The notes under the pieces are model-generated. The model was not told the origin of the DNA. It saw only the letters and a program-made list of their open reading frames with translations, and made no database searches. A DNA stretch of 64,000 nt from an uncultured Syntrophaceae bacterium (GTDB taxonomy: Bacteria > Desulfobacterota > Syntrophia > Syntrophales > UBA2192), in NCBI GenBank assembly GCA_964585095.1, contig CAZPCN010000004.1:9415-73414 (forward strand), read 5' to 3'. This document shows positions 1 through 64,000 of this stretch, one piece after another. The first letter of the stretch is position 1; each line of letters begins with the position of its first letter. The position numbers and the translations under genes were made by a program.

Positions 1-1
1 G

Positions 2-649
<648 letters not shown>

Positions 650-661
650 GAGGCTGAGACC

Positions 662-1003
662 ATGAAATACATCATTGCCATCATCAAACCGCACAAGCTC
701 GACGACGTGATGAAAGCGCTCGAAGAGGTCGACGTGAACCTGATGACCGTCTCCAACGTACTCGGCAGGGGCCGGCAGATGGGAGTGACGGAAGTCTACC
801 GGGGCGCGAAGGAAGCAGGGAGCCTTCTCAAGAAGGTGAAGCTCGAGATCGCCGTCAACGAGGATTTCGTGGAACCCACCATCCAGGCCATTACCCGGAG
901 CGCGCGGACCGGGGAGATCGGCGACGGGAAGATCTTCGTCCTGGACCTCCCGGACGTCATCCGGATCCGCACGTCGGAGCGGGGCGGACCGGCGATCGGG
1001 TAA
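662..1003 (+). CDS. glnK: Nitrogen regulatory protein P-II
   Basis: 112-aa product beginning [16 protein letters not shown]. It has the P-II T-loop region (GRGRQ...YRGA) and a GDGKIFV motif. It is adjacent to amtB. Confidence 0.9.
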
Positions 1004-1009
1004 ACCGAC

Positions 1010-1078
1010 GGGAAACGGGATTCGGGCATCGGGTTTCGGGAAGAAGGGCACGCCTTCCCGATTCCCGGTGCCCGGGCG
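1010..1078. repeat. Period-7 GGG-N4 array (6 G-tracts) followed by a complementary CCC-N4 arm; hairpin or G-quadruplex-type element just after the glnK stop
   Basis: GGGAAAC GGGATTC GGGCATC GGGTTTC GGGAAGA AGGGCAC, then CCTTCCCGATTCCCGGTGCCCGGG. It belongs to the same family as the arrays at 28391, 35792 and 38412. Confidence 0.6.
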
Positions 1079-1244
1079 AAGGGATGCGGAGCCACGCCGC
1101 TCCGGCCCGTCGCAGCGCGCGGCGGACGATTTTGTCTGCTCCCGGGGCCGGTACTACATTTTTGTGAGGTTTCCCTTCCTCCGAGACTCCTGCCCGAGTC
1201 CTCTTTTCCCACTCATATCGAGCCCTTGTAAAATTTCATGTCAC

Positions 1245-1260
1245 TGGCACCCCTCTTGCT
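1245..1260 (+). promoter_or_regulatory. Sigma-54 (-24/-12) promoter candidate
   Basis: TGGCAC-CCCTC-TTGCT matches the TGGCAC-N5-TTGCW consensus exactly. It lies about 180 nt upstream of the next + strand ORF. Confidence 0.55.
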
Positions 1261-1438
1261 CCATGCCACTGCGGGCACCAGCCCCGGGGGCGGCTCGTGG
1301 TGCGGGCACCCGGAGGTCTGACGCGACAGGGACGGGCGACCCCTGTTTAGCCGCTCCAGGATCCCGCACCCCACAAAGGGCTGTGTTAACGGCTCCGTTG
1401 CGTGTATAGAGAGGACGGGGTCGAAAGAGAGGAAGGCC

Positions 1439-1972
1439 ATGGTGAAGGCGATTGTCACGGGCGTAAGCAGCAAGATGGGGGCCAGGCTGATGCAGTTCGT
1501 GCACGAGACGGACGGCATCGAGCTGGTCGGGGCCGTGGATGCCAGGGGAAGCCGCCATATCGCGCACGATGCAGGCGAAATCAACCAGCTGGGATTCTTC
1601 GGCGTGTCCGTCGTGGGAGATCTCCGGGACTGCATCCGGAACAGTTGCGTGGTCATCGACTTCACGGACAAGGAATCGTCCCTTGCCCATCTGAGAATCG
1701 CCGCCGAATTCAAGACCTCCATGGTCATGGGAACCATGGGGTTCATGCTCGACGAGATGGAACGCATCCGGGAATTGACGAAAAAGACGCGCTGCGTCCT
1801 CGTGCCGAACGTGAGCCCGGCGCTCTTCAGCGAAATGGGCGCCGGGGTGGAACTGATCTACCGTTCTTTCATCCGGGACACCTTCGCCCGCGAGGCCATC
1901 GCCGCGGCAAAGTGGATCGTGAAGCAGAAGAACGGGCTGTACGACATGCAGGACGTCCTCGGCCTGAAATGA
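1439..1972 (+). CDS. DapB (4-hydroxy-tetrahydrodipicolinate reductase)-like protein lacking the central substrate-binding domain
   Basis: The N-terminus resembles the DapB Rossmann part (MVKAIVTGVSSKMGARL...VVIDFT). The C-terminus carries the DapB-typical GLYDMQDVLGL tail. It is only 177 aa, and the HHxxKxDAPSGTA region is absent. RBS GAGAGGAAGG lies upstream. Confidence 0.6.
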   Translation: MVKAIVTGVSSKMGARLMQFVHETDGIELVGAVDARGSRHIAHDAGEINQLGFFGVSVVGDLRDCIRNSCVVIDFTDKESSLAHLRIAAEFKTSMVMGTMGFMLDEMERIRELTKKTRCVLVPNVSPALFSEMGAGVELIYRSFIRDTFAREAIAAAKWIVKQKNGLYDMQDVLGLK

Positions 1973-2955
1973 GCGGGTTGTCAGCCGCGCGACGCCTGTT
2001 CGGGCAGTCTTGACGGAACGAGATCGAGCGGGTTTCTCGACGCATTCGTCAAATCCCTGAATGCGTGGGCATTGTCCATGGTTGTTCTCACCTCTTCATG
2101 ACCCTGTCGTTTCCGAACCTCCCGGATGTTGACCCTTTCAAGAGCAGATGGTGGGCAGGCAGCCGCCTTACCTCATCCACGGAATACACGAAGGGCTGTT
2201 TCCGTTCCCGTGTGGCGCGTATCGTGCCGCCGAGACCACCCGTATCTTTTCCGAACACATGGCGAAAAAGAACAGGACGGCGTCAATGCCTCGTTCCGAG
2301 ATCCCCAAGAACGTCGGAAACCCTTTCCATTCCGGCGCTGTCCGAATTGTTTGGGACGTTCCGTTTACCGAGTCTGCACCGCTGCGCGCAGGCAAGCCCC
2401 CGCTGTCTCCATCGTTGAACTCGCATTGAACCCGATTCAGCACGTGAAGAGCTTTTTCCAAAAGATGGCGCAATGTTCACGATGCCGGGAGGCGCCGCAA
2501 GGGGTAAAGGCAAGAATACTGAAGCTGCCGAGGCGTTCCCCGCACGTTTCTTGCTTCCGGCAGTCTGGGGCAGCGGTTTGTGGCGCTACCGCGGACCTCG
2601 CGCGTGGGGGGGGTTGCTCGACACTCGGTGTCAACCGAGCCATGCTCGGCAGGATCCGGCCGTTATAAGGCGCCTTGGAGCTGACTTCCGTGAAGATGCA
2701 CCATCCATCACCGAGAACGATCTCATCACTGCGCCCGCCATGGCTCCCGTGATTTTGCATAGCCCGTTTTCAAACGCCGCGCGATCGATGCGCCGTCGGT
2801 GTTGGAAGCCTGGTACGGGTTAATCCTGACAGGTCGTGTTGAGCATATTTGGAGCACTCGTGAAGGCAATCAAGGCATAACAGATCCATGCAGCGGACGT
2901 CATGCAGTCGCCGCCGATTTTATCGTTCTGTCCCTTGGACATGGAGAAGGATCCT

Positions 2956-3339
2956 ATGAAAAAGAAAACTGTCGTGAACACGCTGATCATGAGTTCCATT
3001 CTTTCAATGTTGTACCTTTTTATGGGGCATGGCTTTGTCGAATTCTATTTTGGTGGGAAAAAAGAGATACTCCAAACTGCGGCCCTTATCAATAATCTAT
3101 GCAATGCGAATGGTTCTTGTCCTGTCAGGATCGAAAGCTGGGAAGGTGAAAACGGAAGGCTGAGAAAGGGTCGAATACTGTACATGACGACTCCGGTTCC
3201 GGGAAGAGAGAATAAGGAAGAAGACCTCAACCCCCAATCATTCAGACTGATTTATGTGATGACCTTCCCTCCAGATGACTGGTTCGAGGTCCAGGGCGGT
3301 GTTGGCAAGAACGTCACTTCCGGTTGGACGGGTCGCTAA
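2956..3339 (+). CDS. Hypothetical small membrane or secreted protein (orphan, low G+C)
   Basis: ATG preceded by GGAGAAGG. The N-terminal hydrophobic segment is MKKKTVVNTLIMSSILSMLYLFM. Composition is visibly more AT-rich than the neighbours. No family recognised. Confidence 0.4.
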   Translation: MKKKTVVNTLIMSSILSMLYLFMGHGFVEFYFGGKKEILQTAALINNLCNANGSCPVRIESWEGENGRLRKGRILYMTTPVPGRENKEEDLNPQSFRLIYVMTFPPDDWFEVQGGVGKNVTSGWTGR

Positions 3340-3599
3340 GACGGTTTTGAAACCCGCTAAATCCAAGGCTCGGCATGATCGGAGATGCAAAAGAAAGAGC
3401 GGCATGCAGCAAACGGCGATCGGAAAGAGGTCTCCCACGAAAAAGAAGACGAGATCTTCACGCGGACAGCCGCCGGCGACACCAAAAGCAACCTTCGAAT
3501 GCAGAGACCGAAAGAGGTGATGAGACGGAAATGGCGGAGCGGAAAGCTCTGGCAAATTGGAACCCGAGCCGGTAGGATGCTTCGTCATGGAGGTGCGAC

Positions 3600-5069
3600 G
3601 TGCCCGTCCTGTCCAAACAGCCCCTCATTTACGAGATCAACACCTGGGTCTGGCTCGAGGTATTGAGCCGCAAGCACGGCAGGCGTGTGACGCTGTCAGA
3701 CGTTCCGCCCGCCGAATGGTCAGCCATCGCATCCCTGGGCTTTGATGCCGTCTGGCTCATGGGAGTCTGGCGGAGAAGCCCGGCGGGAACGAGGCTGGCC
3801 CGAAACCTACCGCCCCTTCTCGAGGAATGCCGCACGATCCTCCCCGATTTCACCCCCGCCGACATCCAGGGTTCGCCCTACTGCATCCGGGACTACACGG
3901 TGGACGAGCGCCTCGGGGGCCCCGGCGCCCTTGCCGAGGCGCGCGCGGCCCTGGCCCGTTGCGGGCTCGGCCTGATCCTGGATTTCGTGCCGAACCACGT
4001 GGCGCAGGACCACGACTGGATCCTCGAACACCCCGAGTTCTTCCTCCGCGGAGATGCGGCGGACTTGATCCGGGCACCGCGGGAGTTCTTCCAGTCGGGA
4101 GGGCGGGTCTTCGCCTGCGGCCGGGACCCCAACTACCCGCCCTGGCAGGACGTGGCCCAGCTGAACGTCTTCCACCCCGGGCTCCGCGAGGCCGCCGCCG
4201 GGACGTTGATCGGCATTGCCGATCAGTGCGACGGGGTGCGCTGCGACATGTCCATCCTGCTCATCAACCGGATCTTCCGACAGACGTGGGGCCAACGGGC
4301 CGGGAGGGAACCGCAGGACGAATACTGGGTGGAGATCATCCGGGCTGTCCGGAAACGCTGCCCCGGCTTCATCTTCATCGCCGAGGCCTACTGGGACCTC
4401 GAACGGGAACTCCAGCAGCAGGGGTTCGACTACTGCTACGACAAACGGCTCTACGACCGCCTCCTCCACGACTCGGCCGAAGCGGTCCGGCTTCACCTGT
4501 CCGGAGACCCGGACGACCAGCACAAGCGTCTTCGCTTCATCGAAAATCACGACGAGCCGCGTGCGGCATCGGCATTCGACCCCCCGAAAGGCTTCGCAGC
4601 CGCCGTCGTCATGACAACGCTGCCGGGTGCACGGCTGTTTCACGGCGGGCAGCTCGAGGGGCGCAGGCTGAAGCTGCCGGTGCAGCTCGGCCGGCAGCCC
4701 GACGAAGCGCCTGACCCCGCCGTGCAGGCCTTCTACGACAGGCTCCTCCACGCCGTCCGGGATGCACGGTTCCGCGAAGGGGACTGGTCCCTCTGCGAAA
4801 TCTACGGCTGGCCCGACAACGAAAGCTTCCGCCGCCTCGTTGCGTGGCAATGGGCCCGCTCCGACAGGCACCACCTGGTCGTCGTCAATCTCGCGGACAC
4901 TGCATCTCAAGGACGGGTCCGGATGCCCGGCCTTTCGCTCGACGGTCGGATCTGGCGGCTGGCGGATCTGATGTCGGGGGATGTCTTCGAACGAGACGGC
5001 GGCGAGATGACGGATCCGGGGCTGTTTGTGGACCTGCCGCCGTGGGGATATCACTTCTTCGAATTCTGA
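3600..5069 (+). CDS. Alpha-amylase family (GH13-like) glycoside hydrolase
   Basis: 489-aa ORF with a GTG start after GGAGGTG. GH13-like blocks are present (GFDAVWLMGVW, LILDFVPNH, GVRCDM, FIAEAYWD, FIENHDEPR). Confidence 0.8.
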   Translation: MPVLSKQPLIYEINTWVWLEVLSRKHGRRVTLSDVPPAEWSAIASLGFDAVWLMGVWRRSPAGTRLARNLPPLLEECRTILPDFTPADIQGSPYCIRDYTVDERLGGPGALAEARAALARCGLGLILDFVPNHVAQDHDWILEHPEFFLRGDAADLIRAPREFFQSGGRVFACGRDPNYPPWQDVAQLNVFHPGLREAAAGTLIGIADQCDGVRCDMSILLINRIFRQTWGQRAGREPQDEYWVEIIRAVRKRCPGFIFIAEAYWDLERELQQQGFDYCYDKRLYDRLLHDSAEAVRLHLSGDPDDQHKRLRFIENHDEPRAASAFDPPKGFAAAVVMTTLPGARLFHGGQLEGRRLKLPVQLGRQPDEAPDPAVQAFYDRLLHAVRDARFREGDWSLCEIYGWPDNESFRRLVAWQWARSDRHHLVVVNLADTASQGRVRMPGLSLDGRIWRLADLMSGDVFERDGGEMTDPGLFVDLPPWGYHFFEF

Positions 5070-5168
5070 AAAAAATCCCCCTCTTTGCCGCCCTAACTCG
5101 CGTTGCGGGGCGGCCCGGCAGGCAAAGAACCGGACATGGCTGCGCACCCTGACGGGATGCGCTCCCGG

Positions 5169-5200
5169 TCCCCCTTTGGAAAGGGGAATGAAGGGGAATT
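5169..5200. repeat. GC-rich palindromic REP-like element (CCCCCTTTGGAAAGGGG type)
   Basis: GTCCCCCTTTGGAAAGGGGAATGAAGGGGAATT lies in the convergent gap between the amylase gene and hisF. Related copies are at 35613-35726. Confidence 0.5.
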
Positions 5201-5224
5201 TGCCTGCCTTGTGGCTTGAGGCTC

Positions 5225-6004
5225 CTACCAGATCTCGCGGACCTTCACGGCGTTGCCGGAAAGGTACTCCTTCAGGTCTGCAATGGTGTACGTACCGAAG
5301 TGCACGATGGAGGCGATGAGCGCCGCGTCGGCCTTCGCCTTCGTGAGGACGTCCAGCAGGTCCTCTTTCCGGCCCGCCCCGCCCGACGCGATGACGGGGA
5401 TGTTCACCTGCGTCGCGACCCTGTGCGTGAGTTCCAGCTCGTAACCGTCGAGGGTCCCGTCGGCGTCGATGGAGTTGAGGCAGATCTCCCCCGCCCCGAG
5501 ATTCTCCGCTTCCTTCGCCCACCAGAGGGCATCGATCCCCATGGTCTTCCGGCCGCCCTGGATGACGATCTCGTAGCCCGAGGGGATCTTCGCGCTCCGC
5601 TCGACCTTCTTCACGTCCATCCCCAGGACGACGCACTGGCTCCCGAACGCCACGGCGCCCTCGGTGATGATCTTCGGGTTCTCCACGGCGCCGGAGTTGA
5701 CGCTGACCTTCTCCGCACCGGCCAGGATGACTTTGCGCATGTCCTCGAGGGTGCGGATGCCCCCACCCACCGAGAAGGGGATGAAGATCGTCTCGGCAAC
5801 GCGTTTCACCACGTCGATCATGATGTCGCGGCCCTCCGACGAGGCGGTGATGTCGTAGAAGACGATCTCGTCGGCCCCCTGCTCGTAGTACTGCCGCGCC
5901 ACCTCCACGGGGTCTCCGATGTCGACGTTGCCCTTGAACTTGACCCCCTTGGTGAGCTTTCCGTCCCTCACGTCGAGGCAGGGAATGATCCGCTTACTGA
6001 GCAT
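5225..6004 (-). CDS. hisF: Imidazole glycerol phosphate synthase, cyclase subunit
   Basis: The translation [23 protein letters not shown]...GGGIRT...ASGGAG is a typical HisF. The long 5' extension in the ORF track is not HisF-like. An alternative start is at 6013. Confidence 0.92.
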
Positions 6005-6632
6005 GGCTGCCATCCCAGCGGCTGAAGTTTTCGAGGATCTTGAGGCCGAATCTCCCGCTCTTCTCGGGGTGGAACTGGACCGCCACGAGATTTTTCCGCG
6101 CCACGGCGGAGGCGAAGCGGATGCCGTACTCCGTCTCGCCCGCCACGTCCGCCCCGTTCGACGGGGCCGGGTAGTAGGAGTGCACGAAGTAGAACTCGGC
6201 ATTGTCCGGCAGCCCGGCAAAAACGGGGTGAGCGCCCCGGAACGAAACGCGGTTCCAGCCCATGTGGGGAATCTTGAGGGGATCGCCGGCCTCCCGCATG
6301 CCTGCGGGAAAGCGCCTGACACCGCCGGGGATGATCCCCAGGCACTCGGTCCGGTTGTCCTCTTCGCTGTACTCGAAGATGACCTGCGTGCCCAGGCAGA
6401 TGCCCAGCAGCGGCTTGCCCGAGTCGAACACCTCCCGGATGCATCCCGCCAGCCCCGTTTCGCGGAGATTGCGCATCGCCTCGCCCGCGGCCCCGACGCC
6501 GGGGAAAATGACCCGCTCGGCACGCCGCAGTTCGTCGCCGCGGTCCGTGACGACACAGGGGACATTCAGATGCTGGAGGGCGCGCGCAACGCTCGTCAGG
6601 TTGCCCGCCCGATAATCGACGATGGCGATCAT
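5994..6632 (-). CDS. hisH: Imidazole glycerol phosphate synthase, glutamine amidotransferase subunit
   Basis: [15 protein letters not shown]...GICLGTQ...HSYY...QFHPEKS shows the class I GATase Cys-His-Glu signature. Its stop overlaps the hisF start. Confidence 0.92.
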
Positions 6633-6724
6633 GGTCTTCTCGATCCCGGGTGATGAAGATGAGGGACTATAGCGTAGACGGTCCGGAAAATCAATGCACG
6701 CGGGCATTATGGGGCAAAAAAACC

Positions 6725-6753
6725 TTGACCCGCCCTTGCCCGGGGGATAGAAT
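6725..6753 (+). promoter_or_regulatory. Sigma-70-like promoter candidate
   Basis: TTGACC-N17-TAGAAT, about 175 nt upstream of the 74-aa ORF. Confidence 0.45.
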
Positions 6754-6929
6754 TTGTAACGGGGATTTACTCCTCTCCACGCGTCGCGCAGCCCGTTCGA
6801 AGCGCCCGCAGCCCCTGTTCCCTTCGCGTTTCCCCCTTCCTGCGCCCGATCCCCGCGGTCACCGGTCCCCGAGGCGTAACGATCCCGTAACCCCCGTTTC
6901 AACGACCAGCCCTGAAAGGAGGTCCGGCC

Positions 6930-7154
6930 ATGCTGCAGAATCACGACTACAACCTGCTCGAGACGATCACGATCATCGCCCGGAGCGTCTACCGGTACGA
7001 CACCTACATGAAGGACCTGGACAAGGTGAAGTGCGAGTCCTGCCGGAAGCTGTGGCAGGAGTTCCACGAGCAGCGGCAGAAGGAGCTGGCCATGCTGCTC
7101 AAGGAGCTGCGCTCCCACGTCGAAGGCGGGATGATGACGATCGAGAAGACCTGA
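6930..7154 (+). CDS. Small hypothetical protein (74 aa, helical, CxxC)
   Basis: A good RBS (GAAAGGAGG) precedes the ATG. Codon usage resembles the neighbours. It contains KCESCRKLW. No family recognised. Confidence 0.5.
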   Translation: MLQNHDYNLLETITIIARSVYRYDTYMKDLDKVKCESCRKLWQEFHEQRQKELAMLLKELRSHVEGGMMTIEKT

Positions 7155-7232
7155 GGGTAGGCGGCGGGGGATGGCGAGGTTCATCCCGGACAGCGTTGCG
7201 CAGGCCCCGGTGAGCTCAGAGGCGGGGCTGCG

Positions 7233-8303
7233 TCACGAATCCGAGAGTTCGCGGATCTTGTCCACGTCCTCCTTCCGGGCCACCAGGGTCCGGTTCCCCG
7301 AGCGGACGACGATGAGGCCGTCTACGCCGATCAGGGCCACCGTCTCGCCGGGCGACTCGGAGAACACGAGGTTGCCCGAAGCGTCGATCGCCTTGAGCGA
7401 TCCCCTGACGGCGTTCCCGCATGAATCCCGGGCGAGAAGGTCGCCAAGGGCGGGCCAGCCGCCCACGTCGCTCCAGGAAAACCGGGAGGACACGCACCGC
7501 AGGGGCGTCCGCGTCTTCTCCATCACGCCGTAGTCGATGGAAATGGGGCGGATGGCCGAGAAGGCCTTCTCGAGGGCTTCCTGCCACCGGGGCGTCCCGT
7601 CGTAGCCGCCCAGGGACCGCAGGGCATCGTAATGGCCGGGCAGCCAGGTTCGGATCTCCCCCAGGATGGGCGCGGCCTTCCAGACGAACATGCCCGAGTT
7701 CCACAGGAAGCGGCCCGAGTCCACGTACCGCCTCGCCGTCTCGAGGTCGGGCTTCTCCCGAAACTGCCTGAGCTCGAAATGTTCGATCCCGCCGTCGTCC
7801 ACGACGGCCGCGCCGGTCTCCAGGTAACCGTAGGCGGTGGCCGGGTACGTGGGCCTGATCCCGAAGGTGTAGAAGACATCGGCGGCGGCGACCTGCCGGG
7901 CAGCCGACAGCAGGTTCTGCTGGAAGAGATCCGTCGGCTCGATCAGGTGATCGGCCGCGAGGGTCAGGATGACGCTGTCGCCGAACCGTTCACGCACCAG
8001 GACGGCAGCGAGCGCGACGGCGGCCGCCGTGTCCCGGCGGATGGGCTCGCCGACGACATGGCCGTCGGGCAGCTCCGGAAGCTGTTCGCGGACCAGGGAA
8101 ACGTGGGCGGCATTGGTGAGGACCAGGACCCGCTCGGGGGAAACGAGCCCCTGCAGCCGGTCGAAACTCATCTGCAGGAGGCTTCGCTCTCCGAAGAGCG
8201 TGACGAACTGCTTGGGCCTCGCGGGTGTGGAAAGCGGCCAGAACCGCGTCCCCATGCCGCCGGCCATGATGACGGCCACAAGATTCTTCTCGACTGCGGA
8301 CAT
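7233..8303 (-). CDS. Mannose-1-phosphate guanylyltransferase (nucleotidyltransferase part of ManC/CpsB)
   Basis: The N-terminus VAVIMAGGMGTRFWPLS...PKQF is the sugar-nucleotidyltransferase signature. The 356-aa product has no cupin tail. Confidence 0.85.
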   Translation of the reverse strand: MSAVEKNLVAVIMAGGMGTRFWPLSTPARPKQFVTLFGERSLLQMSFDRLQGLVSPERVLVLTNAAHVSLVREQLPELPDGHVVGEPIRRDTAAAVALAAVLVRERFGDSVILTLAADHLIEPTDLFQQNLLSAARQVAAADVFYTFGIRPTYPATAYGYLETGAAVVDDGGIEHFELRQFREKPDLETARRYVDSGRFLWNSGMFVWKAAPILGEIRTWLPGHYDALRSLGGYDGTPRWQEALEKAFSAIRPISIDYGVMEKTRTPLRCVSSRFSWSDVGGWPALGDLLARDSCGNAVRGSLKAIDASGNLVFSESPGETVALIGVDGLIVVRSGNRTLVARKEDVDKIRELSDS

Positions 8304-8337
8304 TCAGCCTCCCGCCCCTTCCGCCCAGGGGCTCGTC

Positions 8338-8688
8338 TCAAGCGCGGCCGAAATCGTCCTCGACCCGCTCGATGTCGTTTTCATCGAAGGAGTCCCCGGT
8401 CTGGATCTCCACGATCACCAGGTCCGCCTTCCCCGCATTCAGGACCCGGTGGAACGCACCCCGGGGGATGTCGACGGACTGCCCTCTCAGCAGGGTGAAT
8501 TCCCTCCCGTCCACGGTCATCCGCGCCTCCCCGGACACGATCGTCCAGTGCTCGTCCCGGTGCCGGTGCCTCTGCAGGCTCAGCCGCTTTTCGGGGTACA
8601 CGACGATCCGCTTGAGCTTGTGCTGCGCGTCCTCCATCAGGACGCTGAAATATCCCCAGGGACGTTCTTCCCTCAACACTGGGGCCAT
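8338..8688 (-). CDS. Cupin domain protein, type II phosphomannose isomerase-like (ManC C-terminal domain as a separate gene)
   Basis: RPWGYF...LSLQRHRHRDEHWTIVSGEA...IPRGAFHRVLN is the PMI type II cupin pattern. It lies directly upstream of the guanylyltransferase gene. Confidence 0.75.
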   Translation of the reverse strand: MAPVLREERPWGYFSVLMEDAQHKLKRIVVYPEKRLSLQRHRHRDEHWTIVSGEARMTVDGREFTLLRGQSVDIPRGAFHRVLNAGKADLVIVEIQTGDSFDENDIERVEDDFGRA

Positions 8689-8795
8689 GATGGCTCACCC
8701 TCCCGGTTTCGTGCACCGACCGGCCGCTACGGATCGAGGCACGGCGCGACGGTAACACATTTCCGATCGCGGCACCACCCCTTTCGACCGGCCGC

Positions 8796-9527
8796 TCAGC
8801 CTCCGGCCTTCCCGAGGTTCCCTTCCACAAATGCCCAGTTCACCAGCCTGTCGAGGGAGGCTTCCACGAAGTCCTTCCTGCGGTTCTGGTAGTCGAGATA
8901 GTACGCGTGCTCCCAGACATCGATCGTCAGCAGCGGCCGCAGCCCCTGCGTGATCGGGTTCTCGGCGTTCGGGGTCTTCAGGACCCGCAGGGCCCTGCCG
9001 TCCGCTACGAGCCACGCCCAACCGCTCCCGAACTGCCCCAGGGCCGCCGCGAGGAATTCCTTCCGGAACTTCTCATAGCTCCCGAAAGCCCTTTCGATAG
9101 CCTTGCCGATTTCGCCCGCCGGCTTTCCGCCTCCCCCCGGCTTCATGCCGTTCCAGTAGAACGTGTGGTTCCACACCTGGGCCGCGTTGTTGAACACGGC
9201 CGCCTGCGCCGGGCTCGATGCGGTGGCCCGGATCGCATCCTCGAGGCTCATCTTCTCGTAGGGCGTTCCCCTCACGAGGCCGTTGAGGTTGTCGAGGTAG
9301 CCCCGGTGGTGCTTCCCGTAGTGGAACCCGATGGTCCCGGATGAGATGACCGGGGCCAGGGCATCCTGCGCGTAGGGCAGCGGAGGCAGTTCGAAGGGCC
9401 CCTTCGTCTGCGCGGATGCGTCCGTGGACAGCCCTGCGGGGGCCAAGGCCAGCAGGGTGCATCCCGCCAGGGACGCCTTCATGAACTCACGCCGCGTAAA
9501 ACCGCTTGCGACGACCCGATCTTCCAT
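8796..9527 (-). CDS. Fe/Mn-family superoxide dismutase with twin-arginine signal peptide
   Basis: [12 protein letters not shown]...ASAQ is followed by [24 protein letters not shown] and [15 protein letters not shown] (SOD signature). The long upstream extension in the ORF track was rejected. Confidence 0.88.
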
Positions 9528-9785
9528 GACGCTTCTCCTTTTCGGTTCATTCCACGCGCCGGTCCGGCCCGCCGGCGTCCATGTCTCCATGCTAACAAAA
9601 TCGGCAGGGAAAGAACAGAACCGCCCTTCGCTCTTGTGGCCGCCGCACTCCCGGGCGTTGCGCGGAAATGATTTGCAGCTTCCCCGATGTTTCGTTATAG
9701 TCGCCCGGGCTGCGGTCACCCGCGGTCCCCGTGACGGGTTCCATGCAACCCCTCTACGTTTGACGGTGTCCGCAGCGGAACGCCC

Positions 9786-10727
9786 ATGAGCGACAATCCC
9801 ATCATCCCCGTCCGCACATCCCTGGAAAGGGTCAGGGGCCTGGCCGGTTTTTACATCCGCAGAAAGATCCTCGGCCGGGACCTGCCGCTCCTGGCCAGCT
9901 TCAAGCTCACCTACCAGTGTAATCTGAGATGCGCGCCCTGCCCCTATCACCGCCGCGACGATGCGGCCCGGGCCTCCATCGGCTGGGGTGCCGCGACGGC
10001 CGCCCTCGACGCCCTGCATCGCGCCGGGTGCCGGATCGTCGTCTTCGAGGGGGGAGAGCCCCTGCTCTGGCGCGACGGCGCGCGGAGCTTCGCCGATCTG
10101 GCGCTTTACGCCCGCGAACGGTTTCTCTGCACGGCGGCCACGACGAACGGCACCCTGCCCCTCGACGTGCCCGTCGACGTCCTGTGGGTGAGCCTGGACG
10201 GGACGCGGGAAACGCACGACCGCCTGCGGAGCGGCTCCTTCGACCGGGTGTGGGAGAATCTCCGGAAGCCACGGGCCTGCAAGCTGCTCGTCCACTGCAC
10301 GCTGAACCGGGAAAACTGGCGGGACCTGGGGGAGCTGCTGGACGCGCTGAAGCAGAGACCCGCGGTGCGGGGCATGACGCTGCAGCTCTTCTACCCCTAC
10401 GGACAGGGAGAGGACGACCTGGCGCTGTCCCCCTCGGAGAGGCGCGAGGCGATCGGCCTGGCGATCCGCCTCAAGGAGAGCGGCTACCCGATCGTTAACT
10501 CCCGGCGCACCCTCGAGAGGATGATCGCCAACGGGTGGACGTGCCGCGACCGACTGCTGGTCAACGTGGACCCCGACGGGTCGATCACCCAGGGCTGCTA
10601 CGTCCGCAGCCGCGGCGAGGTCCGCTGCAGCGACTGCGGGTTCACGCCCGTGGCCGAGCTTTCGGGCGCCTTCGATCTCGCCCCCGGCTCCATCCTGGCC
10701 GGCTGGAAGGCCTTTGTGAGCCCGTGA
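9786..10727 (+). CDS. Radical SAM protein with C-terminal Cys-rich (SPASM-like) region
   Basis: [10 protein letters not shown] is a CxxxCxxC motif. There is a GGEPLL motif. The C-terminal cysteines are [16 protein letters not shown]. Confidence 0.8.
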
Positions 10728-10807
10728 TCTCAACGGCCTTTCGTGACCGATGAGAGGCTCTTTCGGGCTGTTCGAGAATGCCCGGGTGCAGGGCACCGTG
10801 AACAGAT

Positions 10808-10915
10808 GGAAGTCAGGAAGCTCTGAAGTGAGGAAGCTCGGAAACGCATACCGCTACTGCCGCCTTTCCGCCCATCCAAGTCTCATAACTTCTCAGCTTC
10901 GTAACTTCCTGTTCG
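10808..10915. repeat. Period-8 purine-rich arm (10808-10845) with pyrimidine-rich partner arm (10885-10915)
   Basis: GGAAGTCA GGAAGCTC TGAAGTGA GGAAGCTC GGAAAC ... ATAACTT CTCAGCTT CGTAACTT CCTGTTCG, in the convergent gap between the radical SAM gene and the protease gene. Confidence 0.6.
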
Positions 10916-10942
10916 TAAGGAATGCCCCCTGTGAACCGTGCA

Positions 10943-12076
10943 CTATCTCGGCGTTTCCATCTCCATCCGCAAGGCCAGCACCTCCATCAGGTCCTTCAGC
11001 GTGACGATCCCCGCGAGGCGGCCGTTCTCGACGACGAGGAGACGGCTGTTTCCCGTCTCGTTCATCACGCTCAGGGCGGCCATGGCTTCCGTGTCCGGCC
11101 CGATGACGGTCGCCGCGTCGCAGTCCGCGGCTACCTCCCCCACGGTCCGGCGGGGCCACTCGCCCCGGGGCACGTCCTTGAGCGACCGTACCGTGAGACA
11201 GCCGACCAGTTCCCCGCCCCGCACGACGGGGTAGATCTGGTGATGCGTCCGGTAGAGGTACTCTTCCACGAAGGTCTGCAGCGTGATATCCGGCGGGATG
11301 CTGACGGGGTCGCGGGTCATGAAGCGGCTCACCTCGATGCCCGAGAGGGCGTCTCGCGTGAGGACCTGCCGGTACGACGACCGGGCGGCGCCGCGCAGGA
11401 ACATGCCGATCATCGCCTGCCAGAGGCCCCCGATGAAGTTCCCCTCGATGATCTCCCAGAGCCCCAGCGCGATGAACACGATCCCGAAGGCCGAACCGAC
11501 CCGGGAGGAGATCATCGTGGCCCAGCGCAGGTCCTTCTTCCACAGCCACAGGACGGAGCGGAACACCCGGCCCCCGTCCAGGGGAAAGGCCGGCAGGAGG
11601 TTGAACAGGGCCAGGACGACATTCACCCAGACGAGGTAGAAGAGGACGCCGTTGATCGCCGCGGGCCAACCGGCCGACTCCCCCGCCTGGAGGAGGCCGT
11701 AGAATGCCGCCGCGATGAGCAGGCTGGAGACGGGGCCGATGATGGCCGTCAGGAACTCCGCCTTCGCGCTGGGCGGCTCCTCGCTCATCTCGGCCACCCC
11801 CCCGAAGATGAACAGGGTGATCCCCCTCATGGGGATGCCGAAACGGCGGGCCACGAGCGAGTGGCTCAGCTCGTGGAAGATGATGGACAGGAAGAGCCCC
11901 GCAGCGCCGGCCACACCCATCGCCCAGTAATTCGCCGCCGGCATGTCCTCGTAGTAGGCGGGGAAGATCCCCTTGGCAAGCGACCAGGTGATGAGAACGG
12001 CCAGCACGATCCAGCTCGAGTCGAGCTTGACCTCGAAACCCAGCAGCTTGAACAGCGTCACGCGATTTCCGAACAT
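10943..12076 (-). CDS. Site-2 protease family (M50) zinc metalloprotease with tandem CBS domains
   Basis: HELSH zinc motif, several TM helices, and a C-terminal CBS-pair-like region (VMTRDPVSIPPD..., VVENGRLAGIVTLKDL). Confidence 0.85.
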   Translation of the reverse strand: MFGNRVTLFKLLGFEVKLDSSWIVLAVLITWSLAKGIFPAYYEDMPAANYWAMGVAGAAGLFLSIIFHELSHSLVARRFGIPMRGITLFIFGGVAEMSEEPPSAKAEFLTAIIGPVSSLLIAAAFYGLLQAGESAGWPAAINGVLFYLVWVNVVLALFNLLPAFPLDGGRVFRSVLWLWKKDLRWATMISSRVGSAFGIVFIALGLWEIIEGNFIGGLWQAMIGMFLRGAARSSYRQVLTRDALSGIEVSRFMTRDPVSIPPDITLQTFVEEYLYRTHHQIYPVVRGGELVGCLTVRSLKDVPRGEWPRRTVGEVAADCDAATVIGPDTEAMAALSVMNETGNSRLLVVENGRLAGIVTLKDLMEVLALRMEMETPR

Positions 12077-12125
12077 TCCACTTCCTTTATCCCGGCCCCT
12101 GTACTTCGTCCCCTGAACCCTGGTC

Positions 12126-13631
12126 TTATGCCCTTCCGTATGTTTTCGTGAGCTCGAGCAGCCACCGCTCCAGGCGCCGGTCCGACTGCCCGGGGGGCAA
12201 GCGCCAGCGCCACCAGCCGCCCCTGCCCGCGGGTTTGTTCATCCGGGCATCCTCGCCCAGCCCCAGCACGTCCTGCATGGGGATGATCGCCGTCGACGCC
12301 ACGGACATCATCGCCAGGCGGATCATCGCCTCGTGGACACGAGCAGCCGGAACCCTGCGGCCCAGGTAGGCAAAGAGCTTTTCTTTTTCCTCCTTGCGCG
12401 CCTCTCGCTCGAACCAGCCGCGGGCGGTGTTGTTGTCGTGGGTGCCCGTGTAGACGAAATCCTTCTCGACGTGGCGGTGGGGGGCGTGATGCTCCGACCC
12501 GGCATCGGAGCCGAAGGCGAAGAGCAGGACCCGCATCCCGGGCAACCCGAGCCTGTCGAGAGCGTCGCGCACGTCCGGCGGGATGTCTCCCAGGTCCTCG
12601 GCCACGAGGGCGCCCTGCGGCGCCTCGCGCGTGACGGCGCGGAACAGCTCCGACGCGGGCGCCGGCACCCATTGCCCGCGCGCGGCAGTGCGGCTGCCGG
12701 CGGGCACCTCCCAGTAGGAGACAAGCCCCCGGCAGTGATCGATCCGGACGAGGTCGAAGAGCTTCAGGTTGTGGCGGATCCGTGCAACCCACCAGGCAAA
12801 CCGGCTCCTTCGGTGGGCGCCCCAGTCGTAGACGGGGTTGCCCCACAGCTGCCCCGTGCGGCTGAAGTAATCCGGCGGGACGCCGGCCACGAAGGCGGGC
12901 CCTCCCTCGGGATCCAGCTTGAAAAGGTTTGGGTTCCCCCACACGTCGGCGCTGTCGTGCTGGACATAGCAGGGCAGGTCCCCCATGACCCGTATGCCGC
13001 GGCCCTTGCAGTAGGCCCGGAGGTCGGCCCACTGCCTGAAGAAGACAAACTGCCTGAACTTCTCCTCCTCGATCAGGGGGGCGATTTCCCGGACGTGCCG
13101 CGCCAGGATCTTCAGCCTGCGGCTTCGAAACCCCTCCGGCCAGCAGTTCCAGGGCGTCTTCCCGAAAAGCGTCTTCAGGGCCCTGAACGTGGCATACTCG
13201 TCGAGCCAGTGCCTCTCGGACCGGCAGAAACCCTCGTAGTCGTACTGCAGACCTCCCGAGCAGGCCGAGAACCGCCGCCACGCCTCCGAAAGCAGGCTCT
13301 CCTTGAAGGCGGCGACAAGGCGGTAGTCGACGCGGCCTTCGGGGAACCGGGGCGCGCGGGACAGGTCCTGCTTTGTCAGCAACCCGTCTTCGACGAGCTT
13401 CTCGGGGCTCAAGAGCATGGGGTTTCCGGCAAAGGCGGACGAGCTGCTGTAAGGCGAGCTGCCCATGAGAAGGTCCGTCGGGGCCAGCGGGAGCATCTGC
13501 CAGATCGCCTGTCCGGACCGGTGCAGGAAATCGGCAAACCGGTAGGCCCCGGGCCCCAGGTCGCCGATGCCGAAGGGCGTCGGCAACGAGGTCACGTGCA
13601 GGAGGATCCCGCTCCGCCTCGTCGCTGTCAT
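12126..13631 (-). CDS. malQ: 4-alpha-glucanotransferase (amylomaltase)
   Basis: RRSGILLHVTSLPTPFGIGDLG, WQMLPL, YFSRTGQLWGNPVYDW and YTGTHDNNT are typical GH77 MalQ blocks. Confidence 0.9.
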   Translation of the reverse strand: MTATRRSGILLHVTSLPTPFGIGDLGPGAYRFADFLHRSGQAIWQMLPLAPTDLLMGSSPYSSSSAFAGNPMLLSPEKLVEDGLLTKQDLSRAPRFPEGRVDYRLVAAFKESLLSEAWRRFSACSGGLQYDYEGFCRSERHWLDEYATFRALKTLFGKTPWNCWPEGFRSRRLKILARHVREIAPLIEEEKFRQFVFFRQWADLRAYCKGRGIRVMGDLPCYVQHDSADVWGNPNLFKLDPEGGPAFVAGVPPDYFSRTGQLWGNPVYDWGAHRRSRFAWWVARIRHNLKLFDLVRIDHCRGLVSYWEVPAGSRTAARGQWVPAPASELFRAVTREAPQGALVAEDLGDIPPDVRDALDRLGLPGMRVLLFAFGSDAGSEHHAPHRHVEKDFVYTGTHDNNTARGWFEREARKEEKEKLFAYLGRRVPAARVHEAMIRLAMMSVASTAIIPMQDVLGLGEDARMNKPAGRGGWWRWRLPPGQSDRRLERWLLELTKTYGRA

Positions 13632-13634
13632 TCT

Positions 13635-14426
13635 TTAATGTGATTCCTCAGGGTTTTTCCCTCCGGCAAGCAGGCGGGAGAGTTTCAGGGCATCGCTCGC
13701 CGCATCGCCCTCCATCGTGTTGTCGAAGAAGACGTAGACGGCCCTCCCCTCCGAGAGCCATCCCAGGATCGCATCCGCCCGCTCCTTCAGAAACTTGACG
13801 GGGTACGCACCTCGGTAGGGTTCTTTCAGCGGTCCATGGAGTCGGATGTAGACGAAGTCCGCCGTCACCGTGTCGGGCGCGCGCAGCCCCGCGAAGTCAT
13901 AGATGCAGAACGCCATGCCGTACCGTTTCAACGTATCACAGGTCTGCGCCTGAAACCAGCTGGGATCGCGGAATTCGAAGACGTAGCGGAATCTTTTGTC
14001 CAACACCTCACAGAACGAGGCTAACACCTCTGCATTGAAGGTGAATTTCGCGGGAAGCTGAAGGAGGATCGGACCGAGCTTCGTTCCCAGAGAGCGAACC
14101 CGGTCCAGGAAGGGCCCGACCGTGTTCTCGGGCTCCCTGAGCCTCTTGATGTGGGTGATGTAGCGGCTCGCCTTGACGGCAAAGACGAAGCCTTCGGGGG
14201 TCAGGTCGCGCCACCGGGCCAGGGTCGATTCGAGGGGGAGGCGATAGAAGGTACTGTTGACTTCCAGGCTGCGGAACCGCGAGCCGTAGTGGGCCAGGAA
14301 TTCCCGGGCGGGCATTTTGGCCGGGTAGAACGAGCCCCGCCACGAGGGGTACGAGAAGCCCGACGTCCCGATGTAGAGGGAGTTTTTTGTAGCGCTTACC
14401 CCATGGCATCCTCGTATCCGCTGCAT
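13635..14426 (-). CDS. DUF72 (YecE-like) family protein
   Basis: YIGTSGFSYPSWRGSFYP...EVNSTFYRLP is the DUF72 N-terminal pattern. The exact start is uncertain. Confidence 0.8.
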   Translation of the reverse strand: MQRIRGCHGVSATKNSLYIGTSGFSYPSWRGSFYPAKMPAREFLAHYGSRFRSLEVNSTFYRLPLESTLARWRDLTPEGFVFAVKASRYITHIKRLREPENTVGPFLDRVRSLGTKLGPILLQLPAKFTFNAEVLASFCEVLDKRFRYVFEFRDPSWFQAQTCDTLKRYGMAFCIYDFAGLRAPDTVTADFVYIRLHGPLKEPYRGAYPVKFLKERADAILGWLSEGRAVYVFFDNTMEGDAASDALKLSRLLAGGKNPEESH

Positions 14427-14453
14427 CGGGCTATTCGCGTCCTTCGCCTCACA

Positions 14454-14564
14454 GAAGGTAAGAAGGTGAGAGGGTGAGAAGGTTGGAGAAGCTATTGGTA
14501 ACTTTACATAACTGTTTAGGGCCTTTCTTACCCTCTTACCCTCTTACCCTCTTACCCTCTTACC
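14454..14564. repeat. Period-8 purine-rich arm (14454-14492) and tandem CTTACCCT x4.5 pyrimidine arm (14525-14564)
   Basis: GAAGGTAA GAAGGTGA GAGGGTGA GAAGGTTG GAGAAGC ... TTCTTACCCT CTTACCCT CTTACCCT CTTACCCT CTTACC. The right arm supplies the last codons and the stop of the PhzF-like gene. Confidence 0.7.
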
Positions 14565-15349
14565 AGCTCCGCCCGCAGCACCGTCACCGCCTGTCCGCCG
14601 ATCAGGACGCGCTCCTTCTTCAGGCCTACGCGGAGGATCCCGCCCCGCACCGACACCTGCAGGGCCGAAAGGGACGCCTTGCCGAGCTTCGCCCCCCAGT
14701 AAGGCCCCAGGCAGCAGTGTGCCGACCCCGTCACCGGGTCTTCGTCGACGCCGACGGCGGGGGCGAAGAAGCGCGAGACGAAATCGAAGCCCTCGGAGCT
14801 GCTGCGGCTGGTCACAATGACCCCTCGCATGTCGATCTTTTTCAGGAGGGTCATGTCGGGGATGAGTCCTCGAACAATCCGCTCGTCGGCCACCTCGATG
14901 AGAACGTCGAAGCGGTTGCGTCCCGTGTACAGGGGCTCCACGCCGAGGGCCTCGAACAGTTCCGGAGGGGCAGCGGCCGGTTCTTCCGGCTCGGCGGGGA
15001 AGTCCATCTCGATCCAGTCGCCCCGCTTGACCGCGGAGAGGATGCCGCTGCGGGTGTGGAACCGCACGGTATCTCCCGCCGCCAGTTCCCCGGTCTCCCA
15101 GAGGATGTGGGCGCTCGCGAGGGTCGCGTGACCGCAGAGATCGACCTCGACGGCCGGGGTGAACCAGCGCAGAGTATAGCTTGCGGCGTCCCGCTTTTCC
15201 AGAAAGGCCGTTTCCGAGAGGTTCATCTCCCGGGCCACGTCCTGCCTCCAGCCGTCATCGCGCGGTCCGGGCAGCACGCACACGGCTGCGGGGTTTCCCG
15301 CGAAGGCCCGTTCCGTGAAGGCATCGACGACAAAGAGTTTCTGCCTCAT
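14552..15349 (-). CDS. PhzF-family isomerase-like protein
   Basis: MRQKLFVVDAFTERAFAGNPAAV...ETAF...CGHATLA...DPVTGSAHCCLGPYW is the PhzF/YddE pattern. The upstream extension in the ORF track was rejected. Confidence 0.85.
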   Translation of the reverse strand: MRQKLFVVDAFTERAFAGNPAAVCVLPGPRDDGWRQDVAREMNLSETAFLEKRDAASYTLRWFTPAVEVDLCGHATLASAHILWETGELAAGDTVRFHTRSGILSAVKRGDWIEMDFPAEPEEPAAAPPELFEALGVEPLYTGRNRFDVLIEVADERIVRGLIPDMTLLKKIDMRGVIVTSRSSSEGFDFVSRFFAPAVGVDEDPVTGSAHCCLGPYWGAKLGKASLSALQVSVRGGILRVGLKKERVLIGGQAVTVLRAELVRG

Positions 15350-15831
15350 CGACCGGGTCCCTTCCCGGGATCGCCGCCGGGCGCCTTCGCAGTCTCGGGT
15401 TTCAGGAGGACCTGCTTGATGTTGTTGCCCTCGTTGGCCTCCTCGACCTGCTCGGTGATGTCCATCCAGACCCGGACGGCCGTGGGCTCCGTGATCTTGA
15501 TGGGGCTCGTGTACGTCACGGTTCCGCCGGGGTTGCGCAGGACCCTGTGCGGGTCCGCGGACCAAAGGGTCGCGTAGTCCACGAACTGCACGCCGATCAT
15601 GATCACGAAACAGGCCGCGAAGGACTCCGTGGACCGGTAGGCGGTGTCAGGCAGGGTCCCCGGTCCCGCGTTGCGGATGTCCACGGCGATGTTGCCCGCC
15701 TGGTTCAGATAAATCCTGTCGACCACCAGGTCGGGTTTCGGGGCGGCACCCTGGGCCGATGCCCCAGCGGCAGTGCCCAGCAGGGCCGCGAGGACGATCA
15801 GCGTGATGACGAATCGGTTCAGGCGTAACAT
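15346..15831 (-). CDS. Secreted protein with CARDB-like domain
   Basis: Signal peptide (MLRLNRFVITLIVLAALLGTAAGASAQ). PDLVVDRIY...VDIRNAGPG and a C-terminal EANEGNN resemble CARDB. Its stop overlaps the PhzF-like start (ATGA). Confidence 0.5.
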   Translation of the reverse strand: MLRLNRFVITLIVLAALLGTAAGASAQGAAPKPDLVVDRIYLNQAGNIAVDIRNAGPGTLPDTAYRSTESFAACFVIMIGVQFVDYATLWSADPHRVLRNPGGTVTYTSPIKITEPTAVRVWMDITEQVEEANEGNNIKQVLLKPETAKAPGGDPGKGPGR

Positions 15832-15877
15832 GGGGTTTCCTCCGTTTCTTCTTACGTGTTCCGGTGCGGGCAGGCCG

Positions 15878-16717
15878 TCACAGGAGGTAGCTGTGCAGGC
15901 TGTCGAGGTAATTCACGCCCAGATACGTGAACAGCACCGAGGCAAAGCCCGCGATGGCCATGATCGCAACGCGTTTGCCCCTCCAGCCCCGCACGAGGCG
16001 GGCGTGGAGCAGGGCCGCGTAGATGAGCCACGTGATGAGCGACCAGGTCTCCTTCGGGTCCCAGCTCCAGTAGGACCCCCAGGCGAAATTCGCCCAGACC
16101 GATCCCGTGATGATCCCCAGCGACAGGAAAATGAAGCCCATGATCGTACTGTGGTAAATCAGTTCCTCGATGGTCCGCTCGTCGGGGAAATGCCCGCCGC
16201 CCTTACCGGGGTTCCCCGAACCGGAGACGAAGCGCCGGGCGAAGAACAGCACGCCCAGCCCGAAGGCAATCGTGAAGGCGCCGTACCCCATGAAGCAGGT
16301 CACCACGTGGCTCGTGAGCCAGTTGCTCTGCAGGGCGGGGATCAGGGGCTGGATCCGCGTCGCCTCGTCGGGGGAGAGGGACGCGTAGGCCATCGAGAGG
16401 AAGGCCACGGGCGTCACGAAAGGGCCGATGACCCGGTTCTTGATCCGCCACTCCGTGACGAGGTAGAGCAGCATGATCGCCCAGGAGAAGAAGATCATGG
16501 ATTCGTAGAAATTCGCCAGGGGCGCGTGGCCGAGTCCCATCTGGTAGGATTCCCACCAGCGCACGACGATGCCGATTGTGTGCAGGGCGAGGCCGGCGGA
16601 GGCCGTCCCCGTGGCGAGCTTCCCCCAGTATTCATCGTCGCGCAGCAGGCGAATCAGGTAGAAGGCCATGGCAAGAAGGTAGATGACCGTCGCCCAGCCG
16701 AGCATTTTCGTGTTCAT
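15878..16717 (-). CDS. ccsA: Cytochrome c biogenesis protein CcsA/ResC (System II)
   Basis: Polytopic membrane protein with the WGSYWSWDPKE tryptophan-rich heme-handling motif. Confidence 0.9.
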   Translation of the reverse strand: MNTKMLGWATVIYLLAMAFYLIRLLRDDEYWGKLATGTASAGLALHTIGIVVRWWESYQMGLGHAPLANFYESMIFFSWAIMLLYLVTEWRIKNRVIGPFVTPVAFLSMAYASLSPDEATRIQPLIPALQSNWLTSHVVTCFMGYGAFTIAFGLGVLFFARRFVSGSGNPGKGGGHFPDERTIEELIYHSTIMGFIFLSLGIITGSVWANFAWGSYWSWDPKETWSLITWLIYAALLHARLVRGWRGKRVAIMAIAGFASVLFTYLGVNYLDSLHSYLL

Positions 16718-18150
16718 GCGGTTTCACCCCTGTAGAGACGGACGATCCGTCCGATCTCCCGATCGAGCTTCACGGCGTCCCGGTTACAGCGCCCCGCGAC
16801 GGACAGGCGCGCCTTGCCGTGCCTGCGGTCCACGCGGACGAAAACCTGCCGGTGGGACGAGAAGAAGGTCAGCAGAAAGCCGGCCACCAGGAGAAACGCC
16901 CCCGCCCCGACGACCGGGACACCGGGATCGCGGTTGACCTTGAGACCCGTGTAGAAGGACGTCTCGATCCCCTCGAGGCCGAAGCGGTAGGGCTTGTAGA
17001 GGCCCGCGTTGAACTGCGGCACCTGGCTCGTGATGCCCGGGTTCTGCTCCTCGATGGCGTCGATGAATTTGAACACCCAGAAGGAAAGGGCCCTGTCGCC
17101 GGCCGTGATGCCGACCTTGACGGCCGGCCCCATCCTCATCAGGTTCCCCTCGATGCGGAGGATCTCCACGTGAGCCTTCCCTCCGTCGATGGCGAAGCGC
17201 TCCCCCTGCCGGGCCCGTTTGACGGCACGCTGTCCCTTCCCTTCGATCGAGAGGACTGCCTCGCCGGGGATTTGGCCGTAGGTGGACTGGTAGAAGCGGA
17301 TCCCCTCGAACTCGAGGGGGTGGTTGACCATCAGGACACCCCGGGCCCTGATCTCCCCGCCCTTCAGGAAGGACAGGTCGGACCGGTAGAGCTTGGGCAT
17401 GCCGCTGTCGTAGAACTCGACGTTGAAGTCGTCGCACCGCACGTCGAACCCCAGTTTCATCTCCCCCTTGCCGCCCCGCAGCTCGATGGCACCGGCCGCT
17501 CCCCCCTCGGGGATGTTCACGTGCCCGTCGAAACCGAGGATGGAGCCGATGACGGAGCCGACGATGATGACGAAAACGCCCGCGTGGATCACGTAGACCC
17601 CGAAGTAGGACCATGCGCCCCGGTGGGCCGAAAGCCATACGGTCTCGCCCTCCTGCTTTCGCTCGACGGGGCCGAGGGATTTTTTCAGGACCTGCTCCAT
17701 CCGGGCCGCGGCGTCCTCCACGCTTCCCTCCGCCGCGATGACGCGCTCCGGGGGCAGACCCTCGTAGAGGCCTGCGCGGTCGGGATCCGGTCTCCTCCTG
17801 TAGAGTCGAAGCGAAACGGGAAGGCGGTTCAGCGAGCAGACGACGAGGTTGGCCGTGAGCAACCCCATCAGGAGAAGGAACCACGGCGAGCGGTACAGGT
17901 CGGTGACCTGCAGGGCCTTGACGATCCCCGCCAGGGCCGGCGGGAGCTTCTGAAGGCTTTCGCTTGCCGCCTCCTGCTGGGGGATCACGGTCCCCACGAC
18001 GGCGGCAAGAGCGATGATGATCAGCAGGGCAAGGGTCAGCCTGACCGACGAAAAGAACGACCAGACCGGGTTTTTCGATTTCGTTTTTTCTTCCTGCAAA
18101 CGATTGTCTCCGCGTTTCTTAATATCTTCAGCATCCGGGTTGCGAGGCAT
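16714..18150 (-). CDS. resB: Cytochrome c biogenesis protein ResB/CcsB (System II)
   Basis: N-terminal FFSSVRLTLALLIIIALAAVVGTVIPQ is a ResB signature. It has a large periplasmic loop. It is translationally coupled to ccsA (4-nt overlap). Confidence 0.85.
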   Translation of the reverse strand: MPRNPDAEDIKKRGDNRLQEEKTKSKNPVWSFFSSVRLTLALLIIIALAAVVGTVIPQQEAASESLQKLPPALAGIVKALQVTDLYRSPWFLLLMGLLTANLVVCSLNRLPVSLRLYRRRPDPDRAGLYEGLPPERVIAAEGSVEDAAARMEQVLKKSLGPVERKQEGETVWLSAHRGAWSYFGVYVIHAGVFVIIVGSVIGSILGFDGHVNIPEGGAAGAIELRGGKGEMKLGFDVRCDDFNVEFYDSGMPKLYRSDLSFLKGGEIRARGVLMVNHPLEFEGIRFYQSTYGQIPGEAVLSIEGKGQRAVKRARQGERFAIDGGKAHVEILRIEGNLMRMGPAVKVGITAGDRALSFWVFKFIDAIEEQNPGITSQVPQFNAGLYKPYRFGLEGIETSFYTGLKVNRDPGVPVVGAGAFLLVAGFLLTFFSSHRQVFVRVDRRHGKARLSVAGRCNRDAVKLDREIGRIVRLYRGETA

Positions 18151-18158
18151 TCCTGTCT

Positions 18159-18187
18159 TTTCTTACCCTCTTATCCTCTTACCTTCC
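18159..18187. repeat. Solitary period-8 pyrimidine-rich arm
   Basis: TTCTTACCCT CTTATCCT CTTACCTT CC lies between the resB start and the ftsH stop. It uses the same word family as 14525-14564. Confidence 0.5.
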
Positions 18188-20001
18188 TAGGCTGCCGGCG
18201 CTTTGCCGTCCATCAAATCCCTCAGCTCCGAGCCCTCGATCTTCTCCCGCTGGAGCAGAAGCTTGGCCCCCCGGTCGAGGACGGCCCTCTTGCCGGCAAG
18301 AATGGATTTCGCAACCGCGTACTGGGCGTCGATGATGGCCCGGATCTCGCGGTCGATGAGCTCCGCCGTGGCCTCGCTGTAATCGCCGCCCTCGGGGGCC
18401 ATGGTGTCGAGAAAAGCCGTTCGCTTCTCCCGCGCAAAGTAGACCTGCCCCACCTCGGAACTCATCCCGTACTCCTTGACCATGCTGCGCGCGATCTCCG
18501 TGGCGCGGGCAAGGTCGTTGTGCGCCCCCGTGGAGATGTCGCCGAACACGGTCTCCTCGGAGGCACGGCCGCCGAGGAGCGTCGCGACCCGGTTCAGGAG
18601 CTCCGTCTTCTTCATGAGGAAGCGGTCCTCCGTCGGTGCCTGCATGGTGTAGCCCAGCGCCGCGATGCCGCGCGGGATGATCGAGATCTTCTGCACCGGG
18701 TCCGTTCCGGGCAGCGACAAGGCGACGATGGCGTGTCCGAGTTCGTGGTAGGCCACGATCTCCCGCTCCTGGGGGTTGATGAGACGGTTCTTTTTTTCGA
18801 GGCCGGCCACGACCCGCTCGATGGCCTCCACGAACTCCGTCATCCCCACCTCCTCCTTTTCGTGCCGGACGGCGAGCAGGGCGGCCTCGTTGATGAGATT
18901 TGCCAGGTCGGCGCCCACCATGCCCGGCGTCATGCCCGCGATTTTCTCCAAGTCGACGTCGGTGCCGAGTTTCACGTTGCGGACGTGCACCTTCAGGATG
19001 TCCTCCCTGCCCTTCTTGTCCGGCCGGTCGACGAGAACGTGCCGGTCGAACCGCCCCGCCCGGAGCAGGGCCGGGTCGAGGATCTCGGGCCGGTTTGTCG
19101 CGGCCATCAGGATGACCCCCGCGTTGGCGTCGAAGCCGTCCATCTCGGTCAGCAGCTGGTTCAGGGTCTGCTCGCGCTCGTCGTGGCCGCCGCCCGGCAT
19201 GGCGAACCCGCGCGCCTTACCGAGCGCGTCGAGCTCGTCGATGAAGATGATGCAGGGGGCCTTCTGCTTGGCCTGCTCGAACAGGTCGCGCACCCGCGCC
19301 GCGCCGAGGCCGACGAACATCTCGACGAATTCGGAGCCGCTGAGGCTGAAGAAGGGAACGGCGCTCTCTCCGGCTACGGCCTTGGCGAGCAGCGTCTTTC
19401 CCGTCCCGGGGGGCCCCACGAGAAGGATGCCCTTGGGGATGCGGCCGCCGAGTCCCGTGAACTTCTTCGGGTACTTGAGGAACTCGATGACTTCCTGAAG
19501 CTCCTGCTTCGCCTCGTCTACGCCGGCCACGTCCTTGAAGGTGATCTTGATCTCGTTCTCCATGTAGATCTTGGCCTTGCTCTTCCCCAGCGTCATGAAG
19601 CCGGCCTGCTGCCCGCCCATGCGCTTCATGAGGAGGTACCAGATGCCGAAGAAGATCACGATCGGGAAGACCCACGAGAACAGGTCGCGCAGGAACGTGC
19701 TCTCCACTTCCCCCTTGAAGGTCACCTGGTACTTGTCGAGCAGCTCCGAGAGGTCCTGGTCCACCCGGTTGGTCCGGAAGGGCTGCGTCTCGCCGGGCTT
19801 GCCTTCCACCTTCATCTTCCCCTCGATGCGGTTGGCCGAGATGGCCACCTCGGTGACCTTGCCCTCCTTGAGCAGCTTCAGGAACTGGCTGTAGGGCACC
19901 ACTTGCGAGCTCATCATGGAGGCGAGGTAGCTCTGGATGAGCAGGACCGCCCACACCGCCAGAAGGATGTAGAACAGGGAAAATTTGTGCTCCTTTTTCA
20001 T
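18187..20001 (-). CDS. ftsH: ATP-dependent zinc metalloprotease FtsH
   Basis: N-terminal TM, Walker [14 protein letters not shown], Walker [13 protein letters not shown] region, and HELGHA zinc site. Confidence 0.95.
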
Positions 20002-20133
20002 GAATCGGGCTCTTTCCTGAAAACCGTTGGTGTTCCCTGACCCGGATGACCTCTTCGCGGACTGCCCGGTCGACGGGCCCGCTTAAAATAGCAATTCGAG
20101 CCGGCCCTGTAAATCGACATTTTGCAGGGCCAT

Positions 20134-20164
20134 GAAAAATGCCCGGAGCTTCCGCCCCGGGCAT
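20134..20164 (-). terminator. Intrinsic terminator candidate for the ModE-like gene
   Basis: On the minus strand: ATGCCCGG-loop-CCGGGCAT followed by TTTTT. Confidence 0.5.
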
Positions 20165-20207
20165 TGTCACTTTTGTCACTGTTGTCACTCTTGCCACTGT
20201 TCACTTC
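20163..20207. repeat. Period-9 tandem repeat (nTTGTCACT x4-5)
   Basis: ATTGTCACT TTTGTCACT GTTGTCACT CTTGCCACT GTTCACTTC, directly abutting the stop codon of the ModE-like gene. Confidence 0.7.
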
Positions 20208-20525
20208 TTACGGCAGTTTCGCCTGGTACTCCTTCAGCAGCCCGTCGATCCGGATTTCCAGCTCCACGAAGGCATCCTTCAATTTCTTTGCCTCATCGGT
20301 CAAACGCATGCCCTGGCGGTTGTCGGTCAGCTCCACGAGGGGAATCCCCAACCTGTCCTCGGAGGCCCTCAGACGCCCCCACGCGGCGCGGTAAGACATC
20401 TTGAGTTTCTTCGCCGCGGCGCTGAGGCTCTGGCATTCCTCGATCGCCTCGAGCAATTCGAATCGGCCCGGCCCGAAAATGACGCGATCGTTCTTTTCGA
20501 GCCACAGCTTGTGCCTGATTTTCAT
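20208..20525 (-). CDS. ModE N-terminal-like winged-helix DNA-binding protein (no Mop/TOBE domains)
   Basis: The 105-aa product has GPGRFELLEAIEECQSLSAAAKKLKMSYRAAWGRL, the ModE/LysR-type HTH pattern. It is divergent from the first AOR operon. Confidence 0.75.
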   Translation of the reverse strand: MKIRHKLWLEKNDRVIFGPGRFELLEAIEECQSLSAAAKKLKMSYRAAWGRLRASEDRLGIPLVELTDNRQGMRLTDEAKKLKDAFVELEIRIDGLLKEYQAKLP

Positions 20526-20609
20526 GTCTGCTCCTCTTCGGCCCCCGGCGGAGGATCGGCGGTCCGGGCGCCACGGAATCGCGTGCTATTCTGCACGACA
20601 AGGCCGCTT

Positions 20610-20642
20610 ATGTCAAACATGGCATAACTAGTTGATATAATT
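20610..20642. promoter_or_regulatory. Operator-like conserved palindromic block, copy 1
   Basis: ATGTCAAACATGGCATAACTAGTTGATATAATT is near-identical to 23857-23889. It contains ATGTCA-N4-TGrCAT and an AACTAGTT palindrome. It ends 21 nt before the -35 box, the same spacing as in copy 2. Confidence 0.55.
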
Positions 20643-20663
20643 GCGCTTTTGAGAAGATAAAAT

Positions 20664-20693
20664 TTGACTTCCCTCCCGCGATACGCATATAGT
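20664..20693 (+). promoter_or_regulatory. Sigma-70-like promoter, AOR operon 1
   Basis: TTGACT-N18-TATAGT. The homologous position upstream of operon 2 has TTGACT-N17-TATATT. Confidence 0.55.
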
Positions 20694-21104
20694 GCCTCTC
20701 GAACGAAGACCGTCACGCGCGGCACTTTCGTATTCCCGGGCCGATTTTCATTCAGGGTTCACCGCCCTGAGCGTATTCACGGGGTCAGCACAATCTGGGG
20801 GTCATCGGTGCGGGAAGCGTTGCCCGATGGGTTCGCATGGGTCGGCAATGCCGCGCAGGACAATCGAGAACAGACGGTCGTCACGGATCCCGGATGATTG
20901 CCACACCGCCCCCTTCTCATCTTTCCGCCCTGCACGGCGATTTCCGCCCGTGGCCTTTTCCCGTTCCCGGTGCTTCACCGGGAAAACAGAAGCCCTCGTC
21001 GCAAACCGATTCACCGAAGAAAAGAAAACGCCGGAAAGGGGGGATCAGAGCGTACCCGCTTGACGTAAAGCCGTTAACACGAGGCAATCCAATGGAGGTC
21101 AGAC

Positions 21105-21851
21105 ATGGAAGAAAAGAAACTGCCTGATGTTCTCAAGAAGGAGACGAGCCGTCGCGACTTCTTGAGAGGGACCGCCACGGCGGCGGGAAGCGCGATTGCG
21201 ATTTCCGCCATCGGCGGCATCGCCCCCAAAAAGGCCGAGGCCCAGTACTCGGTCCAGACCGCACCGGGCACCAAGCCCTACGCGCAGAAGTTCCTCTATA
21301 CCGCGCGCCACAACTGCACGGGCTGCCGCAGCTGCGAGCTGGCCTGTTCGCTGTTCCACACCGGCAATGTCCGCCCCGACATGGCCCGCATCTGGATCGA
21401 AAAGTACAAGGACATCGTCGACGTGCCGGTCATCTGCTGGCAGTGCGACGACGCCCCCTGCATCGCCGCGTGCCCCACGACGCCGAAGGCGATCACGCGC
21501 GACGCCAAGAGCAACGGCATCATCCTCAACGAGAAGATCTGCCTGGGCGCCAAGTGCATGAAGTGCGCCGAAGCCTGTCCGGCCAAGTACGTCCGCGGCA
21601 ACCCCGACACGGGCCAGCCCCTGATCTGCGATCTCTGCGGCGGCGACCCCCAGTGCGTCAAGGCCTGCCATGCCCAATCCGGCAACCCCCAGGGGCCCAG
21701 CCTCATGAGCCGCCCCGTCGGCATCGGCATGAACATGTCCTTCCGTAACGTCACGCCGGAAGAGGCGGGCAAGGATCTCGCGCACCTCCTGTTCTACCCC
21801 AACGTCGAGGGCAAGAGGGTTGTGCCCGCGAAGACCAGGAAAGGGAGGTGA
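21105..21851 (+). CDS. Tat-signal 4x[4Fe-4S]-type polyferredoxin (DmsB/HybA/YdhX-like), partner of AOR-1
   Basis: Twin-arginine motif SRRDFLRG with an AEA-Q cleavage-like site. Four Cys clusters are present (CTGCRSCELAC, CWQCDDAPCIAACP, CLGAKCMKCAEACP, CDLCGGDPQCVKAC). Confidence 0.85.
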   Translation: MEEKKLPDVLKKETSRRDFLRGTATAAGSAIAISAIGGIAPKKAEAQYSVQTAPGTKPYAQKFLYTARHNCTGCRSCELACSLFHTGNVRPDMARIWIEKYKDIVDVPVICWQCDDAPCIAACPTTPKAITRDAKSNGIILNEKICLGAKCMKCAEACPAKYVRGNPDTGQPLICDLCGGDPQCVKACHAQSGNPQGPSLMSRPVGIGMNMSFRNVTPEEAGKDLAHLLFYPNVEGKRVVPAKTRKGR

Positions 21852-21856
21852 TCACC

Positions 21857-23683
21857 ATGGCAACACCCAAAGGCGGAAATTTCGGAAAGGTACTGGAGAT
21901 CGACCTCAGCACGCAGACAGCCAAGACGAGGTCAATCCCCGATGAGGTCTACCAGCAGTTTGTCGGCGCCCGCGGCCTCGGGGCCTACTTCGCCGTGAAA
22001 GAGTACAAGGCCGGCAAGAACCCGCTGGACGAGGATGCCTTCGTGTTCGTGGGTCCCGGCCCCCTGGCCGGGACCATGTGCGTCTCCCCGCGAACCTGCA
22101 TCGTCAACAAGAACCCCTACACGGGGCTTCTGAACCACGGCGAGTGCGGCGCCCACCTGGCGAGCGAGATCAAGTGGGCCGGCTGGGACGGCATCTACAT
22201 AAAAGGACGGGCGAAGAAGCCCATATGGTTCTCCGTCGTCAACGACAAGGTCGAGTTCAAGGACGCCTCGAAGATGTGGGGCAAGACCACGGACGACACC
22301 CACGAGATGATGATCAAGGACATGAAGGACTCCCGCATCCGCTCGATCGTCATCGGCCCCGCGGGCGAGAACGGTGTCCCCTATTCCTGCCTGATCGTCG
22401 AGCGGTTCCGCGCCGCGGCGCGCAGCAATGCGGGAATCGTCTTCGGCGACAAGAAACTGAAGGGCTTCGCCGTGCGCGGCACGAAGTATGCCGTGCCCGT
22501 CGTCGACAACGCCAAGTTCCTGGCGGCTGCGAACGTCGCCAAGGAGACCAACATCAGCGACCCTGGAGCGGGACGGCGGAAGGTGTGGGGAACGGCCAGT
22601 TCGATGGAGACCAACAACTTCGTCCTCGGCTCGCTCATCGTGAAGAACTTCCAGACCACCTGGTGGCCCGACGTCGTCAAGCTGGGCGCCGAGGAGGCCG
22701 AGAGAAAGTTCTGGAAGCGCCACGTCTCCTGCACCAACTGCCAGACGCACTGCCTGAAACTGGGCGTGCTGCGCGAAGGCAAGTACAAGGGTCTCATCGC
22801 CGAGGCCCCCGAGTACGAGTCCGGCGGGCTCCTGGGGACGAACCTGGGCATGAAGGACTTCGACCAGATGGCCGCCCTCATCGAGGCCTGCGACGCCTAC
22901 GGGCTGGATTACATCTCCACGGGCGGCGTGCTGGGCTTCACGACGGAAGCCGTCGAGAAGGGAGCCCTGAAACCCTCTGACCTCGACGGCCTGAAGCCCA
23001 CCTGGGGCGACGGCGACACCTACATGAAGCTGATCGACAAGATCGCCTACAAGCAGGGCAAAGCCGGCAAGCTCCTCTCCCAGGGTGTCGCCCGCATGTC
23101 CAAGCGGATCGGCAAGGGCACCGACGCCTACGCCAACGTGGTGAAGGGCCGCGAGATGGCTGCCCACGACCCGCGGGGCGACAAGAACCGGTTCTACACC
23201 TATTGCATCGGCACCAACGGGGCGGACCACGCCGAGGGCGCAAGCAGCAGCGATCTGTGTCGGGTGGCCATGAACGACTCGCTGTGCCTGTGCACCTTCA
23301 CCTCCTCCGGAGTCTGGGGCGCCTCGACGGACAAGATCGTCGTGGACATGCTCAACCCGCTGTGCGGCTGGAACTGGAAGACCGATGACTACTGGATGGC
23401 CGGAAAGCGCATCCTGACGGCCGAGCGCGTCTTCAACGTCCGCGAGGGAATCAGCTCCAAGGACGACCGGCTGCCCAAGCGTTTTTACGCGGAAAAGCTG
23501 CCCGCCGGGCCGAAGAAGGGCGTCGTCTTCACCGAGGAGGACCATACGAAGCGCCAGACCGACGCCTATAAGTTCCTCGGATGGGACGAGAAAGGCGTAC
23601 CGACGGAGGCCTCTCTCAAGGCCTACGGTCTCGACTTCCTGATTGAGGACCTCAACGCGGCAAGAAAGAAATACAACCTGTAA
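21857..23683 (+). CDS. Aldehyde:ferredoxin oxidoreductase family (tungsto/molybdopterin) enzyme, copy 1
   Basis: AFOR N-domain pattern (KVLEIDLS...GARGLGAYF...GPGPLAGT...IGPAGENGVPYSC...KGFAVRG). A CTNCQTHC FeS motif. GLDYISTG and DSLCLCTF pterin-binding-type motifs. ATG follows GGGAGG; the ORF-track GTG at 21848 is an alternative start. No signal peptide. Confidence 0.9.
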   Translation: MATPKGGNFGKVLEIDLSTQTAKTRSIPDEVYQQFVGARGLGAYFAVKEYKAGKNPLDEDAFVFVGPGPLAGTMCVSPRTCIVNKNPYTGLLNHGECGAHLASEIKWAGWDGIYIKGRAKKPIWFSVVNDKVEFKDASKMWGKTTDDTHEMMIKDMKDSRIRSIVIGPAGENGVPYSCLIVERFRAAARSNAGIVFGDKKLKGFAVRGTKYAVPVVDNAKFLAAANVAKETNISDPGAGRRKVWGTASSMETNNFVLGSLIVKNFQTTWWPDVVKLGAEEAERKFWKRHVSCTNCQTHCLKLGVLREGKYKGLIAEAPEYESGGLLGTNLGMKDFDQMAALIEACDAYGLDYISTGGVLGFTTEAVEKGALKPSDLDGLKPTWGDGDTYMKLIDKIAYKQGKAGKLLSQGVARMSKRIGKGTDAYANVVKGREMAAHDPRGDKNRFYTYCIGTNGADHAEGASSSDLCRVAMNDSLCLCTFTSSGVWGASTDKIVVDMLNPLCGWNWKTDDYWMAGKRILTAERVFNVREGISSKDDRLPKRFYAEKLPAGPKKGVVFTEEDHTKRQTDAYKFLGWDEKGVPTEASLKAYGLDFLIEDLNAARKKYNL

Positions 23684-23694
23684 GATGCCATTCA

Positions 23695-23740
23695 AACAAG
23701 GGCGGGTGAGCGAATCACCCGCCCTTGTTCTATCTTTCCT
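23695..23740 (+). terminator. Stem-loop after AOR-1 (15-bp stem), weak T-tail
   Basis: AACAAGGGCGGGTGA-gcgaa-TCACCCGCCCTTGTT is homologous to the hairpin after AOR-2. Confidence 0.5.
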
Positions 23741-23856
23741 TCCTTCCAGCCCTTTTCTGCCTGAAGATTGCCCGGATATCGCTCTTTCAGGAATAATCCC
23801 TGCACTGCGGAACGGGTCGGTTGAAACGCCAGCATGCCTGCACGGCAGAGGCACCT

Positions 23857-23889
23857 ATGTCATACTTGACATAACTAGTTGATATGATT
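23857..23889. promoter_or_regulatory. Operator-like conserved palindromic block, copy 2
   Basis: ATGTCATACTTGACATAACTAGTTGATATGATT. ATGTCA-N4-TGACAT is a perfect inverted repeat here. Confidence 0.55.
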
Positions 23890-23910
23890 ATGCAAATCTT
23901 GAAAAAAAGT

Positions 23911-23939
23911 TTGACTAACGCCGTGCATGCGTCTATATT
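23911..23939 (+). promoter_or_regulatory. Sigma-70-like promoter, AOR operon 2
   Basis: TTGACT-N17-TATATT, 21 nt downstream of the operator-like block. Confidence 0.55.
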
Positions 23940-24308
23940 GCTTCGCGGGCGGAGAGCGTTCATCGTTAATCCGTTCGCGAGCAAGGGTTCCTTCTCTTTC
24001 CAGCACTCCGAAGGAAATTCTTGCGAGGGGGAGGCAGCAGTCAGGGGAGTCGTTGTTCGAAAAGCCGGCTTGGCCAGCGGCTTGCAGCGGGGGGGTTTTC
24101 TCCGCTGCGCGGTACAAGACCGGTAGTATGCGACGGATCCCGGATGATTGCGGCAACAACCCAACTTCATGGCTCTCATCTTCGCCGAGTAAGCAATCCG
24201 GTATTCCCGCACGAACGCAATCGACATTCCACGGCACACTACGCAAGACACGCGCATGACCTGCGTTCGGAGCGAGGTCTCGCGTGCTTTTCGAAAGGAG
24301 TTTGAGTC

Positions 24309-24800
24309 ATGAAGAAGGGATTGCTTGTATTCACCATCGTACTCGCCGTAACGCTCGCCCTGTCGGGCATGCTCTTCGCCCAGGGAAAGAAGGGCCCCGC
24401 CGCCAGCGGCAAGGCTCTGTGGGATTACATCCAGAAGGAGAAGTACCAGAGCTGGAAGATGTGGCCCGGCACCGAGGCCCAGTACAAGGGCCCCGAGCCC
24501 CACGGCGCCTTCCTGACGACCTACGTCAACCAGGCCGCCTTCGACTCCATCAAGGCCAAGAAGGGCAAGTTTGCCGACGGGGCCATGATCGTCCAGGACA
24601 ACTTCGACAAGAACAAAAAGCTCAAGCACATCGACGTCATGTACAAGGTGAAGGGCTATAACCCCAAGGGCGGCGACTGGTTCTGGGCGCAGTACAAGCC
24701 GAGCGGCAAGGTGGACCAGGAGGGAAAGATCGACGAGTGCATCAAGTGCCACGAGGCCCAGAAGGGGAACGACTACGTCTACACGAGCAAGATGAAGTAA
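24309..24800 (+). CDS. Cytochrome P460-family-like periplasmic c-type heme protein
   Basis: Sec-type signal peptide (MKKGLLVFTIVLAVTLALSGMLFAQG). GGDWFWAQY block. A single C-terminal CIKCH heme c motif. RBS GAAAGGAG. Confidence 0.65.
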   Translation: MKKGLLVFTIVLAVTLALSGMLFAQGKKGPAASGKALWDYIQKEKYQSWKMWPGTEAQYKGPEPHGAFLTTYVNQAAFDSIKAKKGKFADGAMIVQDNFDKNKKLKHIDVMYKVKGYNPKGGDWFWAQYKPSGKVDQEGKIDECIKCHEAQKGNDYVYTSKMK

Positions 24801-24950
24801 GCGCTCCCGCCGGGATCGCCGCGCGACTCGGCAGGAGGAACCGATCGAACAGAAAAGCCGAAATCAGAGACATCTCGAAAGGAGGTATCCCGGTTTCATT
24901 TCGTTGATGTGTCAAGCCGTTAACACGAGGCAATCCAATGGAGGTCAGAC

Positions 24951-25703
24951 ATGGAAGAAAAGAAACTGCCTGATGTTCTCAAGAAGGAGACGAGCCGTCG
25001 CGACTTCTTGAGAGGGACCGCCACGGCGGCGGGAAGCGCACTCGCGATTTCCGCCATCGGCGGCATCGCCCCGAAGAAGGCCGAGGCCCAGTACTCGGTC
25101 CAAGGCGTGCCGGGCACCCCGCCCTACGCGCAGAAGTACCGTTTCGCCGAGCGCCACAACTGCACGGGCTGCCGGAGCTGCGAGTTTGCCTGCTCGCTGT
25201 TCCACACCGGCAACGTCCGCCCTGCCCTGTCGCGCATCTACATTGCCAAGTACAAGGACATGGTCGACGTGCCGGTCATGTGCTGGCACTGCGACGACGC
25301 GCCCTGCATCGCCGCATGCCCCACGACGCCGAAGGCGATCCAGAAGGATGCCAAGACCAACGGCATCGTCCTCAACGAGAAGATCTGCCTGGGCGCCAAG
25401 TGCATGAAGTGCCAGGAGGCCTGCCCGGCCAAGTACATCCGCGGCAACCCCGACACGGGCCAGCCCCTGATCTGCGATCTCTGCGGCGGCGACCCCCAGT
25501 GCGTCAAGGCATGCCAGGAGCAGTCCGGCAACCCCCAGGGCCCCTGCCTCATGGGACGGCCTGTCGGCATCGGCGTGAACATGGCCTACCGCTCCGTCAC
25601 GCCGGAAGAAGCAGGTAAGGATCTCGCGAACCTCCTGTTCTATCCCAACGTCGAGGGCAAGAGGGTCGTGCCCGCGAAGTCCAAGACCAAGAAGGGGAGG
25701 TGA
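24951..25703 (+). CDS. Tat-signal polyferredoxin, partner of AOR-2 (paralog of 21105-21851)
   Basis: Same architecture as copy 1 and roughly 85 percent identical to it by my manual alignment. The first 89 coding nt, plus 37 nt upstream, are identical to copy 1. Confidence 0.85.
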   Translation: MEEKKLPDVLKKETSRRDFLRGTATAAGSALAISAIGGIAPKKAEAQYSVQGVPGTPPYAQKYRFAERHNCTGCRSCEFACSLFHTGNVRPALSRIYIAKYKDMVDVPVMCWHCDDAPCIAACPTTPKAIQKDAKTNGIVLNEKICLGAKCMKCQEACPAKYIRGNPDTGQPLICDLCGGDPQCVKACQEQSGNPQGPCLMGRPVGIGVNMAYRSVTPEEAGKDLANLLFYPNVEGKRVVPAKSKTKKGR

Positions 25704-25708
25704 GAACC

Positions 25709-27535
25709 ATGGCAACACCCAAAGGCGGAAATTTCGGAAAGGTACTGGAGATCGACCTGAGCAAGCAGACCTACAAGACGCGTACGGTCTCCGATGAGAT
25801 CCTCCAGCAGTATATCGGCGGGCGCGGCCTCGGGGCCTACTACGCCGTGACGGAATACAAGGCGGGCAAGAACGCCCTCGACGAGGACGCCTTCGTATTC
25901 GTGGGGCCCGGGCCCCTGTCGGGCACCATGGCCGTCTCCCACCGGACCTGCTTCGCCCACAAGAGCCCCTACACGGGCCTCATGACCCACGCCGAGACGG
26001 GCGCCCACCTGGCCAGCGAGATCAAGTTCGCCGGCTGGGACGGCCTCTACATCAAGGGCCGGGCCAAGAAACCCACGTGGTTCACCGTCGTGAACGACAA
26101 GGTCGAGTTCAAGGACGCCTCCAAGATGTGGGGCAAGACCACCGACCAGACCCACGAGATGATGATCAAGGAAATGAAGGACCCCGAAATCCGTACGGCC
26201 GTCATCGGCCCCGCCGGGGAGAACGGCGTCCCCTACTCCTGCATCATCGTCGAGCGCTTCCGCGCCGCCGCCCGCAGCGGCACCGGCATGGTCTTCGGCG
26301 ACAAGAAGCTCAAGGGCTTCGCCGTGCGCGGCACGAAGTACGCCGTGCCCGTCGCGGACAACGCCAAGTTCCTGGCTGCCGCCAAGGTCAACAAGGACAA
26401 CAACGTGCGGCGCGAGGCCTGGGAGGGCATCAAGCGCTGGGGTACGGGCGGCCTGATGGAGCTCAAGCACTACCTCCACGGCTCGCTCATCGTAAAGAAC
26501 TACCAGACCACCTGGTTCCCCGACGTCATCAAGATCGGCGGCGAGGAGGCGGCCCGGACGTTCTGGAAGCGGCACGCGTCCTGCACCAACTGCCCGACGC
26601 ACTGCCTGAAGCTGGGCGTCATCCGCAGCGGCAAGTACGCGGGGATGGTCGCCGAGGGCCCCGAGTACGAGTCCGGCGGCCTGCTGGGATCGAACCTGGG
26701 CATGACGAAGTTCGACGAGATGATCGCCCTCATCGAGGCCTGCGACGCCTACGGCCTCGACAACATCTCCACGGGCGGCGTGCTCGCCTTCACGACGGAA
26801 GCCGTCGAGAAGGGCGCCCTGAAGCCCACGGACCTCGACGGCCTGAAGCCCAAGTGGAACGACGGCGACACCTACATGGAGATGATCCGCAAGATCGCCT
26901 ACCAGGAAGGCAAGGCCGGCAAGCTCATGGCCAAGGGCGTCAGGAAGATGTCCAAGGAAATCGGCAAGGGCTCCGAAGCCTACGCCAACCACACCAAGGG
27001 CAAGGAACTGGCGGCCCACGACCCGCGGGGCGACAAGATTCGCGCCTACAGCTACACGATGGGCACCTGCGGCGGCGACCACCACGAAGGCCAGGGGCCC
27101 CAGGCCCTCGGCATGACGGCGATGGCCGACTCGCTGTGCATCTGCTCCTTCACCAACTTCCTCGTCTACGGCGCAGGCACGGACAAGATCATCACCGACA
27201 TGCTCAACCCGCTGTGCGGCTGGAACTGGAAGCCGGAGGACTACTGGACCACGGCGAAGCGCATCTTCACGCTGGAGCGCGTCTTCAACGTCCGCGAGGG
27301 CATCAGCTCCAAGGACGACCGGCTGCCCATCCGCATGTACAAGGAGAAGCTGCCTGCAGGACCTCGGAAGGACGTCATCTTCACCGATGCCGATCAGAAG
27401 GACATGGAGACCAAGACCTACGGGTTCTTCGGCTGGGACGCCAAGGGCATCCCGACGGAAGCCACCCTCAAGGCCTACGGCCTCGATTACCTGATCGCCG
27501 ACGTCAACGCGGCGAAGAAGAAGTACAACCTCTAA
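25709..27535 (+). CDS. Aldehyde:ferredoxin oxidoreductase family enzyme, copy 2
   Basis: Collinear paralog of 21857-23683 with the same motifs (CTNCPTHC, GLDNISTG, DSLCICSF). ATG follows GGGGAGG. Confidence 0.9.
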   Translation: MATPKGGNFGKVLEIDLSKQTYKTRTVSDEILQQYIGGRGLGAYYAVTEYKAGKNALDEDAFVFVGPGPLSGTMAVSHRTCFAHKSPYTGLMTHAETGAHLASEIKFAGWDGLYIKGRAKKPTWFTVVNDKVEFKDASKMWGKTTDQTHEMMIKEMKDPEIRTAVIGPAGENGVPYSCIIVERFRAAARSGTGMVFGDKKLKGFAVRGTKYAVPVADNAKFLAAAKVNKDNNVRREAWEGIKRWGTGGLMELKHYLHGSLIVKNYQTTWFPDVIKIGGEEAARTFWKRHASCTNCPTHCLKLGVIRSGKYAGMVAEGPEYESGGLLGSNLGMTKFDEMIALIEACDAYGLDNISTGGVLAFTTEAVEKGALKPTDLDGLKPKWNDGDTYMEMIRKIAYQEGKAGKLMAKGVRKMSKEIGKGSEAYANHTKGKELAAHDPRGDKIRAYSYTMGTCGGDHHEGQGPQALGMTAMADSLCICSFTNFLVYGAGTDKIITDMLNPLCGWNWKPEDYWTTAKRIFTLERVFNVREGISSKDDRLPIRMYKEKLPAGPRKDVIFTDADQKDMETKTYGFFGWDAKGIPTEATLKAYGLDYLIADVNAAKKKYNL

Positions 27536-27551
27536 CCGTCTGATTTTCACG

Positions 27552-27600
27552 GCAAGGGCGGGTGACTTGCTCACCCGCCCTTGCTTTTCCTTTTTGCTTT
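27552..27600 (+). terminator. Intrinsic terminator after AOR-2
   Basis: GCAAGGGCGGGTGA-cttgc-TCACCCGCCCTTGC followed by TTTTCCTTTTTGCTTT. Confidence 0.7.
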
Positions 27601-27609
27601 CGTTATAGT
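27581..27609 (+). promoter_or_regulatory. Sigma-70-like promoter candidate for the Hdr/Qmo-like cluster
   Basis: TTGCTT-N17-TATAGT overlaps the terminator tail, 75 nt upstream of the NapG-like ATG. Confidence 0.35.
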
Positions 27610-27683
27610 GACCAAGGTTTGTTACCGCGGAGGAGAGGGGTCGGTGACAAGGAACCTGGAACGATCAGGGGACAAGTACACCC

Positions 27684-28385
27684 ATGGCCTTTTCACGCAG
27701 GGACACAATCCAGCTTCTCGTCAGCGGGGCGGTTTCGACCGCCATCTTCGGCCTCTTTAAGGTAAGCGGGGCCAGGGAAATTCCGCGCCCGCCCGGTGCC
27801 CTCGAAGAAAAATCCTTCCTCGAGTATTGCGCGCGCTGCTATCGGTGCGTCGACGTCTGCCCCACCGACGCGATCCGTCCGGCCGGCCTCGAAGGCGGCA
27901 TCACAAGCTTCGGCACCCCCATTCTGCGCCACAAGGAATGCATCTTCTGCATGGCCTGCATCAAGGAGTGCCCCACGGGGGCCATCGCGAAGATCTCCCG
28001 CGACGAGGTCGACATCGGCAACGCCGTCATCGACCGCTCAACCTGCCTGGCCTGGACGGGCCAGGAGGACTGCACGCGCTGCTTCGACGCCTGCCGCTAC
28101 GACGCCATCAAGCTCGAGAAGGACAAGTACCCCGTCGTCCTCGAGGACCCCTGCACGGGCTGCAACGCCTGCGAGAAACGCTGCCCCACGAAACCCAAGT
28201 CGATCGTCTGCCACTACGACAAGGTGAAGCGAATCCCGCCGCCGGAAAAGCGCGTCGCCCTGCGGCGCGAGGAAGAGGACGGACGGGGCCACGGACGCGA
28301 GGAGGGGTTTACGGACTGGCTGAAGAAGCGGGTGGAGAAGCTCCGGGAGCATTACGGGCTCGTTAAAGAGGAAGAGGAAGAATAA
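27684..28385 (+). CDS. NapG/MauM-like polyferredoxin with N-terminal RR-containing signal or anchor
   Basis: MAFSRRDTIQLLVSGAVSTAIFG, then four CxxCxxC(xxx)CP-type motifs (CARCYRCVDVCP, CIFCMACIKECP, CTRCFDACRYDA, CTGCNACEKRCP). Acidic C-terminal tail. Confidence 0.7.
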   Translation: MAFSRRDTIQLLVSGAVSTAIFGLFKVSGAREIPRPPGALEEKSFLEYCARCYRCVDVCPTDAIRPAGLEGGITSFGTPILRHKECIFCMACIKECPTGAIAKISRDEVDIGNAVIDRSTCLAWTGQEDCTRCFDACRYDAIKLEKDKYPVVLEDPCTGCNACEKRCPTKPKSIVCHYDKVKRIPPPEKRVALRREEEDGRGHGREEGFTDWLKKRVEKLREHYGLVKEEEEE

Positions 28386-28390
28386 AACTC

Positions 28391-28421
28391 GGGTATCGGG
28401 TCTAGGGTCTCGGGTATAGGG
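28391..28421. repeat. GGG-N4 array (5 G-tracts)
   Basis: GGGTATC GGGTCTA GGGTCTC GGGTATA GGG lies between the NapG-like and first HdrA-like genes. Confidence 0.65.
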
Positions 28422-28435
28422 TTCAAAGATTCACA

Positions 28436-29647
28436 ATGAAGATTACAGACAAGAAAACCAAAACCGTGCTTGTGGTAGGAGGCGGGGTGGCCGGGATATC
28501 GGCGGCCCTCGACCTGGCCGGCAACGGCCACCGGGTACACCTCGTCGAGAAGGGCCACGACCTGGGCGGCCAGGTGGCGAAGCTCGACAAGTTCTACCCG
28601 ACGGACCACTGCGCCTTCTGCCCCCTCTGGACGGAAATCCGCCGATGCAAGGAAGACGAGGCGATTGCCGTCCACCCGCTCTCCCGCGTGGAGACCCTCG
28701 AGCAGCAGACCGGGGGGTACCGGGCCGTCGTCGTCCAGTCGGCGCCCGTCGTCGACCCGTCGCTCTGCATCAACTGCGGCCGCTGTGAAACGGCATGCCC
28801 GAAAGACCTCGCGAAGCCGATCTGGGAACACGCCTACCCGCCCGTCCACGTCATCGACGGGACTCGCTGCGGGGACTGCCGCGCCTGTGTGGCGGCATGC
28901 CCCGTGAAGGCCATCGCCTTCGACCGGGAAGAGCAGCGCATCGCGCTGGACGCGGACGAGGTCATCTGGGCGGCGGGCTTCGACGAAGTGAGCCTCGCCC
29001 CGATGAAGGAATACGGGTGGGGGACGCACCCGGACATCCTCACGTCGCTCGAGTTCGAGGCCTGGAAGGCCGAGGCGGGCGACAACCGGGGCAAAATCAT
29101 CCGGCGCTCCGACCGATCCGCGCCCCGGAACATCCTCTTCGTGCAGTGCGCGGGCGCACGGGACCTGAGGCTCCTGCCCCACTGCTCCGCCGTCTGCTGC
29201 ATGCATGCGCTCAAGCAGGCCCAGTGGGTCAAGCGAAGAAACCCGGACATCGACTGCATCATCCTCTACACGGACCTGCGCACCGTGGGGAGGGACTACT
29301 ACGAGTACGCCCTGCGCGATTTCAACGGCAACGTCGTCCGCCTCGTCCGGGGACGTTCCTCGCTCATCACCCCCCTGCCCGGCGGCAACGGGATTGCCGT
29401 GAAGTACGAGGACACGATCACAGGAAAGCGCGAGATCCGGCAGTTCGACATGGTCGTCCTCAACGGGAACCTGCAGTCCTCCCTCGCGTCGAAGCCGTCG
29501 CCGAAGGCGCGGCCGGAGCTGAGCGGCGAGGGGTTCGTGACAGCGGCGTCCGTCTCCTGCGGGTTCGTCATGGAGCCGGCGGATGTAACGGAATCGGCGA
29601 TCCAGGCGGCATCGGCGGCACTCAGAACGATTACGGACAAGAACTGA
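28436..29647 (+). CDS. HdrA/QmoA-like FAD- and FeS-containing flavoprotein (short form)
   Basis: VLVVGGGVAGISAALDLA...LVEKGHDLGGQVAKLDKFYPTDHCAFCPLW. Inserted ferredoxin motif CINCGRCETACP. FVQCAGARD...CSAVCCMHALK, as in HdrA/Qmo proteins. Confidence 0.8.
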   Translation: MKITDKKTKTVLVVGGGVAGISAALDLAGNGHRVHLVEKGHDLGGQVAKLDKFYPTDHCAFCPLWTEIRRCKEDEAIAVHPLSRVETLEQQTGGYRAVVVQSAPVVDPSLCINCGRCETACPKDLAKPIWEHAYPPVHVIDGTRCGDCRACVAACPVKAIAFDREEQRIALDADEVIWAAGFDEVSLAPMKEYGWGTHPDILTSLEFEAWKAEAGDNRGKIIRRSDRSAPRNILFVQCAGARDLRLLPHCSAVCCMHALKQAQWVKRRNPDIDCIILYTDLRTVGRDYYEYALRDFNGNVVRLVRGRSSLITPLPGGNGIAVKYEDTITGKREIRQFDMVVLNGNLQSSLASKPSPKARPELSGEGFVTAASVSCGFVMEPADVTESAIQAASAALRTITDKN

Positions 29648-29648
29648 A

Positions 29649-31355
29649 ATGGCAAAGATCGGCGTCCTTCTCTGCAACTGTTTCGGCGAGATCGGCAACA
29701 CCGTCAACCTGGAGTCCATCCGGGAACGGCTCGCGTCCGACCCCTCGGTGGACTTCGTGACCATCCGTGAGTCCCTCTGCCAGCCGGGCGATGCCTCTGC
29801 GGTGCATGCCATGCTCCGCGAGCGCGGGATCGGAAAGGTGCTCCTCGGCGCCTGTTCACCCTACGGCAGGATGGAAGCCGTGCGTCTCGGTCTCGCGAAG
29901 GAGGGCGTCGACGTCAGGACCGTGCGCGCCGCGGACCTGCGCGAAGGTTGCGCCTGGATCCACGGGAAAGACCCCGGGGGCGCGACGCGCAAGGCGGCAA
30001 ACCAGCTGGACATGGAACTTGCCCTCCTGCAGAACACGCAGGATTCGAAGGACATCGACATCCGTCTCCGGCGCGAGGCGCTGGTGATCGGAGCGGGGCC
30101 CGCGGGCCTCTCGGCCGCCTGCGGCCTGGCCCGCATGGGAATCAGGGTGCACCTCGTCGATCGTGGGACGGCCCCCGGCGGCCTTCTCAACGTGGTGACG
30201 AAGGTGTACCCGACGGAGCTGTCGGGACCGGAGAAACTCAAGCCCCTTGTCGAGATGGCGGGCAACAACCCCCTCATCCGTTTTTATGGGAAGACCAAAG
30301 TTGCCTCGGTGAAGGGGTATGCCGGCGATTTCAAGGTCTCCCTCGCTGGACCGGAAGGAAACACGAGCCTGCGCGTGGGGGCCGTCGTGCTCGCCACGGG
30401 GGCGCGCCTCCTGTTCCCCCAGGGGCTCTACGGTTACGGGAAAACGAAGAACGTGATCACCCAGATGGAGATGGAGAGGCAGTTCGCGACGGGGAAGGTC
30501 GCCTGCAGGACGGCCGTCTTCATCCAGTGCGTCGGCGCCCGCTGCGCCGAGCGGCCCTACTGCTCGACCATCTGCTGCCCGATGTCCCTGAAGAATGCCA
30601 TGCGGATTCTCGACGAGGTGCCCGGTTCGAAGGCCGTGATCCTGCACCGCGACATCATGACACCGGGAAGCGTCCTGGAGGCTTTTTACCGCAAGGCCCT
30701 GCACAGGGGCGTCCAGTTCATCCGCTTCGATGCGGACAAGCCCCCGCAGGTCAGGGGCGACGGCCAGGTGAGCGGCGTCGAGGTCTTCGACGTCCTGAGC
30801 GGGATGACCCGTTCGATCGAGACAGACCTGCTCGTCCTGAGCACTCCGCTCGTGGCCGACCCGGATAGCGCGGCGCTTGCCCGCATGCTCGAGATCCCCG
30901 TGGACAAGCACGGCTTCATCGCCGAGGTCTACCCGGTTCACCCCGTGGAGACGCGAAACGACGGCGTCTTCATCTGCGGGACGGCCCGCTGGCCCGTCTC
31001 GTCGGACCAGGCCATCGCGCAGGGCGAGGCGGCAGCCGTGAAGGCGGCCTCCTTCCTCGGGCGGGAAACGGTCTCTGCTCTCACCATGAGCCGGGTCCCG
31101 GGCTCCAAGCTCGGCCATGCGGCGGCCAACGCCGATGCCTGCACGGGCTGCGGCAACTGTGTTGTCGTCTGCCCTTACGGGGCCTGCAAGCTGCAGCGAA
31201 CGGGGCAGCGCTCCGTGAGCCGGGTGATCAAGGTCCGCTGCAAGGCCTGCGGAAGCTGCGCGTCGGTCTGCCCCAACGGGGCGATGCAGATCCCCGAGCA
31301 GAACTACCGGGTCACGGGAGCCATGATCCGCCGTGCTTTCCGGGAGGTGCGCTGA
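29649..31355 (+). CDS. HdrA/QmoB-like flavoprotein with N-terminal Cys-rich domain and C-terminal 2x[4Fe-4S]
   Basis: KIGVLLCNCFGEIG N-domain. ALVIGAGPAGLSAA FAD motif. FIQCVGARC...CSTICCPMSLKNA. C-terminal CTGCGNCVVVCP and CKACGSCASVCP. It starts 1 nt after the previous stop. Confidence 0.8.
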   Translation: MAKIGVLLCNCFGEIGNTVNLESIRERLASDPSVDFVTIRESLCQPGDASAVHAMLRERGIGKVLLGACSPYGRMEAVRLGLAKEGVDVRTVRAADLREGCAWIHGKDPGGATRKAANQLDMELALLQNTQDSKDIDIRLRREALVIGAGPAGLSAACGLARMGIRVHLVDRGTAPGGLLNVVTKVYPTELSGPEKLKPLVEMAGNNPLIRFYGKTKVASVKGYAGDFKVSLAGPEGNTSLRVGAVVLATGARLLFPQGLYGYGKTKNVITQMEMERQFATGKVACRTAVFIQCVGARCAERPYCSTICCPMSLKNAMRILDEVPGSKAVILHRDIMTPGSVLEAFYRKALHRGVQFIRFDADKPPQVRGDGQVSGVEVFDVLSGMTRSIETDLLVLSTPLVADPDSAALARMLEIPVDKHGFIAEVYPVHPVETRNDGVFICGTARWPVSSDQAIAQGEAAAVKAASFLGRETVSALTMSRVPGSKLGHAAANADACTGCGNCVVVCPYGACKLQRTGQRSVSRVIKVRCKACGSCASVCPNGAMQIPEQNYRVTGAMIRRAFREVR

Positions 31356-31356
31356 C

Positions 31357-31800
31357 ATGACTTCCGCAGCAGCCAGCACGAACATTCTCGTCTTCGCCTG
31401 CCGCTGGTGCGGCCTCATCGGGGCCGACGGCGCCGGGCGCAGGCGCACGGAACTGCCCGCCTCCTTCCGGGTCATCCCCGTGGAGTGCGCGGGGTACGTG
31501 GAGCCCGACGCGGTGATCCGCGCCTTCGCGAGCGGCGCGGCGGGCGTGGCCGTCCTGGGCTGCCACGTGGGAGGGTGCCGGTTCAACGACGCCAACCACC
31601 CTGCCCTCAAGCGCCTGGAGCTGCTCAAGACGCTCCTCGACGCGACGGGCATCGGCGGCAACCGGCTGCTGCTCGGGTTCGGCACGGCGCACGAGTACCA
31701 CCAGTGGGCCGACACGATCCGGGACTTCCACAAACACGTGGAGGGACTGCCCTCGATGAAGTCGTGGCTGCCCGCGGCGGCCGTGACCGGTGAACGGTGA
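31357..31800 (+). CDS. MvhD-like (methyl-viologen-reducing hydrogenase delta subunit family) protein
   Basis: ILVFACRWCGLIGADGAG...IPVECAGYVEPD...VAVLGCHVGGCRF is the MvhD/FlpD pattern. ATG lies 1 nt after the upstream stop. The ORF-track start at 31333 overlaps the upstream gene and seems less likely. Confidence 0.8.
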   Translation: MTSAAASTNILVFACRWCGLIGADGAGRRRTELPASFRVIPVECAGYVEPDAVIRAFASGAAGVAVLGCHVGGCRFNDANHPALKRLELLKTLLDATGIGGNRLLLGFGTAHEYHQWADTIRDFHKHVEGLPSMKSWLPAAAVTGER

Positions 31801-31889
31801 AACAATAACGAAGTTTTTTGGCGACACGGCAATCGGCCAACATCCTTCGCGCGAATAGACGGTTTTCGACCGCTCTAGTTCTTTCAAAA

Positions 31890-32008
31890 GGCTGTTCAAA
31901 AAGGCCAGATGCAAGGCGCCCGACGTCCTGAGGAGTGAGGCGTACCGTGTTGTACGTTGAACGACGAAGGACAAGGGCAACGATGCAGATGGTCATTTTT
32001 CAACAGCC
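31890..32008 (+). other. Long imperfect hairpin (about 119 nt) inside a 480-nt non-coding spacer
   Basis: GGCTGTT/AACAGCC, AAAAA/TTTTT, TGCA/TGCA, GCCC/GGGC, GTCCT/AGGAC and CGTAC/GTACG helices are separated by repeated tandem G-A/A-G mismatches. The apical loop is CGTGTT (31946-31951). Confidence 0.45.
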
Positions 32009-32279
32009 TGCGAAGCTCGCTTCACTGCAGTGCAACGACTCGCCCTTCGGGCTCAAACAGTTTGCGCTGCGGCCGCTCCGCTTCGCTAAGAGCGGTTAAC
32101 GACCGGGGGCGCATCCCGCAAGGAGGCGCGTTCATGACATGAACTTCCTTGCCGGGGAGCAACCACGGGTTGCGACAAAACGCGCCTAACTTCGCACTCA
32201 GGATTCGGCCCGATTACCTGGTTTTTCGGTTCGAGTTTAAGCAGCCCGCCATTGGGCGGCGACGTAAAAGAAGATACTA

Positions 32280-33125
32280 ATGCTGGAACAGGTAAAACAG
32301 AAAGCAAAAGCAATCCTCGAGAAGAAGGAAGCCGACGGCGTCCTGGGGCTGCGCAAGGGCCCCTTCGACGTGATCCACCCGCACGTCTTCACGACGCCGG
32401 CGGAACTGGACGCCCTTGTCCTCGAGCCCAAGTGGCTCTTCGCCAAGATGGCACGGTCGATCCTCCGCGCGAAACCCGCGGACTACAGGCTTGCCGTTGC
32501 CGTGCGCGGCTGCGACGAGCGAGCCGTCGTGGAGCTTGTCAAGCGAAGCCAGATCGACCGCGAGCGGCTTCTCACCATCGGCTATGCCTGCGGAACGGAG
32601 CAGGCCAGGACCTGCCTGTGCAGCCGCCCCTACCCCGAGAAGCTGGATGCGGGAGAAGCCGTGGAAGGCGTGGACCCCTTCGCGGACGAGCGGGTGAAGG
32701 CCTTTCTGGAGGGCGATCCGGCCCTCCGGATGGAGAAATGGGCGGACCAGCTCCGGCGCTGCATCAAGTGCTACGGCTGCCGCAACTCCTGCCCCATCTG
32801 CGTGTGCGTGCCCTGCAAGCTCGAGGACGACGTATGGGTCGAGCGAGGCGTCATCCCGGCCGAGATGGTTTCCTTCCACCTCATCCGGGCGTTCCACCTC
32901 TCCGACACGTGCGTGGCCTGCGGGGCCTGCCAGGAGGCCTGCCCGGTGGGCATCCCGCTCATGACGCTCCAGCTTTCGATGCGGGCGGCGCTGAAGAAGG
33001 ACTACAACTACGAGGCGGGGCTCGACGCGGACCGCAAGTCCCCCGTTCTCTTCGACTTCATCCAGGAACCCCGTCCCGGGCAGAACGTGCCCGACTGGGT
33101 CGACAGCACGGGAAAGAAGCCATGA
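32280..33125 (+). CDS. Fe-S protein (AsrA/HydB-like Cys pattern), putative electron-transfer partner of FdhA
   Basis: CIKCYGCRNSCPICVCVPC and CVACGACQEACP motifs. Its stop overlaps the fdhA start (ATGA). Family assignment is tentative. Confidence 0.6.
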   Translation: MLEQVKQKAKAILEKKEADGVLGLRKGPFDVIHPHVFTTPAELDALVLEPKWLFAKMARSILRAKPADYRLAVAVRGCDERAVVELVKRSQIDRERLLTIGYACGTEQARTCLCSRPYPEKLDAGEAVEGVDPFADERVKAFLEGDPALRMEKWADQLRRCIKCYGCRNSCPICVCVPCKLEDDVWVERGVIPAEMVSFHLIRAFHLSDTCVACGACQEACPVGIPLMTLQLSMRAALKKDYNYEAGLDADRKSPVLFDFIQEPRPGQNVPDWVDSTGKKP

Positions 33126-35170
33126 ACCCCGAATTCATCCGAACCATATGCCCCTACTGCGGCACGGGATGCGGCATCGTCCTGAAGATCGAGGACGGTC
33201 GCGCGGCCGCTTCGTACCCCGACCGGGAAAACCCGGTGAGCCGGGGCTCGCTCTGCGTGAAGGGCTGGTTTTCCCACGAGTTCGTCCATCACCCCGAGCG
33301 GCTGACGGCCCCGCTTCTGCGCAAGGGCGACGCGTTCGTGGAAATCTCCTGGGAGGAGGCCATTGCGCTTGCGGCCCGCAAGCTCCGGGAAACGGCCGAA
33401 AAATACGGCCCCGACAGCGTGGGCGGGCTCTCGTCGGCCAAGTGCACCAACGAGGAGAACTACCTCTTTCAGAAGCTCATCCGGGCGGCCTTCCGGACCA
33501 ACAACGTGGACCACTGCGCCAGGCTCTGCCACGCGGCCACCACGGTGGGCATGCTCCAGACCCTCGGCAGCGGCGCCATGACGAACTCCATCTCGGACCT
33601 GGCCGGTGCGGACTGCATCCTTTTCATCGGCTCCAACGCCGCCGAGAGCCACCCCGTGCTCATGGGCGAGGTCTACAAGGCCCTCGACCGGGGGGCGCAG
33701 ATGTTCGTCATCGACCCGAGGGAGACGCCGGTGGCTCGCAACGCCCGCAAGCTCCTGCGGCTCAACCCGGGCACGGACATCCCTCTGCTGGCCGGCATGA
33801 TGCGCCACATCGTCGACAGCGGGCTCCACGCAAAAGATTTCGTCGAGAAGCGGACGGAGAATGTCGAGGCCCTCAAGACGTTTCTTGCGGCCTGGCCCCT
33901 GGACAAGGTCGCAAGCGAGACCGGCATCGACGAGGCGACGATCCGCGAGGTGGCCGAGACGTACGCGAAGGCGGACAATGCCGCCATCGTCTACTGCATG
34001 GGCATCACGCAGCATGCCTGCGGGGTGGCCAACGTGATCGCCATCTGCGATCTGGCGATGCTCTGCGGCCAGGTCGGGAAGCCCTTCTCGGGGATCTACC
34101 CGCTGCGCGGCCAGAACAACGTGCAGGGCGCCTGCGACATGGGGGCCCTGCCCAACCTCTACCCCGGCTACCAGGGCGTGGCCGACCCGGCCATCCGCGA
34201 GAAGTTCCAGAAGGCCTGGAAGGCGGAGCTTTCCGACAAGCCCGGCAAGACCGTGACGGAGCTCATCAACGCCTCCGGCAAGGACATCCGCGCCCTCTAC
34301 ATCATGGCCGAGAACCCCTGCATCAGCGACCCCGACGTGAACCACGTCATGGAGGCCCTGCAGCGGCTCGACTTCCTGATCGTGCAGGATATCTTCCTGA
34401 CCGAGACGGCGAAGTTCGCCCACCTCGTCCTGCCCGGCGCCTGCTTTGCCGAGAAGACGGGAACCTACACGAACACGGAGCGGCGGTTCCAGCTCCTGCA
34501 CAAGGCCGTCGACCCGCCCGGGAAGGCCATGGGCGACTTCGAGATCCTCTGCATGATGGGCAAGGCCCTGGGGCTGCCCTTCGACTACGCTTCGCCCGCC
34601 GAGGTGATGGCGGAGTACGCGGGACTCGTCCCGGCCTACGCGGGGATCTCGTTCGACCGATTGGAACGGGCGGGCCTGCAGTGGCCCTGCCCCGACGAGA
34701 AGCACCCGGGGACGCGGTTCCTGCACGGCACGACGTTCACCCGGGGGCTCGGCCGGTTCGTCATCCCCGACTACACGCCGCCCATGGAAAAGCCCGACGC
34801 GGAGTACCCCTACTACCTCAACACGGGGCGCGTCTTCGCCCACTACCACACGGGGACGATGACGAGGCGCTCGGCGTTTCTGAACCGCGAGATCGAGGAG
34901 CCCTACGTGGAGATCCACCCCGACGACGCCGCCGCCCTCGGCGTGGGCCCCGGCGACTGGATCCGGGTCACCTCGCGCCGCGGCAGTATCGTCACGACGG
35001 CCCGCATTTCCGATCGCGTGGTAAAGGGCAGCATCTTCGCCCCCTTCCACTTCACCGAGGCGAGGGCCAACATGCTCACGAACCCGGTGCTCGACCCGGC
35101 CTGCAAGACGCCCGAGTACAAGGTGTGCGCCGTGAAAATGGAAAAGGATCATGAAGCCCAGGCACGATAA
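33122..35170 (+). CDS. fdhA: Formate dehydrogenase catalytic subunit-like molybdo/tungstopterin oxidoreductase (Cys form)
   Basis: N-terminal CPYCGTGCGI...SRGSLCVKG FeS motif. VDHCARLCHAATT active-site block has Cys where Sec-type enzymes have U. The C-terminal beta-barrel block is (VEIHPDDAAALGV...GDWIRVTSRRG). The 32252 extension in the ORF track was rejected. Confidence 0.85.
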   Translation: MNPEFIRTICPYCGTGCGIVLKIEDGRAAASYPDRENPVSRGSLCVKGWFSHEFVHHPERLTAPLLRKGDAFVEISWEEAIALAARKLRETAEKYGPDSVGGLSSAKCTNEENYLFQKLIRAAFRTNNVDHCARLCHAATTVGMLQTLGSGAMTNSISDLAGADCILFIGSNAAESHPVLMGEVYKALDRGAQMFVIDPRETPVARNARKLLRLNPGTDIPLLAGMMRHIVDSGLHAKDFVEKRTENVEALKTFLAAWPLDKVASETGIDEATIREVAETYAKADNAAIVYCMGITQHACGVANVIAICDLAMLCGQVGKPFSGIYPLRGQNNVQGACDMGALPNLYPGYQGVADPAIREKFQKAWKAELSDKPGKTVTELINASGKDIRALYIMAENPCISDPDVNHVMEALQRLDFLIVQDIFLTETAKFAHLVLPGACFAEKTGTYTNTERRFQLLHKAVDPPGKAMGDFEILCMMGKALGLPFDYASPAEVMAEYAGLVPAYAGISFDRLERAGLQWPCPDEKHPGTRFLHGTTFTRGLGRFVIPDYTPPMEKPDAEYPYYLNTGRVFAHYHTGTMTRRSAFLNREIEEPYVEIHPDDAAALGVGPGDWIRVTSRRGSIVTTARISDRVVKGSIFAPFHFTEARANMLTNPVLDPACKTPEYKVCAVKMEKDHEAQAR

Positions 35171-35612
35171 AATCGAGGAAGCCAGGAAACTCTCCGGGGC
35201 CTCCGGCTGCGTCGAGTGCGGCCGCTGCGTCGCCGCCTGCCCCATGGCGGAGATGTACGCCGACTTCGGCATCGAGATGTCCCCCCGGGGCATCATCAAG
35301 AAGACACTCGTCGGCGACGACGTCGTCGCGGACCGCAACATCTGGTACTGCACGGAGTGCAACAGCGGCACCGACGTCTGCCCCCAGGGGGTGAGCTGCC
35401 GGGACCTGATCCGCAAGCTCCGCGAAGCGGCCATCGAGGAGAACGTGGTCGAGAACGCCAAGCGTTGCGAGGCCTGCGGCCGGTTCTTCCTGGCCGTTCC
35501 CGTGGAGGACTTCGTGTTCGGCAGGCTGAAGGCGGAGCCGGCAAACGTCCTCAAGGCCCTCGAGACGTGCCCGACCTGCCGGCGGGAGATATATCTTTTA
35601 CGGAATGCATGA
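35151..35612 (+). CDS. HdrC-like 2x[4Fe-4S] protein with C-terminal CxxC...CxxC ribbon
   Basis: CVECGRCVAACP and CTECNSGTDVCP motifs, then CEACGRFF...CPTC. It overlaps the fdhA end by 20 nt. Confidence 0.65.
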   Translation: MKPRHDKIEEARKLSGASGCVECGRCVAACPMAEMYADFGIEMSPRGIIKKTLVGDDVVADRNIWYCTECNSGTDVCPQGVSCRDLIRKLREAAIEENVVENAKRCEACGRFFLAVPVEDFVFGRLKAEPANVLKALETCPTCRREIYLLRNA

Positions 35613-35726
35613 AAAATCCCCCTCGTTCCCCCTTTTTCAAAGGGGGATGAGAATATGAAGTCCTTCCTTCTCATAAGGGAACCCCGTATGACTCCCCCCT
35701 TTCGTAAAGGGGGGCTGGGGGGATTT
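35613..35726. repeat. Two GC-rich palindromic REP-like elements (CCCCTTTnnAAAGGGG type)
   Basis: AAAAATCCCCCTCGTTCCCCCTTTTTCAAAGGGGGATGAG and ACTCCCCCCTTTCGTAAAGGGGGGCTGGGGGGATTT. Same family as 5169-5200. Confidence 0.55.
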
Positions 35727-35770
35727 AGACGAAACAGACGAAATAGACCAGATAGACCGGACAGACCGTC
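35727..35770. repeat. Period-9 tandem repeat (AGACnnnnn x5)
   Basis: AGACGAAAC AGACGAAAT AGACCAGAT AGACCGGAC AGACCGTC. Confidence 0.65.
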
Positions 35771-35773
35771 ATA

Positions 35774-37111
35774 ATGGAAGCGTCAAAGAAACCCGATACC
35801 CGAGACCCGATGCCCGAGACCCGGCCGCAGAGCGGCCTGAAGCTCGAGGATCTCAGGCCCCGACAGCCGGAGAAGAAGAAGTTCTCCGACTGGTTCATGC
35901 CGAGGCGGAACAACACGATCCTCTTCGACCCCGCGAAGTGCACCGGTTGCGGCACCTGCGAAATGATCTGCTCGACCCGCAACGTCGCGAAGGTGGCCCC
36001 GGCGTCGGCCAGCGTCAAGGTTCTTTCCGACGAGAAGCTCGGCAAGAACTTCGCCGTCCTCTGCCAGCACTGCCGCAGGCCCCTGTGCCTCGAGGCCTGC
36101 CCGACGCGGGCGATCGAAAAGGGCGAAGACGGCATCGTGCGGATCAACGACCTGTTCTGCGTCGACTGCGGCCTCTGCACCATGGCCTGCCCGGAAGCGG
36201 CGCCCCTCAAGGACCCGGGAACAGGCGAGATCCACAAGTGCGACCTCTGCGAGGGAGACCCGCTGTGCGTGAAGCACTGCCCCGAGGGCGCCCTGGCGAC
36301 CACCCGCGGAAACGCCTTCCGATGGATCAAGGCCGCCCGCTGGAGCGTCCAGGCCCTGTCGTTTCTCTTCCTCGTGCTTCTCGTCGTGGGGACCTTCTGC
36401 TATTTCCGGGCGGGGACGGTGGAACTGGCCTGCCCCACGGGGACGCTGCAGAACATCGCCTCGTCGGGGACGCTCATCCTCGTGGGCGCCTCGTCGGCCC
36501 TGGCCCTGCTCATCCTGACGGTCCTCTTCGGCAGGGTCTTCTGCGGCTGGGTCTGCCCCTTCGGCTTTGTCCTGGACCTGGTGGACAAGATCACCCCGAA
36601 GAAGCTCGGCTGGCCGAATTTCCTGAAAAGCCGGATGGCCAAGTACGGCATCCTCGGCGGCGCCGTAGGCAGCAGCGCCGTGCTGGGTTACCAGGCCTTC
36701 TGCACCGTCTGCCCCATCGGCACCCTGTGCCGCTCCTACGGGGTCCAGTCGGTCATGCAGAGCGCCGAGCTGGCCATCGTGCCGGCGCTGGCCGCGACGG
36801 AAATCGCCGAGCGCCGGTCCTGGTGCCGCTACCTCTGCCCCGTCGGCGCCACGCTGGGCATCGCCAGCCTGCTGAGGCTCCTCAAGATCGTCATCGGGGC
36901 CCGTAAATGCAAGAAATTCTCCTGCATCCAGTGCGCCGAGGTCTGCCCCGTGGGAATCATCAACGCCGACGAGCTTCGCGAGGGCATCTCCCCGAAAATC
37001 CCGATGACGGAGTGCATCATGTGCCTGCGCTGCGTGGACCGCTGCCCCTACAGCGCGGCGAAGGTCCGCTTCCGCTGGCAGAAATCGACCCCCGGGGAGG
37101 CGAACACATGA
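35774..37111 (+). CDS. Membrane polyferredoxin: N-terminal DmsB-like 4Fe-4S domain fused to a NapH/NosR-like CxxxCP membrane domain and a C-terminal 2x[4Fe-4S]
   Basis: CTGCGTCEMIC, CQHCRRPLCLEACP, CVDCGLCTMACP and CDLCEGDPLCVKHCP. Then TM helices with FCGWVCPFG and CRYLCPVG. Then CIQCAEVCP and CIMCLRCVDRCP. The start is uncertain: codons 6-17 are encoded by a CCC-N4 repeat (35792-35822), so the later ATG giving MPRRNNTILFDP (about 35897) may be the real start. Confidence 0.75.
   Translation: MEASKKPDTRDPMPETRPQSGLKLEDLRPRQPEKKKFSDWFMPRRNNTILFDPAKCTGCGTCEMICSTRNVAKVAPASASVKVLSDEKLGKNFAVLCQHCRRPLCLEACPTRAIEKGEDGIVRINDLFCVDCGLCTMACPEAAPLKDPGTGEIHKCDLCEGDPLCVKHCPEGALATTRGNAFRWIKAARWSVQALSFLFLVLLVVGTFCYFRAGTVELACPTGTLQNIASSGTLILVGASSALALLILTVLFGRVFCGWVCPFGFVLDLVDKITPKKLGWPNFLKSRMAKYGILGGAVGSSAVLGYQAFCTVCPIGTLCRSYGVQSVMQSAELAIVPALAATEIAERRSWCRYLCPVGATLGIASLLRLLKIVIGARKCKKFSCIQCAEVCPVGIINADELREGISPKIPMTECIMCLRCVDRCPYSAAKVRFRWQKSTPGEANT
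35792..35822. repeat. CCC-N4 array (5 C-tracts; G-quadruplex motif on the minus strand)
   Basis: CCCGATA CCCGAGA CCCGATG CCCGAGA CCC. Confidence 0.65.
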
Positions 37112-38433
37112 GCCTCTACCAGCCCTTCTTCAACGGAAAAATCGGCGTTGTCGACCTGACGACTCGTTCGGTTTACACCCTGGATCTTCCCTGGGAGGTC
37201 TGCGGGGAGCACATCGGGGGTGCAACCGTCAACGCGAGACTGCTGTCCGAGTACGAGAGCGACACGCTGGTCCTCGGCACCGGCCCGCTCACGGGCAGTT
37301 TCGCCCCGGCCTCGTCGCTCCTGGTCGGGACATTCCGCTCGCCCCGCTGGGACCACCTCTGCCACGTGCCCTTTATGCTCCGAAGCGGCCCGGAGATGAA
37401 ATTCTCGGGCTTCGACTTCCTGGTCATCCGCGGCTCCGCAAAGGAGCCCTGCGCAGTATTTGCAGGGCGCGGCCAGCTCCGCGTTCTTCCCGTCCCCGAC
37501 ACGGCGGACAAGCCCGTCCCGGAAGTCCTGCAGGCGCTCAAGCGGGCCGCACCCGGCTACCGGGGTTCCATCGTGACGGGCCCCGCGGCGGACCGCGGCT
37601 CGAACCATGCGTCGGCCTCCGCGGGCAGCCACGGGAGCTTCGACCGCGTCGGGTTTGCCGCCCGCATGGCCGAGAAAAATCTGAAGGCCGTTCTCTTCAA
37701 CGGCATCGGGGGCCTTCCCTTCCATGAGGACCACCCCGCGCTGTCCAAGGCAACGGAAAAGATGCTGCGGGACTCGGGTGCCATGAAGGCCGCTGGCTTC
37801 GTCTCCGTTTTGAAGGGACTTGCCGACGGCGCGGAAGCCGCGGGTGCGTTGCGGGGCAAACTCGGACGAAACCGTGCCTGCTACCACTGCCCCTGCCCCT
37901 GCATGACCTCCACGGCATTCGGAAAAACAGGACCGGAGAAAGAGGGGCTCCTGATGCTGGATCACGCCGGTTGGGCCGCTCTGTCCCGTAAATCTGAAAG
38001 CGCCCTGCCCCTGCTCATGCGGTGCCTGGAACTGGGTCTCGATCCCCTCGCGGCCGGACTGGTCCTCCGCGAAGACCGCCCGATGAAGGAAACCATCAGC
38101 GCTTTGGAGGCGCTTGTCGCGGGCAGCGCCTCGATCGACGAAGAGGATTACCCGGCGGCACCCGGGATCGACACGCGGCATTACCGCCTTCTGGGCGGCA
38201 TCACACCCCTGTCTTCCGGGAAAGCCTGGACGGAGCGGGTCGCAGCGGCTCTCATCCTGGGCGTCTGCCCCGTGTTCATGCAGATCGCCGGCAGCCTGGA
38301 TCGCACCGATCTTCTGCGCTTTCTCTCTGCCGACGCGGAAGAAGTCAAGTCTCTGGCGACAAAACTCAACGGTCAGGTCGAAATGCTCCTGGAGGGGAAA
38401 ATACCGGAATCGGGTCTCGGGGATCGGGTATAG
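37108..38433 (+). CDS. Short, divergent AOR-family protein (about 441 aa)
   Basis: AFOR N-domain-like start (KIGVVDLTTRSVYTLDL...GTGPLTGSFAPAS...FDFLVIRG...IVTGPAADRGS...KNLKAVLFNG). CYHCPCPC resembles the AOR CxxCxxxC cluster motif. LELGLDPLAAG and ILGVCPVF resemble the two pterin-phosphate motifs. It is about 165 aa shorter than the two full AORs upstream. ATGA overlap with the NapH-like gene. Confidence 0.65.
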   Translation: MSLYQPFFNGKIGVVDLTTRSVYTLDLPWEVCGEHIGGATVNARLLSEYESDTLVLGTGPLTGSFAPASSLLVGTFRSPRWDHLCHVPFMLRSGPEMKFSGFDFLVIRGSAKEPCAVFAGRGQLRVLPVPDTADKPVPEVLQALKRAAPGYRGSIVTGPAADRGSNHASASAGSHGSFDRVGFAARMAEKNLKAVLFNGIGGLPFHEDHPALSKATEKMLRDSGAMKAAGFVSVLKGLADGAEAAGALRGKLGRNRACYHCPCPCMTSTAFGKTGPEKEGLLMLDHAGWAALSRKSESALPLLMRCLELGLDPLAAGLVLREDRPMKETISALEALVAGSASIDEEDYPAAPGIDTRHYRLLGGITPLSSGKAWTERVAAALILGVCPVFMQIAGSLDRTDLLRFLSADAEEVKSLATKLNGQVEMLLEGKIPESGLGDRV

Positions 38434-38475
38434 GGGAGTGAGCAGGGTATCGGGCTTAGGGTATCGGGTATAGGG
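38412..38475. repeat. GGG-N4 array (9 G-tracts)
   Basis: GGGTCTC GGGGATC GGGTATA GGGGAGTGAGCA GGGTATC GGGCTTA GGGTATC GGGTATA GGG. It overlaps the last codons of the AOR-like ORF. Confidence 0.7.
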
Positions 38476-38498
38476 TTTAAGAAAAGACACCAGGATAT

Positions 38499-38542
38499 AA
38501 AAAAAGGATCGAGGAGACATGCCCCGATCCTTTTTATTTTTT
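38499..38542. terminator. Bidirectional intrinsic terminator candidate
   Basis: AAAAAGGATCG-loop-CGATCCTTTTT with flanking A- and T-runs. It lies in the convergent gap between the AOR-like gene and dksA. Confidence 0.65.
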
Positions 38543-38548
38543 CTCTTT

Positions 38549-38572
38549 CCCTAAACCCGAGACCCGATACCC
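38549..38572. repeat. CCC-N4 array (4 C-tracts), partner arm of 38412-38475
   Basis: CCCTAAA CCCGAGA CCCGATA CCC. Confidence 0.6.
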
Positions 38573-38577
38573 TTCTT

Positions 38578-39012
38578 TCAGTCCGCAAAGAACGCCGGGA
38601 GCAGCTCTGGGGTCTTCCCCTGCATCTTCTGGCGCTTCTCTTCGATGGTCTTGCATTCGATGCAAAGGGTGGTCACGGGACGCGCCATGAGCCTCTTCAC
38701 GCCGATCGGTTCGCCGCACTCTTCGCAAACCCCGTAGGTCCCGTCATCGATGCGCTCGATGGCCTCCTTCATCTTCACGATCAGCTTCCGCTCGCGCTCC
38801 CTCATGCGGATCTCGAGGTTGAGGTCGGACTCCTGGGAGGCCCTGTCGTTCATGTCGGGGAGTTTCTCCTCGTTGCCCGCCATGTCGACGACGGTCTTCC
38901 CCACTTCCGCCATCAACTCGTTGATTTTGGACTGCAGCATCTTCCTGATCAGTTTCAGGTCTTTGGCTGTTGCTGCCTGCACCTTGGCCAAGTTGCTTAC
39001 CCCCCTATCCAT
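38578..39012 (-). CDS. dksA: DksA/TraR-family C4 zinc-finger RNA polymerase-binding protein
   Basis: Coiled-coil region plus CEECGEPIGVKRLMARPVTTLCIECK. Confidence 0.85.
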   Translation of the reverse strand: MDRGVSNLAKVQAATAKDLKLIRKMLQSKINELMAEVGKTVVDMAGNEEKLPDMNDRASQESDLNLEIRMRERERKLIVKMKEAIERIDDGTYGVCEECGEPIGVKRLMARPVTTLCIECKTIEEKRQKMQGKTPELLPAFFAD

Positions 39013-39127
39013 CGTGACCCTGGCACTGTTGACTACTCATGAAATGTGCCAATGGGTTTTTTGACATAGCACATTTTGGCCCTTCTTTGCTATAGTATAA
39101 TCACTTTTTGACAGGAGGCAACACCCC

Positions 39128-39400
39128 GTGAATCCTGAAATGATCAAGAAAATCGACACCGTTCTTGACCGCGTCAAGGACCCCGAGAGCGGGCTCTCCG
39201 TTCTGCATCTCGGGCTCGTCAAGCGGGTCAGGTTCAGCGAGGCGCGAAAGAAACTATTTGTTTTCACGGACTTCCAGAGTCACATGCCCGACTGCAAGAC
39301 CTGCGTCTTCATCGCGAAGATGGTGGGCGAGAACATCCTCCGCAACCTCACCGTCGAGTTCAACCTCGAGTTCCCCGACCTCGAAATCGAGTTCGTGTGA
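39128..39400 (+). CDS. DUF59 (MIP18/SufT-like) domain protein
   Basis: VLDRVKDPESGLSVLHLGLVKRV is the DUF59 pattern. The start is either GTG 39128 or ATG 39140. Confidence 0.6.
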   Translation: MNPEMIKKIDTVLDRVKDPESGLSVLHLGLVKRVRFSEARKKLFVFTDFQSHMPDCKTCVFIAKMVGENILRNLTVEFNLEFPDLEIEFV

Positions 39401-39467
39401 AGAACAATAACCGGCCGGCGCCTCGCCGCGCCGGCCGGAAATGTCCGTTCAATGATTCCCACGCGCC

Positions 39468-39983
39468 TCAGCAAAGTTTCCCAAATCGCTCCGCCGCATA
39501 GAGCGGGTCGATGTCGGCCCTCATGCCCGCGATCTTGGCCATGTGCGTTTTCTCCTCCCGAATCATGGCCTCGAGGATCTTCTTCTGCCCCCTGTCCTTC
39601 GAACGCTTCGCAAGCTCCGTGTAGAGCAGGATCGCGTTCTTCTCGGCCTGCATGGCGATGCGGCAGGCGTCTTCCACGGTCTTGACCAGATCGAGCCGCT
39701 CCGCGGCCTTGTCGCCCCCGGGCAGAAGGCCCTCCCGGATGACGGCGTCGAGGTAGTCGTCGATCTCCACGTCGTGGAAACACTCCTCGACCCCCTTGCG
39801 AAGGGCCGCGGCCTGGACGTCCATCAGCTCGCGCAGGTGCTTTGCCTCTTCTTTGGCCAGCTTCATGAACAGGCCCGCAAGTTCGGTTCCCCTGAACTTC
39901 TCCGCCGCCTTGGTGTAGAAACTCACCCCGTGCTCCTCCTGGCGCACGGCGTAGTCGATCACGCTGATCTCCGTTTTTGCCAT
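39468..39983 (-). CDS. Ferritin-like diiron (rubrerythrin-fold) protein, paralog A
   Basis: Two E...ExxH half-sites (EEAKH, EEKTH). 171 aa. Collinear with 40022-40537. Confidence 0.7.
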   Translation of the reverse strand: MAKTEISVIDYAVRQEEHGVSFYTKAAEKFRGTELAGLFMKLAKEEAKHLRELMDVQAAALRKGVEECFHDVEIDDYLDAVIREGLLPGGDKAAERLDLVKTVEDACRIAMQAEKNAILLYTELAKRSKDRGQKKILEAMIREEKTHMAKIAGMRADIDPLYAAERFGKLC

Positions 39984-40021
39984 CGTACGGTCTCCTCTGC
40001 CTGTCGTTCCCCTTTCCCGGC

Positions 40022-40537
40022 TCAGAAAAACCTGCCGAACCGCATGGCCGCGTAGGCCGGGTCGTAATCGGCCCGCGCCGTTCCCACCATGACGATGTGG
40101 GAGCGCTCCTCCTTGGCGATGTCCTCGAAGATCTTCCGCTGCTCCTTTCCCTTCGCGAGCTTCGCGAGCTCAGAGTACAGCAGGATGGCGTTCTTCTCCG
40201 CTTCCATGGCGATGGCGCAGGCACTGCCGACATCATTGACCTTCTCGAGCCGCTTCACCATGCTGTCGCCCTTCGGGAAGAACCCCTCGCGGATGATCGT
40301 GTCGAGATAGTCGCTGACCTGCTCCGAGCGGAAGACCGGGTCGGCCCCCTTCTTTTCCGCCTTCTGCTTGATCCCGAGGAACGTCTCCATGTGCCTGACC
40401 TCCTCCTTGGCGAGCTTCATGAAGAGTTCCCGGAGGTCGGTCTCCTTGAATTTCTTTGCCGCCTTGGTGTAGAACCCGATGCCGTCACGCTCCGCCTTCA
40501 CGGCGAAATCGAAAATGCTCATCTCCGCCATGGCCAT
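40022..40537 (-). CDS. Ferritin-like diiron (rubrerythrin-fold) protein, paralog B
   Basis: Same length and motif layout (EEVRH, EERSH). It shares the C-terminal DPxYAAxRFG tail with paralog A. Confidence 0.7.
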   Translation of the reverse strand: MAMAEMSIFDFAVKAERDGIGFYTKAAKKFKETDLRELFMKLAKEEVRHMETFLGIKQKAEKKGADPVFRSEQVSDYLDTIIREGFFPKGDSMVKRLEKVNDVGSACAIAMEAEKNAILLYSELAKLAKGKEQRKIFEDIAKEERSHIVMVGTARADYDPAYAAMRFGRFF

Positions 40538-40692
40538 GGTGCAACCTCCTTTTCCCCGTTGAACGTTCCAAACCCGGGCTGCGACGCCCCGTCACGCATA
40601 CATGATCATCATAATTCCCCCGGGCAGGAAAAACAATCGGATACTTTGCCCCGCCTCACCCCGGGACACCGCGCGCCCTGCGGGCGGCAGCA

Positions 40693-41679
40693 TCAGGCCC
40701 GCCTCCGGGTCAGCACCTCCGGGTTCACCACGTGGGCGGGCCGCTGCCCGCGCAGGCCGGCCAGGAGGTTCTCCGCTGCCATGCGCGCCATCTTCATCCG
40801 GGTCTCGACCGTCGCGCTCCCCACGTGGGGCATGAGCACCACGTTGTCGAGGGACGTCAGGCCCGGCGTGAGAACCGGCTCGTTCTCGTAGACGTCGAGC
40901 CCGGCCCCCTCGATCCGCTTTTCCCGCAGGGCCTCCACCAGCGCCGCTTCGTCCACGACCGGCCCTCGCGACGTATTGACGAGGTACGAGGTGGGTCTCA
41001 TGATGCCGAGCTCTCTGCGGCCGATGAGGTGGCGGGTCTCATCCGACAGGGGCACGTGCAGCGACACGAAATCCGCCTTCCCGAGCAGTTCGTCTTTTTC
41101 CGCGTACACGACGCCCAGGTCCCGCTCCTCGGCGGCCTCGAGGCGGACCCGGTTGTGGTAGAGGACCTCCATGCCGAAGGCCTTGGCCCTTCGGGCAACG
41201 GCCCTGCCGATGCGCCCCAGCCCGACGACGCCCAGCGTCTTGCCCGATACCTCCCGGCTCAGGAACAGAAGCGGCGCCCAGCACGTCCACTCGCCCGCCC
41301 GTGTCCGCCGGTCCAGGTCCACCACCCGCCGGGCCGATGCCAGGATGAGGGCGAAGGCCAGCTCCGCCGTGGCCTCCGTCAGGATGCCCGGCGTGTTGGT
41401 CACCACGATGCCCCGCGCCGTCGCGGCCGCCACGTCGATGTTGTTGTACCCCACGGCCATGTTGGAGACGACCCGGAGACGCGGGGCCCGGTCCATCAGC
41501 TCCGCATCCACGCCGTCGGTGATCATGGCGAGCAGGCCGTCCACCCCCGCGACGGCCTCGAGCAGTTCCGCCCGCCCCATGGGCCGGTCCTCCCCGTTGG
41601 CCCTCACGTCGCAGTCCTCGGCGAGCAGCGACAGGATGTCGTCGGTCAGGCGGCCGGATAGGAGGATCTTGTGCTTCAT
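40693..41679 (-). CDS. D-isomer-specific 2-hydroxyacid dehydrogenase (glyoxylate/hydroxypyruvate reductase-like)
   Basis: GVVGLGRIGRAVARRA NAD motif, and the LVNTSRGPVVDE and PHVGSAT catalytic blocks. Start at MKHKILL; the ORF-track extension was rejected. Confidence 0.85.
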   Translation of the reverse strand: MKHKILLSGRLTDDILSLLAEDCDVRANGEDRPMGRAELLEAVAGVDGLLAMITDGVDAELMDRAPRLRVVSNMAVGYNNIDVAAATARGIVVTNTPGILTEATAELAFALILASARRVVDLDRRTRAGEWTCWAPLLFLSREVSGKTLGVVGLGRIGRAVARRAKAFGMEVLYHNRVRLEAAEERDLGVVYAEKDELLGKADFVSLHVPLSDETRHLIGRRELGIMRPTSYLVNTSRGPVVDEAALVEALREKRIEGAGLDVYENEPVLTPGLTSLDNVVLMPHVGSATVETRMKMARMAAENLLAGLRGQRPAHVVNPEVLTRRRA

Positions 41680-41740
41680 GGGGGGTCCTTTCGGTGAGCG
41701 TTTGAGAGGTTTTTCATTCCCTGCGGGAGTGTCCGGGCAT

Positions 41741-41831
41741 GTCATTGCGAAGGAGCAAAGCGACTGAAGCAATCTCGAACCTTACCTCGGGCCCTGAGAT
41801 TGCCGCGCTCCCTGCGGTCGCTCGCAATGAC
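41741..41831. repeat. Palindromic REP-like element (GTCATTGCGA...GCAATCTC / GAGATTGC...TCGCAATGAC family)
   Basis: The two halves are mutually complementary. A second family member lies at 54068-54142. Confidence 0.65.
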
Positions 41832-41874
41832 AATATTCATTTGCAGCACAGTCTCTATGTCGGCAGGCGGCCCG

Positions 41875-42549
41875 TCAGGCGGTCTTCTTCGGCGGGATGA
41901 GCGAGGGGATCCAGCGGTAGACGGGCTCGAAGCAGTTCTTCACCTGCCCTTTCTTCGGGATCATGAAGACAAAGCACTTCTTCTGGTCGGGAACGACGGC
42001 GATGTGGCGGAGGATTCCCGGGTCGGGGTGGGTGACCGTCAGTTTCTTCAGCTGATCCCGCATCCGGCCGCTCTGGTAGTATACGAGCCAGTTGGAATTG
42101 CCCCACCGGACGGGCTCCCGGTTGAGACGGGCCTCGTTGGTGATCCGGGCGCGCCGGTAGCGCGCGTACTTCTCCTCGATGAGGTGCCCCTCCTCTTTCA
42201 GCGGCTGCCGCATGAAAAGCGTGACGAAGAGCCGGTCGTGCTTGCGGATCAGGATCGAGACCGGCAGGTAGAGAAGCGACTGCCGCGCCAGGAAGGTGAT
42301 CGTGGCCTCCACCTTCTCGATGGGGGAGTCCTTGCGGGTGATGAAATTGCCGTGGTAGCCGATGAGGCCGCCGATGTTCGTGAAGGTCTGGTCTACGGGC
42401 TTGATGACGTCCACGAGCCCGTTGAAGGCCGAGAGGTAGAGGCGCTTGTTCTCCTTTTCGCCCCAGTAGTAGCCCCAGACCAAAACCGCCGTAGCGGCGA
42501 TGAAGAGCCAGAACAGGGGCTCCGATACGAGGTAATCGTGCTCGAACAT
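41875..42549 (-). CDS. Hypothetical protein with a single N-terminal TM helix
   Basis: LFWLFIAATAVLVWGYYW anchor. It lies 2 nt downstream of the ArsA-like gene. No family recognised. Confidence 0.55.
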   Translation of the reverse strand: MFEHDYLVSEPLFWLFIAATAVLVWGYYWGEKENKRLYLSAFNGLVDVIKPVDQTFTNIGGLIGYHGNFITRKDSPIEKVEATITFLARQSLLYLPVSILIRKHDRLFVTLFMRQPLKEEGHLIEEKYARYRRARITNEARLNREPVRWGNSNWLVYYQSGRMRDQLKKLTVTHPDPGILRHIAVVPDQKKCFVFMIPKKGQVKNCFEPVYRWIPSLIPPKKTA

Positions 42550-42551
42550 GC

Positions 42552-43502
42552 TCAGCGTCTCCAGTTCAGCGGCGTCACCAGGTCTTCGGGGATTTCATAG
42601 AGCGTCGAATCGAGGCCGCAGGCCAGGTTCGACGAAAGGGCCACGCGCAGGAGCGGCGCGTCCTTGACCATCTTGCGAAGCTCCGCGACCACCTGGTCGG
42701 CCACGGCGAGGTTCTCCGCGGTCACCTTGTTCTGGATGAGCAGGCGCAGCGGCAGGTTGATGTCGCGCAGGCCTTCCACGAGCCTCTCGGACTCGCGCAG
42801 GGAGAGCATGTCGGGGTTGAAGACGAGGACCACCCCGCAGTCGGGCCCCTGCAGGATCCCCGTAAGGGACTCGTAGTTGGCCTTGAGGGCCATGAGCCGC
42901 TGCAGCACGGCGTCGTCCTTTTCGTCGTAGGCGAGCTTCTCCTCCCGCTGCCGTTGCTCCTCCGTGGCGGGGCCGCGGATTTTCTGGATCGTGTGGCGCT
43001 TGTCCAGGATCTGCCGGCGGATCTGGGCCAGCCGGTCGATCCAGGTGATCGTGATCTGCGGCAGCGCGAGGAAGCGCAGGGTCAGCCCCGTGGGCGGCGT
43101 GTCGAAGATGACCGTGTCGAAGTTCGCCCCGTCCTTCCGGATCGTCTCCTCGATGCTCGTGAGCAGGGCATACTCCTCGATGCCCGGCGAATATTTCAGG
43201 ACGGAAAAGTACCGGTCCAGGTTGAGCACCTGCAGGTAGCTGTAGGTCCGGGTGAGCACACCGATCTCGCGCTCCAGGTAGTCCCGGGAGAGCTTCTGCA
43301 GGTCGACTTCCCGCAGGAGCAGGTTGTCGCTCATTCTCTTTTCTTTGCCGTTGAGCCGCACGCAGAAGATGTCGCCCAGGTTGTGCGCCGGGTCGAGGGA
43401 CACGACGAGCACGCGGCTCTTCTTCGAAAGCTGCCAGGCCGCCGAGGCGGCCATGGTGGATTTCCCGACGCCGCCCTTGCCGGTGTAGAAGAGGATCTTC
43501 AT
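42552..43502 (-). CDS. ArsA/Get3-family P-loop ATPase (single-domain)
   Basis: MKILFYTGKGGVGKST deviant Walker A, DPAHNLGD, and VIFDTPPTG switch region. Start at MKILF; the ORF-track extension was rejected. Confidence 0.8.
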   Translation of the reverse strand: MKILFYTGKGGVGKSTMAASAAWQLSKKSRVLVVSLDPAHNLGDIFCVRLNGKEKRMSDNLLLREVDLQKLSRDYLEREIGVLTRTYSYLQVLNLDRYFSVLKYSPGIEEYALLTSIEETIRKDGANFDTVIFDTPPTGLTLRFLALPQITITWIDRLAQIRRQILDKRHTIQKIRGPATEEQRQREEKLAYDEKDDAVLQRLMALKANYESLTGILQGPDCGVVLVFNPDMLSLRESERLVEGLRDINLPLRLLIQNKVTAENLAVADQVVAELRKMVKDAPLLRVALSSNLACGLDSTLYEIPEDLVTPLNWRR

Positions 43503-43783
43503 CAGTCCACCCCCAGCGTGCCCATCATCTGCCCCAGCATGTCGCAGGCGTCCTCGGCGCGCTGACCGAGGATGTGCATCTCGCGCTCCATGAAGGGCAG
43601 CAGTTCCACGGCCAGGAAGGTCGGCGGCGCCGGAAACCCGACGAAGGAGCCCAGCAGCAGCAGCGCGAAGACGTTCTCCAGTTCCTGCTGTTCCATGCAG
43701 GTCAGGCCGATGACCTTTTCGCGCTGGCCCTGGCCGAACCCCTGCATGAAATGGCGGAGATGCTCGATGAGGGTCGGTGACAT
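43502..43783 (-). CDS. Small hypothetical protein (93 aa) translationally coupled to the ArsA-like ATPase
   Basis: A good RBS (AAGGAGAAAC) precedes the ATG. The terminal nt overlaps the ArsA-like start. Central hydrophobic stretch FALLLLGSFVGFPAPPTFLAV. No family recognised. Confidence 0.5.
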   Translation of the reverse strand: MSPTLIEHLRHFMQGFGQGQREKVIGLTCMEQQELENVFALLLLGSFVGFPAPPTFLAVELLPFMEREMHILGQRAEDACDMLGQMMGTLGVD

Positions 43784-43814
43784 GTCTGAACCGGTTTCTC
43801 CTTGTGCCGGAATT

Positions 43815-43853
43815 GAAAAATCCCCCCCGCACCCCGCCTGGGGCGCGAGGGGG
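43815..43853 (-). terminator. Intrinsic terminator candidate after cstA
   Basis: On the minus strand: CCCCCTCGC-loop-GCGGGGGGG followed by ATTTTTC. Confidence 0.55.
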
Positions 43854-43898
43854 ACTTCACGTTACTTCATTTCCCCGTCCAAGTAAAGACCCGGAGGG

Positions 43899-45632
43899 TT
43901 AACTCTTCTTCGACTTCGCGAAATCGACGATGAAGAGGATGTTGAGGACGAGCATGATCGCCATGATGATCTGCACGGTCCAGCCCGTCCCGGGCGTCTT
44001 CTGGATCGTGCCGGGCATGACGACCCACATGAACCAGACGATGGCGCAGGTCACGGTGAACCACAGGGCCCAGGCGGGCACGATGGCCACGATGGCGAAC
44101 TTGGACTGCATCTTCTTGGCCACAAAGGCCGCGCCCGTCATCAGCGCGATGGAGGCGATGAGCTGGTTCGCCGCGCTGAAAGAGGGCCAGAGGATCGAGA
44201 ACTGGCCGCTCCAGGCCAGGTAGATGCCCAGGGCCGCCGGAATGATCGAAGCCACCCAGCGGTTGGTGATGACGTTGTAGGCGGCGCCGAGGCTCGACTG
44301 CACGGGCTCCAGCATCTCCACGAGGCAGTAGCGGGCCAGGCGGTTCGTCGTGTCCAGGGTCGTGAGCGCGAAGGCCGAGATCCAGAGCCCCGCGATGACC
44401 TTCACGATGGCCGTGGGGATGAAGCTCAGGAAGGTGGAGGCCACCATGACGCCGAAGGCCTCGACGATCATGCTGGGGGGCGCCAGCTTGAGGGCCCCCG
44501 TCGCCTTGGCGTAGGTGGTCGCCCAGTTGCCCGCCTCAAGGGTCAGGGTGTAGTTGGCCGCAGCGGCCTGGGCCTGCATGACCGTCATGCCGAAGCCGCC
44601 GATGGCCACGATGATGACCGTCGAGAGGAAGCCTTCCGTGAACATGCCGCCGTAGCCCACGAAGAGGGCGTCCGTCTCCTTCGAGAGCTGCTTGGAGGAC
44701 GTCCCCGAGGCCACGAGGGAGTGGAACCCGGAGAGGGACCCGCAGGCGATGACCAGCGGGATCGCCGGCCAGAAGGGCGTGGGCTGGCCGCCCAGCAGGT
44801 TCGGCGCAAAGGCCGACACGGCGGGCGCCTCCATCCCCTTGAAGGTCACCATGGCGGCCAGGAAGCCGATGGCGATGCCGAAGTAGAGCAAAAACGAGTT
44901 GAGGTAGTCCCGCGGCTGCAGCAGGAGGTTCACCGGGATGGACGCGGCGATGATGATGTAGACGAGCAGGATCACCATCCAGGTCTCGTAGCTCAGGGGA
45001 ATGGGAAACTGGGGCCCCATCCAGACGGCGATGGCCATCAGGACGATGCCGATGACCGTGGCCACGGGCAGGTTCATCTTCACCTGGTAGATGAGCACCC
45101 CCAGGATGATGGCTGCGACGGTCATGAAGATCGAGGCCGACCCGATGGAGGGCGTCCGGGCGAACATGGAGCCGATGACGTTGGCGAAGGCCGCCACGAC
45201 GAGGATGAGCAGGAAGAAGACGATCCAGTAGAACGAGCGCCCCGTGCGCTTCGAGATGAGGTCCGTGGCCACGAACTGCACCGACTTGGCGTCGTAGCGC
45301 ACCGAGGCCATGAGCGCCAGGTAGTCGTGGATCGAGCCGATGAGCACGTTGCCGAACCAGACCCAGAGAAGCCCCGGGAGCCAGCCCCAGACCATGGCCA
45401 TGGCCGGGCCGACCAGGGGCCCCGCGCCGGCGATGGACGAGAAGTGGTGACCGAAGAGGACCGCCTTGTGGGCCGGCACATAGTCCACGCCGTCGTAGAG
45501 ACGCTGGGAAGGCGGCGCGTTTTTGTCGTCGGCCTTGACGACGTCCTTTTCGATCTTCTTGCCGTACGTCCAGTACAGCCCCATGTAGATCAGGAAACCG
45601 ATGATGATGATGACTGTGGTTGTTGCTACCAT
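43899..45632 (-). CDS. cstA: Carbon starvation protein A family transporter
   Basis: Polytopic membrane protein with FGHHFSSIAGAGPLVGP, the CstA signature region. Confidence 0.9.
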   Translation of the reverse strand: MVATTTVIIIIGFLIYMGLYWTYGKKIEKDVVKADDKNAPPSQRLYDGVDYVPAHKAVLFGHHFSSIAGAGPLVGPAMAMVWGWLPGLLWVWFGNVLIGSIHDYLALMASVRYDAKSVQFVATDLISKRTGRSFYWIVFFLLILVVAAFANVIGSMFARTPSIGSASIFMTVAAIILGVLIYQVKMNLPVATVIGIVLMAIAVWMGPQFPIPLSYETWMVILLVYIIIAASIPVNLLLQPRDYLNSFLLYFGIAIGFLAAMVTFKGMEAPAVSAFAPNLLGGQPTPFWPAIPLVIACGSLSGFHSLVASGTSSKQLSKETDALFVGYGGMFTEGFLSTVIIVAIGGFGMTVMQAQAAAANYTLTLEAGNWATTYAKATGALKLAPPSMIVEAFGVMVASTFLSFIPTAIVKVIAGLWISAFALTTLDTTNRLARYCLVEMLEPVQSSLGAAYNVITNRWVASIIPAALGIYLAWSGQFSILWPSFSAANQLIASIALMTGAAFVAKKMQSKFAIVAIVPAWALWFTVTCAIVWFMWVVMPGTIQKTPGTGWTVQIIMAIMLVLNILFIVDFAKSKKS

Positions 45633-45878
45633 AATCCCCCTCCTTCAAAGATAGGAATTTATCGAAGAGAACCGCTGAAACGATCCCGGGAACGGCCGGG
45701 ACGAAACGGGCAGAAATCCGCTTCTCGTGCCCGTAACGTGTTATTTTTATTCCTTTGCAGAGCCGAAGTCAAACAGAAAGTGCATACAATTTTGCCCTTT
45801 ACAGCGCCCGGCGATTGGACTACATTGATCGGGAATCCCCATCCCCGAGACCCTCCCGGACTTGAACGGAGGTACACC

Positions 45879-46487
45879 ATGGCCAGGAAGAAATCCGATT
45901 CGGCACAGCACGACGAACGCATCAAGATCGGTGCCCGCATCCGGGACTGCCGCCAGAAAAAGCAGCTCACCCTCGAGGACATGTGCACCAAGACGGGGCT
46001 CTCCAAGGACGTGCTTTCCGGCATCGAGAACGACGAGACCGTCCCGCCCCTGGGCACGCTCCTTCGCCTCTCCAAGGCCCTCGACGTGAGCATGGCCTTC
46101 TTCTTCGAGGACGCCGTCGAGATGGAGAAGCTCTCGGTGACGCGAAGCGGCGAGCGCGTGAAGGTCAAGCGCAGGCCCCACCACCGCGAGGGGGAAGTGG
46201 ACTACGTCTACGAGTCCCTCGAGCCCAAGAACCCCCACAAGCACATGGAGCCCTTCCTGGTCGAGTTCCAGCCCATGGAGACGGGCGAGATGGTGTTCAT
46301 GAGCCACGAAGGCGAGGAATTCCACTTCGTGCTCGAGGGCCGACTCGAGTTCCGAACCGACGACCGGGTCGAGGTCCTCTACCCGGGGGATTCTCTCTAC
46401 TTCGAGTCGGAGATGAACCACAGTTTCCGCTCCCTCGACGCGAAACCGGCCAGGGTCCTTGTCGTGGTGTGGAACCGGCCTAATTAA
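45879..46487 (+). CDS. XRE-family HTH plus C-terminal cupin transcriptional regulator
   Basis: IGARIRDCRQKKQLTLEDMCTKTGLSKDVLSGIENDE is the HTH_3 pattern. The cupin block is HEGEEFHFVLEGRLEF...GDSLYF. Confidence 0.85.
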   Translation: MARKKSDSAQHDERIKIGARIRDCRQKKQLTLEDMCTKTGLSKDVLSGIENDETVPPLGTLLRLSKALDVSMAFFFEDAVEMEKLSVTRSGERVKVKRRPHHREGEVDYVYESLEPKNPHKHMEPFLVEFQPMETGEMVFMSHEGEEFHFVLEGRLEFRTDDRVEVLYPGDSLYFESEMNHSFRSLDAKPARVLVVVWNRPN

Positions 46488-46505
46488 TTGAATAAAGAGG
46501 CAGCC

Positions 46506-47078
46506 ATGCTGGAAATCCGCTTTCACGGCCGTGGCGGCCAGGGTACCGTCGTCGCGACCATCCTGATGTCCAAGGCTTTCTTCCGGGCCGGTTTCCAGGT
46601 CCAGAGCTTCCCCTTCTTCGGCGTCGAGAGGCGCGGGGCCCCCGTGGAAGCCTACCTGAGGCTCGACCTGCAGAAAATCCTTTTAAGAACGAATGTTTAC
46701 ACCCCGGACCACGTTGTCGTCCTCGACAAGACGCTCCTGGCGGGCATCGACGTCACCCGGGGCCTCAAACCCGGGGGGTCCGTTCTGATCAACAGCCCCA
46801 CCCCGCCGGCCAATGCCGAGACCTTCTCGAAATTCAGGCTCGCCTGGGTCGACGCCAGCCGTATCGCCATGACCAACCAGATCGGCAGCCGCACCCACCC
46901 CATCGTCAACACCTCCATGATGGGGGCGGTGGCGCGGGTCCTCGGGATGCCCCCGCTGGACGACGTCGTCGCGGCCATCCGCGACGAGGTGCCCGGCGAC
47001 GCCGAGCGCAATGTCACGGCCGCCCGGGAGGCCTACGAGGCCGTCCAATTCGCGGAGACCCTCAAGCCCGCGGCCTGA
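46506..47078 (+). CDS. 2-oxoacid:ferredoxin oxidoreductase gamma subunit
   Basis: MLEIRFHGRGGQGTVVA...FPFFGVERRGAP is the POR/VOR gamma pattern. ATG follows AAGAGG. The TTG at 46488 was rejected. Confidence 0.85.
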   Translation: MLEIRFHGRGGQGTVVATILMSKAFFRAGFQVQSFPFFGVERRGAPVEAYLRLDLQKILLRTNVYTPDHVVVLDKTLLAGIDVTRGLKPGGSVLINSPTPPANAETFSKFRLAWVDASRIAMTNQIGSRTHPIVNTSMMGAVARVLGMPPLDDVVAAIRDEVPGDAERNVTAAREAYEAVQFAETLKPAA

Positions 47079-47124
47079 GACGCGCACCCTTCCCGCGAAC
47101 CGAGCTCTTTTCAAGGTGAACCCG

Positions 47125-48885
47125 ATGGCAGACAAAGCACAAGCACGTGCGGAATCGGAAAGCCCCATCCACATCATGCCCCGCTCGACCCTTTCGACGG
47201 AGGCCAACAAGACCGGATCCTGGCGCTACCTGCGTCCCCGCTACGAGGAAAAGACGGCGCCCTGCAGCGCCGCCTGCCCCGCCGGGGAGGACATCGGCAA
47301 GATCGAGATGCTCACCACCCAGGGCCTCTTCAAGGAGGCCTGGGAGACGATCCTCCGGGAGAACCCCTTCCCGGGCGTCTGCGGGCGCGTATGCTTCCAC
47401 CCCTGCGAGCGGTCCTGCAACCGCGGGGAGTTCGACGACCCGATCGCCATCCACTCGCTCGAGCGCTTCCTGGCCGACACGGCGGAGCGCTACGATCTCA
47501 AACCCCTGATGGAACGGCTCCCGGGCAGGCCCGAGAAGGTGGCCATCGCCGGGGCGGGCCCCTCGGGCCTTGCCGCCGCGTGGTTCCTCACGCAGCTGGG
47601 CTACGCCTGCGACGTCTTCGAGGCATCCTCCGAGGCGGGGGGCATCCTGCGGTGGGGGATCCCCCTCTACAGGCTTCCGCTGGCGGCCCTGCAGCGCGAG
47701 ATCGCCCAGATCGAGGCGCAAGGCGTCCGCATCCACACGGGTCGTCCCGTCACACCCGATTTCCTCAGGAACCTCGAGAAGTCCTACAGCGCCGTCTACC
47801 TGGCCTGCGGCCACGGGCGTACGACGGCACTCCGGGTGCCCGGCGAGGAGACGGACGGGGTCGGCGACGGCCTGAAATTTCTCGAGAGGGTCCGCAACGG
47901 CGAGCAACCCGCCGTGAAGGGGGTCTCCGCCGTCATCGGCGGCGGGAACACGGCCGTCGACGTGGCACGCACGATCGTCCGCCTCGGCGGCGAGGCCCTG
48001 ATCCTCTACCGCAGGCGCCGGCAGGACATGCCCGCTTTCGGCGGCGAGGTGCAGATGGCCCTCGACGAGGGGGTGAAGCTCCAGGAGCTCGTGGCCCCCG
48101 AGCGGATCGAAAAGGACGGCGGCCGGACCCTTGTCACCCTCCGGCACATGCGGATCGCCGGCGAGGAGGGCGGCCGGGGCCGCATCGAGCCCGACGGCGA
48201 CAGGACGAGCCGCGTCGTCGTGGACCGGCTGTACAAGGCGACCGGGGCCGAGGCCGCCGAGGGCTGGCACAACCCGCCCGCGGGCAAGGGGGCCCTTGCC
48301 CTTTCGCACTGCGCCCTCTCTCTCCGGGACGGCAGGCCGGCCATGGCCTGGGGCGGGGACCTCACCAACGGCATCAAGAGCGTCGCCCACGCCATCGCGT
48401 CGGGCAAGCAGGCCGCCATCTCGCTGGACACCCTGTTCCGGGAGGGCCCCGATGCGATCCTGCTCAAGCTCGAGTCCTGCACGGTGGGCAACGGCCCCTC
48501 CCTGTCCATGGAGGTCCACATGGGCGGCGAGCGTCGCCTTCGGAACCGCCACGTCGTGGCCTACGGCGAGATCAACACGGATTACTTCCGGTACGCCCCC
48601 CGGATGACGCAGCCGCGCCTCGTGCGCGAGGAGCGCGCCCGGTCCTTCGCCGAGATCGACCTGCGCGTCTCGGGCAACATCGCCATGCGCGAGGCCGAGC
48701 GCTGCTTCAACTGCGGGCTGTGCAATCAGTGCGACAACTGCTACCTGTTCTGCCCCGACCTCGCCGTCCTCCACGAGAAGGGCGCCCAGGGCCGGAGCAT
48801 CAACTACGAGTACTGCAAGGGCTGCGGCCTCTGCGTGGTGGAGTGCCCGCGCAATGCCATGACGCTCGAGGAGGAGGGCCGATGA
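47125..48885 (+). CDS. Fusion protein: GltD/NfnB-like NAD(P)H-dependent FeS flavoprotein plus C-terminal PorD-like 2x[4Fe-4S] delta domain
   Basis: KTGSWRYLRP, then CSAACPAG and GVCGRVCFHPCERSCNR. VAIAGAGPSGLAAA and VIGGGNTAVD dinucleotide motifs. C-terminal CFNCGLCNQCDNCYLFCP and CKGCGLCVVECP. Confidence 0.8.
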   Translation: MADKAQARAESESPIHIMPRSTLSTEANKTGSWRYLRPRYEEKTAPCSAACPAGEDIGKIEMLTTQGLFKEAWETILRENPFPGVCGRVCFHPCERSCNRGEFDDPIAIHSLERFLADTAERYDLKPLMERLPGRPEKVAIAGAGPSGLAAAWFLTQLGYACDVFEASSEAGGILRWGIPLYRLPLAALQREIAQIEAQGVRIHTGRPVTPDFLRNLEKSYSAVYLACGHGRTTALRVPGEETDGVGDGLKFLERVRNGEQPAVKGVSAVIGGGNTAVDVARTIVRLGGEALILYRRRRQDMPAFGGEVQMALDEGVKLQELVAPERIEKDGGRTLVTLRHMRIAGEEGGRGRIEPDGDRTSRVVVDRLYKATGAEAAEGWHNPPAGKGALALSHCALSLRDGRPAMAWGGDLTNGIKSVAHAIASGKQAAISLDTLFREGPDAILLKLESCTVGNGPSLSMEVHMGGERRLRNRHVVAYGEINTDYFRYAPRMTQPRLVREERARSFAEIDLRVSGNIAMREAERCFNCGLCNQCDNCYLFCPDLAVLHEKGAQGRSINYEYCKGCGLCVVECPRNAMTLEEEGR

Positions 48886-50039
48886 AACGAGTCCTTGAAG
48901 GGAGCCAGGCCGTGGCGGAGGCCGTCCGGCTCGCCCGCGTCCAGGTCGTCTCCGCCTACCCGATCACGCCGCAGACGCACATCGTGGAGTTCCTCTCCGA
49001 ATACTGCGCCTCGGGAACCATGAACGCCCGGTTCCTGAGGGTTGAGAGCGAGCACTCCTGCATGGCCGCCCTCATCGGGGCGCAGAGCGCCGGGGTCCGC
49101 ACCTTCACGGCCACCTCCGGGCAGGGGCTCGCGCTGATGCACGAGCTGCTGCACTGGGCGTCCGGCGCGCGCCTGCCCATCGTGATGGCCGAGGTGAACC
49201 GCGCCCTCGCGCCGGGCTGGAACATCTGGGTCGACCAGACCGACAGCCTGGCCCAGCGCGACACGGGATGGATCCAGTTCTACTGCGAGGACAGCCAGGA
49301 GGTGATCGACACGACGCTTCAGGCCTACCGGCTGGCCGAGGCGGTAGCCCTGCCGGTGATGGTCGTCCTCGACGCCTTCTTCCTCTCCCACACCTACGAG
49401 CCCGTCGACGTCCCCGAGACCGAGGAGGCGGACCGGTTCCTCCCGCCCTACGAGGCGCGCTTCCAGCTCGACACGCAGGCCCCCTGCTCCTTCGGGCCCC
49501 TCGTGCCGCCCGCCGTCTACATGGAGATGCGCCACGACATCGCGCGGGCGATGGAGACGGCCCTGGAGACCTTCCCGTCCATCGAGGACGAGTACGCCGC
49601 AATCTTCGGGCGCCGCTACGGCGCCGTGGAAGCCATCCGCTGCGACGACGCGGAGATCGTCCTCGTCACCTCCGGCACCGTCACGAGCACGGCACGGAGC
49701 GTGATCGAGAACCTCCGGGCGCGCGGGGAGAAGCTGGGGGTCCTCAAGGTCAAGCTTTTCCGGCCCTTCCCCGTGGAGGCCATCCGCGGCGCCCTCAGGG
49801 GGGCGAAGAAGGTCGCCGTCATCGACCGCAACTTCTCCTTCGGCGCAAGCGGCATCTTCGCGCAGGAGGTTCGCGCCGCGCTGTGCAACGCGCCGGGGCA
49901 CCCGCCCGTGTTCGGCTTTGTCGCCGGCATCGGCGGCCGCGACGTGACCCCGGAGGTCCTCGAGGAAATCTACTGGAAGACGAAGAACAGCGACGCCCCC
50001 GAGCGGGAGAGCGTCTGGATCGGACTGCAGGAGGTCTGA
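48882..50039 (+). CDS. 2-oxoacid:ferredoxin oxidoreductase alpha subunit
   Basis: GSQAVAEAVRLARVQVVSAYPITPQT...ESEHSCMAA...ATSGQGL. ATGA overlap with the upstream gene. Confidence 0.88.
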   Translation: MKRVLEGSQAVAEAVRLARVQVVSAYPITPQTHIVEFLSEYCASGTMNARFLRVESEHSCMAALIGAQSAGVRTFTATSGQGLALMHELLHWASGARLPIVMAEVNRALAPGWNIWVDQTDSLAQRDTGWIQFYCEDSQEVIDTTLQAYRLAEAVALPVMVVLDAFFLSHTYEPVDVPETEEADRFLPPYEARFQLDTQAPCSFGPLVPPAVYMEMRHDIARAMETALETFPSIEDEYAAIFGRRYGAVEAIRCDDAEIVLVTSGTVTSTARSVIENLRARGEKLGVLKVKLFRPFPVEAIRGALRGAKKVAVIDRNFSFGASGIFAQEVRAALCNAPGHPPVFGFVAGIGGRDVTPEVLEEIYWKTKNSDAPERESVWIGLQEV

Positions 50040-50040
50040 C

Positions 50041-50922
50041 ATGGAACTGGGACTCAGCGATCGCGAATTCATGCACTCCGGCCACGTCGGCTGCCCGGGC
50101 TGCGGCGCCGCCATCGCCATGCGCTTCCTGCTCAAGGCCCTGGGCGAGAAGATGATGATGGTGCTGCCGGCCTGCTGCTGGTCGGTCATCGCGGGGCCCT
50201 ACCCCACGACGACGCTGAAGGTCCCCGTCATCCACTCCGCCTTCGAAACGGGAGGCGCCGTGGCCAGCGGCGTCCGGGCCGCCCTGGACATGAAGGGAGA
50301 CAAGGACACGACGGTCGTCACCTGGGCGGGCGACGGCGGCACCTTCGATATCGGCTTCCAGGCCCTCTCGGGCGCCGTGGAGCGCAACGAGGACTTCATC
50401 TACGTCTGCTACGACAACGAGGCGTACATGAACACGGGCATCCAGAGAAGCTCCTCCACCCCCTACGGGGCCTGGACTACGACCACCCCCGGAAAGGACT
50501 GGAAGAAGATGCGCAAGAAGAACATCGTCGAGGCCCTGGCCGCGCACCGCATCCCCTACGCCGCCACGGCCAGCATCTCCCACCCCGAAGACCTCGTGCG
50601 AAAGGTCAAGCGGGCCCAGACCGTCAAGGGCTCGCGCTTCCTCCACATCTTCGCGAGCTGCCCCACGGGCTGGAAGATCCCCTCGGAGATGGCCGTCAAG
50701 ATCGCGCGGATGGCCGTGCAGACCAACATCTTCCCCCTCTACGAGGTGGAGGAGGGTCTTCACTACACGATCAACACCAAGCCGAAGCGCTTCCCCGTCC
50801 GGGAGTACTTCAAGATCCAGGGCCGTTTCCAGCACCTCAAGGACGAGGACCTGGACGTGATCCAGAAGATGGTCGACGAGGATTGGGAGCTCTTGCTCCG
50901 CAAAGCGGGCGAGCACGCCTAG
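50041..50922 (+). CDS. 2-oxoacid:ferredoxin oxidoreductase beta (TPP-binding) subunit
   Basis: GCPGCG, GDGGTFDIGFQALSGA and YDNEAYMNTG are TPP and FeS motifs. Confidence 0.88.
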   Translation: MELGLSDREFMHSGHVGCPGCGAAIAMRFLLKALGEKMMMVLPACCWSVIAGPYPTTTLKVPVIHSAFETGGAVASGVRAALDMKGDKDTTVVTWAGDGGTFDIGFQALSGAVERNEDFIYVCYDNEAYMNTGIQRSSSTPYGAWTTTTPGKDWKKMRKKNIVEALAAHRIPYAATASISHPEDLVRKVKRAQTVKGSRFLHIFASCPTGWKIPSEMAVKIARMAVQTNIFPLYEVEEGLHYTINTKPKRFPVREYFKIQGRFQHLKDEDLDVIQKMVDEDWELLLRKAGEHA

Positions 50923-50939
50923 AAAACCCGTTCCGCTGT

Positions 50940-51020
50940 CCTCCTCCCCTGGCGGGAGGAGGCTGTGGAGGAGGGGGAACATTCCCCCTCACCTCAATCC
51001 TCTCCCGCGGAGGGGAGAGG
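50940..51020. repeat. Three consecutive GC-rich hairpins (REP-like or terminator region)
   Basis: CCTCCTCCC-ctggc-GGGAGGAGG, then GAGGGGGAA-cat-TCCCCCTC, then CCTCTCCC-gcgga-GGGGAGAGG. Confidence 0.55.
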
Positions 51021-51030
51021 AAATAGAATC

Positions 51031-51780
51031 ATGGTTTCCAAAGGCCTTGGCCCTGACAACTCCCTGACGCTCACGGTCTTCATCGTCTCGGTTTTCACTG
51101 TCATTTTGCTTCACCTGATTGCGCTTCCCGTAAATGCCGACGTGCATGTCTACGACATGGTGGCGGTGCAGGGGGAGGAGGTCCGCCTCAAGGCCGAGAC
51201 GCGGGGCACCCTGTTCACCCGGGGAGGGGAGATCGTCGAGTTCTTCGTCGACGACGTCTCGCTGGGCAGGAACCTCTCGGGGGGCGACGGGGCGGCCTAC
51301 CGGTTCTACAGGGCCTCGCGCGCCGGGCTCCTGGACATCCGGGCCGTGTCCCGGAACAAAACCGGGAGGGCGACCCTGCTGGTCGTCAAGCGGGGCGCGG
51401 GGATCGTCGCCGTCGACGTGGAAGGCACCCTGCTCCAGGGGGGGTTCATGTCCCCGGGACGCCCGGGCAGCCGGCAGGCGGTGGATTCGCTTGCAAAACG
51501 AATTCCCCTCGTCTATCTCCAGACGGGGGAGACGAACCTGCGGGCGGTCCGCGCATGGCTCGCGCAGAACGAATATGCCGATGCGCCCCTGCTTCCCTGG
51601 GACGGCGGCAACCTGTTCGATGACCTCGCGAAGAAGGGCCTGAAGATCCGCGCGGTCGTCGGCGGCCCGGCGGTGATCGAATCGGCCTTCAGGCACAAAC
51701 CGCAAGCCTTCAGCTTCGAGCCCATGAAGGGCGCGACAAGGCTCAAGAGCTGGAATGAGCTGGAGGGAAGTCTGAAATAG
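51031..51780 (+). CDS. Hypothetical exported protein
   Basis: Start chosen at ATG 51031, after the hairpins. The N-terminal hydrophobic segment ends LPVNA-D. No family recognised. Confidence 0.5.
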   Translation: MVSKGLGPDNSLTLTVFIVSVFTVILLHLIALPVNADVHVYDMVAVQGEEVRLKAETRGTLFTRGGEIVEFFVDDVSLGRNLSGGDGAAYRFYRASRAGLLDIRAVSRNKTGRATLLVVKRGAGIVAVDVEGTLLQGGFMSPGRPGSRQAVDSLAKRIPLVYLQTGETNLRAVRAWLAQNEYADAPLLPWDGGNLFDDLAKKGLKIRAVVGGPAVIESAFRHKPQAFSFEPMKGATRLKSWNELEGSLK

Positions 51781-51793
51781 CAGAGGGTATGAT

Positions 51794-51879
51794 GGTTTGA
51801 AGGTGAGAAGGTTGGATTCATCTCAGGATTGGCCACGGCCTGTCCAACCTTCTTACCCTCTCAACCTCTCACCTTCTTA
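51794..51879. repeat. Period-8 purine-rich arm (51794-51816) and pyrimidine-rich arm (51843-51879)
   Basis: GGTTTGAA GGTGAGAA GGTTGGA ... TCCAACCT TCTTACCC TCTCAACC TCTCACCT TCTTA. Confidence 0.65.
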
Positions 51880-51899
51880 TTACAGAGAAAGACGACACC

Positions 51900-53048
51900 A
51901 TGAAGCGCAGAGATTTTCTCAGGCTGGGCGTGCTGGGGGCAGGCGGGGCGCTTCTCGGCTGGGAGGGTGCGGCGGCCGGCGCGCAGAAGAAGCCGTCCGG
52001 CTCTTTCTCCTTTCCCGATCCCGTGCACCGCACCCTGGGACGGACGGGCCTGAAGATCACCGTCGTGAGCTTCGGCGCCATGCTGACGCCCGAACCGGAG
52101 GTGATCCGCGTCGCCCTCGACCACGGGGTCAACTACATCGACACGGCGCGGTCCTACGGGGGCGGCCGGAACGAGGAGGTGGTCGCGAAAGCGATCAAGG
52201 GGATCCGGAACAGGGTGACCGTGGCCACCAAGATCGAATGGCGCGCCAGGACGAAGGGGGACATGATCCGGAGCGTCGAGACGAGCCTGCGGGCCCTGGA
52301 GACGGATACCATCGACATCATCCAGCTCCACGGCCTCTCCGGCCGCGATCGGATCTTCGAGCCCGAAATGCGGGAAACCCTCCTGGCGCTGCGGAAGCAG
52401 GGCAAGGTGCGGTTCTTCGGGGTGACGACCCACACCAACGAGGCCGACGTCGTCAACGCCCTCGTCGACGACCCCGACCGTTTCTTCGACATGGCCCTCG
52501 TGAAGTACAATTTCCGGAGCGGCGAGGACACGAAACAGGCGATCGCACGCGCCGCGCGGGCCGGCATCGGCATCGTGGCCATGAAGACCCAGGCCGGGGG
52601 CTACAAGACCGACGCGCTGGGCCCGATCAGCCCCCACCAGGCTGCGCTCAAGTGGGCGCTGGCGGACCGGAACGTGACCGCCGCCATCCCCGGCATGCGC
52701 GACATGGCGGAGCTGCGCGAGGACATCGCCGTCATGGGGATGCGGCTCACGCTGGCCGACGGCCTCATCCTGCGCTGGTACGGGGCGGCCGTGGCCCCCC
52801 ACTACTGCCACCTCTGCGGTCGGTGCGAGGAAAGCTGCCCCGGCGGCGTGGCGATCAGCGTTGTGAACCGCAGCCTGATGTACGCCGAGGCCTACCGGAG
52901 CCCGGCGCTTGCCCGGGCCACCTACGCGGCAATCCCGCCCAGGGCGTCCGCCTCGGCCTGCCTCGACTGTGCCCGCTGCACGGCGCGCTGCGTCAACGGG
53001 CTCGACATCGCGGCGAAGATGGACCGCGCGCGGCGGCTCCTGGCGTGA
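51900..53048 (+). CDS. Aldo/keto reductase family oxidoreductase with Tat signal and C-terminal 4Fe-4S domain
   Basis: MKRRDFLRLGVLGAGGALLG twin-arginine signal. AKR blocks (GVNYIDTARSYGGGRNEE, IDIIQLHG). C-terminal CHLCGRCEESCP and CLDCARCTARC. Confidence 0.75.
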   Translation: MKRRDFLRLGVLGAGGALLGWEGAAAGAQKKPSGSFSFPDPVHRTLGRTGLKITVVSFGAMLTPEPEVIRVALDHGVNYIDTARSYGGGRNEEVVAKAIKGIRNRVTVATKIEWRARTKGDMIRSVETSLRALETDTIDIIQLHGLSGRDRIFEPEMRETLLALRKQGKVRFFGVTTHTNEADVVNALVDDPDRFFDMALVKYNFRSGEDTKQAIARAARAGIGIVAMKTQAGGYKTDALGPISPHQAALKWALADRNVTAAIPGMRDMAELREDIAVMGMRLTLADGLILRWYGAAVAPHYCHLCGRCEESCPGGVAISVVNRSLMYAEAYRSPALARATYAAIPPRASASACLDCARCTARCVNGLDIAAKMDRARRLLA

Positions 53049-53049
53049 T

Positions 53050-53086
53050 GAAGAGGAAGTTGAGAAGTTTGGAAGCTGTGAGAAAG
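53050..53086. repeat. Solitary period-8 purine-rich arm
   Basis: GAAGAGGA AGTTGAGA AGTTTGGA AGCTGTGA GAAAG. Confidence 0.5.
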
Positions 53087-53092
53087 ACCGTG

Positions 53093-54013
53093 ATGAAACG
53101 ATTTCATGCTCTTGTCCCCGTGGTCATGAGCATACTCTTGCTCGCCCCTCCTGCCGTTGCCGCAGCGGAAGACAGGGCCCTGCTCTCCGTCCTGTCTGCC
53201 GGGGGCTTCGCCGGGGGCTGGGTCATGGACGGCAAGCCGGCCCTGTTCACGCAGGACACGCTCTTCGACCACATCAACGGCGAGGCGGAGCTGTACCACC
53301 CCTTCGGGTTCGACACGCTCGCGACGGCCCGCTACGTGAATCGGGGTTCGCCGGGACGGGAAATCGCCGTCGACGTCTACCGGATGGGCTCCCCGCTCGA
53401 CGCCTTCGGGATCTGGTCCAACTACCGCAAGGCCGACACCCCGGGGTGCGCCGCCGGCGCCGATTGCGTCCTGTCGGCCTCGCAGTTGCTGTTCTACCAG
53501 GACCGGTATTTCGTCAAGGTCCAGGCCACGGGCGACTCCGTGCCGGCGCCGGATGCGTTCCTGGCCTGCGCGCAGGCCCTGTCCCGCAACCTCCCCGCCG
53601 GCAGGGGCCGGCCCGGGGAACTAGACCTCCTCCGGGTGCGCGGTGTCGTGCCGAAGACGGAGCGCTACGTTGCGCAAAGCCTCCTCGGCTACCGGTTCTT
53701 CCACCGCGGATTGACGGCCGGGGCGACTCCCGGCGGTGAGCGGACGCAGCTTTTCGTCGTAATCGAGGAATCGCCGGCAGGCGCGCGGAAGGCCTTCGAT
53801 CAATACCTGGCCTCCCTGAAGGAAGCCGGCCGCGAGGTGCGCCTGACGGGAACGGGGGACCGTGTCTCCCTGGAAGGCGCAGACCCGCTCTACGGAAAAG
53901 TGATCGTCGAACAGTCGGGACGCTACCTCGTCGGCGCGATCCGGCTGCAGGACGCGGCGGTCGTGAAGCCCATCATCGAGGAAATGAAGGCGAAGACGCG
54001 GGCCCGGCCGTGA
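53093..54013 (+). CDS. Hypothetical exported protein
   Basis: Signal peptide MKRFHALVPVVMSILLLAPPAVAAAED. An alternative ATG at 53048 would read through the repeat. No family recognised. Confidence 0.5.
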   Translation: MKRFHALVPVVMSILLLAPPAVAAAEDRALLSVLSAGGFAGGWVMDGKPALFTQDTLFDHINGEAELYHPFGFDTLATARYVNRGSPGREIAVDVYRMGSPLDAFGIWSNYRKADTPGCAAGADCVLSASQLLFYQDRYFVKVQATGDSVPAPDAFLACAQALSRNLPAGRGRPGELDLLRVRGVVPKTERYVAQSLLGYRFFHRGLTAGATPGGERTQLFVVIEESPAGARKAFDQYLASLKEAGREVRLTGTGDRVSLEGADPLYGKVIVEQSGRYLVGAIRLQDAAVVKPIIEEMKAKTRARP

Positions 54014-54067
54014 AAAAATGGACGTTCCCGAATCCACCGATAAGAAACAGAAACGCCACTTGAAAGG

Positions 54068-54142
54068 GTCATTGCGAGCACCCGCAGGGTGCGCGGCAAT
54101 CTCGTGGAGACGGCGGGATCGCCACGCTTCGCTTGCGATGAC
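54068..54142. repeat. Palindromic REP-like element, second member of the GTCATTGCGAGC...GCAATCTC family
   Basis: GTCATTGCGAGCACCCGCAGGGTGCGCGGCAATCTCGTGGAGACGGCGGGATCGCCACGCTTCGCTTGCGATGAC. Confidence 0.6.
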
Positions 54143-54161
54143 ATGCTTTATCGCCGGATTC

Positions 54162-54268
54162 GGGAAGTGAGGAAGCCAGGAAGTGAAGAAGAGCGGAAGA
54201 GCGGCGTGGATTCAGATGTTTTCCTGCTCTTATCCGCTCTTCCTACGTTCCGCTCTTCCTAACTTCAC
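54162..54268. repeat. Period-8 purine-rich arm (54162-54204) and pyrimidine-rich arm (54223-54268)
   Basis: GGAAGTGA GGAAGCCA GGAAGTGA AGAAGAGC GGAAGAGC GG ... CCTGCTCTTAT CCGCTCTT CCTACGTT CCGCTCTT CCTAACTT CAC. Confidence 0.65.
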
Positions 54269-54306
54269 GCCCATAGACCTCCGCCGTCGCAGAAAAGCTC
54301 GGACGA

Positions 54307-55068
54307 TCAGTACGTCGCCGAAATTAATTCGAAGATAAAGCTTCCCACCGGCACTTTGCTCTGGATCTTCACGGGCACCTGCCTCTCGTCGGCGGTGAAC
54401 CAGATCTTCAGCGACGGGTCGTCCTGGCGCGGCACAACCCCCTGCAACCTCTCCATATCGGGGACGACGAGATGGGTGTCGTAGACCTTGCCGTCGATCG
54501 CGACCGCCTCGCGACCCGCGACGGCAGCCTTGAGGTTGATGCACTTCTTGCCGTCGGTAACGGGGATCTCGTGGACGTCGCCCGGCTCGAGCCGGTGCGT
54601 GCGGATGACGAAGAAAATGGCCAGCGGGTCGAAGGAGCCCGGCAGGATCTCCACGGGTTTCTCCGCATTGCCGAAGCTTGCATAGGTGGCCGTGCGGTTT
54701 TTCCAGTCGTAGGTGACGACGACGTCCCGCGGGTGGTTTCCCGTGCTCTTCTTGCGGTACTGCAGGGTCCGCGTCAACGAGGGGTCGGTGAAGGAGTCCT
54801 GCCGCTCCCGGACCCGGTAGAACAGGTCGACCCGGGAGTTCGTCGCCGTCGTCATGGCGAAGTGGTGCGCCCGCGTGCCGTTCACGCTCGTGTGGGGCAG
54901 GACCTCGATGACGGCCTCGCCGGCGGGGATGAACCCCCACATCGCCCGGTAGACCAGCCGCTCGCCCGGTTTGAAGGGAAACGCCTTCGACGCGGCGTCG
55001 CCCTGTCCGGCGAGCGCCAGCAGTACGCACAGCACCAGGGCGGCATGGCACAGGAAGCGTCGTCTCAT
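54307..55068 (-). CDS. DUF3108-like exported protein
   Basis: Signal peptide MRRRFLCHAALVLCVLLALAGQGDA. GERLVYRAMWGFIPAGEAVIEV resembles the DUF3108 start. The giant in-frame upstream extension in the ORF track was rejected. Confidence 0.55.
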   Translation of the reverse strand: MRRRFLCHAALVLCVLLALAGQGDAASKAFPFKPGERLVYRAMWGFIPAGEAVIEVLPHTSVNGTRAHHFAMTTATNSRVDLFYRVRERQDSFTDPSLTRTLQYRKKSTGNHPRDVVVTYDWKNRTATYASFGNAEKPVEILPGSFDPLAIFFVIRTHRLEPGDVHEIPVTDGKKCINLKAAVAGREAVAIDGKVYDTHLVVPDMERLQGVVPRQDDPSLKIWFTADERQVPVKIQSKVPVGSFIFELISATY

Positions 55069-55091
55069 CGCAATACCCTCCTCGAGTCTTC

Positions 55092-60371
<5,280 letters not shown>

Positions 60372-60704
60372 GATGGGACATTGTAAACATCGGCCGGGGA
60401 AACGGCAACCGGTCTTTTTCCAGGTGTCATTCTGAACCGTCCCGAAATGGGGGACTCGCCCATGTGCCTGCATTCATTGAGTTTCGTTCGTTCATCATCC
60501 CGTAATGAACCACCCGGAACGGAATCTTCCGAGGCCCCGCAACAACCCCGAAATCTTCATCCTGTTGAAATATTTAGTGTTTGCGGATTGTTTCGATCCC
60601 GGGCATGACTGATGCCTCAACAGACGGGCAACAAGACATGCAGTTACGTAACGGCATGGGCATCGAAAAAGGCAAACGCCTGAAAACTCTACAGGAGGAT
60701 TGTG

Positions 60705-61079
60705 ATGATGATCGGTTATTTTGCGAAAAAGAAAGGGCAGAAAGGTTTCACGCTGGTTGAACTCATGATCGTCGTGGCCATCATCGGCATCCTGGCGGCC
60801 ATCGCGATTCCCCAGTTCACGTCTTACAGGGTCAGGGGTTACAACACGACGGCGCGCGCGGACGTGAAGAACGCCTACACGGCGGCCCAGGCCTACTTCA
60901 GCGACTGGCCCACCGCCACGGTCACGGTCGCAAGGCTGCAGGGCGCGGGTTACTCCCAGTCCTCGGGCGTCACCCTGACGGTGAGCAACGGCACCCAGGG
61001 GGGCCTTGTCCTGACGTCCGTGCACGGCAGCGGCGACCGGACCTACACCGTCAATGCGGGGGGACAGATCACACCCTGA
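60705..61079 (+). CDS. Type IV pilin / pseudopilin
   Basis: Prepilin leader ending [24 protein letters not shown] (class III signal). RBS AGGAGG. The start could also be 60702 or 60708. Confidence 0.85.
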
Positions 61080-61106
61080 CCGCTTTGTCGCCACGACCGA
61101 AACCGC

Positions 61107-61140
61107 CCCGGGTGGAGGGTCCGCCTCCACCCGGGCTCTT
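61107..61140 (+). terminator. Stem-loop after the pilin gene (12-bp stem), weak T-tail
   Basis: CCCGGGTGGAGG-gtccg-CCTCCACCCGGG. Confidence 0.45.
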
Positions 61141-61239
61141 CGCCCTGCCGAGCGGTCCGCTGCACTCGAAGCAGCCCCGACGAGACCGAACCCCACCTTT
61201 GGGCTTGAATTTCGGCCGCGTTGCCTTTACATATCCGCT

Positions 61240-62361
61240 GTGGAAAAGCACGATTTCGACATCACCGTCATCGGCGCGGGCGTGGTCGGTCTTGCCGTCG
61301 CAGAAGAGCTTTCGAGGCACTTCGGCGGCATCCTGCTGCTGGAGAAAAACGAAAGCCACGGCCGGGAGACGAGCAGCCGCAGCAGCGAGGTGATCCACGC
61401 CGGGATCTACTACCCCGAGGGATCCCTCAAGGCCCGGCTGTGCGTCGAGGGACGAAGGCTCCTCTACGAGGTCTGCGGGAAGAGGGGCATCCCCCACCGC
61501 CGGACAGGCAAGCTCATCGTCGCGACCAACGCCGGCGAGGAGGAGGCCCTGCACGCCCTCCTGGGGAAGGCGCATGCCAACGGGGTAGACGACATGCTCA
61601 TGCTGAGCGGCCGCGTCGTCTATTCCCTCGAGCCGGAGGTCGTCGCCGCGGCGGGTCTCCTGTCGCCTTCCACGGGTATCATCGACTCGCACAGCCTCAT
61701 GCGCGCCATGCGAGTCGGGGCAACGGACAACGGAGTGACCGCCGTGTTCCGGTCCTGCGTCACGGCCGCGCACTACGACGGCGTCCGCCACGAGTTGGAG
61801 ATCAACGGCGGGGAGACCCTCGTCTCCTCCCGGGTCGTCGTCAACAGCGCGGGGCTGCAGTCGGACCGCGTGGCGGCCCTTCCCGGCATCGACGTGGACC
61901 TCGAGGGGTACCGCCTGAAGCTCTGCAAGGGAAGCTACTTCTCCGCCTCTCCCCCGCCCCGGATCCGGCACCTCGTCTACCCCGTGCCGACGCCGGGGCA
62001 CGAGGGGCTCGGCGTGCACGCGACCCTCGACCTGGGAGGCCGGGTCCGATTCGGTCCCGACGTGGAGTACGTCGACGCCGTCGACTACCGCGTCGACGAG
62101 GGGAAGCGCGACGCTTTCCACGCGTCGATCGTCACGTACTTGCCCGGTCTCGCAAAGGAATCCCTCAGCCCCGACATGTGCGGCATCCGGCCCAAGCTGC
62201 AGGGACCGGGAGAGGAGGTCCGCGATTTCATCCTCTCCGAGGAGAGCCGCCTGGGGCTGCCAGGCTGGGTCAACCTCGTCGGGATCGAATCGCCGGGGCT
62301 GACCGCCTGCATGGCGATCGCGAGGCGCGTGACCGAACTGATCCGCCCGATCCTGGAGTGA
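61240..62361 (+). CDS. FAD-dependent oxidoreductase, L-2-hydroxyglutarate oxidase (LhgO)-like
   Basis: FDITVIGAGVVGLAVA dinucleotide motif, SSEVIHAGIYY, and GIESPGLTA near the C-terminus. A GTG start was chosen; the ORF-track extension was rejected. Confidence 0.75.
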   Translation: MEKHDFDITVIGAGVVGLAVAEELSRHFGGILLLEKNESHGRETSSRSSEVIHAGIYYPEGSLKARLCVEGRRLLYEVCGKRGIPHRRTGKLIVATNAGEEEALHALLGKAHANGVDDMLMLSGRVVYSLEPEVVAAAGLLSPSTGIIDSHSLMRAMRVGATDNGVTAVFRSCVTAAHYDGVRHELEINGGETLVSSRVVVNSAGLQSDRVAALPGIDVDLEGYRLKLCKGSYFSASPPPRIRHLVYPVPTPGHEGLGVHATLDLGGRVRFGPDVEYVDAVDYRVDEGKRDAFHASIVTYLPGLAKESLSPDMCGIRPKLQGPGEEVRDFILSEESRLGLPGWVNLVGIESPGLTACMAIARRVTELIRPILE

Positions 62362-62624
62362 AACCGGGGAGCATTCCATGGCCGACATCCCCGCCACAGC
62401 GCGCCGCGCGCTCGACGCCTAAGGGGGCGAGCCGTCCCCCTGCCCGTCGCGCCGGGTCGTGACCCCGAGAAGGAAAGACGGCACCCCTTCCGGATGGCCC
62501 GTTCTCATCGATCTTCTTGTGCACGAATGGGCCGTCGAACCCGCGCCCTCATCCTCGCCCGCCCACTCTTGAACAACAAACCCCTTCCGGATCGAGCCCT
62601 TATTGTCGATGGCTGCGGGCAATC

Positions 62625-62640
62625 TGGTTTGACTCTTGCA
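62625..62640 (+). promoter_or_regulatory. Weak sigma-54-like -24/-12 element
   Basis: TGGTTT-GACTC-TTGCA. GG and GC are at the correct 10-nt spacing, but the -24 box deviates from TGGCAC. Confidence 0.3.
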
Positions 62641-62784
62641 AGTCGTCACTGCGGAGCCGCAGGGTCATCGGCAAAACGGGGTGAACCCCCTCCTGTCGCC
62701 CTCCCGGGTGAGGCGCGTTCCCGGCGCATCGGGGCAAGACGGTGGCCATCAGGCAGCAACCCTCGACGAGCAAGGAGTCTTTCC

Positions 62785-64000
62785 ATGCAGAGTGCCATAC
62801 TCATTGTCGATGACGAACAGGATTATCTCGACAGCGTGCGCCGCGGCCTGATCGGGGCGGGCTTCAGGAACCTCCGGCTCGAGAGCGACCCGCGGAACGC
62901 CGCGGCTGCCGTGGCAAACGGAGACAAGTTCGACATCGCCCTCCTGGACATCAACATGCCCTGGATGGACGGGCTGCAGCTTCTCGAGTACATCAAGAAC
63001 ACCAGCCCGAACACGGAGTGCCTCATGGTCTCCGCCACCAACGAGGCGAAAGTCGCCGTGGACTGCCTCAAGAAGGGCGCCTACGATTACCTCACCAAGC
63101 CGGTCAACCGCGACGACATGGTGGCCGCCATCCGCCGCGCGCTGGAGCGCAAGCGCCTCCTGGAGGTCATCGCCGTCGTCAAAAGCGAGGCCCCGATGGA
63201 GATCGCCCCGAGCAGGGTCCCCTCGGCCCTGATCGCCCGGTCGGACAAGATGCTCCGGCTTCTCAAGGAGGCCGAGCTGTATGCCTCCATCACGGTCCCG
63301 ATGCTGGTCACGGGGCAGAAGGGAACGGGAAAGGAAACCATCGCGCGGCACATCCACGACACGGGGTCCCAGAAGGGCGGGCCCTTCGTCGTCGTCGACC
63401 TGGAAGCGCTCCAGGGAGATCGGCACCTGGCGGCCCTGTTCGGGGATGAAAGCGGCGGCGGCCGCATCGACGAGGCGCGCAAGGGCACCCTGTTCCTGAG
63501 CGAGATCAGCTACCTGCCCTCGGACGTGCAGGCTATGCTGCTCAAGGCGATGCAGGAGAACGGCTACACGCGCCCCGGCACGAACGAGAAGTGCCCCCTC
63601 GACAGCCGGATCATCATCTCGACGAGGCTCGACCCCGAGGCGCTCGTCGGCAAGGGCGAGCTGAGGAAGGACTTGTACTACTTCGTCAAGGGCTCGACGC
63701 TGATCCTGCCGGCGCTCAAGGAGCGCAAGAGCGACATCCCCCTGCTGGTCGAGCACTTCGTGAGCGCCTGTGCCGGCGACCGCGACCTCGCCGTGGCGCA
63801 GGACGCCATGAGCACCCTGTCCGACTACGACTTCCCCGGCAACATCCCCGAGCTGGAAGCCGTCGTGAAGGAGATGGTGACGAAAACGACGGGCAGCGCC
63901 GTCACACGGGACAGCCTGCCCGACAGCATCCGGGCGAAGATCCGGGTCAAGTTCCTCGCGGGCCTTCCCGCCCCGAAGGACATCCTCAAGAACCTGAACA
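62785..64000 (+). CDS. NtrC-family response regulator (receiver plus degenerate AAA+ domain), 3' end outside window
   Basis: Receiver domain (ILIVDDE...DIALLDINMP...KP). AAA+ Walker A GQKGTGKE. TLFLSEI in place of the usual hhhhDE Walker B. The GAFTGA loop is absent. The reading frame stays open to the window edge. RBS AAGGAG. Confidence 0.8.
   Translation, partial: MQSAILIVDDEQDYLDSVRRGLIGAGFRNLRLESDPRNAAAAVANGDKFDIALLDINMPWMDGLQLLEYIKNTSPNTECLMVSATNEAKVAVDCLKKGAYDYLTKPVNRDDMVAAIRRALERKRLLEVIAVVKSEAPMEIAPSRVPSALIARSDKMLRLLKEAELYASITVPMLVTGQKGTGKETIARHIHDTGSQKGGPFVVVDLEALQGDRHLAALFGDESGGGRIDEARKGTLFLSEISYLPSDVQAMLLKAMQENGYTRPGTNEKCPLDSRIIISTRLDPEALVGKGELRKDLYYFVKGSTLILPALKERKSDIPLLVEHFVSACAGDRDLAVAQDAMSTLSDYDFPGNIPELEAVVKEMVTKTTGSAVTRDSLPDSIRAKIRVKFLAGLPAPKDILKNLN

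Follow-up and report, generated by a model that had tools for sequence, protein, structure and literature searches.

A predicted ModE-type operator-regulator unit at duplicated aldehyde oxidoreductase operons of an uncultured Syntrophaceae bacterium

The closest described counterparts of the locus analysed here are the ModE systems of E. coli, R. capsulatus (MopA and MopB) and M. acetivorans, which control genes for Mo/W-pterin enzymes. Binding of M. acetivorans ModE to RTTATGT-N8-RCATAAY has been shown by EMSA with mutated sites (PMC12327845), and the E. coli consensus is ATCGCTATATA-N6-TATATAACGAT (PMC2700814, PMC545781). Deletion of the C-terminal Mop domain from E. coli ModE leaves a protein whose DNA binding does not depend on Mo (McNicholas 1998, as cited in PMC12327845). 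Single-domain homologues with the ModE N-terminal domain only occur in Desulfovibrio and D. psychrophila (Rodionov et al. 2004; PMC545781), and the A. tumefaciens protein of PDB entry 2ijl has the same architecture; that such Mop-less ModE proteins exist, and that their sensing is puzzling, was remarked upon already in 2004 (PMC545781). In Desulfovibrio alaskensis, aor is described as being under the control of TaoR, which responds to tungstate (Rajeev et al. 2019, as cited in PMC12327845); in that secondary account, TaoR is dedicated to an aldehyde oxidoreductase gene in a member of the Desulfobacterota, as the regulator described below would be. Among the enzymes, Class V WORs (clade 41; E. 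coli YdhV/YdhY; C. somerae WOR41) combine an AFOR_N + AFOR_C large subunit with a poly-ferredoxin small subunit whose Tat signal predicts a periplasmic location (PMC13328260). The Moco/Tuco riboswitch (RF01055), finally, is typically encountered in long leaders that precede Mo/W-enzyme genes and follow promoters under ModE control (PMC2408646, PMC11672702).

The window, a 64,000-nucleotide stretch of an uncultured Syntrophaceae genome (assembly GCA_964585095.1, contig CAZPCN010000004.1), contains a single-domain ModE-like gene that is divergent from the first of two aldehyde oxidoreductase (AOR) operons. The features are as follows (coordinates, strand, description).

20208-20525, minus: 105-aa regulator with the ModE N-terminal domain only, winged HTH plus long C-terminal helix (Pfam HTH_1, E=4.6e-13)
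20588-20616, minus: predicted regulator promoter, TTGACA-17-CAGAAT, with the -35 inside the left arm of box 1 (consensus scan, 10/12)
20608-20627, no strand: ModE box 1, TTATGTCA-aaca-TGGCATAA, matching RTTATGT-N8-RCATAAY (PMC12327845)
20633-20642, plus: conserved element TGATATAATT, candidate extended -10 or third half-site similar to TGACATAA
20664-20693, plus: sigma-70-type promoter P1, TTGACT-18-TATAGT (10/12 to consensus)
20700-21104, plus: leader 1, ~405 nt, 19-mer at 20883-20901 (leader comparison)
21105-21851, plus: Tat-signal 4Fe-4S ferredoxin-like small subunit (WorS-type), copy 1 (Fer4_11; SRRDFLRG; TIGR01409)
21848-23683, plus: AOR/WOR large subunit, copy 1, derived paralogue (AFOR_N + AFOR_C)
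23695-23729, plus: intrinsic-terminator-like hairpin 3' of AOR1, 15-bp stem
23855-23874, no strand: ModE box 2, CTATGTCA-tact-TGACATAA (20-mer scan of the window)
23880-23889, plus: conserved element TGATATGATT, counterpart of 20633-20642 (upstream alignment)
23911-23939, plus: sigma-70-type promoter P2, TTGACT-17-TATATT (10/12 to consensus)
23946-24308, plus: leader 2, ~363 nt, 19-mer at 24133-24151 (leader comparison)
24309-24800, plus: secreted cytochrome P460-like haem protein, 163 aa (PF16694, E=8.5e-17; signal peptide, CIKCH)
24951-25703, plus: Tat-signal ferredoxin-like small subunit, copy 2 (Pfam)
25700-27535, plus: AOR/WOR large subunit, copy 2, ancestral orthologue (Pfam; best PDB match 1aor)
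27551-27585, plus: terminator-like hairpin 3' of AOR2, duplicate of the AOR1 hairpin
27684-31355, plus: promoter-distal part of the ancestral operon, encoding a poly-ferredoxin of 233 aa and two HdrA-like FAD/FeS proteins of 403 and 568 aa (Pfam)

The tandem duplication noticed in the sequence-only reading is real: direct repeats at 21065-23737 and 24911-27593 share 77-92% nucleotide identity, and the encoded ferredoxins (86% amino acid identity) and AORs (73%) are paralogous pairs. The second unit, in contrast to that account, is P460-Fd-AOR, ancestrally running into the ferredoxin and HdrA-like genes, and thus is no simple Fd/AOR duplicate. The P460-like gene between promoter 2 and ferredoxin 2, overlooked previously, opens the operon in all single-copy orthologous loci, and the poly-ferredoxin and HdrA-like genes are syntenic 3' of the AOR gene in the orthologous loci with contigs reaching that far (L010-L024, L054) as well as in L173. 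The terminator-like hairpins 3' of the two AOR genes had likewise been overlooked. Distant single-copy orthologues are 70-72% identical to AOR copy 2 versus 66-68% to copy 1. Copy 2 is the ancestral operon, P460-Fd-AOR-Fer-HdrA-like, and copy 1 a derived duplicate without P460. The ancestral unit would have consisted of the regulator divergent from this operon; in the lineage of the window, a segment with box, promoter, leader and Fd-AOR would have been duplicated beside the regulator, with loss of P460 from that copy. In copy 2, the sequence homologous to the 3' end of leader 1 (~21064-21104) is the P460-Fd spacer.

Both AOR copies match AFOR_N and AFOR_C (Pfam, E = 1e-58 to 1e-93), and the small subunit, which contains SRRDFLRG, scores 21.6 bits against TIGR01409 (TAT_signal_seq), over the cutoff of 16.7. 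Given these domains and the Tat signal of the ferredoxin, the enzymes are predicted to be periplasmic, Class V-type WORs. Their best NCBIfam matches are the YdhV and ferredoxin-like models, well under the cutoffs; PRK09849, the YdhV model, covers the N-terminal third of the AOR only, at 178-190 bits versus a cutoff of 868. The partner genes differ, with secreted cytochrome P460-like and HdrA-like flavoproteins in the window as opposed to YdhWXUT in the YdhV system.

The regulator matches HTH_1 (PF00126) only, with no Mop/TOBE domain detected by Pfam in its 105 aa, as the first description had it; this absence of an oxyanion-binding domain sets it apart from full-length ModE and aligns it with the single-domain homologues and 2ijl. 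All 120 of the 120 homologues listed are proteins of 81-148 aa with PF00126 alone. Against TIGR00637 (ModE_repress), the regulator scores 48.2 bits (E = 8.4e-13), below the cutoff of 98.5, and by this measure is a divergent relative and not a canonical member. Its AF2 model (pLDDT 92) has the winged-helix fold of ModE's N-terminal domain: the top Foldseek matches are the E. coli ModE structures 1b9m, 1b9n and 1o7l (TMq 0.73-0.83, the maximum being for 1b9m), and the standalone putative ModE 2ijl is matched over its full length (TMq 0.79, TMt 0.76). A PDB profile search with the regulator likewise retrieved 2ijl, as the best sequence match, and ModE.

The two upstream blocks reported as nearly identical (20610-20642 and 23857-23889) indeed agree in 29 of 33 positions. 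Exactly two matches to the 30-nt pattern TATGTCA-N4-TGRCATAACTAGTTGATAT lie in the window, versus 0.00 expected (100 shuffles), and the 20-mer TTATGTCA-N4-TGRCATAA is found in the window at the two box positions only. The palindrome ATGTCA-N4-TGACAT, ascribed to both copies, is perfect in copy 2, whereas copy 1 (ATGTCA-aaca-TGGCAT) has one mismatch; the second proposed operator palindrome, AACTAGTT, showed no conservation in the aligned upstream regions and is incidental. Read as TTATGT-N8-RCATAA, the former palindrome is, by sequence, a canonical ModE box with the geometry and nearly the half-sites of the M. acetivorans site (PMC12327845), and is close to the E. coli consensus as well. The sites predicted for Desulfovibrio are of another kind, namely CGGTCACG-N14-CGTGACCG upstream of mod transport genes (PMC545781), in contrast to this classical box at an AOR/WOR operon.

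Conservation of the motif upstream of orthologous AOR operons, which had been suggested as a check, is complete: the box is kept in 23 of the 23 loci that pair a regulator orthologue (down to 54% identity) divergently with a P460/Fd/AOR operon, and in all four second copies (L003, L004, L005, L009), where it is retained without an adjacent regulator gene. Across these loci, the half-sites are conserved and the N4 spacer is variable. In L012, regulator and operon are 1 kb further apart, with the box still ~190 nt 5' of the P460 gene; together with the second copies, this spacing indicates that the box belongs to the operon.

As originally observed, each block ends exactly 21 nt before a TTGACT hexamer, followed by TATAGT or TATATT. 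The alignment of 29 upstream regions has TTGAC conserved in every one, at a start 37 nt past the box end and 46 nt from the box centre; this box-N37-TTGAC register is fixed across the orthologous loci, and the stretch from box to promoter contains a conserved A-tract. The ATTCTGCAC stretch of the predicted regulator promoter is conserved in close relatives; no equivalent promoter with its -35 in the box was found in more distant loci, and this promoter is predicted in the clade of the window only. TaoR is a sigma-54-dependent activator, unlike the ModE-N-only protein of the window, and the upstream regions likewise differ: the only match to a -24/-12 promoter (TGGCAC-N5-TTGCW) upstream of the operons, at 24071-24086, has two mismatches and is unconserved in relatives, and the window holds 14 sigma-54-type matches versus 20 expected by chance.

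We consider it somewhat probable, at roughly 60%, that these elements constitute a ModE-type operator-regulator unit with activation and autorepression. Under this proposal, the 105-aa protein would represent the DNA-binding and dimerisation half of ModE without the molybdate-binding Mop domains, and its dimer would bind the inverted repeat TTATGTCA-N4-TGRCATAA, one box being located 5' of each paralogous operon for an AOR/WOR-family enzyme (Class V type), predicted to be a pterin-dependent (W or Mo) oxidoreductase that Tat exports to the periplasm. The bound dimer would activate the operon from a class-I-like position; we infer this sign from position only, because the box is centred at about -82 relative to the putative start of the sigma-70-like promoter, with the conserved A-tract between them. 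A dimer bound at box 1 would, in addition, cover the -35 of the divergent regulator promoter, so that the regulator would repress its own gene. Because the regulator has no Mop domain, DNA binding is probably oxyanion-independent, as in Mop-deleted E. coli ModE, so that any Mo/W signal would arrive in trans or via the amount of regulator.

The main rival to activation is repression by the same protein at the same box, which we regard as rather unlikely. If TGATATAAT (20633-20641; TGATATGAT in copy 2) is an extended -10 with a start at ~20648, the box would lie at about -39 to -22 (~ -30) and the protein would bar RNA polymerase in the manner of ModE at modA, with the downstream TTGACT/TATAGT being a second promoter or unused. 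ModE is best known for acting by promoter occlusion (PMC545781, PMC11672702), the element tGAwATnAtT is present in a fixed register 6 nt 3' of the box in 29 of 29 upstream regions, and its form in the clade of the window is TGnTATAAT. However, in distant orthologues the element (TGAAATCAT) makes a poor -10, the TG is variable (CG in L004 and L005, AG in L008), and the element resembles a third half-site equally well (TGAyATAA versus TGACATAA); the TTGAC and A-tract are more strongly conserved, and the whole module recurs at formate dehydrogenase (FDH) operons. Nor is it likely that the principal control by the signal resides in the ~360-405-nt leader RNA, as a riboswitch-like element or attenuator around an invariant 19-mer, ACGGAUCCCGGAUGAUUGC, with box and regulator supplying basal or autoregulated promoter activity only; this we consider improbable. 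The two leaders are strongly diverged except for the block, the promoter hexamers and the 19-mer, which is identical in both, keeps a distance of ~188 nt to the inferred TSS, recurs as an exact or near-exact 17-nt core in nine more leaders of close relatives while the flanks drift, and is able to base-pair with a segment conserved upstream of it (AUCCGGGA with UCCCGGAU). Folding of leader 2 beats that of shuffled sequences (MFE z = -2.55), but leader 1 does not follow (z = +0.31), folding of the consensus is weak, at -3.3 and -6.6 kcal/mol, compensatory changes are nearly absent, and the 19-mer variants of copy-1 leaders are uncompensated. The element is confined to a single genus-level clade, being missing from distant orthologues, and has been deleted from copy 1 in L005-L008, where the operon is retained. 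The leaders share the setting of the Moco/Tuco riboswitch, but an Rfam search of them matched no family, and RF01055 had no match in the whole window at the gathering threshold or in 20500-25000 at E<=10. The notion that the blocks are alike merely through recent duplication and have no function is refuted by cross-genome conservation and is extremely unlikely: the blocks do sit in a duplicated segment, yet the remaining leader sequence is far more diverged, and box, A-tract and TTGAC are conserved in loci with regulators only 54-67% identical.

A possible, albeit doubtful, alternative concerns the reader of the boxes, which would be mainly another ModE-family protein encoded elsewhere (a transporter-linked paralogue or a full-length ModE) within a genome-wide regulon, the adjacent protein being one among interchangeable or heterodimerising paralogues. 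Sister ModE-N paralogues, retrieved with the peptides MSYRAAWG/RLRASExRLG, adjoin similar boxes (TTATGTCA-N4-TGACATAA) at loci for FDH, hydrogenase and modABC/tupABC-FmdE, in some cases within one genome, and several genomes have at least two paralogues (L001/L048, L004/L055, L006/L056, L013/L063, L016/L077); unlike ModE, proteins of this type may occur several times per genome, each beside a different target operon. The R. capsulatus ModE paralogues MopA and MopB have overlapping targets. All paralogues share MSYRAAWG, a stretch of the HTH region, but this is partly a selection artefact because the search pattern was that peptide. Against a distant reader, the regulator clades track the type of the adjacent operon, and the divergent pairing with the AOR operon persists to 54% identity, both pointing to a local, co-evolving pair. 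The initial suggestion of a dedicated regulon therefore holds insofar as the regulator subfamily tracks the AOR operon, and is weakened by the sister paralogues at similar boxes elsewhere: cross-talk is possible, and the adjacent gene is perhaps neither the sole nor the main binder here.

Overall, the observation that started this analysis is confirmed and its interpretation partly supported. The core proposal, that a Mop-less ModE-like protein acts through the palindrome on both operons, is supported by box conservation, consensus match and fold, as far as sequence comparison reaches. The module from box to TTGACA is also found 5' of periplasmic FDH operons beside sister paralogues, whereas at transporter loci the boxes lie near or within the promoter instead; these positions fit a regulator that would activate enzyme genes and repress those for transporters. 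Given that the arrangement is conserved across Syntrophales, it is a real, if fairly ordinary, regulatory unit.

The operon duplication proposed in the sequence-only reading is borne out by direct repeats (21065-23737 versus 24911-27593; 77-92% nucleotide identity), with 73% protein identity between the two AORs and 86% between the two ferredoxins. The second unit holds a ferredoxin-AOR pair too, but it also includes a P460-like cytochrome gene (24309-24800) that the earlier reading overlooked. The features of the locus are as follows.

Features of the regulator-AOR locus (window coordinates)
20208-20525, minus strand: regulator gene, 105-aa HTH protein
20526-21104: intergenic region, 579 nt
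21105-21851, plus strand: ferredoxin-like protein, copy 1, 248 aa, with twin-arginine signal SRRDFLRG
21848-23683, plus strand: AOR-family protein, copy 1, 611 aa
23684-24308: spacer, 625 nt
23695-23729: terminator-like hairpin after AOR copy 1
24309-24800, plus strand: secreted cytochrome P460-like protein, 163 aa
24951-25703, plus strand: ferredoxin, copy 2
25700-27535, plus strand: AOR, copy 2
27551-27585: terminator hairpin, second copy
27684-31355, plus strand: poly-ferredoxin (233 aa) and two HdrA-like flavoproteins

The two 33-nt blocks noted previously upstream of the two copies are real (29 of 33 positions identical), and a 30-nt pattern containing the blocks occurs exactly twice in the 64 kb, against 0.00 occurrences expected. 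The palindrome ATGTCA-N4-TGACAT ascribed to both blocks is perfect in copy 2, but copy 1 carries one mismatch (ATGTCA-aaca-TGGCAT). The palindrome is in fact one base wider on each side, TTATGTCA-N4-TGRCATAA or, equivalently, TTATGT-N8-RCATAA, and this 20-mer is found in the window only at 20608-20627 and 23855-23874 (hereinafter boxes 1 and 2). Judged by its sequence, the palindrome is a ModE box: Studholme and Pau predicted the motif RTTATGT-N8-RCATAAY (as cited in PMC12327845), Methanosarcina acetivorans ModE needs this motif to bind, according to EMSA in which half-sites were mutated or deleted (PMC12327845), and the E. coli ModE consensus, ATCGCTATATA-N6-TATATAACGAT, has the same geometry (PMC2700814, PMC545781). 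Given that the two upstream regions are strongly diverged except for the block, the promoter hexamers and one 19-mer, the block is more than a recent copy. Conservation is lacking for the AACTAGTT palindrome that the earlier reading also stressed, which occurs in just a handful of close relatives; it was rejected as a second operator. The window encompasses another pterin-enzyme gene, a formate dehydrogenase (FDH)-alpha-like ORF (33148-35154; 44% identical to the cytoplasmic FDH cluster), as well as a ferredoxin ORF with a distant AOR-like ORF (~36907-38433; ~25% identity) at ~35774-38433; the box search of the window found no ModE box near either the FDH-like or the AOR-like ORF.

A family profile scan with one genome per species identified 80 loci, nearly all from Syntrophales and their relatives, and in 23 of these the regulator is divergent from an AOR operon (tblastn with the window proteins). 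Every one of the 23 loci has the box upstream of its orthologous AOR operon, as do the four second copies, with a single change in L018 (TGTGTCA). In the more distant loci (regulator 54-82% identical), the arrangement is single-copy, with the regulator divergent from a P460-ferredoxin-AOR-Fer233-HdrA-like-HdrA-like operon wherever the contig is long enough; the tandem arrangement of the window recurs in the close relatives L003, L004, L005 and L009 (regulator 85-90% identical) and in L173, a 1-Mb Syntrophaceae contig with independent gene calls. The half-sites are kept and the N4 spacer is free to vary (AAAC, TTTA, TTAA, GAAA, ATAA, TATA, GCAT and others), a pattern typical of sites recognized by symmetric dimers. 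The 29 upstream regions align in a fixed register, TATGTCA-N4-TGRCATAA, N5, tGAwATnAtT, N3, cTaTT, A-tract, TTGAC, with 37 nt from the end of the box to the start of TTGAC in every lineage. In L012, ~1 kb of additional DNA lies between regulator and operon, and the box is still ~190 nt upstream of the P460 gene; the second copies, too, retain the box although they have no adjacent regulator gene. The box therefore goes with the operon and not with the regulator gene. The insert in L012 (862-2188 of that locus; 1.3 kb) contains a 218-aa ORF (cluster c107). The box is thus a real feature that is under selection. The single-copy AORs of other loci resemble window copy 2 more than copy 1 (tblastn with the window proteins), and the 3' end of the copy 1 leader, the predicted transcribed stretch 5' of its genes, is homologous to the P460-ferredoxin spacer of copy 2; copy 2 is therefore the ancestral operon, and copy 1 a duplicate of the box, promoter, leader and ferredoxin-AOR genes that has since lost P460.

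The regulator lacks the molybdate-binding Mop domain of full-length ModE, as claimed previously, because 105 aa leave no room for it; Pfam detects HTH_1 only, and the match to NCBIfam ModE_repress (E = 8e-13) is below the curated cutoff. The AlphaFold model (pLDDT 92) consists of a winged helix and one long C-terminal helix (residues 77-103), and the structures that it resembles most are E. coli ModE (1b9m; TM 0.83 across the full query) and 2ijl, a standalone Agrobacterium 'putative ModE' of 135 aa. Among the 120 homologues listed, all are 81-148 aa long and contain PF00126 only, and those with a named source come from Syntrophaceae, Syntrophales, Smithellaceae and unclassified Deltaproteobacteria. 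Together with the box, comparison gives good support for reading the unit as a putative ModE-box operator paired with a Mop-less regulator of the ModE type. DNA binding by E. coli ModE that has lost its C-terminal Mop domain does not depend on molybdenum (McNicholas 1998, as cited in PMC12327845), so the simplest expectation for the regulator is oxyanion-independent binding; a metal signal, if any, would be supplied in trans or via the abundance of the regulator. The same sensing puzzle was raised for the single-domain ModE proteins of Desulfovibrio by Rodionov et al. in 2004 (PMC545781).

Each TTGACT hexamer starts 21 nt after its block, as reported before, and the resulting pairs, TTGACT-18-TATAGT (20664-20693) and TTGACT-17-TATATT (23911-23939), are the two best promoter-like pairs in the 8-kb region. 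With the promoter geometry derived from consensus hexamers, the center of box 1 (20617.5) lies at about -82 from a predicted start near 20700, and that of box 2 at about -81 from a predicted start near 23946. On the opposite strand, TTGACA falls within the left arm of box 1 and CAGAAT 17 nt on; the two form the predicted promoter of the regulator, and a dimer on box 1 would cover its -35 element. These positions favor class-I-like activation of the enzyme operons from upstream, combined with negative autoregulation of the regulator. No convincing hexamer pair was seen by eye for the regulator promoter in the distant orthologues, and autorepression is accordingly proposed for the clade of the window only. 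The role of Mo-boxes in R. capsulatus, activation or repression, depends on their position. The main rival explanation starts from the conserved TGATATAAT, which would be an extended -10 element; the box would then be located at about -30 and the protein would be a repressor. A sigma-54 promoter was rejected given that there is no conserved -24/-12 element.

In all close relatives examined, the genes downstream of the regulator are ftsH, resB and one for cytochrome c assembly. A promoter-like site for ftsH (TTTACA-17-TATTTT with TG upstream; 20085-20113, minus strand) sits in a block, gcaaaatgtcgatttacagggc..., that is kept in the close relatives examined. Directly 3' of the regulator stop codon, there is an array of 9-nt tandem units (20164-20201; TTGTCACTC on the plus strand, AGTGACAAn on the strand of the regulator), followed by a GC-rich inverted repeat and T-run that, read by eye, resemble a terminator hairpin; from this placement, the array is probably part of the 3' UTR of the regulator. 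Arrays of (G/A)AGTGAnnn of variable length occupy the same place in L001, L003, L005, L006, L008 and L009.

The leaders are ~360-420 nt long in the clade of the window (503 nt in L009 copy 1) versus ~110 nt in distant orthologues. An almost invariant 19-mer, ACGGATCCCGGATGATTGC, is located at 20883-20901 and 24133-24151, with a constant spacing of ~188 nt from the predicted start upstream of it, and also in L001, L003, L004, L005, L009 and L010, being confined to the genus-level clade of the window. The 19-mer and a conserved segment upstream of it could base-pair (AUCCGGGA with UCCCGGAU), without covariation, and in copy 1 leaders, changes in the 19-mer that lack compensation, and even its loss, are tolerated. 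A Moco/Tuco riboswitch or other Rfam family in the leaders was rejected, with none at the gathering threshold and only noise at E<=10; the consensus folds from RNAalifold on 11 and on 19 leaders were weak and showed little covariation, and single-sequence folding z-scores were mixed. A metagenome scan for the 17-mer core retrieved 92 stretches, of which 10, all from the same clade, have the box ~280 nt upstream; the rest are presumably chance matches. Two ORFs in the leaders (20692-21063 and 23927-24259) have just 'RIPDDC' in common, a stretch that the 19-mer encodes; they were rejected as genes because conservation is absent at the protein level and their indel lengths are not multiples of three.

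In the remaining loci, the regulators are paralogues 51-64% identical to that of the window, with at least two per genome in several genomes. Their neighbors, identified by Pfam on cluster representatives, include SBP_bac_11-type ABC transporters (modABC/tupABC-like) with an FmdE-domain zinc-finger protein, Tat-dependent periplasmic FDHs with FdhE, cytoplasmic FDHs, and NiFe and FeFe hydrogenases. The catalytic ORF of the periplasmic FDHs is split into ~190 aa (Tat signal and Fe4S4 domain) and ~810-834 aa, as expected for an in-frame selenocysteine codon (TGA); such operons are divergent from the paralogues in L034, L037, L061, L063, L068, L069, L071, L077 and others. The gene for the FmdE-domain protein lies directly next to the transporter-type paralogues in L035, L040, L044, L045, L049, L052, L064, L067, L074 and L078, and is fused to a MoeA-like MoCF_biosynth domain in L030, L039, L041, L050 and L065.

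The notion of a dedicated regulon fares unevenly in this broader family: in a neighbor-joining tree, the regulators cluster by genomic context, which supports locally dedicated regulator-operon pairs, but similar boxes, TTATGTCA-N4-TGACATAA, are found near many of the sister paralogues as well. The whole box-to-TTGACA module lies upstream of the periplasmic FDH operons of L034 and L037 and is also present in L026 and L042; at transporter loci, the boxes are near or within the promoter, and at hydrogenase-type loci, a third half-site abuts the box. This arrangement, TTATGTCA-N4-TGACATAATGTCAA, unlike the boxes at AOR and FDH operons, is seen in L027, L035, L047, L055, L057 and L073, with a FeFe hydrogenase gene nearby in L057 and L073. 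The paralogues share MSYRAAWG in the HTH region, which makes cross-recognition of boxes possible, although this shared motif partly reflects the search pattern. A far-reaching and rather unlikely extension is a split, modular ModE, in which an expanded set of Mop-less paralogues in Syntrophales would use one operator type, control one module each and sense the metal in trans. The modules would be those of interspecies electron transfer, namely periplasmic and cytoplasmic FDHs, NiFe and FeFe hydrogenases, Mo/W uptake and the periplasmic WOR; the sensor would be, for example, the FmdE-type zinc-finger protein, sometimes a MoeA-like fusion, next to the transporter-linked paralogues, and the signal would pass to the DNA-binding paralogues by protein-protein contact or heterodimerization. 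The FmdE-type protein is, speculatively, a candidate trans-acting Mo/W sensor or cofactor-handling partner.

The unit in the window extends the known ModE/ModE-box system; it introduces no new principle and holds no surprise for a specialist. Its enzymes are of the Class V WOR type, for which a Tat-signal small subunit is the defining feature: both ferredoxin-AOR pairs have such a subunit. Class V WORs are predicted to reside in the periplasm in association with the membrane, and no physiological role is known for them (PMC13328260). The nearest solved structure to the window AOR is the P. furiosus AOR, and the P460-like cytochrome is, by inference, a plausible periplasmic redox partner. The delimited conserved operator and dedicated small regulator provide a handle on when Class V WORs are made. 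With the box, the regulator and two natural target promoters all within 4 kb, the locus is also a test case for the question, posed in 2004, of how ModE proteins without a molybdate-binding domain respond (PMC545781). The presence of paralogues beside FDH, hydrogenase and Mo/W transport genes suggests that trace-metal-linked control of the electron-transfer enzymes of syntrophs runs through this Mop-less ModE family.

Follow-up and report, generated by a model that had tools for sequence, protein, structure and literature searches.

The 64,000-nucleotide window (the whole stretch of DNA that was analysed) carries two units in which a ferredoxin gene is followed by an AOR gene, and each unit, as read from its sequence, codes for an AOR/WOR-family oxidoreductase that has two subunits and a tungsten- or molybdenum-pterin cofactor. 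The ferredoxins (Fd1 and Fd2) have a twin-arginine (Tat) signal and the large subunits (AOR1 and AOR2) have none, and the best reading of this arrangement is that each AOR is probably co-exported with its ferredoxin by Tat hitchhiking. Tat hitchhiking is not a new idea for WORs; what survives as new is that the pair does not belong to the one clade in which such enzymes are said to occur. The features of the locus are as follows (positions in the window):

20208..20525, minus strand: regulator of 105 aa with HTH_1 only, like the ModE N-terminal domain (Pfam HTH_1, E 4.6e-13)
20664..20693, plus strand: unit 1 sigma-70-like promoter candidate TTGACT-N18-TATAGT (consensus scan 10/12, pattern match only)
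21105..21851, plus strand: Fd1, WorS-type small subunit of 248 aa, predicted to hold four [4Fe-4S] clusters (Pfam Fer4_11)
21105..21242, plus strand: twin-arginine signal peptide of Fd1, residues 1-46 of the translation
21857..23683, plus strand: AOR1, signal-less tungsto/molybdopterin large subunit (WorL) of 608 aa (AFOR_N and AFOR_C)
23695..23729, plus strand: intrinsic-terminator-like hairpin with a 15-bp stem, directly 3' of AOR1
23911..23939, plus strand: unit 2 sigma-70-like promoter candidate TTGACT-N17-TATATT (consensus scan 10/12, pattern match only)
24309..24800, plus strand: Sec-signal monoheme protein of cytochrome P460 / c'-beta fold (Pfam Cytochrome_P460, PF16694, E 8.5e-17)
24951..25703, plus strand: Fd2, second WorS with a Tat signal, 250 aa
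24951-25088, plus strand: signal peptide of Fd2
25709..27535, plus strand: AOR2, second signal-less WorL (AFOR_N and AFOR_C)
27551..27585, plus strand: intrinsic-terminator-like hairpin with a 15-bp stem and T-run, after AOR2
27684..28385, plus strand: NapG/MauM-like polyferredoxin with a hydrophobic segment and, at its N-terminus, a conserved SRRD motif (NCBIfam NapG match under the cut-off, E 1.9e-23)

The translated N-terminus common to Fd1 and Fd2 reads MEEKKLPDVLKKETSRRDFLRGTATAAGSA(I/L)AISAIGGIAPKKAEA and continues past the predicted cleavage site with QYSVQ. In Fd1, TSRRDFLRG lies in the n-region, the h-region is GTATAAGSAIAISAIGGIA, and the c-region ends in PKKAEA, then Q; both proteins show the features of a Tat substrate, namely an RR motif, an h-region of moderate hydrophobicity and an AxA site. 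The NCBIfam Tat signal domain TIGR01409 scores 21.6 and 22.3 bits against the two ferredoxins (cut-off 16.7). When 118 full-length members of the ferredoxin family were compared (identity down to approximately 50%), RR was kept in every one and the consensus [ST]RRxF[LIM][KRQE] in 115; 117 have, 20-36 residues past the RR motif, an AxA-like site with a non-Pro residue at +1. Residues R16, R17 and F19 are invariant in the ferredoxin alignment (A1), and conservation of A46, the Ala at -1, is 90% or higher. A sequence-only reading of this DNA had noted a canonical twin-arginine signal on both polyferredoxins; the translations, the TIGR01409 scores above cut-off and the conservation in homologues all bear this out. 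Only 8 ORFs of the 3.16-Mb genome combine the strict motif [STGN]RRxF[LIVM][KRQG] with a hydrophobic stretch, and Fd1 and Fd2 are two of these. A Tat substrate requires TatA/B and TatC in the same organism, and both are present (TatC, E 4.9e-77; three TatA/B/E genes, one of them adjoining tatC). No gene for a Tat proofreading chaperone is evident beside the units, which counts against export.

The 16 Cys residues of each ferredoxin fall into four cluster motifs (three CxxCxxCxxxC and one CxxCxxxxxCxxxC), giving room for four [4Fe-4S] clusters per subunit, and all 16 are invariant in alignment A1. Fd2 is 86% identical to Fd1, which ends in a conserved, family-specific C-terminal extension of approximately 55 aa. 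The best solved relatives of Fd1 are the WOR5 small subunit (6x6u_B, E 6e-28), 9mqx_E (E 4e-22) and AorA (8c0z_C, E 5e-22), and the mature ferredoxin scores 101 bits with WOR5-S, 82 with AorA and 36-53 with clade-41 WorS. Since the characterised cytoplasmic relatives (WOR5-S, AorA) start at approximately residue 61-69 of the Fd1-type protein, the presequence is an addition. Of the 150 nearest WorS representatives, 116 are without a Tat-like presequence and have a median of 12 residues ahead of the first cluster.

AOR1 and AOR2 (73% identical to each other) match Pfam AFOR_N and AFOR_C with E values of 1e-58 to 1e-93, at 198.4 and 308.5 bits for AOR1 and 214.6 and 313.9 bits for AOR2, all above the gathering cut-offs. 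AOR1 aligns with P. furiosus AOR (PfAOR; 1aor_A) at 312.8 bits and has equivalents of the [4Fe-4S] ligands C288, C291, C295 and C494 as well as of Y312, E313, H448, D338 and D489, including the pterin-binding Asp motifs; the columns of these cofactor-ligand and catalytic equivalents are invariant in the AOR alignment (A2). Because residue 7 of the AORs already aligns with residue 3 of PfAOR, there is no presequence, and the same holds across 122 homologues: 109 of them have the conserved N-terminal motif beginning at residue 8-12, the other 13 are without it and seem to be fragments, and a presequence is found in none. Both lines of evidence agree with the original observation that the AORs have no signal peptide, so that the signal is on the ferredoxin alone and its AOR partner is signal-less, the pattern of a hitchhiker pair. 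AOR2 is the slower-evolving copy, with an end branch of 0.093 (0.23 for AOR1) in a quick ML tree, and distant loci are closer to it than to AOR1. Further AOR paralogues in the genome (contigs C204, C3 and C150) are on short contigs or have no adjacent Fe-S gene.

The two genes of each unit are tightly packed. In unit 1 the Fd1 stop codon (TGA, 21849-21851) is overlapped by a Shine-Dalgarno sequence, GGGAGG (21843-21848), and the AOR1 ATG at 21857 lies 5 nt past the stop; an alternative GTG at 21848 overlaps it. Unit 2 is laid out likewise (Fd2 stop 25701-25703, AOR2 ATG 25709), and with the alternative starts the AOR ORFs run from 21848/21857 to 23683 and from 25700/25709 to 27535. The ATG codons are taken as the starts, as the homologues are 608 aa long. 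The reported distance of a few nucleotides between the genes therefore stands for both units, as a 5-nt gap with the Shine-Dalgarno sequence over the stop, and from this layout ferredoxin and AOR look translationally coupled. In all related loci whose upstream flank is available (L002-L014, L028-L056), the gene directly upstream of the AOR is that of a Tat-signal ferredoxin.

Between promoter candidate and terminator, unit 1 contains ferredoxin and AOR alone (the promoter candidate is approximately 410 nt upstream of Fd1), and unit 2 adds the soluble P460-fold cytochrome. No match came from Rfam, searched at gathering thresholds over the whole window and at E ≤1 over 20400-25000, and we can name no riboswitch for the long leaders. 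The HTH_1 regulator is divergent from unit 1 and has the same place in L002-L005 and L007; it is context and no part of the exported enzyme. Metatranscriptome contigs from four libraries of four studies cover the locus, and some identical ones bridge the end of AOR1 to the P460 gene and the P460 gene to Fd2, although such contigs cannot prove transcription, an operon or the strand.

A predicted complex of ferredoxin and AOR gave an ipSAE of 0.90 (runs 0.89-0.91; best control 0.00), a score that may reflect memory and not this particular pair, since the like complexes WOR5 L/S (6x6u) and AorAB (8c0z) are solved. Among 80 solved complexes 58 attain this ipSAE mark, as do 2 among 110 mismatched pairs. 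Contacts agree between runs to at least 92%, the partner has a pLDDT of at least 85, and the predicted interface comprises 133-150 contacts, in which the loop of the AOR cluster (290-301) is opposite the first ferredoxin cluster (72-76) and the ferredoxin's family-specific C-terminal tail (229-245) makes further contact with the AOR.

Co-export of a signal-less AOR with a Tat-signal ferredoxin, the central proposal of the sequence-only reading, fits every test made at the sequence level, and export itself is a prediction. The large subunit, with its pterin cofactor and one [4Fe-4S] cluster, and the small subunit would fold, gain their cofactors and dock in the cytoplasm; the Tat translocase would then read the twin-arginine signal of the small subunit and export the folded heterodimer with the large subunit as hitchhiker. 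Cutting by signal peptidase I after AEA46 would release a soluble periplasmic enzyme that most likely converts aldehydes to acids, and electrons would pass from the pterin through the large-subunit [4Fe-4S] cluster and the four small-subunit clusters to a periplasmic acceptor. We infer complex formation before export, export, signal cleavage, substrate, metal and electron acceptor; the DNA itself shows the gene structure, the features of the signal, how well these are conserved, the ligands of the cofactors and the presence of a Tat machinery.

It is unlikely that the twin-arginine peptide is unused and that the ferredoxin-AOR pair is cytoplasmic, perhaps at the inner membrane face, feeding Hdr-like flavoproteins and an FDH-like enzyme; in that reading the RR peptide would be a tag for chaperone binding or a leftover, comparable to those of NarG or NapF. 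RR-bearing Fe-S or pterin proteins that stay cytoplasmic do exist (E. coli NapF, and NarG with a remnant motif), and the mature ferredoxin is nearest to cytoplasmic WorS (WOR5-S and AorA, scores above). The conserved downstream neighbours (two HdrA-like proteins, MvhD and an FdhA-like protein, found across relatives at 50-60% identity) are also of cytoplasmic types, and if the AOR works directly with them a cytoplasmic location is simpler. Remnant Tat signals, however, lose the RR, the hydrophobic core or the cleavage site, and here these are kept in 115-118 of the 118 homologues. Nor does an unused signal sit well with the terminator hairpin between each AOR and the downstream genes, with the Sec-exported cytochrome within unit 2, or with the next gene, whose NapG-like product (RR and a hydrophobic N-terminus) fits a trans-membrane route together with a NapH-like protein.

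Two further alternatives accept export in part. Tat export with an uncleaved signal that serves as an N-terminal anchor (as in Rieske proteins) and tethers the enzyme to the outer membrane face would suit the description of Class V WORs as membrane-associated in PMC13328260, and in 20 presequences among the 118 of the family some 19-residue window has a Kyte-Doolittle value of 1.6 or more. In Fd1 and Fd2, however, no 19-residue window reaches 1.6, so their h-region lacks the hydrophobicity that a stable anchor needs; with basic residues before the AxA site (PKKAEA) and an AxA-like site with non-Pro +1 in all but one homologue, we regard anchoring as distinctly unlikely. Export of the ferredoxin alone, as a free periplasmic polyferredoxin, would leave a cytoplasmic single-subunit (Class I-like) AOR that uses soluble ferredoxin. 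The AOR is indeed most similar to the single-subunit PfAOR (312.8 bits), and sequence by itself does not prove docking ahead of export. Such a split is very improbable given the strict ferredoxin-AOR pairing with apparent translational coupling in all loci, the large predicted cluster-to-cluster interface that uses the conserved ferredoxin tail, and the homologous L and S subunits of WOR5 and AorAB, which share single PDB entries (6x6u, 8c0z).

Co-export remains the preferred reading, and it has a close parallel in the "Class V WORs" that Putumbaka et al. (June 2026) defined by a Tat signal on WorS (PMC13328260). That paper places Class V in clade 41 (YdhV type) only, with members such as E. 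coli YdhV/YdhY in ydhYVWXUT and Cetobacterium somerae CsWOR41LSW; CsWOR41L, the only Tat-type WOR large subunit assayed, did not oxidise any of 46 aldehydes, a result that weighs against a firm assignment of aldehydes as the substrate here. The suggestion that a periplasmic AOR would be unusual is overtaken by the same source, in which Tat-signal Class V accounts for more than 10% of WORs. The pairing given for the E. coli operon holds in part: YdhX has a clean RR, but the WorS partner named in that text is YdhY (which reads RL), not YdhX. In common with Class V, the present pair combines a signal-less AOR-family large subunit with a WorS that has four predicted [4Fe-4S] clusters and a Tat signal, the criterion of the class; the periplasmic orientation is likewise taken from the signal, and native purification, localisation and physiological role are not known for either, as far as the available text of PMC13328260 goes.

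The present pair is nevertheless not of the YdhV type. Its large subunit is 29% identical to YdhV (101 bits, versus 313 bits for PfAOR), phmmer gives 92-120 bits to YdhV-like proteins versus 313 to PfAOR, and in the quick ML tree each group makes up a starred clade of its own; on these comparisons membership of the AORs in clade 41 is rejected. Proteins of this phylum that are truly YdhV-like share 44-47% identity with YdhV, at a length of approximately 702 aa. The NCBIfam YdhV model (NF007354) scores AOR1 at 178.5 and AOR2 at 189.7 bits, far under its cut-off of 868, and a YdhV equivalog is rejected as well. The present WorS is nearer to cytoplasmic WOR5-S than to clade-41 WorS. The operon may also differ from Class V, for which a further subunit or association with the membrane is a criterion: up to its terminator it reads as two genes, with the P460 gene added in unit 2, and a membrane subunit is not among them. 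We know of no localisation experiment on the Tat-signal WOR type, and our literature search found no localisation statement for the family in Desulfobacterium or Syntrophus. The clade-41 genus list of PMC13328260, in the text available, is without Desulforapulum and Desulfosarcina, both carriers of the present family, and C0Q9H6, A0A5K7Z8C2 and two accessions attributed to E. coli ydh proteins are absent from the portion of its supplement text at hand.

Other systems resemble the pair in part. The Class II WORs (P. furiosus WOR5/ASOR, 6x1o and 6x6u; C. bescii GOR) are cytoplasmic, ferredoxin-linked WorL-WorS enzymes and the closest solved relatives of the small subunit; the pair shares their two-subunit architecture and cluster content and, by prediction, their cluster-to-cluster docking. 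Class II WorS has no presequence, whereas the present WorS has a 46-aa Tat signal and a C-terminal extension of approximately 55 aa; a cytoplasmic Class II WorLS assignment was rejected on this conserved presequence. The periplasmic [NiFe] and [FeFe] hydrogenases of sulfate reducers are soluble two-subunit enzymes with a Tat signal on the small Fe-S subunit and a hitchhiking catalytic subunit, as predicted here; they differ in catalytic family and cofactor and in having cytochrome c3 as acceptor. A search of the genome for such a cytochrome c3 acceptor returned a single weak Cytochrom_CIII match. E. coli PaoABC is a periplasmic aldehyde oxidoreductase of the xanthine oxidase family and a ternary Tat hitchhiker, and the available text on it (PMC4273604) supports two likenesses to what is predicted here, namely the periplasmic placement of a pterin-cofactor aldehyde oxidoreductase and a Tat signal on the Fe-S subunit only, with the catalytic subunit co-exported. 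PaoABC differs in belonging to an unrelated family (three subunits with molybdenum-MCD and FAD, not the bis-pyranopterin AOR fold), in its aerobic or facultative host and in its detoxification role.

The NapG-like polyferredoxin is a candidate periplasmic electron acceptor by its sequence and position. Its gene is always the next one after the AOR2-type copy, and its RR motif and hydrophobic stretch are kept in 27 distinct orthologues. A NapH-like membrane protein is co-conserved nearby, on which the NapG-like protein might dock; both genes lie beyond a terminator. The second candidate acceptor, in this genus, would be the co-transcribed P460-fold cytochrome. Unit 2 begins with the gene for this protein, in which a Sec-type signal and a single CxxCH motif are present, in keeping with the claim that a periplasmic heme protein is co-encoded with one AOR copy; among solved structures M. 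capsulatus cytochrome c'-beta (7zqz/6hih, E approximately 1e-4) is nearest to it, and its gene is restricted to same-genus loci with the duplication.

A wider role can be offered tentatively, in which the exported AOR-WorS heterodimer might feed, from the periplasm, an uncharacterised redox system that spans the membrane and is conserved in Syntrophales and in some Desulfobacterales. A periplasmic substrate, aldehydes or another, would give its electrons to the Tat-type NapG-like polyferredoxin, the NapH-like membrane fusion protein would carry them to the cytoplasmic side, and Qmo/Hdr-like flavoproteins, MvhD and the FDH-like enzyme would be the end point. If so, a very-low-potential extracytoplasmic oxidation would be coupled to cytoplasmic flavin-based bifurcation or CO2 reduction, by Tat-exported WORs of independent origin from the YdhV clade.

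Here the Tat-signal architecture also accompanies a large subunit of classical AOR-like type with intact catalytic residues. If export is true, a very low-potential, oxygen-sensitive tungsten enzyme is placed outside the cytoplasmic membrane, the published five-class WOR scheme is widened, and there is an entry point to the conserved NapG/NapH-Hdr-FDH gene set; if it is false, the perfectly conserved yet unused Tat signal is itself notable. The order-level genome sample was informative; a sample of 150 further genomes from the phylum yielded no member with more than 40% identity. The family occurs in syntrophic and sulfate-reducing Desulfobacterota, including Desulfosarcina widdelii and the cultured Desulforapulum autotrophicum HRM2 (Aor4), and as this cultured carrier exists the export prediction is testable.

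The Tat-signal ferredoxins Fd1 and Fd2 are each encoded ahead of a signal-less AOR-family large subunit (AOR1 and AOR2, respectively), and nucleotides 21105-23683 run exactly from the start of Fd1 to the end of AOR1. The two pairs and their neighbours are listed below.

Features of the Fd-AOR locus
16714-20001, minus strand: ResB, of system II cytochrome c biogenesis, and FtsH, directly upstream of the regulator
20208-20525, minus strand: 105-aa regulator with an HTH_1 domain only, divergent, 5' of unit 1
20664-20693: sigma-70-like promoter candidate, unit 1
20694-21104: leader from promoter-like site to first ORF, unit 1
21105-21851: Fd1, 248-aa ferredoxin
21848 (GTG) or 21857 (ATG) to 23683: AOR1
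23695-23729: terminator-like hairpin with a 15-bp stem, directly 3' of AOR1
23911-23939: sigma-70-like promoter candidate, unit 2
23940-24308: leader from promoter-like site to first ORF, unit 2
24309-24800: Sec-signal monoheme protein of the cytochrome P460/c'-beta fold (Pfam E 8.5e-17), the extra gene of unit 2
24951-25703: Fd2, second-copy ferredoxin
25709-27535: AOR2, second-copy AOR
27551-27585: terminator-like hairpin with a 15-bp stem, directly 3' of AOR2
27684-28385: NapG/MauM-like polyferredoxin, always next after the AOR2-type copy
28436-31800: a 403-aa and a 568-aa HdrA-like flavoprotein, plus a separate MvhD-like protein
35774-37111: fusion of a DmsB-like polyferredoxin, a NapH-type (Fer4_5) membrane domain and a ferredoxin tail, with three hydrophobic segments
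approximately 37108-38433: short AOR-family protein with an AFOR_N domain only

From the placement of the promoter candidates and of the two hairpins, which are the strongest of the region, the genes are therefore divided into unit 1 (Fd1-AOR1) and unit 2 (P460-Fd2-AOR2). The leaders of both units are approximately 370-410 nt long; neither contains a convincing ORF or matches an Rfam family, even at E-values up to 1. The Fd-AOR pairs are a tandem duplication of approximately 2.65 kb, with a nucleotide identity of 77-92% that begins approximately 40 nt 5' of each ferredoxin ATG. Both junctions have a Shine-Dalgarno sequence, GGGAGG, that overlaps the stop codon of the ferredoxin gene, and the ATG of the AOR lies 5 nt past that stop, in agreement with the sequence-only reading that each AOR gene follows its ferredoxin gene within a few nucleotides. 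An ATG start fits the length of the AOR homologues (608 aa). The same reading placed one AOR copy with a heme protein, as is borne out by the predicted P460-fold gene of unit 2.

The N-termini of Fd1 and Fd2 read MEEKKLPDVLKKETSRRDFLRGTATAAGSA(I/L)AISAIGGIAPKKAEA followed, across the putative cleavage point, by QYSVQ. Their n-region is basic and contains the consensus S-R-R-x-F-L-R, the h-region spans 19 residues of weak hydrophobicity, and in the c-region two lysines accompany an AxA site. Both match the NCBIfam Tat-signal model TIGR01409 above its cut-off, and both are among the only 8 ORFs recovered when the entire 3.16-Mb genome was scanned with a strict Tat motif. The twin-arginine signals are canonical, as first proposed. 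In a family set of 122 ferredoxins (118 full length), the RR pair is present in all 118 full-length members, [ST]RRxF[LIM][KRQE] in 115, and an AxA-like site 20-36 residues past RR in 117. When 39 sequences with identities down to 50% are aligned, R16, R17 and F19 never vary, the alanine at -1 is conserved at 90% or more, and the h-region is variable in sequence with a constant character. The Tat machinery is represented in the genome by TatC and three TatA/B/E proteins, one of which adjoins tatC.

The mature ferredoxin, whose 16 cysteines make up four cluster motifs (Fer4_11), is a true WorS (the small subunit of tungsten-containing oxidoreductases, WORs). Its best solved relatives are the Pyrococcus furiosus WOR5 small subunit (E 6e-28), 9mqx_E and Aromatoleum AorA. 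Solved WorS chains align from approximately residue 61-69 of Fd1, and the additions specific to this family lie at both ends: 46-60 residues at the N-terminus and ~55 at the C-terminus, the latter itself conserved in the 39-sequence alignment. The family is compact, with approximately two full-length representatives at 50%-identity clustering.

AOR1 and AOR2 carry the AFOR_N and AFOR_C domains. Residue 7 of the AOR aligns to residue 3 of P. furiosus AOR, which leaves no room for a presequence, and no AOR homologue has an N-terminal extension; the proposed lack of a signal peptide is thus upheld. AOR1 looks like a working enzyme, to judge by its retention of the cluster cysteines of P. furiosus AOR, of the aspartates that bind the pterin, and of the equivalents of Y312, E313 and H448. 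It is the faster-evolving copy since the duplication (end branch of 0.23 versus 0.093 for AOR2). By the H448 equivalent, AOR1 departs from near-invariant residues (GTNGADHAEG, where the family has GTCGGDHHEG); together with its branch length, these departures hint at a changed substrate or relaxed constraint. AOR2 is the ancestral-type copy, since its branch is shorter and distant orthologues are closer to it than to AOR1.

Wherever a related locus includes upstream flank (L002-L014 and L028-L056), a Tat-signal ferredoxin lies directly 5' of the AOR. When AOR1 was modelled in complex with mature Fd1, the ipSAE was 0.90 (three runs, 0.89-0.91) versus 0.00 for the best control. Of 80 solved complexes 58 came up to the mark of the pair, as did 2 of 110 mismatched pairs. 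At least 92% of contacts are common to the runs, with a partner pLDDT of at least 85. The cluster loop of the AOR (290-301) lies opposite the first ferredoxin cluster (72-76), and the family-specific C-terminal tail of the ferredoxin (229-245) also contacts the AOR.

With the gene structure, signals and junctions confirmed as noted, export of the AOR by Tat hitchhiking on its ferredoxin is the best-supported interpretation. By sequence logic and the complex model it is probably correct, given the conserved signal, the strict pairing, the Tat machinery and the modelled interface. That the signal is unused and the complex cytoplasmic is unlikely: the conservation of RR, F19, the -1 alanine and the h-region character is the hallmark of a signal that works and is cleaved rather than of a remnant. 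The neighbouring genes cut both ways here, as the Hdr and FDH parts are of cytoplasmic types, whereas the NapG-like and NapH-like parts suit a periplasm-to-membrane electron route. Export of the pair with the signal retained as an anchor is very unlikely, as no 19-residue window of Fd1 or Fd2 reaches a Kyte-Doolittle value of 1.6, which argues against a permanent anchor. Least likely is export of the ferredoxin alone, without the AOR. On docking before export the AOR1-Fd1 model says nothing, and its pass indicates likeness and may reflect memory, since like complexes (WOR5, AorAB) have been solved.

The NapG-like protein is followed by the two HdrA-like proteins, the MvhD-like protein, an FdhA-like molybdopterin protein, a small Fe-S protein, the NapH-like membrane fusion and the AFOR_N-only protein. 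We take the HdrA-like and MvhD-like proteins together to resemble QmoA and a split QmoB. Relatives at 50-60% identity (L009, L010, L012 and L013) retain the NapG/Hdr/FDH/NapH set, and the NapG-like N-terminus (M-x-F-S-R-R-D, a hydrophobic stretch and SGA) is conserved across 27 distinct orthologues. The regulator is LysR-type and like the ModE N-terminal domain; it occupies the same place in close relatives, its arrangement with ResB/FtsH is syntenic in L002, L004, L005 and L007, and it may respond to tungstate or molybdate without a ligand domain. The heme protein is confined to the genus carrying the duplication. Its nearest solved relative is, weakly, Methylococcus capsulatus cytochrome c'-beta (E ~1e-4), so that it falls nearer this NO and CO binder than hydroxylamine-oxidising P460.

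A periplasmic AOR had been considered unusual. The idea itself is already published: in the five-class division of WORs (Putumbaka et al., Front Microbiol, June 2026, PMC13328260), Class V is defined by a Tat signal on WorS and is said to account for more than 10% of the family, to be membrane-associated with one or more additional subunits, and to be "found only in Clade 41", which includes Escherichia coli YdhV and C. somerae CsWOR41. Recombinant CsWOR41L bound W and oxidised 0 of 46 aldehydes (PMC13328260). What stands is that the present family lies outside clade 41. AOR1 shares 29% identity with YdhV, obtains 178.5 bits from the NCBIfam model of YdhV (cut-off 868), and by phmmer reaches 92-120 bits to YdhV and YdhV-likes versus 313 bits to P. 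furiosus AOR. In a quick ML tree each of the two groups forms its own fully supported clade, and other AORs fall between the two. Fd1-type WorS likewise scores 101 bits to cytoplasmic WOR5-S versus only 36-53 bits to clade-41 WorS. Desulforapulum and Desulfosarcina carry the present family and seem to be absent from the clade-41 genus list in PMC13328260. True YdhV-likes (~702 aa, 44-47% identical to E. coli YdhV, with their own Tat-signal ferredoxins) occur in 8 of 151 genomes of the phylum, and none is found in the genome studied here. What is new, then, is the Tat-signal WorLS architecture with an AOR-like rather than YdhV-like large subunit, in the form of a predicted soluble unit of two genes only that one genus has in duplicate, together with a P460-fold cytochrome, and that neighbours a conserved NapG/NapH-Hdr-FDH set. 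Among functional analogues backed by experiment, the nearest is the periplasmic aldehyde oxidoreductase PaoABC of E. coli, which is co-exported on its Fe-S subunit but is a member of the xanthine oxidase family, unrelated to AOR (PMC4273604).

The closest proteins and loci are from Syntrophales/Syntrophaceae metagenome-assembled genomes, mostly of digesters and wastewater. The AOR is present at 56% identity or more in 43 of 201 sampled genomes of the order (16 of 65 genera), with two copies only in the genus of the window; no homologue above 40% identity was found in a phylum-wide sample of 150 other genomes. Named members include Desulforapulum autotrophicum HRM2 (Aor4, C0Q9H6) and Desulfosarcina widdelii. 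Tat-signal WorS proteins seem to be distributed more widely than clade 41 and this family: one likewise accompanies each of two AORs at 36-37% identity, and of the 150 nearest 50%-cluster representatives of WorS type, 32 have a Tat-like presequence, counted on WorS alone with partners set aside. Other AOR-family lineages, 28-37% identical to AOR1, lie behind Tat-signal ferredoxins (L014:10815-14615, L025 and L026), so the architecture seems to recur across WOR clades. L014 has two ferredoxins ahead of its AOR.

Follow-up and report, generated by a model that had tools for sequence, protein, structure and literature searches.

Genes and features of the locus

The window, which is the whole 64,000-nt stretch of DNA that was analyzed, carries nine genes within 27684-38433, all on the + strand, and our analysis confirms their existence. 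Third-position GC values of 0.75-0.94 favor the frames of these nine genes over the GC-rich shadow ORFs that lie across them. These genes, together with the features found upstream of them, are as follows.

21105..21851, + strand: FeS_a1, WorS/AorA-type polyferredoxin with a twin-arginine signal (Pfam Fer4_11)
21848..23683, + strand: AOR1, full-length AOR-family (WorL) protein
23695..23729, + strand: hairpin after AOR1, a 15-bp GC-rich stem followed by a T-rich tract
24309..24800, + strand: cytochrome P460-like protein (Pfam PF16694, 8.5e-17)
24951..25703, + strand: FeS_a2, WorS/AorA-type polyferredoxin with a Tat signal
25700..27535, + strand: AOR2, full-length tungsten/molybdenum AOR-family catalytic subunit
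27551..27585, + strand: AOR2/NapG hairpin, GC-rich with a T-rich tail
27684..28385, + strand: NapG-like protein with four [4Fe-4S] clusters and a Tat signal
28436..29647, + strand: QmoA-like protein, HdrA homolog
29649..31355, + strand: QmoB-like protein, HdrA homolog
31357..31800, + strand: MvhD, [2Fe-2S] adaptor (Pfam FlpD, 2.7e-34)
31801..32279, no strand: structured spacer, lineage-specific
32280..33125, + strand: FdhB' (the 'FeS' gene), truncated beta subunit of a methanogen-type formate dehydrogenase
33122..35170, + strand: FdhA, Cys-type Mo/W-bisPGD formate dehydrogenase alpha subunit
35151..35612, + strand: HdrC-like protein with two [4Fe-4S] clusters
35774..37111, + strand: NapH fusion of polyferredoxin, NapH-type membrane and C-terminal [4Fe-4S] domains
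37108..38433, + strand: short AOR, trimmed AOR fold (Pfam AFOR_N only)

Gaps of 1 nt each separate QmoA from QmoB and QmoB from MvhD, ATGA overlaps join FdhB' to FdhA and the NapH fusion to the short AOR, and FdhA overlaps the HdrC-like gene by 20 nt. The other gaps are 50 nt (NapG/QmoA), 161 nt (HdrC/NapH) and the 479-nt spacer between MvhD and FdhB'. The 1-nt gaps and the overlaps reproduce the junctions that a first-pass annotation of this DNA had given for nine tightly packed same-strand genes, and the packing is operon-like. Pfam and NCBIfam profiles confirm the domain assignments of all nine genes, and the NapG-like, two HdrA/Qmo-like, MvhD, Cys-type FdhA, HdrC-like, NapH-like and AOR-family identities proposed earlier are correct; the NapG, NapH and HdrC scores lie far under the curated NCBIfam family cut-offs. 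Pfam profiles found no HdrB/CCG subunit encoded in the gene system. A GTG at 31333 is an unlikely start for MvhD, and the ATG at 31357 is preferred. The 33148-35154 ORF is in the wrong frame to be FdhA, whose frame is that of the 32252-35170 ORF.

Conservation of an 11-gene order

We compared this region with 49 loci from genomes of species representatives plus a further 80 from metagenomes, with protein identities of 35-97%. The conserved unit comprises 11 genes, not nine, in the order Tat-FeS, AOR, NapG, QmoA-like, QmoB-like, MvhD, FdhB', FdhA, HdrC-like, AorA-NapH fusion and short AOR. A Tat-FeS gene and a full-length AOR gene are always found directly 5' of the nine, with AOR directly 5' of NapG in every locus reaching that far. 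Order and strand are constant in every one of the ~130 independent loci, as far as sequence reaches, which is far more than chance would give. The 11-gene system is conserved in Desulfobacterota, and the cultured sulfate reducer Desulforapulum autotrophicum HRM2 carries the same gene order and strand. The co-occurrence across genomes that the first-pass annotation had proposed as a check is thus observed, but its cluster of nine real genes missed the conserved upstream partners at 24951-27535, which are duplicated at 21105-23683. This duplication of the Tat-FeS and AOR pair is restricted, among related loci, to the closest clade; FeS_a1 and FeS_a2 are paralogs, and AOR1 and AOR2 share 73% identity. 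The cytochrome P460-like gene lies 5' of FeS_a-AOR in two of three clades. Its product bears a Sec-type signal peptide and the heme motif CIKCH, and is possibly a periplasmic accessory.

Translational coupling is kept at most junctions across loci, and the junctions from NapG to the short AOR are tight. The 4-nt ATGA overlap between the NapH fusion and the short AOR is retained in 58 of 61 loci, bearing out the earlier claim that an AOR-family gene is translationally coupled to the membrane subunit, and the 20-nt overlap of FdhA and HdrC in 42 of 76. A Desulfovibrio-type variant has MvhD fused to FdhB', which indicates direct contact between the two. This variant lacks FdhA, while a Syntrophobacter-type variant has FdhA at another position, so that CO2/formate is not a partner in every form of the system. 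Across the window and the related loci, no conserved neighbor of the cluster encodes an alcohol dehydrogenase or another enzyme that would consume aldehydes.

The structured spacer reported at first as 480 nt is present at 31801-32279 (479 nt). It folds more stably than shuffled sequence (z = -4.7) and holds a palindromic element at ~32012-32100, with no Rfam family match and no credible ORF. It is not, however, a feature of the system: the MvhD/FdhB' spacer of relatives measures 1-459 nt over all loci (1-435 nt in the first set) and most commonly 2 nt, and pieces of the spacer are common only to close relatives, in either orientation. The spacer is a lineage-specific insertion outside the conserved system. 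A scan for terminator-like structures returned the hairpins at 23695..23729 and 27551..27585. The former, after AOR1, looks like a terminator or attenuator. The latter recurs with 9 or more stem base pairs in 65 of 74 distinct relatives, where the median stem length is 13 bp and the median z is -5, and the AOR-NapG gap is at least 76 nt in all loci measured. This hairpin is probably a terminator or attenuator dividing two always-adjacent transcription units, so the AOR pair may be a separate transcript.

The AOR predicted to be exported, the membrane module and the cytoplasmic core

AOR1 matches AFOR_N (1.4e-58) and AFOR_C (9.6e-92) in Pfam, and its start overlaps the stop of FeS_a1. The best PDB match of AOR2 is 1aor (3.5e-93), and AOR2 retains equivalents of Arg76, Cys288/291/295/494, Glu313, Asp338, His448 and Asp489. 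It scores 316 bits with 1aor, ~270 with 9mqx and 9g7j, 243 with WOR5, 163 with BamB and, by blastp, 116 with YdhV. Cofactor and catalytic residues are intact in the full-length AOR, which lacks its own signal peptide; AOR1 likewise has none. In FeS_a1 the signal sequence reads SRRDFLRG...AEA-Q, with the Tat motif seen in the protein. All 55 of the 55 distinct FeS_a relatives carry an [ST]RRxF[LI] motif, and Tat motifs of FeS_a and NapG are found also in the HRM2, Desulfovibrio-type and Syntrophobacter-type loci. The best PDB matches of FeS_a2 are WOR5-S (6x6u_B, 3.8e-27) and AorA (8c0z_C, 4.4e-22). AOR2 is predicted to be co-exported with FeS_a2, and since the AORs are paired with a Tat-signal FeS subunit, the aldehyde site of the upstream AORs is predicted to be periplasmic.

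An acid/aldehyde couple had previously been suggested as a possible substrate of the complex that includes the AOR-family protein encoded last in the cluster. The two Asp residues that bind the pterin are missing from this short AOR, as are the catalytic Glu and the His region; only the [4Fe-4S] cysteines remain. It is thus very unlikely to carry out acid/aldehyde chemistry, which would belong to the upstream AORs. Its AlphaFold2 model (pLDDT 90) matches W-AORs in Foldseek with query TM-scores of 0.71-0.78. The short AOR always comes coupled to the NapH fusion, which carries an AOR-docking polyferredoxin domain, and our guess is that the short AOR is probably an FeS or scaffold subunit.

The NapG-like protein matches the NCBIfam NapG model at 1.9e-23, under the family cut-off. 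Its Tat signal reads FSRRD...PRPPGA, every complete NapG recovered from the loci has the SRR motif, and the protein is predicted to lie at the periplasmic face. In the NapH fusion, residues ~49-180 form an AorA/WorS-type polyferredoxin (PDB AorA 8c0z_C, 1.4e-27), which is the canonical AOR-docking type. Residues 213-438 match NapH models at 7e-31 and 1.6e-30; the membrane domain has ~4 transmembrane helices and two CX3CP motifs, and the C-terminal domain holds two [4Fe-4S] clusters. The fusion has invariant cysteines. Hydropathy and positive-inside topology predict a cytoplasmic position for the two CX3CP motifs and for every ferredoxin domain of the fusion; the structure model of the fusion is poor (pLDDT 44). 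NapH-type proteins are quinol dehydrogenases, as is NapGH, in which NapG is periplasmic. Here the complex had been read as membrane-anchored. The NapGH-like module is present, and the conserved NapG Tat signal suggests that this module probably connects both sides of the membrane rather than serving as an anchor only. We know of no member in which electron transfer from NapG through NapH to a cytoplasmic cluster has been demonstrated.

The QmoA-like protein combines an FAD domain with a ferredoxin insert that holds two [4Fe-4S] clusters (Pfam FAD and Fer4; NCBIfam HdrA2, 9e-78), and the QmoB-like protein has N-terminal Cys, FAD and C-terminal ferredoxin domains (PDB HdrA 8rvu_a, 1.4e-69; HdrA2, 1.1e-94). 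MvhD is the counterpart of the C-terminal MvhD-like domain in canonical QmoB and HdrA2 (HdrA2 model 646-773). The product of the 'FeS' gene is indeed an iron-sulfur protein, but it can now be identified as a truncated methanogen-type FdhB. Its N-terminal part is retained, as is a ferredoxin domain that holds two [4Fe-4S] clusters, and the central FAD/F420-binding part is absent; its PDB matches 9t1s_M (1.6e-33) and 7bkb_E (2.3e-32) align only FdhB residues 30-132 and 261-376. FdhA scores 833 bits against TIGR01591 (cut-off 666), contains the motifs HCARLCH and RGQNNVQG, and best matches the archaeal F420-FDH alpha subunit 9t1s_L (1.8e-225); it is cytoplasmic and has no signal peptide. The HdrC-like protein matches TIGR03290 (6.4e-15) and qmoC (2.9e-9), both under the cut-offs, and is also similar to the QmoC N-terminal domain.

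A proposed redox complex and its relation to known systems

To judge from the encoded subunits, the products of the 11 genes most likely form a single redox complex that spans the membrane. AOR and FeS_a would be exported jointly via Tat and would oxidize an aldehyde or related low-potential substrate in the periplasm, passing electrons to NapG docked on the NapH membrane domain. Inside the cell, the fusion FeS domains, the FeS-only short AOR and HdrC would link the membrane/quinone site to the QmoAB-like FAD, and MvhD and FdhB' would link this flavin to FdhA. With this wiring, the flavin would join CO2/formate to two branches, one of low potential formed by the AOR chain and/or ferredoxin and one of high potential formed by menaquinone at NapH. 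The direction favored in a syntroph would be confurcation, in which low-potential and menaquinol electrons reduce CO2 to formate; the formate would go to interspecies transfer, and protons would be released outside the cell and taken up inside it. We infer that the subunits physically associate, and we offer direction, stoichiometry and quinone involvement as hypotheses. A membrane-anchored Hdr/Qmo-type (con)furcating device linking formate/CO2 to quinone is the most economical reading; to this extent the first-pass proposal of a formate/CO2-quinone coupling complex stands, with the acid/aldehyde site moved to the upstream AORs. For the full proposal, in which a Qmo/HdrA-type flavin module joins periplasmic aldehyde/acid, menaquinone and cytoplasmic CO2/formate across the membrane, we see about an even chance.

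The genes might instead encode two enzymes side by side, which we consider unlikely. One, made up of FeS_a, AOR, NapG and the NapH fusion and perhaps also the short AOR, would act as a periplasmic AOR:menaquinone oxidoreductase that merely feeds the quinone pool. The other would be a soluble, cytoplasmic Fdh-MvhD-HdrA-like bifurcating enzyme using ferredoxin and, via HdrC, some high-potential acceptor. The conserved hairpin and gap 3' of AOR would fit such a division, as would the known role of NapGH as a quinone-linked module, the differing presence and position of FdhA between variants, and the soluble Hdr-Fdh assemblies of methanogens. In every locus, however, the Qmo, Mvh, Fdh and HdrC genes lie between NapG and the NapH fusion, and this interleaved layout, with NapG first and the NapH fusion near the end, is odd for independent enzymes and argues against them. 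So do the tight junctions from NapG to the short AOR. Neither HdrB nor another high-potential catalytic partner for HdrC is encoded, and in Qmo the HdrC-like FeS domains pair with a membrane quinone subunit.

It is fairly improbable that the exported AOR-family enzyme is not aldehyde-active and that the complex is the respiratory or detoxifying system for another periplasmic substrate. WOR5 (sulfonates) and BamB (ring reduction) are precedents, and the WOR5 small subunit is the closest structural relative of FeS_a2. A "Class V" of Tat-linked tungsten oxidoreductases, none with a known function, was defined in a 2026 paper (PMC13328260). CsWOR41, the sole Class V WOR assayed so far, did not oxidize aldehydes, and the periplasmic substrate here may therefore be something other than an aldehyde. 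Against this, AOR2 is nearest to the broad-specificity aldehyde oxidoreductases (1aor, 9mqx and 9g7j), with WOR5, BamB and YdhV lower, and keeps the equivalents of the catalytic Glu313 and His448. Very doubtful is the same complex run in reverse, oxidizing cytoplasmic formate (or reduced ferredoxin) and bifurcating at the flavin into an exergonic branch to menaquinone and a very low-potential branch through NapH and NapG to the AOR, which would reduce carboxylic acids to aldehydes: the architecture is symmetric as to direction, W-AORs are reversible, bifurcation can supply the electrons below about -550 mV that acid reduction requires, and formate-consuming sulfate reducers such as HRM2 also have the cluster, but periplasmic aldehydes would have no obvious physiological use, Syntrophales normally export rather than import reducing equivalents, and a conserved neighboring gene to consume aldehydes (e.g. 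alcohol dehydrogenase) is lacking.

Our literature search, in agreement with the first-pass annotation, found no biochemical description of a complex with this subunit set. The cluster is not wholly undescribed, as the 2009 genome paper on D. autotrophicum HRM2 drew an hdrA locus with 'Aor5' and proposed no function (PMC2702500). Since this cultured sulfate reducer carries the system, the complex can be tested. If the membrane-spanning proposal is true, an exported tungsten aldehyde oxidoreductase seems to be wired via a NapGH-like module to a Qmo/Hdr-type flavoprotein and formate dehydrogenase. The proposed joint Tat export of AOR and FeS_a would resemble that of [NiFe]-hydrogenase large and small subunits. 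The Fdh-MvhD-HdrA architecture is that of the PDB 7BKB and 8RVU families, and this electron-bifurcating core of methanogens has homologs here in FdhA/FdhB', MvhD and the pair of HdrA-like proteins. Likewise, the HdrC-like protein and the NapH-type membrane protein occupy the place of QmoC in QmoABC, a quinone-linked HdrA-type complex (PMC3333476).

Composition and extent of the gene set

The gene set brings together four kinds of module that are already known, a predicted Tat-exported tungsten or molybdenum AOR, a NapGH-like membrane module, a Qmo/HdrA-type flavin module and a methanogen-type FdhAB, in an arrangement that is biochemically undescribed. The first-pass annotation had placed nine tightly packed genes on the + strand at 27684-38433. 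Because the window has a GC content of approximately 65%, shadow ORFs within it are long and common, and the real genes were picked out among them by a GC3 of 0.75-0.94 and by domain matches. All nine genes were borne out with refined coordinates, and profile searches against Pfam and NCBIfam confirmed the domain call for every ORF. The junctions are likewise those first described: a gap of 1 nt at two of them, an ATGA overlap at two more, an overlap of 20 nt at one and a 479-nt spacer; further gaps of 50 nt and 161 nt lie inside the block. What the original coordinates left out is the upstream end of the set, where two paralogous pairs of genes directly precede the nine. Each pair encodes a polyferredoxin of approximately 250 aa (FeS_a) and then a full-length 611-aa AOR with both AFOR_N and AFOR_C. 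The second pair and the nine genes make up the 11-gene set.

Features of the cluster (window positions)
21105-23683, first polyferredoxin-AOR pair (FeS_a1, AOR1)
23695-23729, +, GC-rich hairpin and T-rich tail after AOR1
24309-24800, +, cytochrome P460-like gene with Sec-type signal and CIKCH haem motif, between the two AOR pairs
24951-27535, second polyferredoxin-AOR pair (FeS_a2, AOR2)
27551-27585, +, GC-rich hairpin and T-rich tail after AOR2, before NapG
27684-28385, +, NapG-like
28436-29647, +, QmoA-like
29649-31355, +, QmoB-like
31357-31800, +, MvhD
32280-33125, +, FdhB' (truncated methanogen-type FdhB, 281 aa)
33122-35170, +, FdhA
35151-35612, +, HdrC-like (153 aa)
35774-37111, +, NapH fusion (polyferredoxin and NapH-type membrane protein)
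37108-38433, +, short AOR

The closest solved relatives of the FeS_a polyferredoxins are WOR5-S and AorA, which places them in the WorS/AorA type. At the N-terminus they have a twin-arginine signal of canonical form (SRRDFLRG, then a hydrophobic stretch and AEA-Q), and all 55 distinct FeS_a relatives carry the Tat motif [ST]RRxF[LI]. AOR1 and AOR2 have no signal peptide of their own. It is known that an FeS subunit with a Tat signal carries the large subunit of [NiFe]-hydrogenases along on export.

A hairpin with a stem of 13-15 bp follows both full-length AOR genes in the window. Within the first 70 nt past the AOR stop codon, a stem of at least 9 bp is present in 65 of 74 distinct relatives, and the hairpin is kept in most lineages though its stem sequence differs by clade. 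The gap between AOR and NapG is at least 76 nt in all loci measured. Given this gap and a hairpin that persists while its stem sequence changes, the element is probably a terminator or attenuator that splits two always-adjacent units, and it would probably lift expression of AOR and FeS_a over that of the downstream genes. That the set encodes two independent enzymes, rather than one complex, we consider unlikely.

Two further genes were observed near the AOR pairs. The P460-like gene has a homologue upstream of FeS_a-AOR in two of three clades. A 105-aa protein that consists of an HTH_1 domain only (LysR/ModE-type; 20208-20525, -) is encoded divergently from the AOR cluster, and a similar 120-aa HTH_1 gene lies beside FeS-AOR in a Desulfovibrio-type locus (L136, 1269-1631). 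The HTH_1-only protein may be a molybdate- or tungstate-responsive regulator.

Conservation, boundaries and variants

The neighbourhood comparison showed that the arrangement is conserved in related genomes. The order FeS_a, AOR, NapG, QmoA, QmoB, MvhD, FdhB', FdhA, HdrC, NapH fusion, short AOR is identical, as is the strand, in every 11-gene locus as far as its sequence extends (approximately 130 independent loci), with protein identities across syntenic loci from 35% to 97%. This number of syntenic loci, together with GC3, excludes an assembly artefact or chance ORFs. A search that started from the short AOR recovered a family of proteins of approximately 430-450 aa whose hosts, where named, are uncultured Syntrophaceae, Syntrophales or deltaproteobacterial genomes. 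A scan of one genome per species, made with two short peptide patterns, returned 49 loci, all from MAGs; it missed the Desulforapulum autotrophicum HRM2 locus, which was found later through a NapH-fusion search, and its result gives no basis for absence from cultured Syntrophus or Smithella or other cultured taxa. A metagenome scan with NapG added 80 further loci. Uncultured Syntrophales from digesters, peat and sediments carry the 11-gene set widely, and the NapH fusion is more widespread within Desulfobacterota than the set itself.

Commonest spacing at four junctions across loci (nt)
NapH fusion/short AOR, -4, in 58 of 61 loci
FdhA/HdrC, -20, in 42 of 76 loci
FdhB'/FdhA, -11 or -4, in 72 of 80 loci
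FeS_a/AOR, -4 to +5, in 56 of 56 loci

The spacer between MvhD and FdhB' behaves differently from these junctions, whose lengths are conserved. The window spacer (31801-32279) had been described as structured, and its folding z of -4.7 agrees with that description; as a feature of the system, however, it did not hold up, since neither length nor sequence is conserved. The spacing is 1-459 nt over all loci (1-435 nt in the first set) and is most commonly 2 nt. Pieces of the window spacer are shared by close relatives only, among them a palindromic element of approximately 85 nt (32012-32100) that occurs at this junction in either orientation and is possibly a repeat or a small mobile element. 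Rfam gave no match at gathering threshold anywhere in the window; the sole sub-threshold match of the spacer (E = 0.2) was taken as chance, and no credible ORF was found in it. Thus, a riboswitch or known RNA was rejected, and the lack of conservation marks the spacer as a lineage-specific insertion.

The genes that flank the 11-gene set vary by lineage, and for this reason we place the end of the unit at the short AOR. Upstream in the window are ResB-like and CcsA-like genes (System II cytochrome c biogenesis) and FtsH (15878-18150, -; 18187-20001, -), which are ordinary housekeeping genes. Just downstream come a tandem pair of rubrerythrin genes and one for a DksA-like protein (39468-40537, -; 38578-39012, -), followed further on by a POR-gamma/glutamate-synthase-like/TPP-enzyme set (46488-50922, +). 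The rubrerythrin, DksA-like, POR-gamma and glutamate-synthase-like genes are common to the locus of a close relative (L001). Since a more distant locus (L003) has other downstream neighbours, the genes from rubrerythrin to glutamate synthase-like lie outside the unit.

Two variants delimit the set from within. In the Desulfovibrio/gut variant, FdhA is missing, MvhD is fused to FdhB', the short AOR is 360 aa long, and genes for an unknown protein, a ThiF-like protein, TatA and MoeA follow it. In the Syntrophobacter variant the short AOR is missing and a selenocysteine FdhA follows the NapH fusion. Together, these variants leave an invariant core of the Tat-signal FeS protein, AOR, NapG, QmoA, QmoB, MvhD, FdhB', HdrC and the NapH fusion. 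The Syntrophobacter FdhA (677 aa; 11318-13351 of locus L137, from a Syntrophobacter sp. MAG) occupies the position of the short AOR in other lineages and has an in-frame TGA at HCARL*H and no Pfam annotation on record. A conserved gene for an unknown protein of approximately 317-366 aa and a ThiF/MoeB-like gene were seen 3' of the cluster in both variants (L136 12429-14540; L137 13351-15380), with TatA and MoeA next in L136. These genes would fit a dedicated route for maturing the cofactor and for export.

All 11 genes, in unchanged order, are also present in Desulforapulum (formerly Desulfobacterium) autotrophicum HRM2 (CP001087.1, about 1.636-1.650 Mb), which is cultured and completely sequenced, and the hypothesis developed below is therefore directly testable. 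The HRM2 genome paper drew hdrA loci with "formate dehydrogenase subunit B", FdhA, "Fe/S cluster protein" and "Aor5", and assigned no function to this set (PMC2702500).

Subunit properties and a candidate membrane-spanning complex

FdhA passes the TIGR01591 model (833 bits against a cut-off of 666) and carries the Cys/Sec-His and Arg active-site motifs HCARLCH and RGQNNVQG; among solved structures it is closest to archaeal F420-type and Hdr-associated FdhA (PDB 9t1s_L, 1.8e-225). The neighboring gene, initially called simply an FeS protein, does encode one, and its identity is now refined. It aligns to FdhB residues 30-132 and 261-376 alone (9T1S, 1.6e-33; 7BKB, 2.3e-32), which replaces the reading as a generic ferredoxin with that of a truncated FdhB. 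The FrhB_FdhB Pfam domain was not detected in this 281-aa protein, and the part that is absent would be the central FAD/F420-binding core. The QmoA-like and QmoB-like proteins match the HdrA2 model (9e-78 and 1.1e-94), with methanogen HdrA subunits as the best solved relatives of the latter. MvhD matches the C-terminal part of the same model and begins after a 1-nt gap, and is thus split from QmoB rather than fused to it. The HdrC-like protein matches only the first approximately 100 positions of the qmoC model (2.9e-9; cut-off 300 bits). No HdrB/CCG-domain protein was found among the cluster proteins with Pfam or NCBIfam.

The NapG-like protein has the Tat motif FSRRD at its start and, after it, PRPPGA, as is typical of NapG, together with four Cys clusters; every complete NapG from the loci has a Tat motif. 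In the NapH fusion, residues 49-180 form an AorA/WorS-type polyferredoxin (8c0z_C, 1.4e-27), an extra N-terminal domain, and residues ~185-375 a NapH-type membrane domain, with two [4Fe-4S] motifs at the C-terminus. Model scores are 83 and 69 bits for NapG (cut-offs 269 and 179) and 108 and 106 bits for the NapH fusion (cut-offs 213 and 234). From hydropathy and the positive-inside rule, the predicted topology is that of NapH, with the two termini on the inner side and the pair of CX3CP motifs facing the cytoplasm. The approximately four transmembrane helices, the CX3CP motifs and the two C-terminal [4Fe-4S] clusters are invariant features. Also invariant are C220-P and C310xxC313P...C319 in predicted outer loops (20 diverse homologues) and C209 in a predicted periplasmic loop; the outer-loop cysteines could bind a cluster or form disulfides outside. 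The AlphaFold2 model of the fusion, built from a 20-sequence alignment, is poor (pLDDT 44, pTM 0.25).

The two kinds of AOR in the set differ in their residues. AOR2 has P. furiosus AOR as its best match among solved structures (3.5e-93) and retains the equivalents of its Arg76, Cys288/291/295/494, Glu313, Asp338, His448 and Asp489. An assignment as an orthologue of E. coli YdhV is unsupported (27% identity; 190 bits against a model cut-off of 868). A second alternative reading is that the exported enzyme acts on a non-aldehyde substrate. One report defines Class V operationally by a Tat signal on WorS, and by this definition the set belongs to Class V, with the Tat motif of its FeS_a subunits and an AOR2 whose cofactor residues are intact; the single Class V enzyme tested left aldehydes unoxidised (PMC13328260). 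AOR2, however, resembles classical aldehyde oxidoreductases more than it does WOR5, BamB or YdhV, and we regard a non-aldehyde substrate as decidedly unlikely.

The short AOR, in contrast to AOR2, has lost its catalytic equipment. It matches AFOR_N (1.2e-30) and not AFOR_C in Pfam, and its AlphaFold2 model (pLDDT 90) is a trimmed AOR fold, approximately 170 residues shorter than a full AOR, with query TM-scores of 0.71-0.78 and target TM-scores of only 0.52-0.58 against W-AORs. The [4Fe-4S] ligands, CxxCxxxC and a distal Cys, are kept (C258, C261, C265 and C387, invariant in 64 sequences). Both pterin-binding Asp residues of the DxxGL(C/D) motifs are replaced by hydrophobic residues, the catalytic Glu region (EYE) has given way to a D-H pair that hardly varies, the His448/Lys450 segment is lost and Arg76 lacks an equivalent. 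Since pterin and catalytic residues are lost, the reading of this protein as the enzyme that converts aldehydes was rejected. It evolves fastest in the set (35-45% identity where its neighbors hold 55-78%). A profile search of 1.84 billion representatives returned approximately 90 clusters (50% identity) at E-values up to 1e-30, nearly all of short-AOR size; full-length AORs matched more weakly and over the N-terminal part only. We infer that the short AOR is an FeS-carrying scaffold or adaptor with no aldehyde conversion.

Syntrophic and sulfate-reducing Desulfobacterota must shuttle electrons between menaquinone (a pool at about -75 mV) and formate/H2 (about -300 to -430 mV), by means that are partly understood. 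In methanogens, the route of electrons from FdhAB runs via MvhD to the FAD of HdrA, where bifurcation takes place, and HdrC delivers the high-potential branch to HdrB. QmoABC of sulfate reducers uses an HdrC-like domain to link a pair of HdrA-like proteins with a quinone subunit in the membrane. NapG is a Tat-exported ferredoxin that partners membrane NapH. We see an even chance that one membrane-spanning complex links the AOR, NapGH-like, Qmo/Hdr and Fdh modules; we are far less sure of the particular direction and stoichiometry it would have. In such a complex, FeS_a and AOR would be co-exported, with NapG as their connection to NapH on its outer side. On the inner side, the membrane site would be connected with the QmoAB-like flavin by way of HdrC, the FeS-only short AOR and the fusion's ferredoxin domains, and MvhD and FdhB' would join that flavin to FdhA. 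The flavin would be where the low-potential branch, the quinone branch and CO2/formate meet. In Syntrophales, the useful direction would be the one in which electrons from menaquinol and from the low-potential branch are confurcated onto CO2, and aldehyde oxidation outside with CO2 reduction inside would yield charge separation too. That the same complex runs in reverse strikes us as very unlikely.

If the modules do form one complex, it would give Tat-linked tungsten oxidoreductases their first physiological context, would parallel the bifurcating Fdh-Hdr complexes of methanogens in a bacterial, membrane-bound form, and would be a candidate reverse-electron-transport device in methanogenic digesters and peat, the habitats of these Syntrophales. 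A more specific version, which we put forward as a long shot, is that the haem-free NapH-type protein, whose invariant cysteines lie on both faces, is a transmembrane FeS or quinone relay through which very low-potential electrons from the exported tungsten AOR reach the cytoplasmic Qmo/HdrA-type flavin and are confurcated with menaquinol to formate, the pseudo-AOR being a structural part of the wire. Such a relay would lift quinol electrons to the level of formate at no cost in proton-motive force, which would be unprecedented in syntrophs and sulfate reducers.

Comparison with known systems

As in QmoABC, there are two paralogous HdrA-like flavoproteins with the size and domain order of QmoA and QmoB, an MvhD-type domain after QmoB, a two-[4Fe-4S] HdrC-like protein tied to a membrane quinone-type subunit, no HdrB, and a cytoplasmic terminal enzyme that is served. 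Unlike in QmoABC, where QmoB carries an MvhD-like C-terminal domain, MvhD is a separate gene. The membrane subunit is a haem-free NapH type with an AorA-like polyferredoxin and lacks a cytochrome b domain, whereas QmoC has a di-haem one of HdrE-like type fused to its HdrC-like FeS domain; the partner is FdhAB' rather than AprAB, and no apr genes were found in the window or any related locus, although QmoABC is associated with aprBA (APS reductase) in genomes and in function. The predicted periplasmic arm of NapG and Tat-exported AOR is extra.

The methanogen FdhAB-MvhD-HdrABC electron-bifurcating complexes (PDB 7BKB, 8RVU and 9T1S families) share homologues of FdhA, FdhB, MvhD and HdrA and an HdrC-like subunit, and provide the best solved-structure matches for four cluster proteins. 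The set differs from them in that the FAD/F420-binding centre of FdhB is missing, HdrA is split into a QmoA/QmoB-like pair, a membrane NapH-type module stands in place of HdrB (the heterodisulfide site), the host is bacterial and there is a link to an AOR. It resembles the quinol dehydrogenase modules NapGH/NosGH in its Tat-signal, four-cluster NapG-type ferredoxin with PRPPGA and in a NapH type whose approximately four TM helices go with a pair of cytoplasmic CX3CP motifs and a two-[4Fe-4S] domain at the C-terminus. Here, however, scores fall under the curated cut-offs, NapH has an N-terminal four-cluster AorA-like domain and is coupled to a pseudo-AOR, and the periplasmic partner is a W or Mo AOR; no nap or nos genes, including those for the periplasmic nitrate reductase NapAB, were found in any locus.

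Among tungsten enzymes, the Class V report gives E. coli YdhYVWXUT and C. somerae WOR41 as examples and places the class in Desulfobacterota with no assigned function (PMC13328260). Common to both are WorL, a Tat-signal WorS and membrane-associated extra subunits. The membrane partner here is NapGH-like and not a YdhU-type cytochrome, the cytoplasmic Qmo/Hdr/Fdh module is absent from the Class V compositions described in the sections of that report consulted, and, where it assigns Class V WorL to clade 41, the YdhV type, AOR2 is by scores nearer to P. furiosus AOR. The class II benzoyl-CoA reductase BamBCDEFGHI and the bifurcating Class IV WORs (a WorLS "nanowire" and a WorABC plug) likewise team an AOR and a polyferredoxin with flavin-based bifurcation modules (HdrA/MvhD-like or other), and several LS units may feed one plug; two LS gene pairs and a hairpin that could raise LS expression are found here. 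Those systems are soluble, cytoplasmic and use NAD(P) and ferredoxin (NuoEFG-like), in contrast to the predicted exported LS pair, membrane link and Qmo-like flavin module with FDH described here. Reports on ORM2 benzene degradation, ANME NapH homologues, D. multivorans Hdr/Aor and S. fumaroxidans Hdr/Qmo proved unrelated. The first-pass annotation knew of no characterised complex with this subunit set, and full-text searches of the literature, which gave no biochemical or physiological description of one, bear it out. Since, in addition, the set lacks defining features of QmoABC, of the methanogen Fdh-Hdr complexes and of NapGH, we conclude that the set is built of known kinds of module and is new in their combination.
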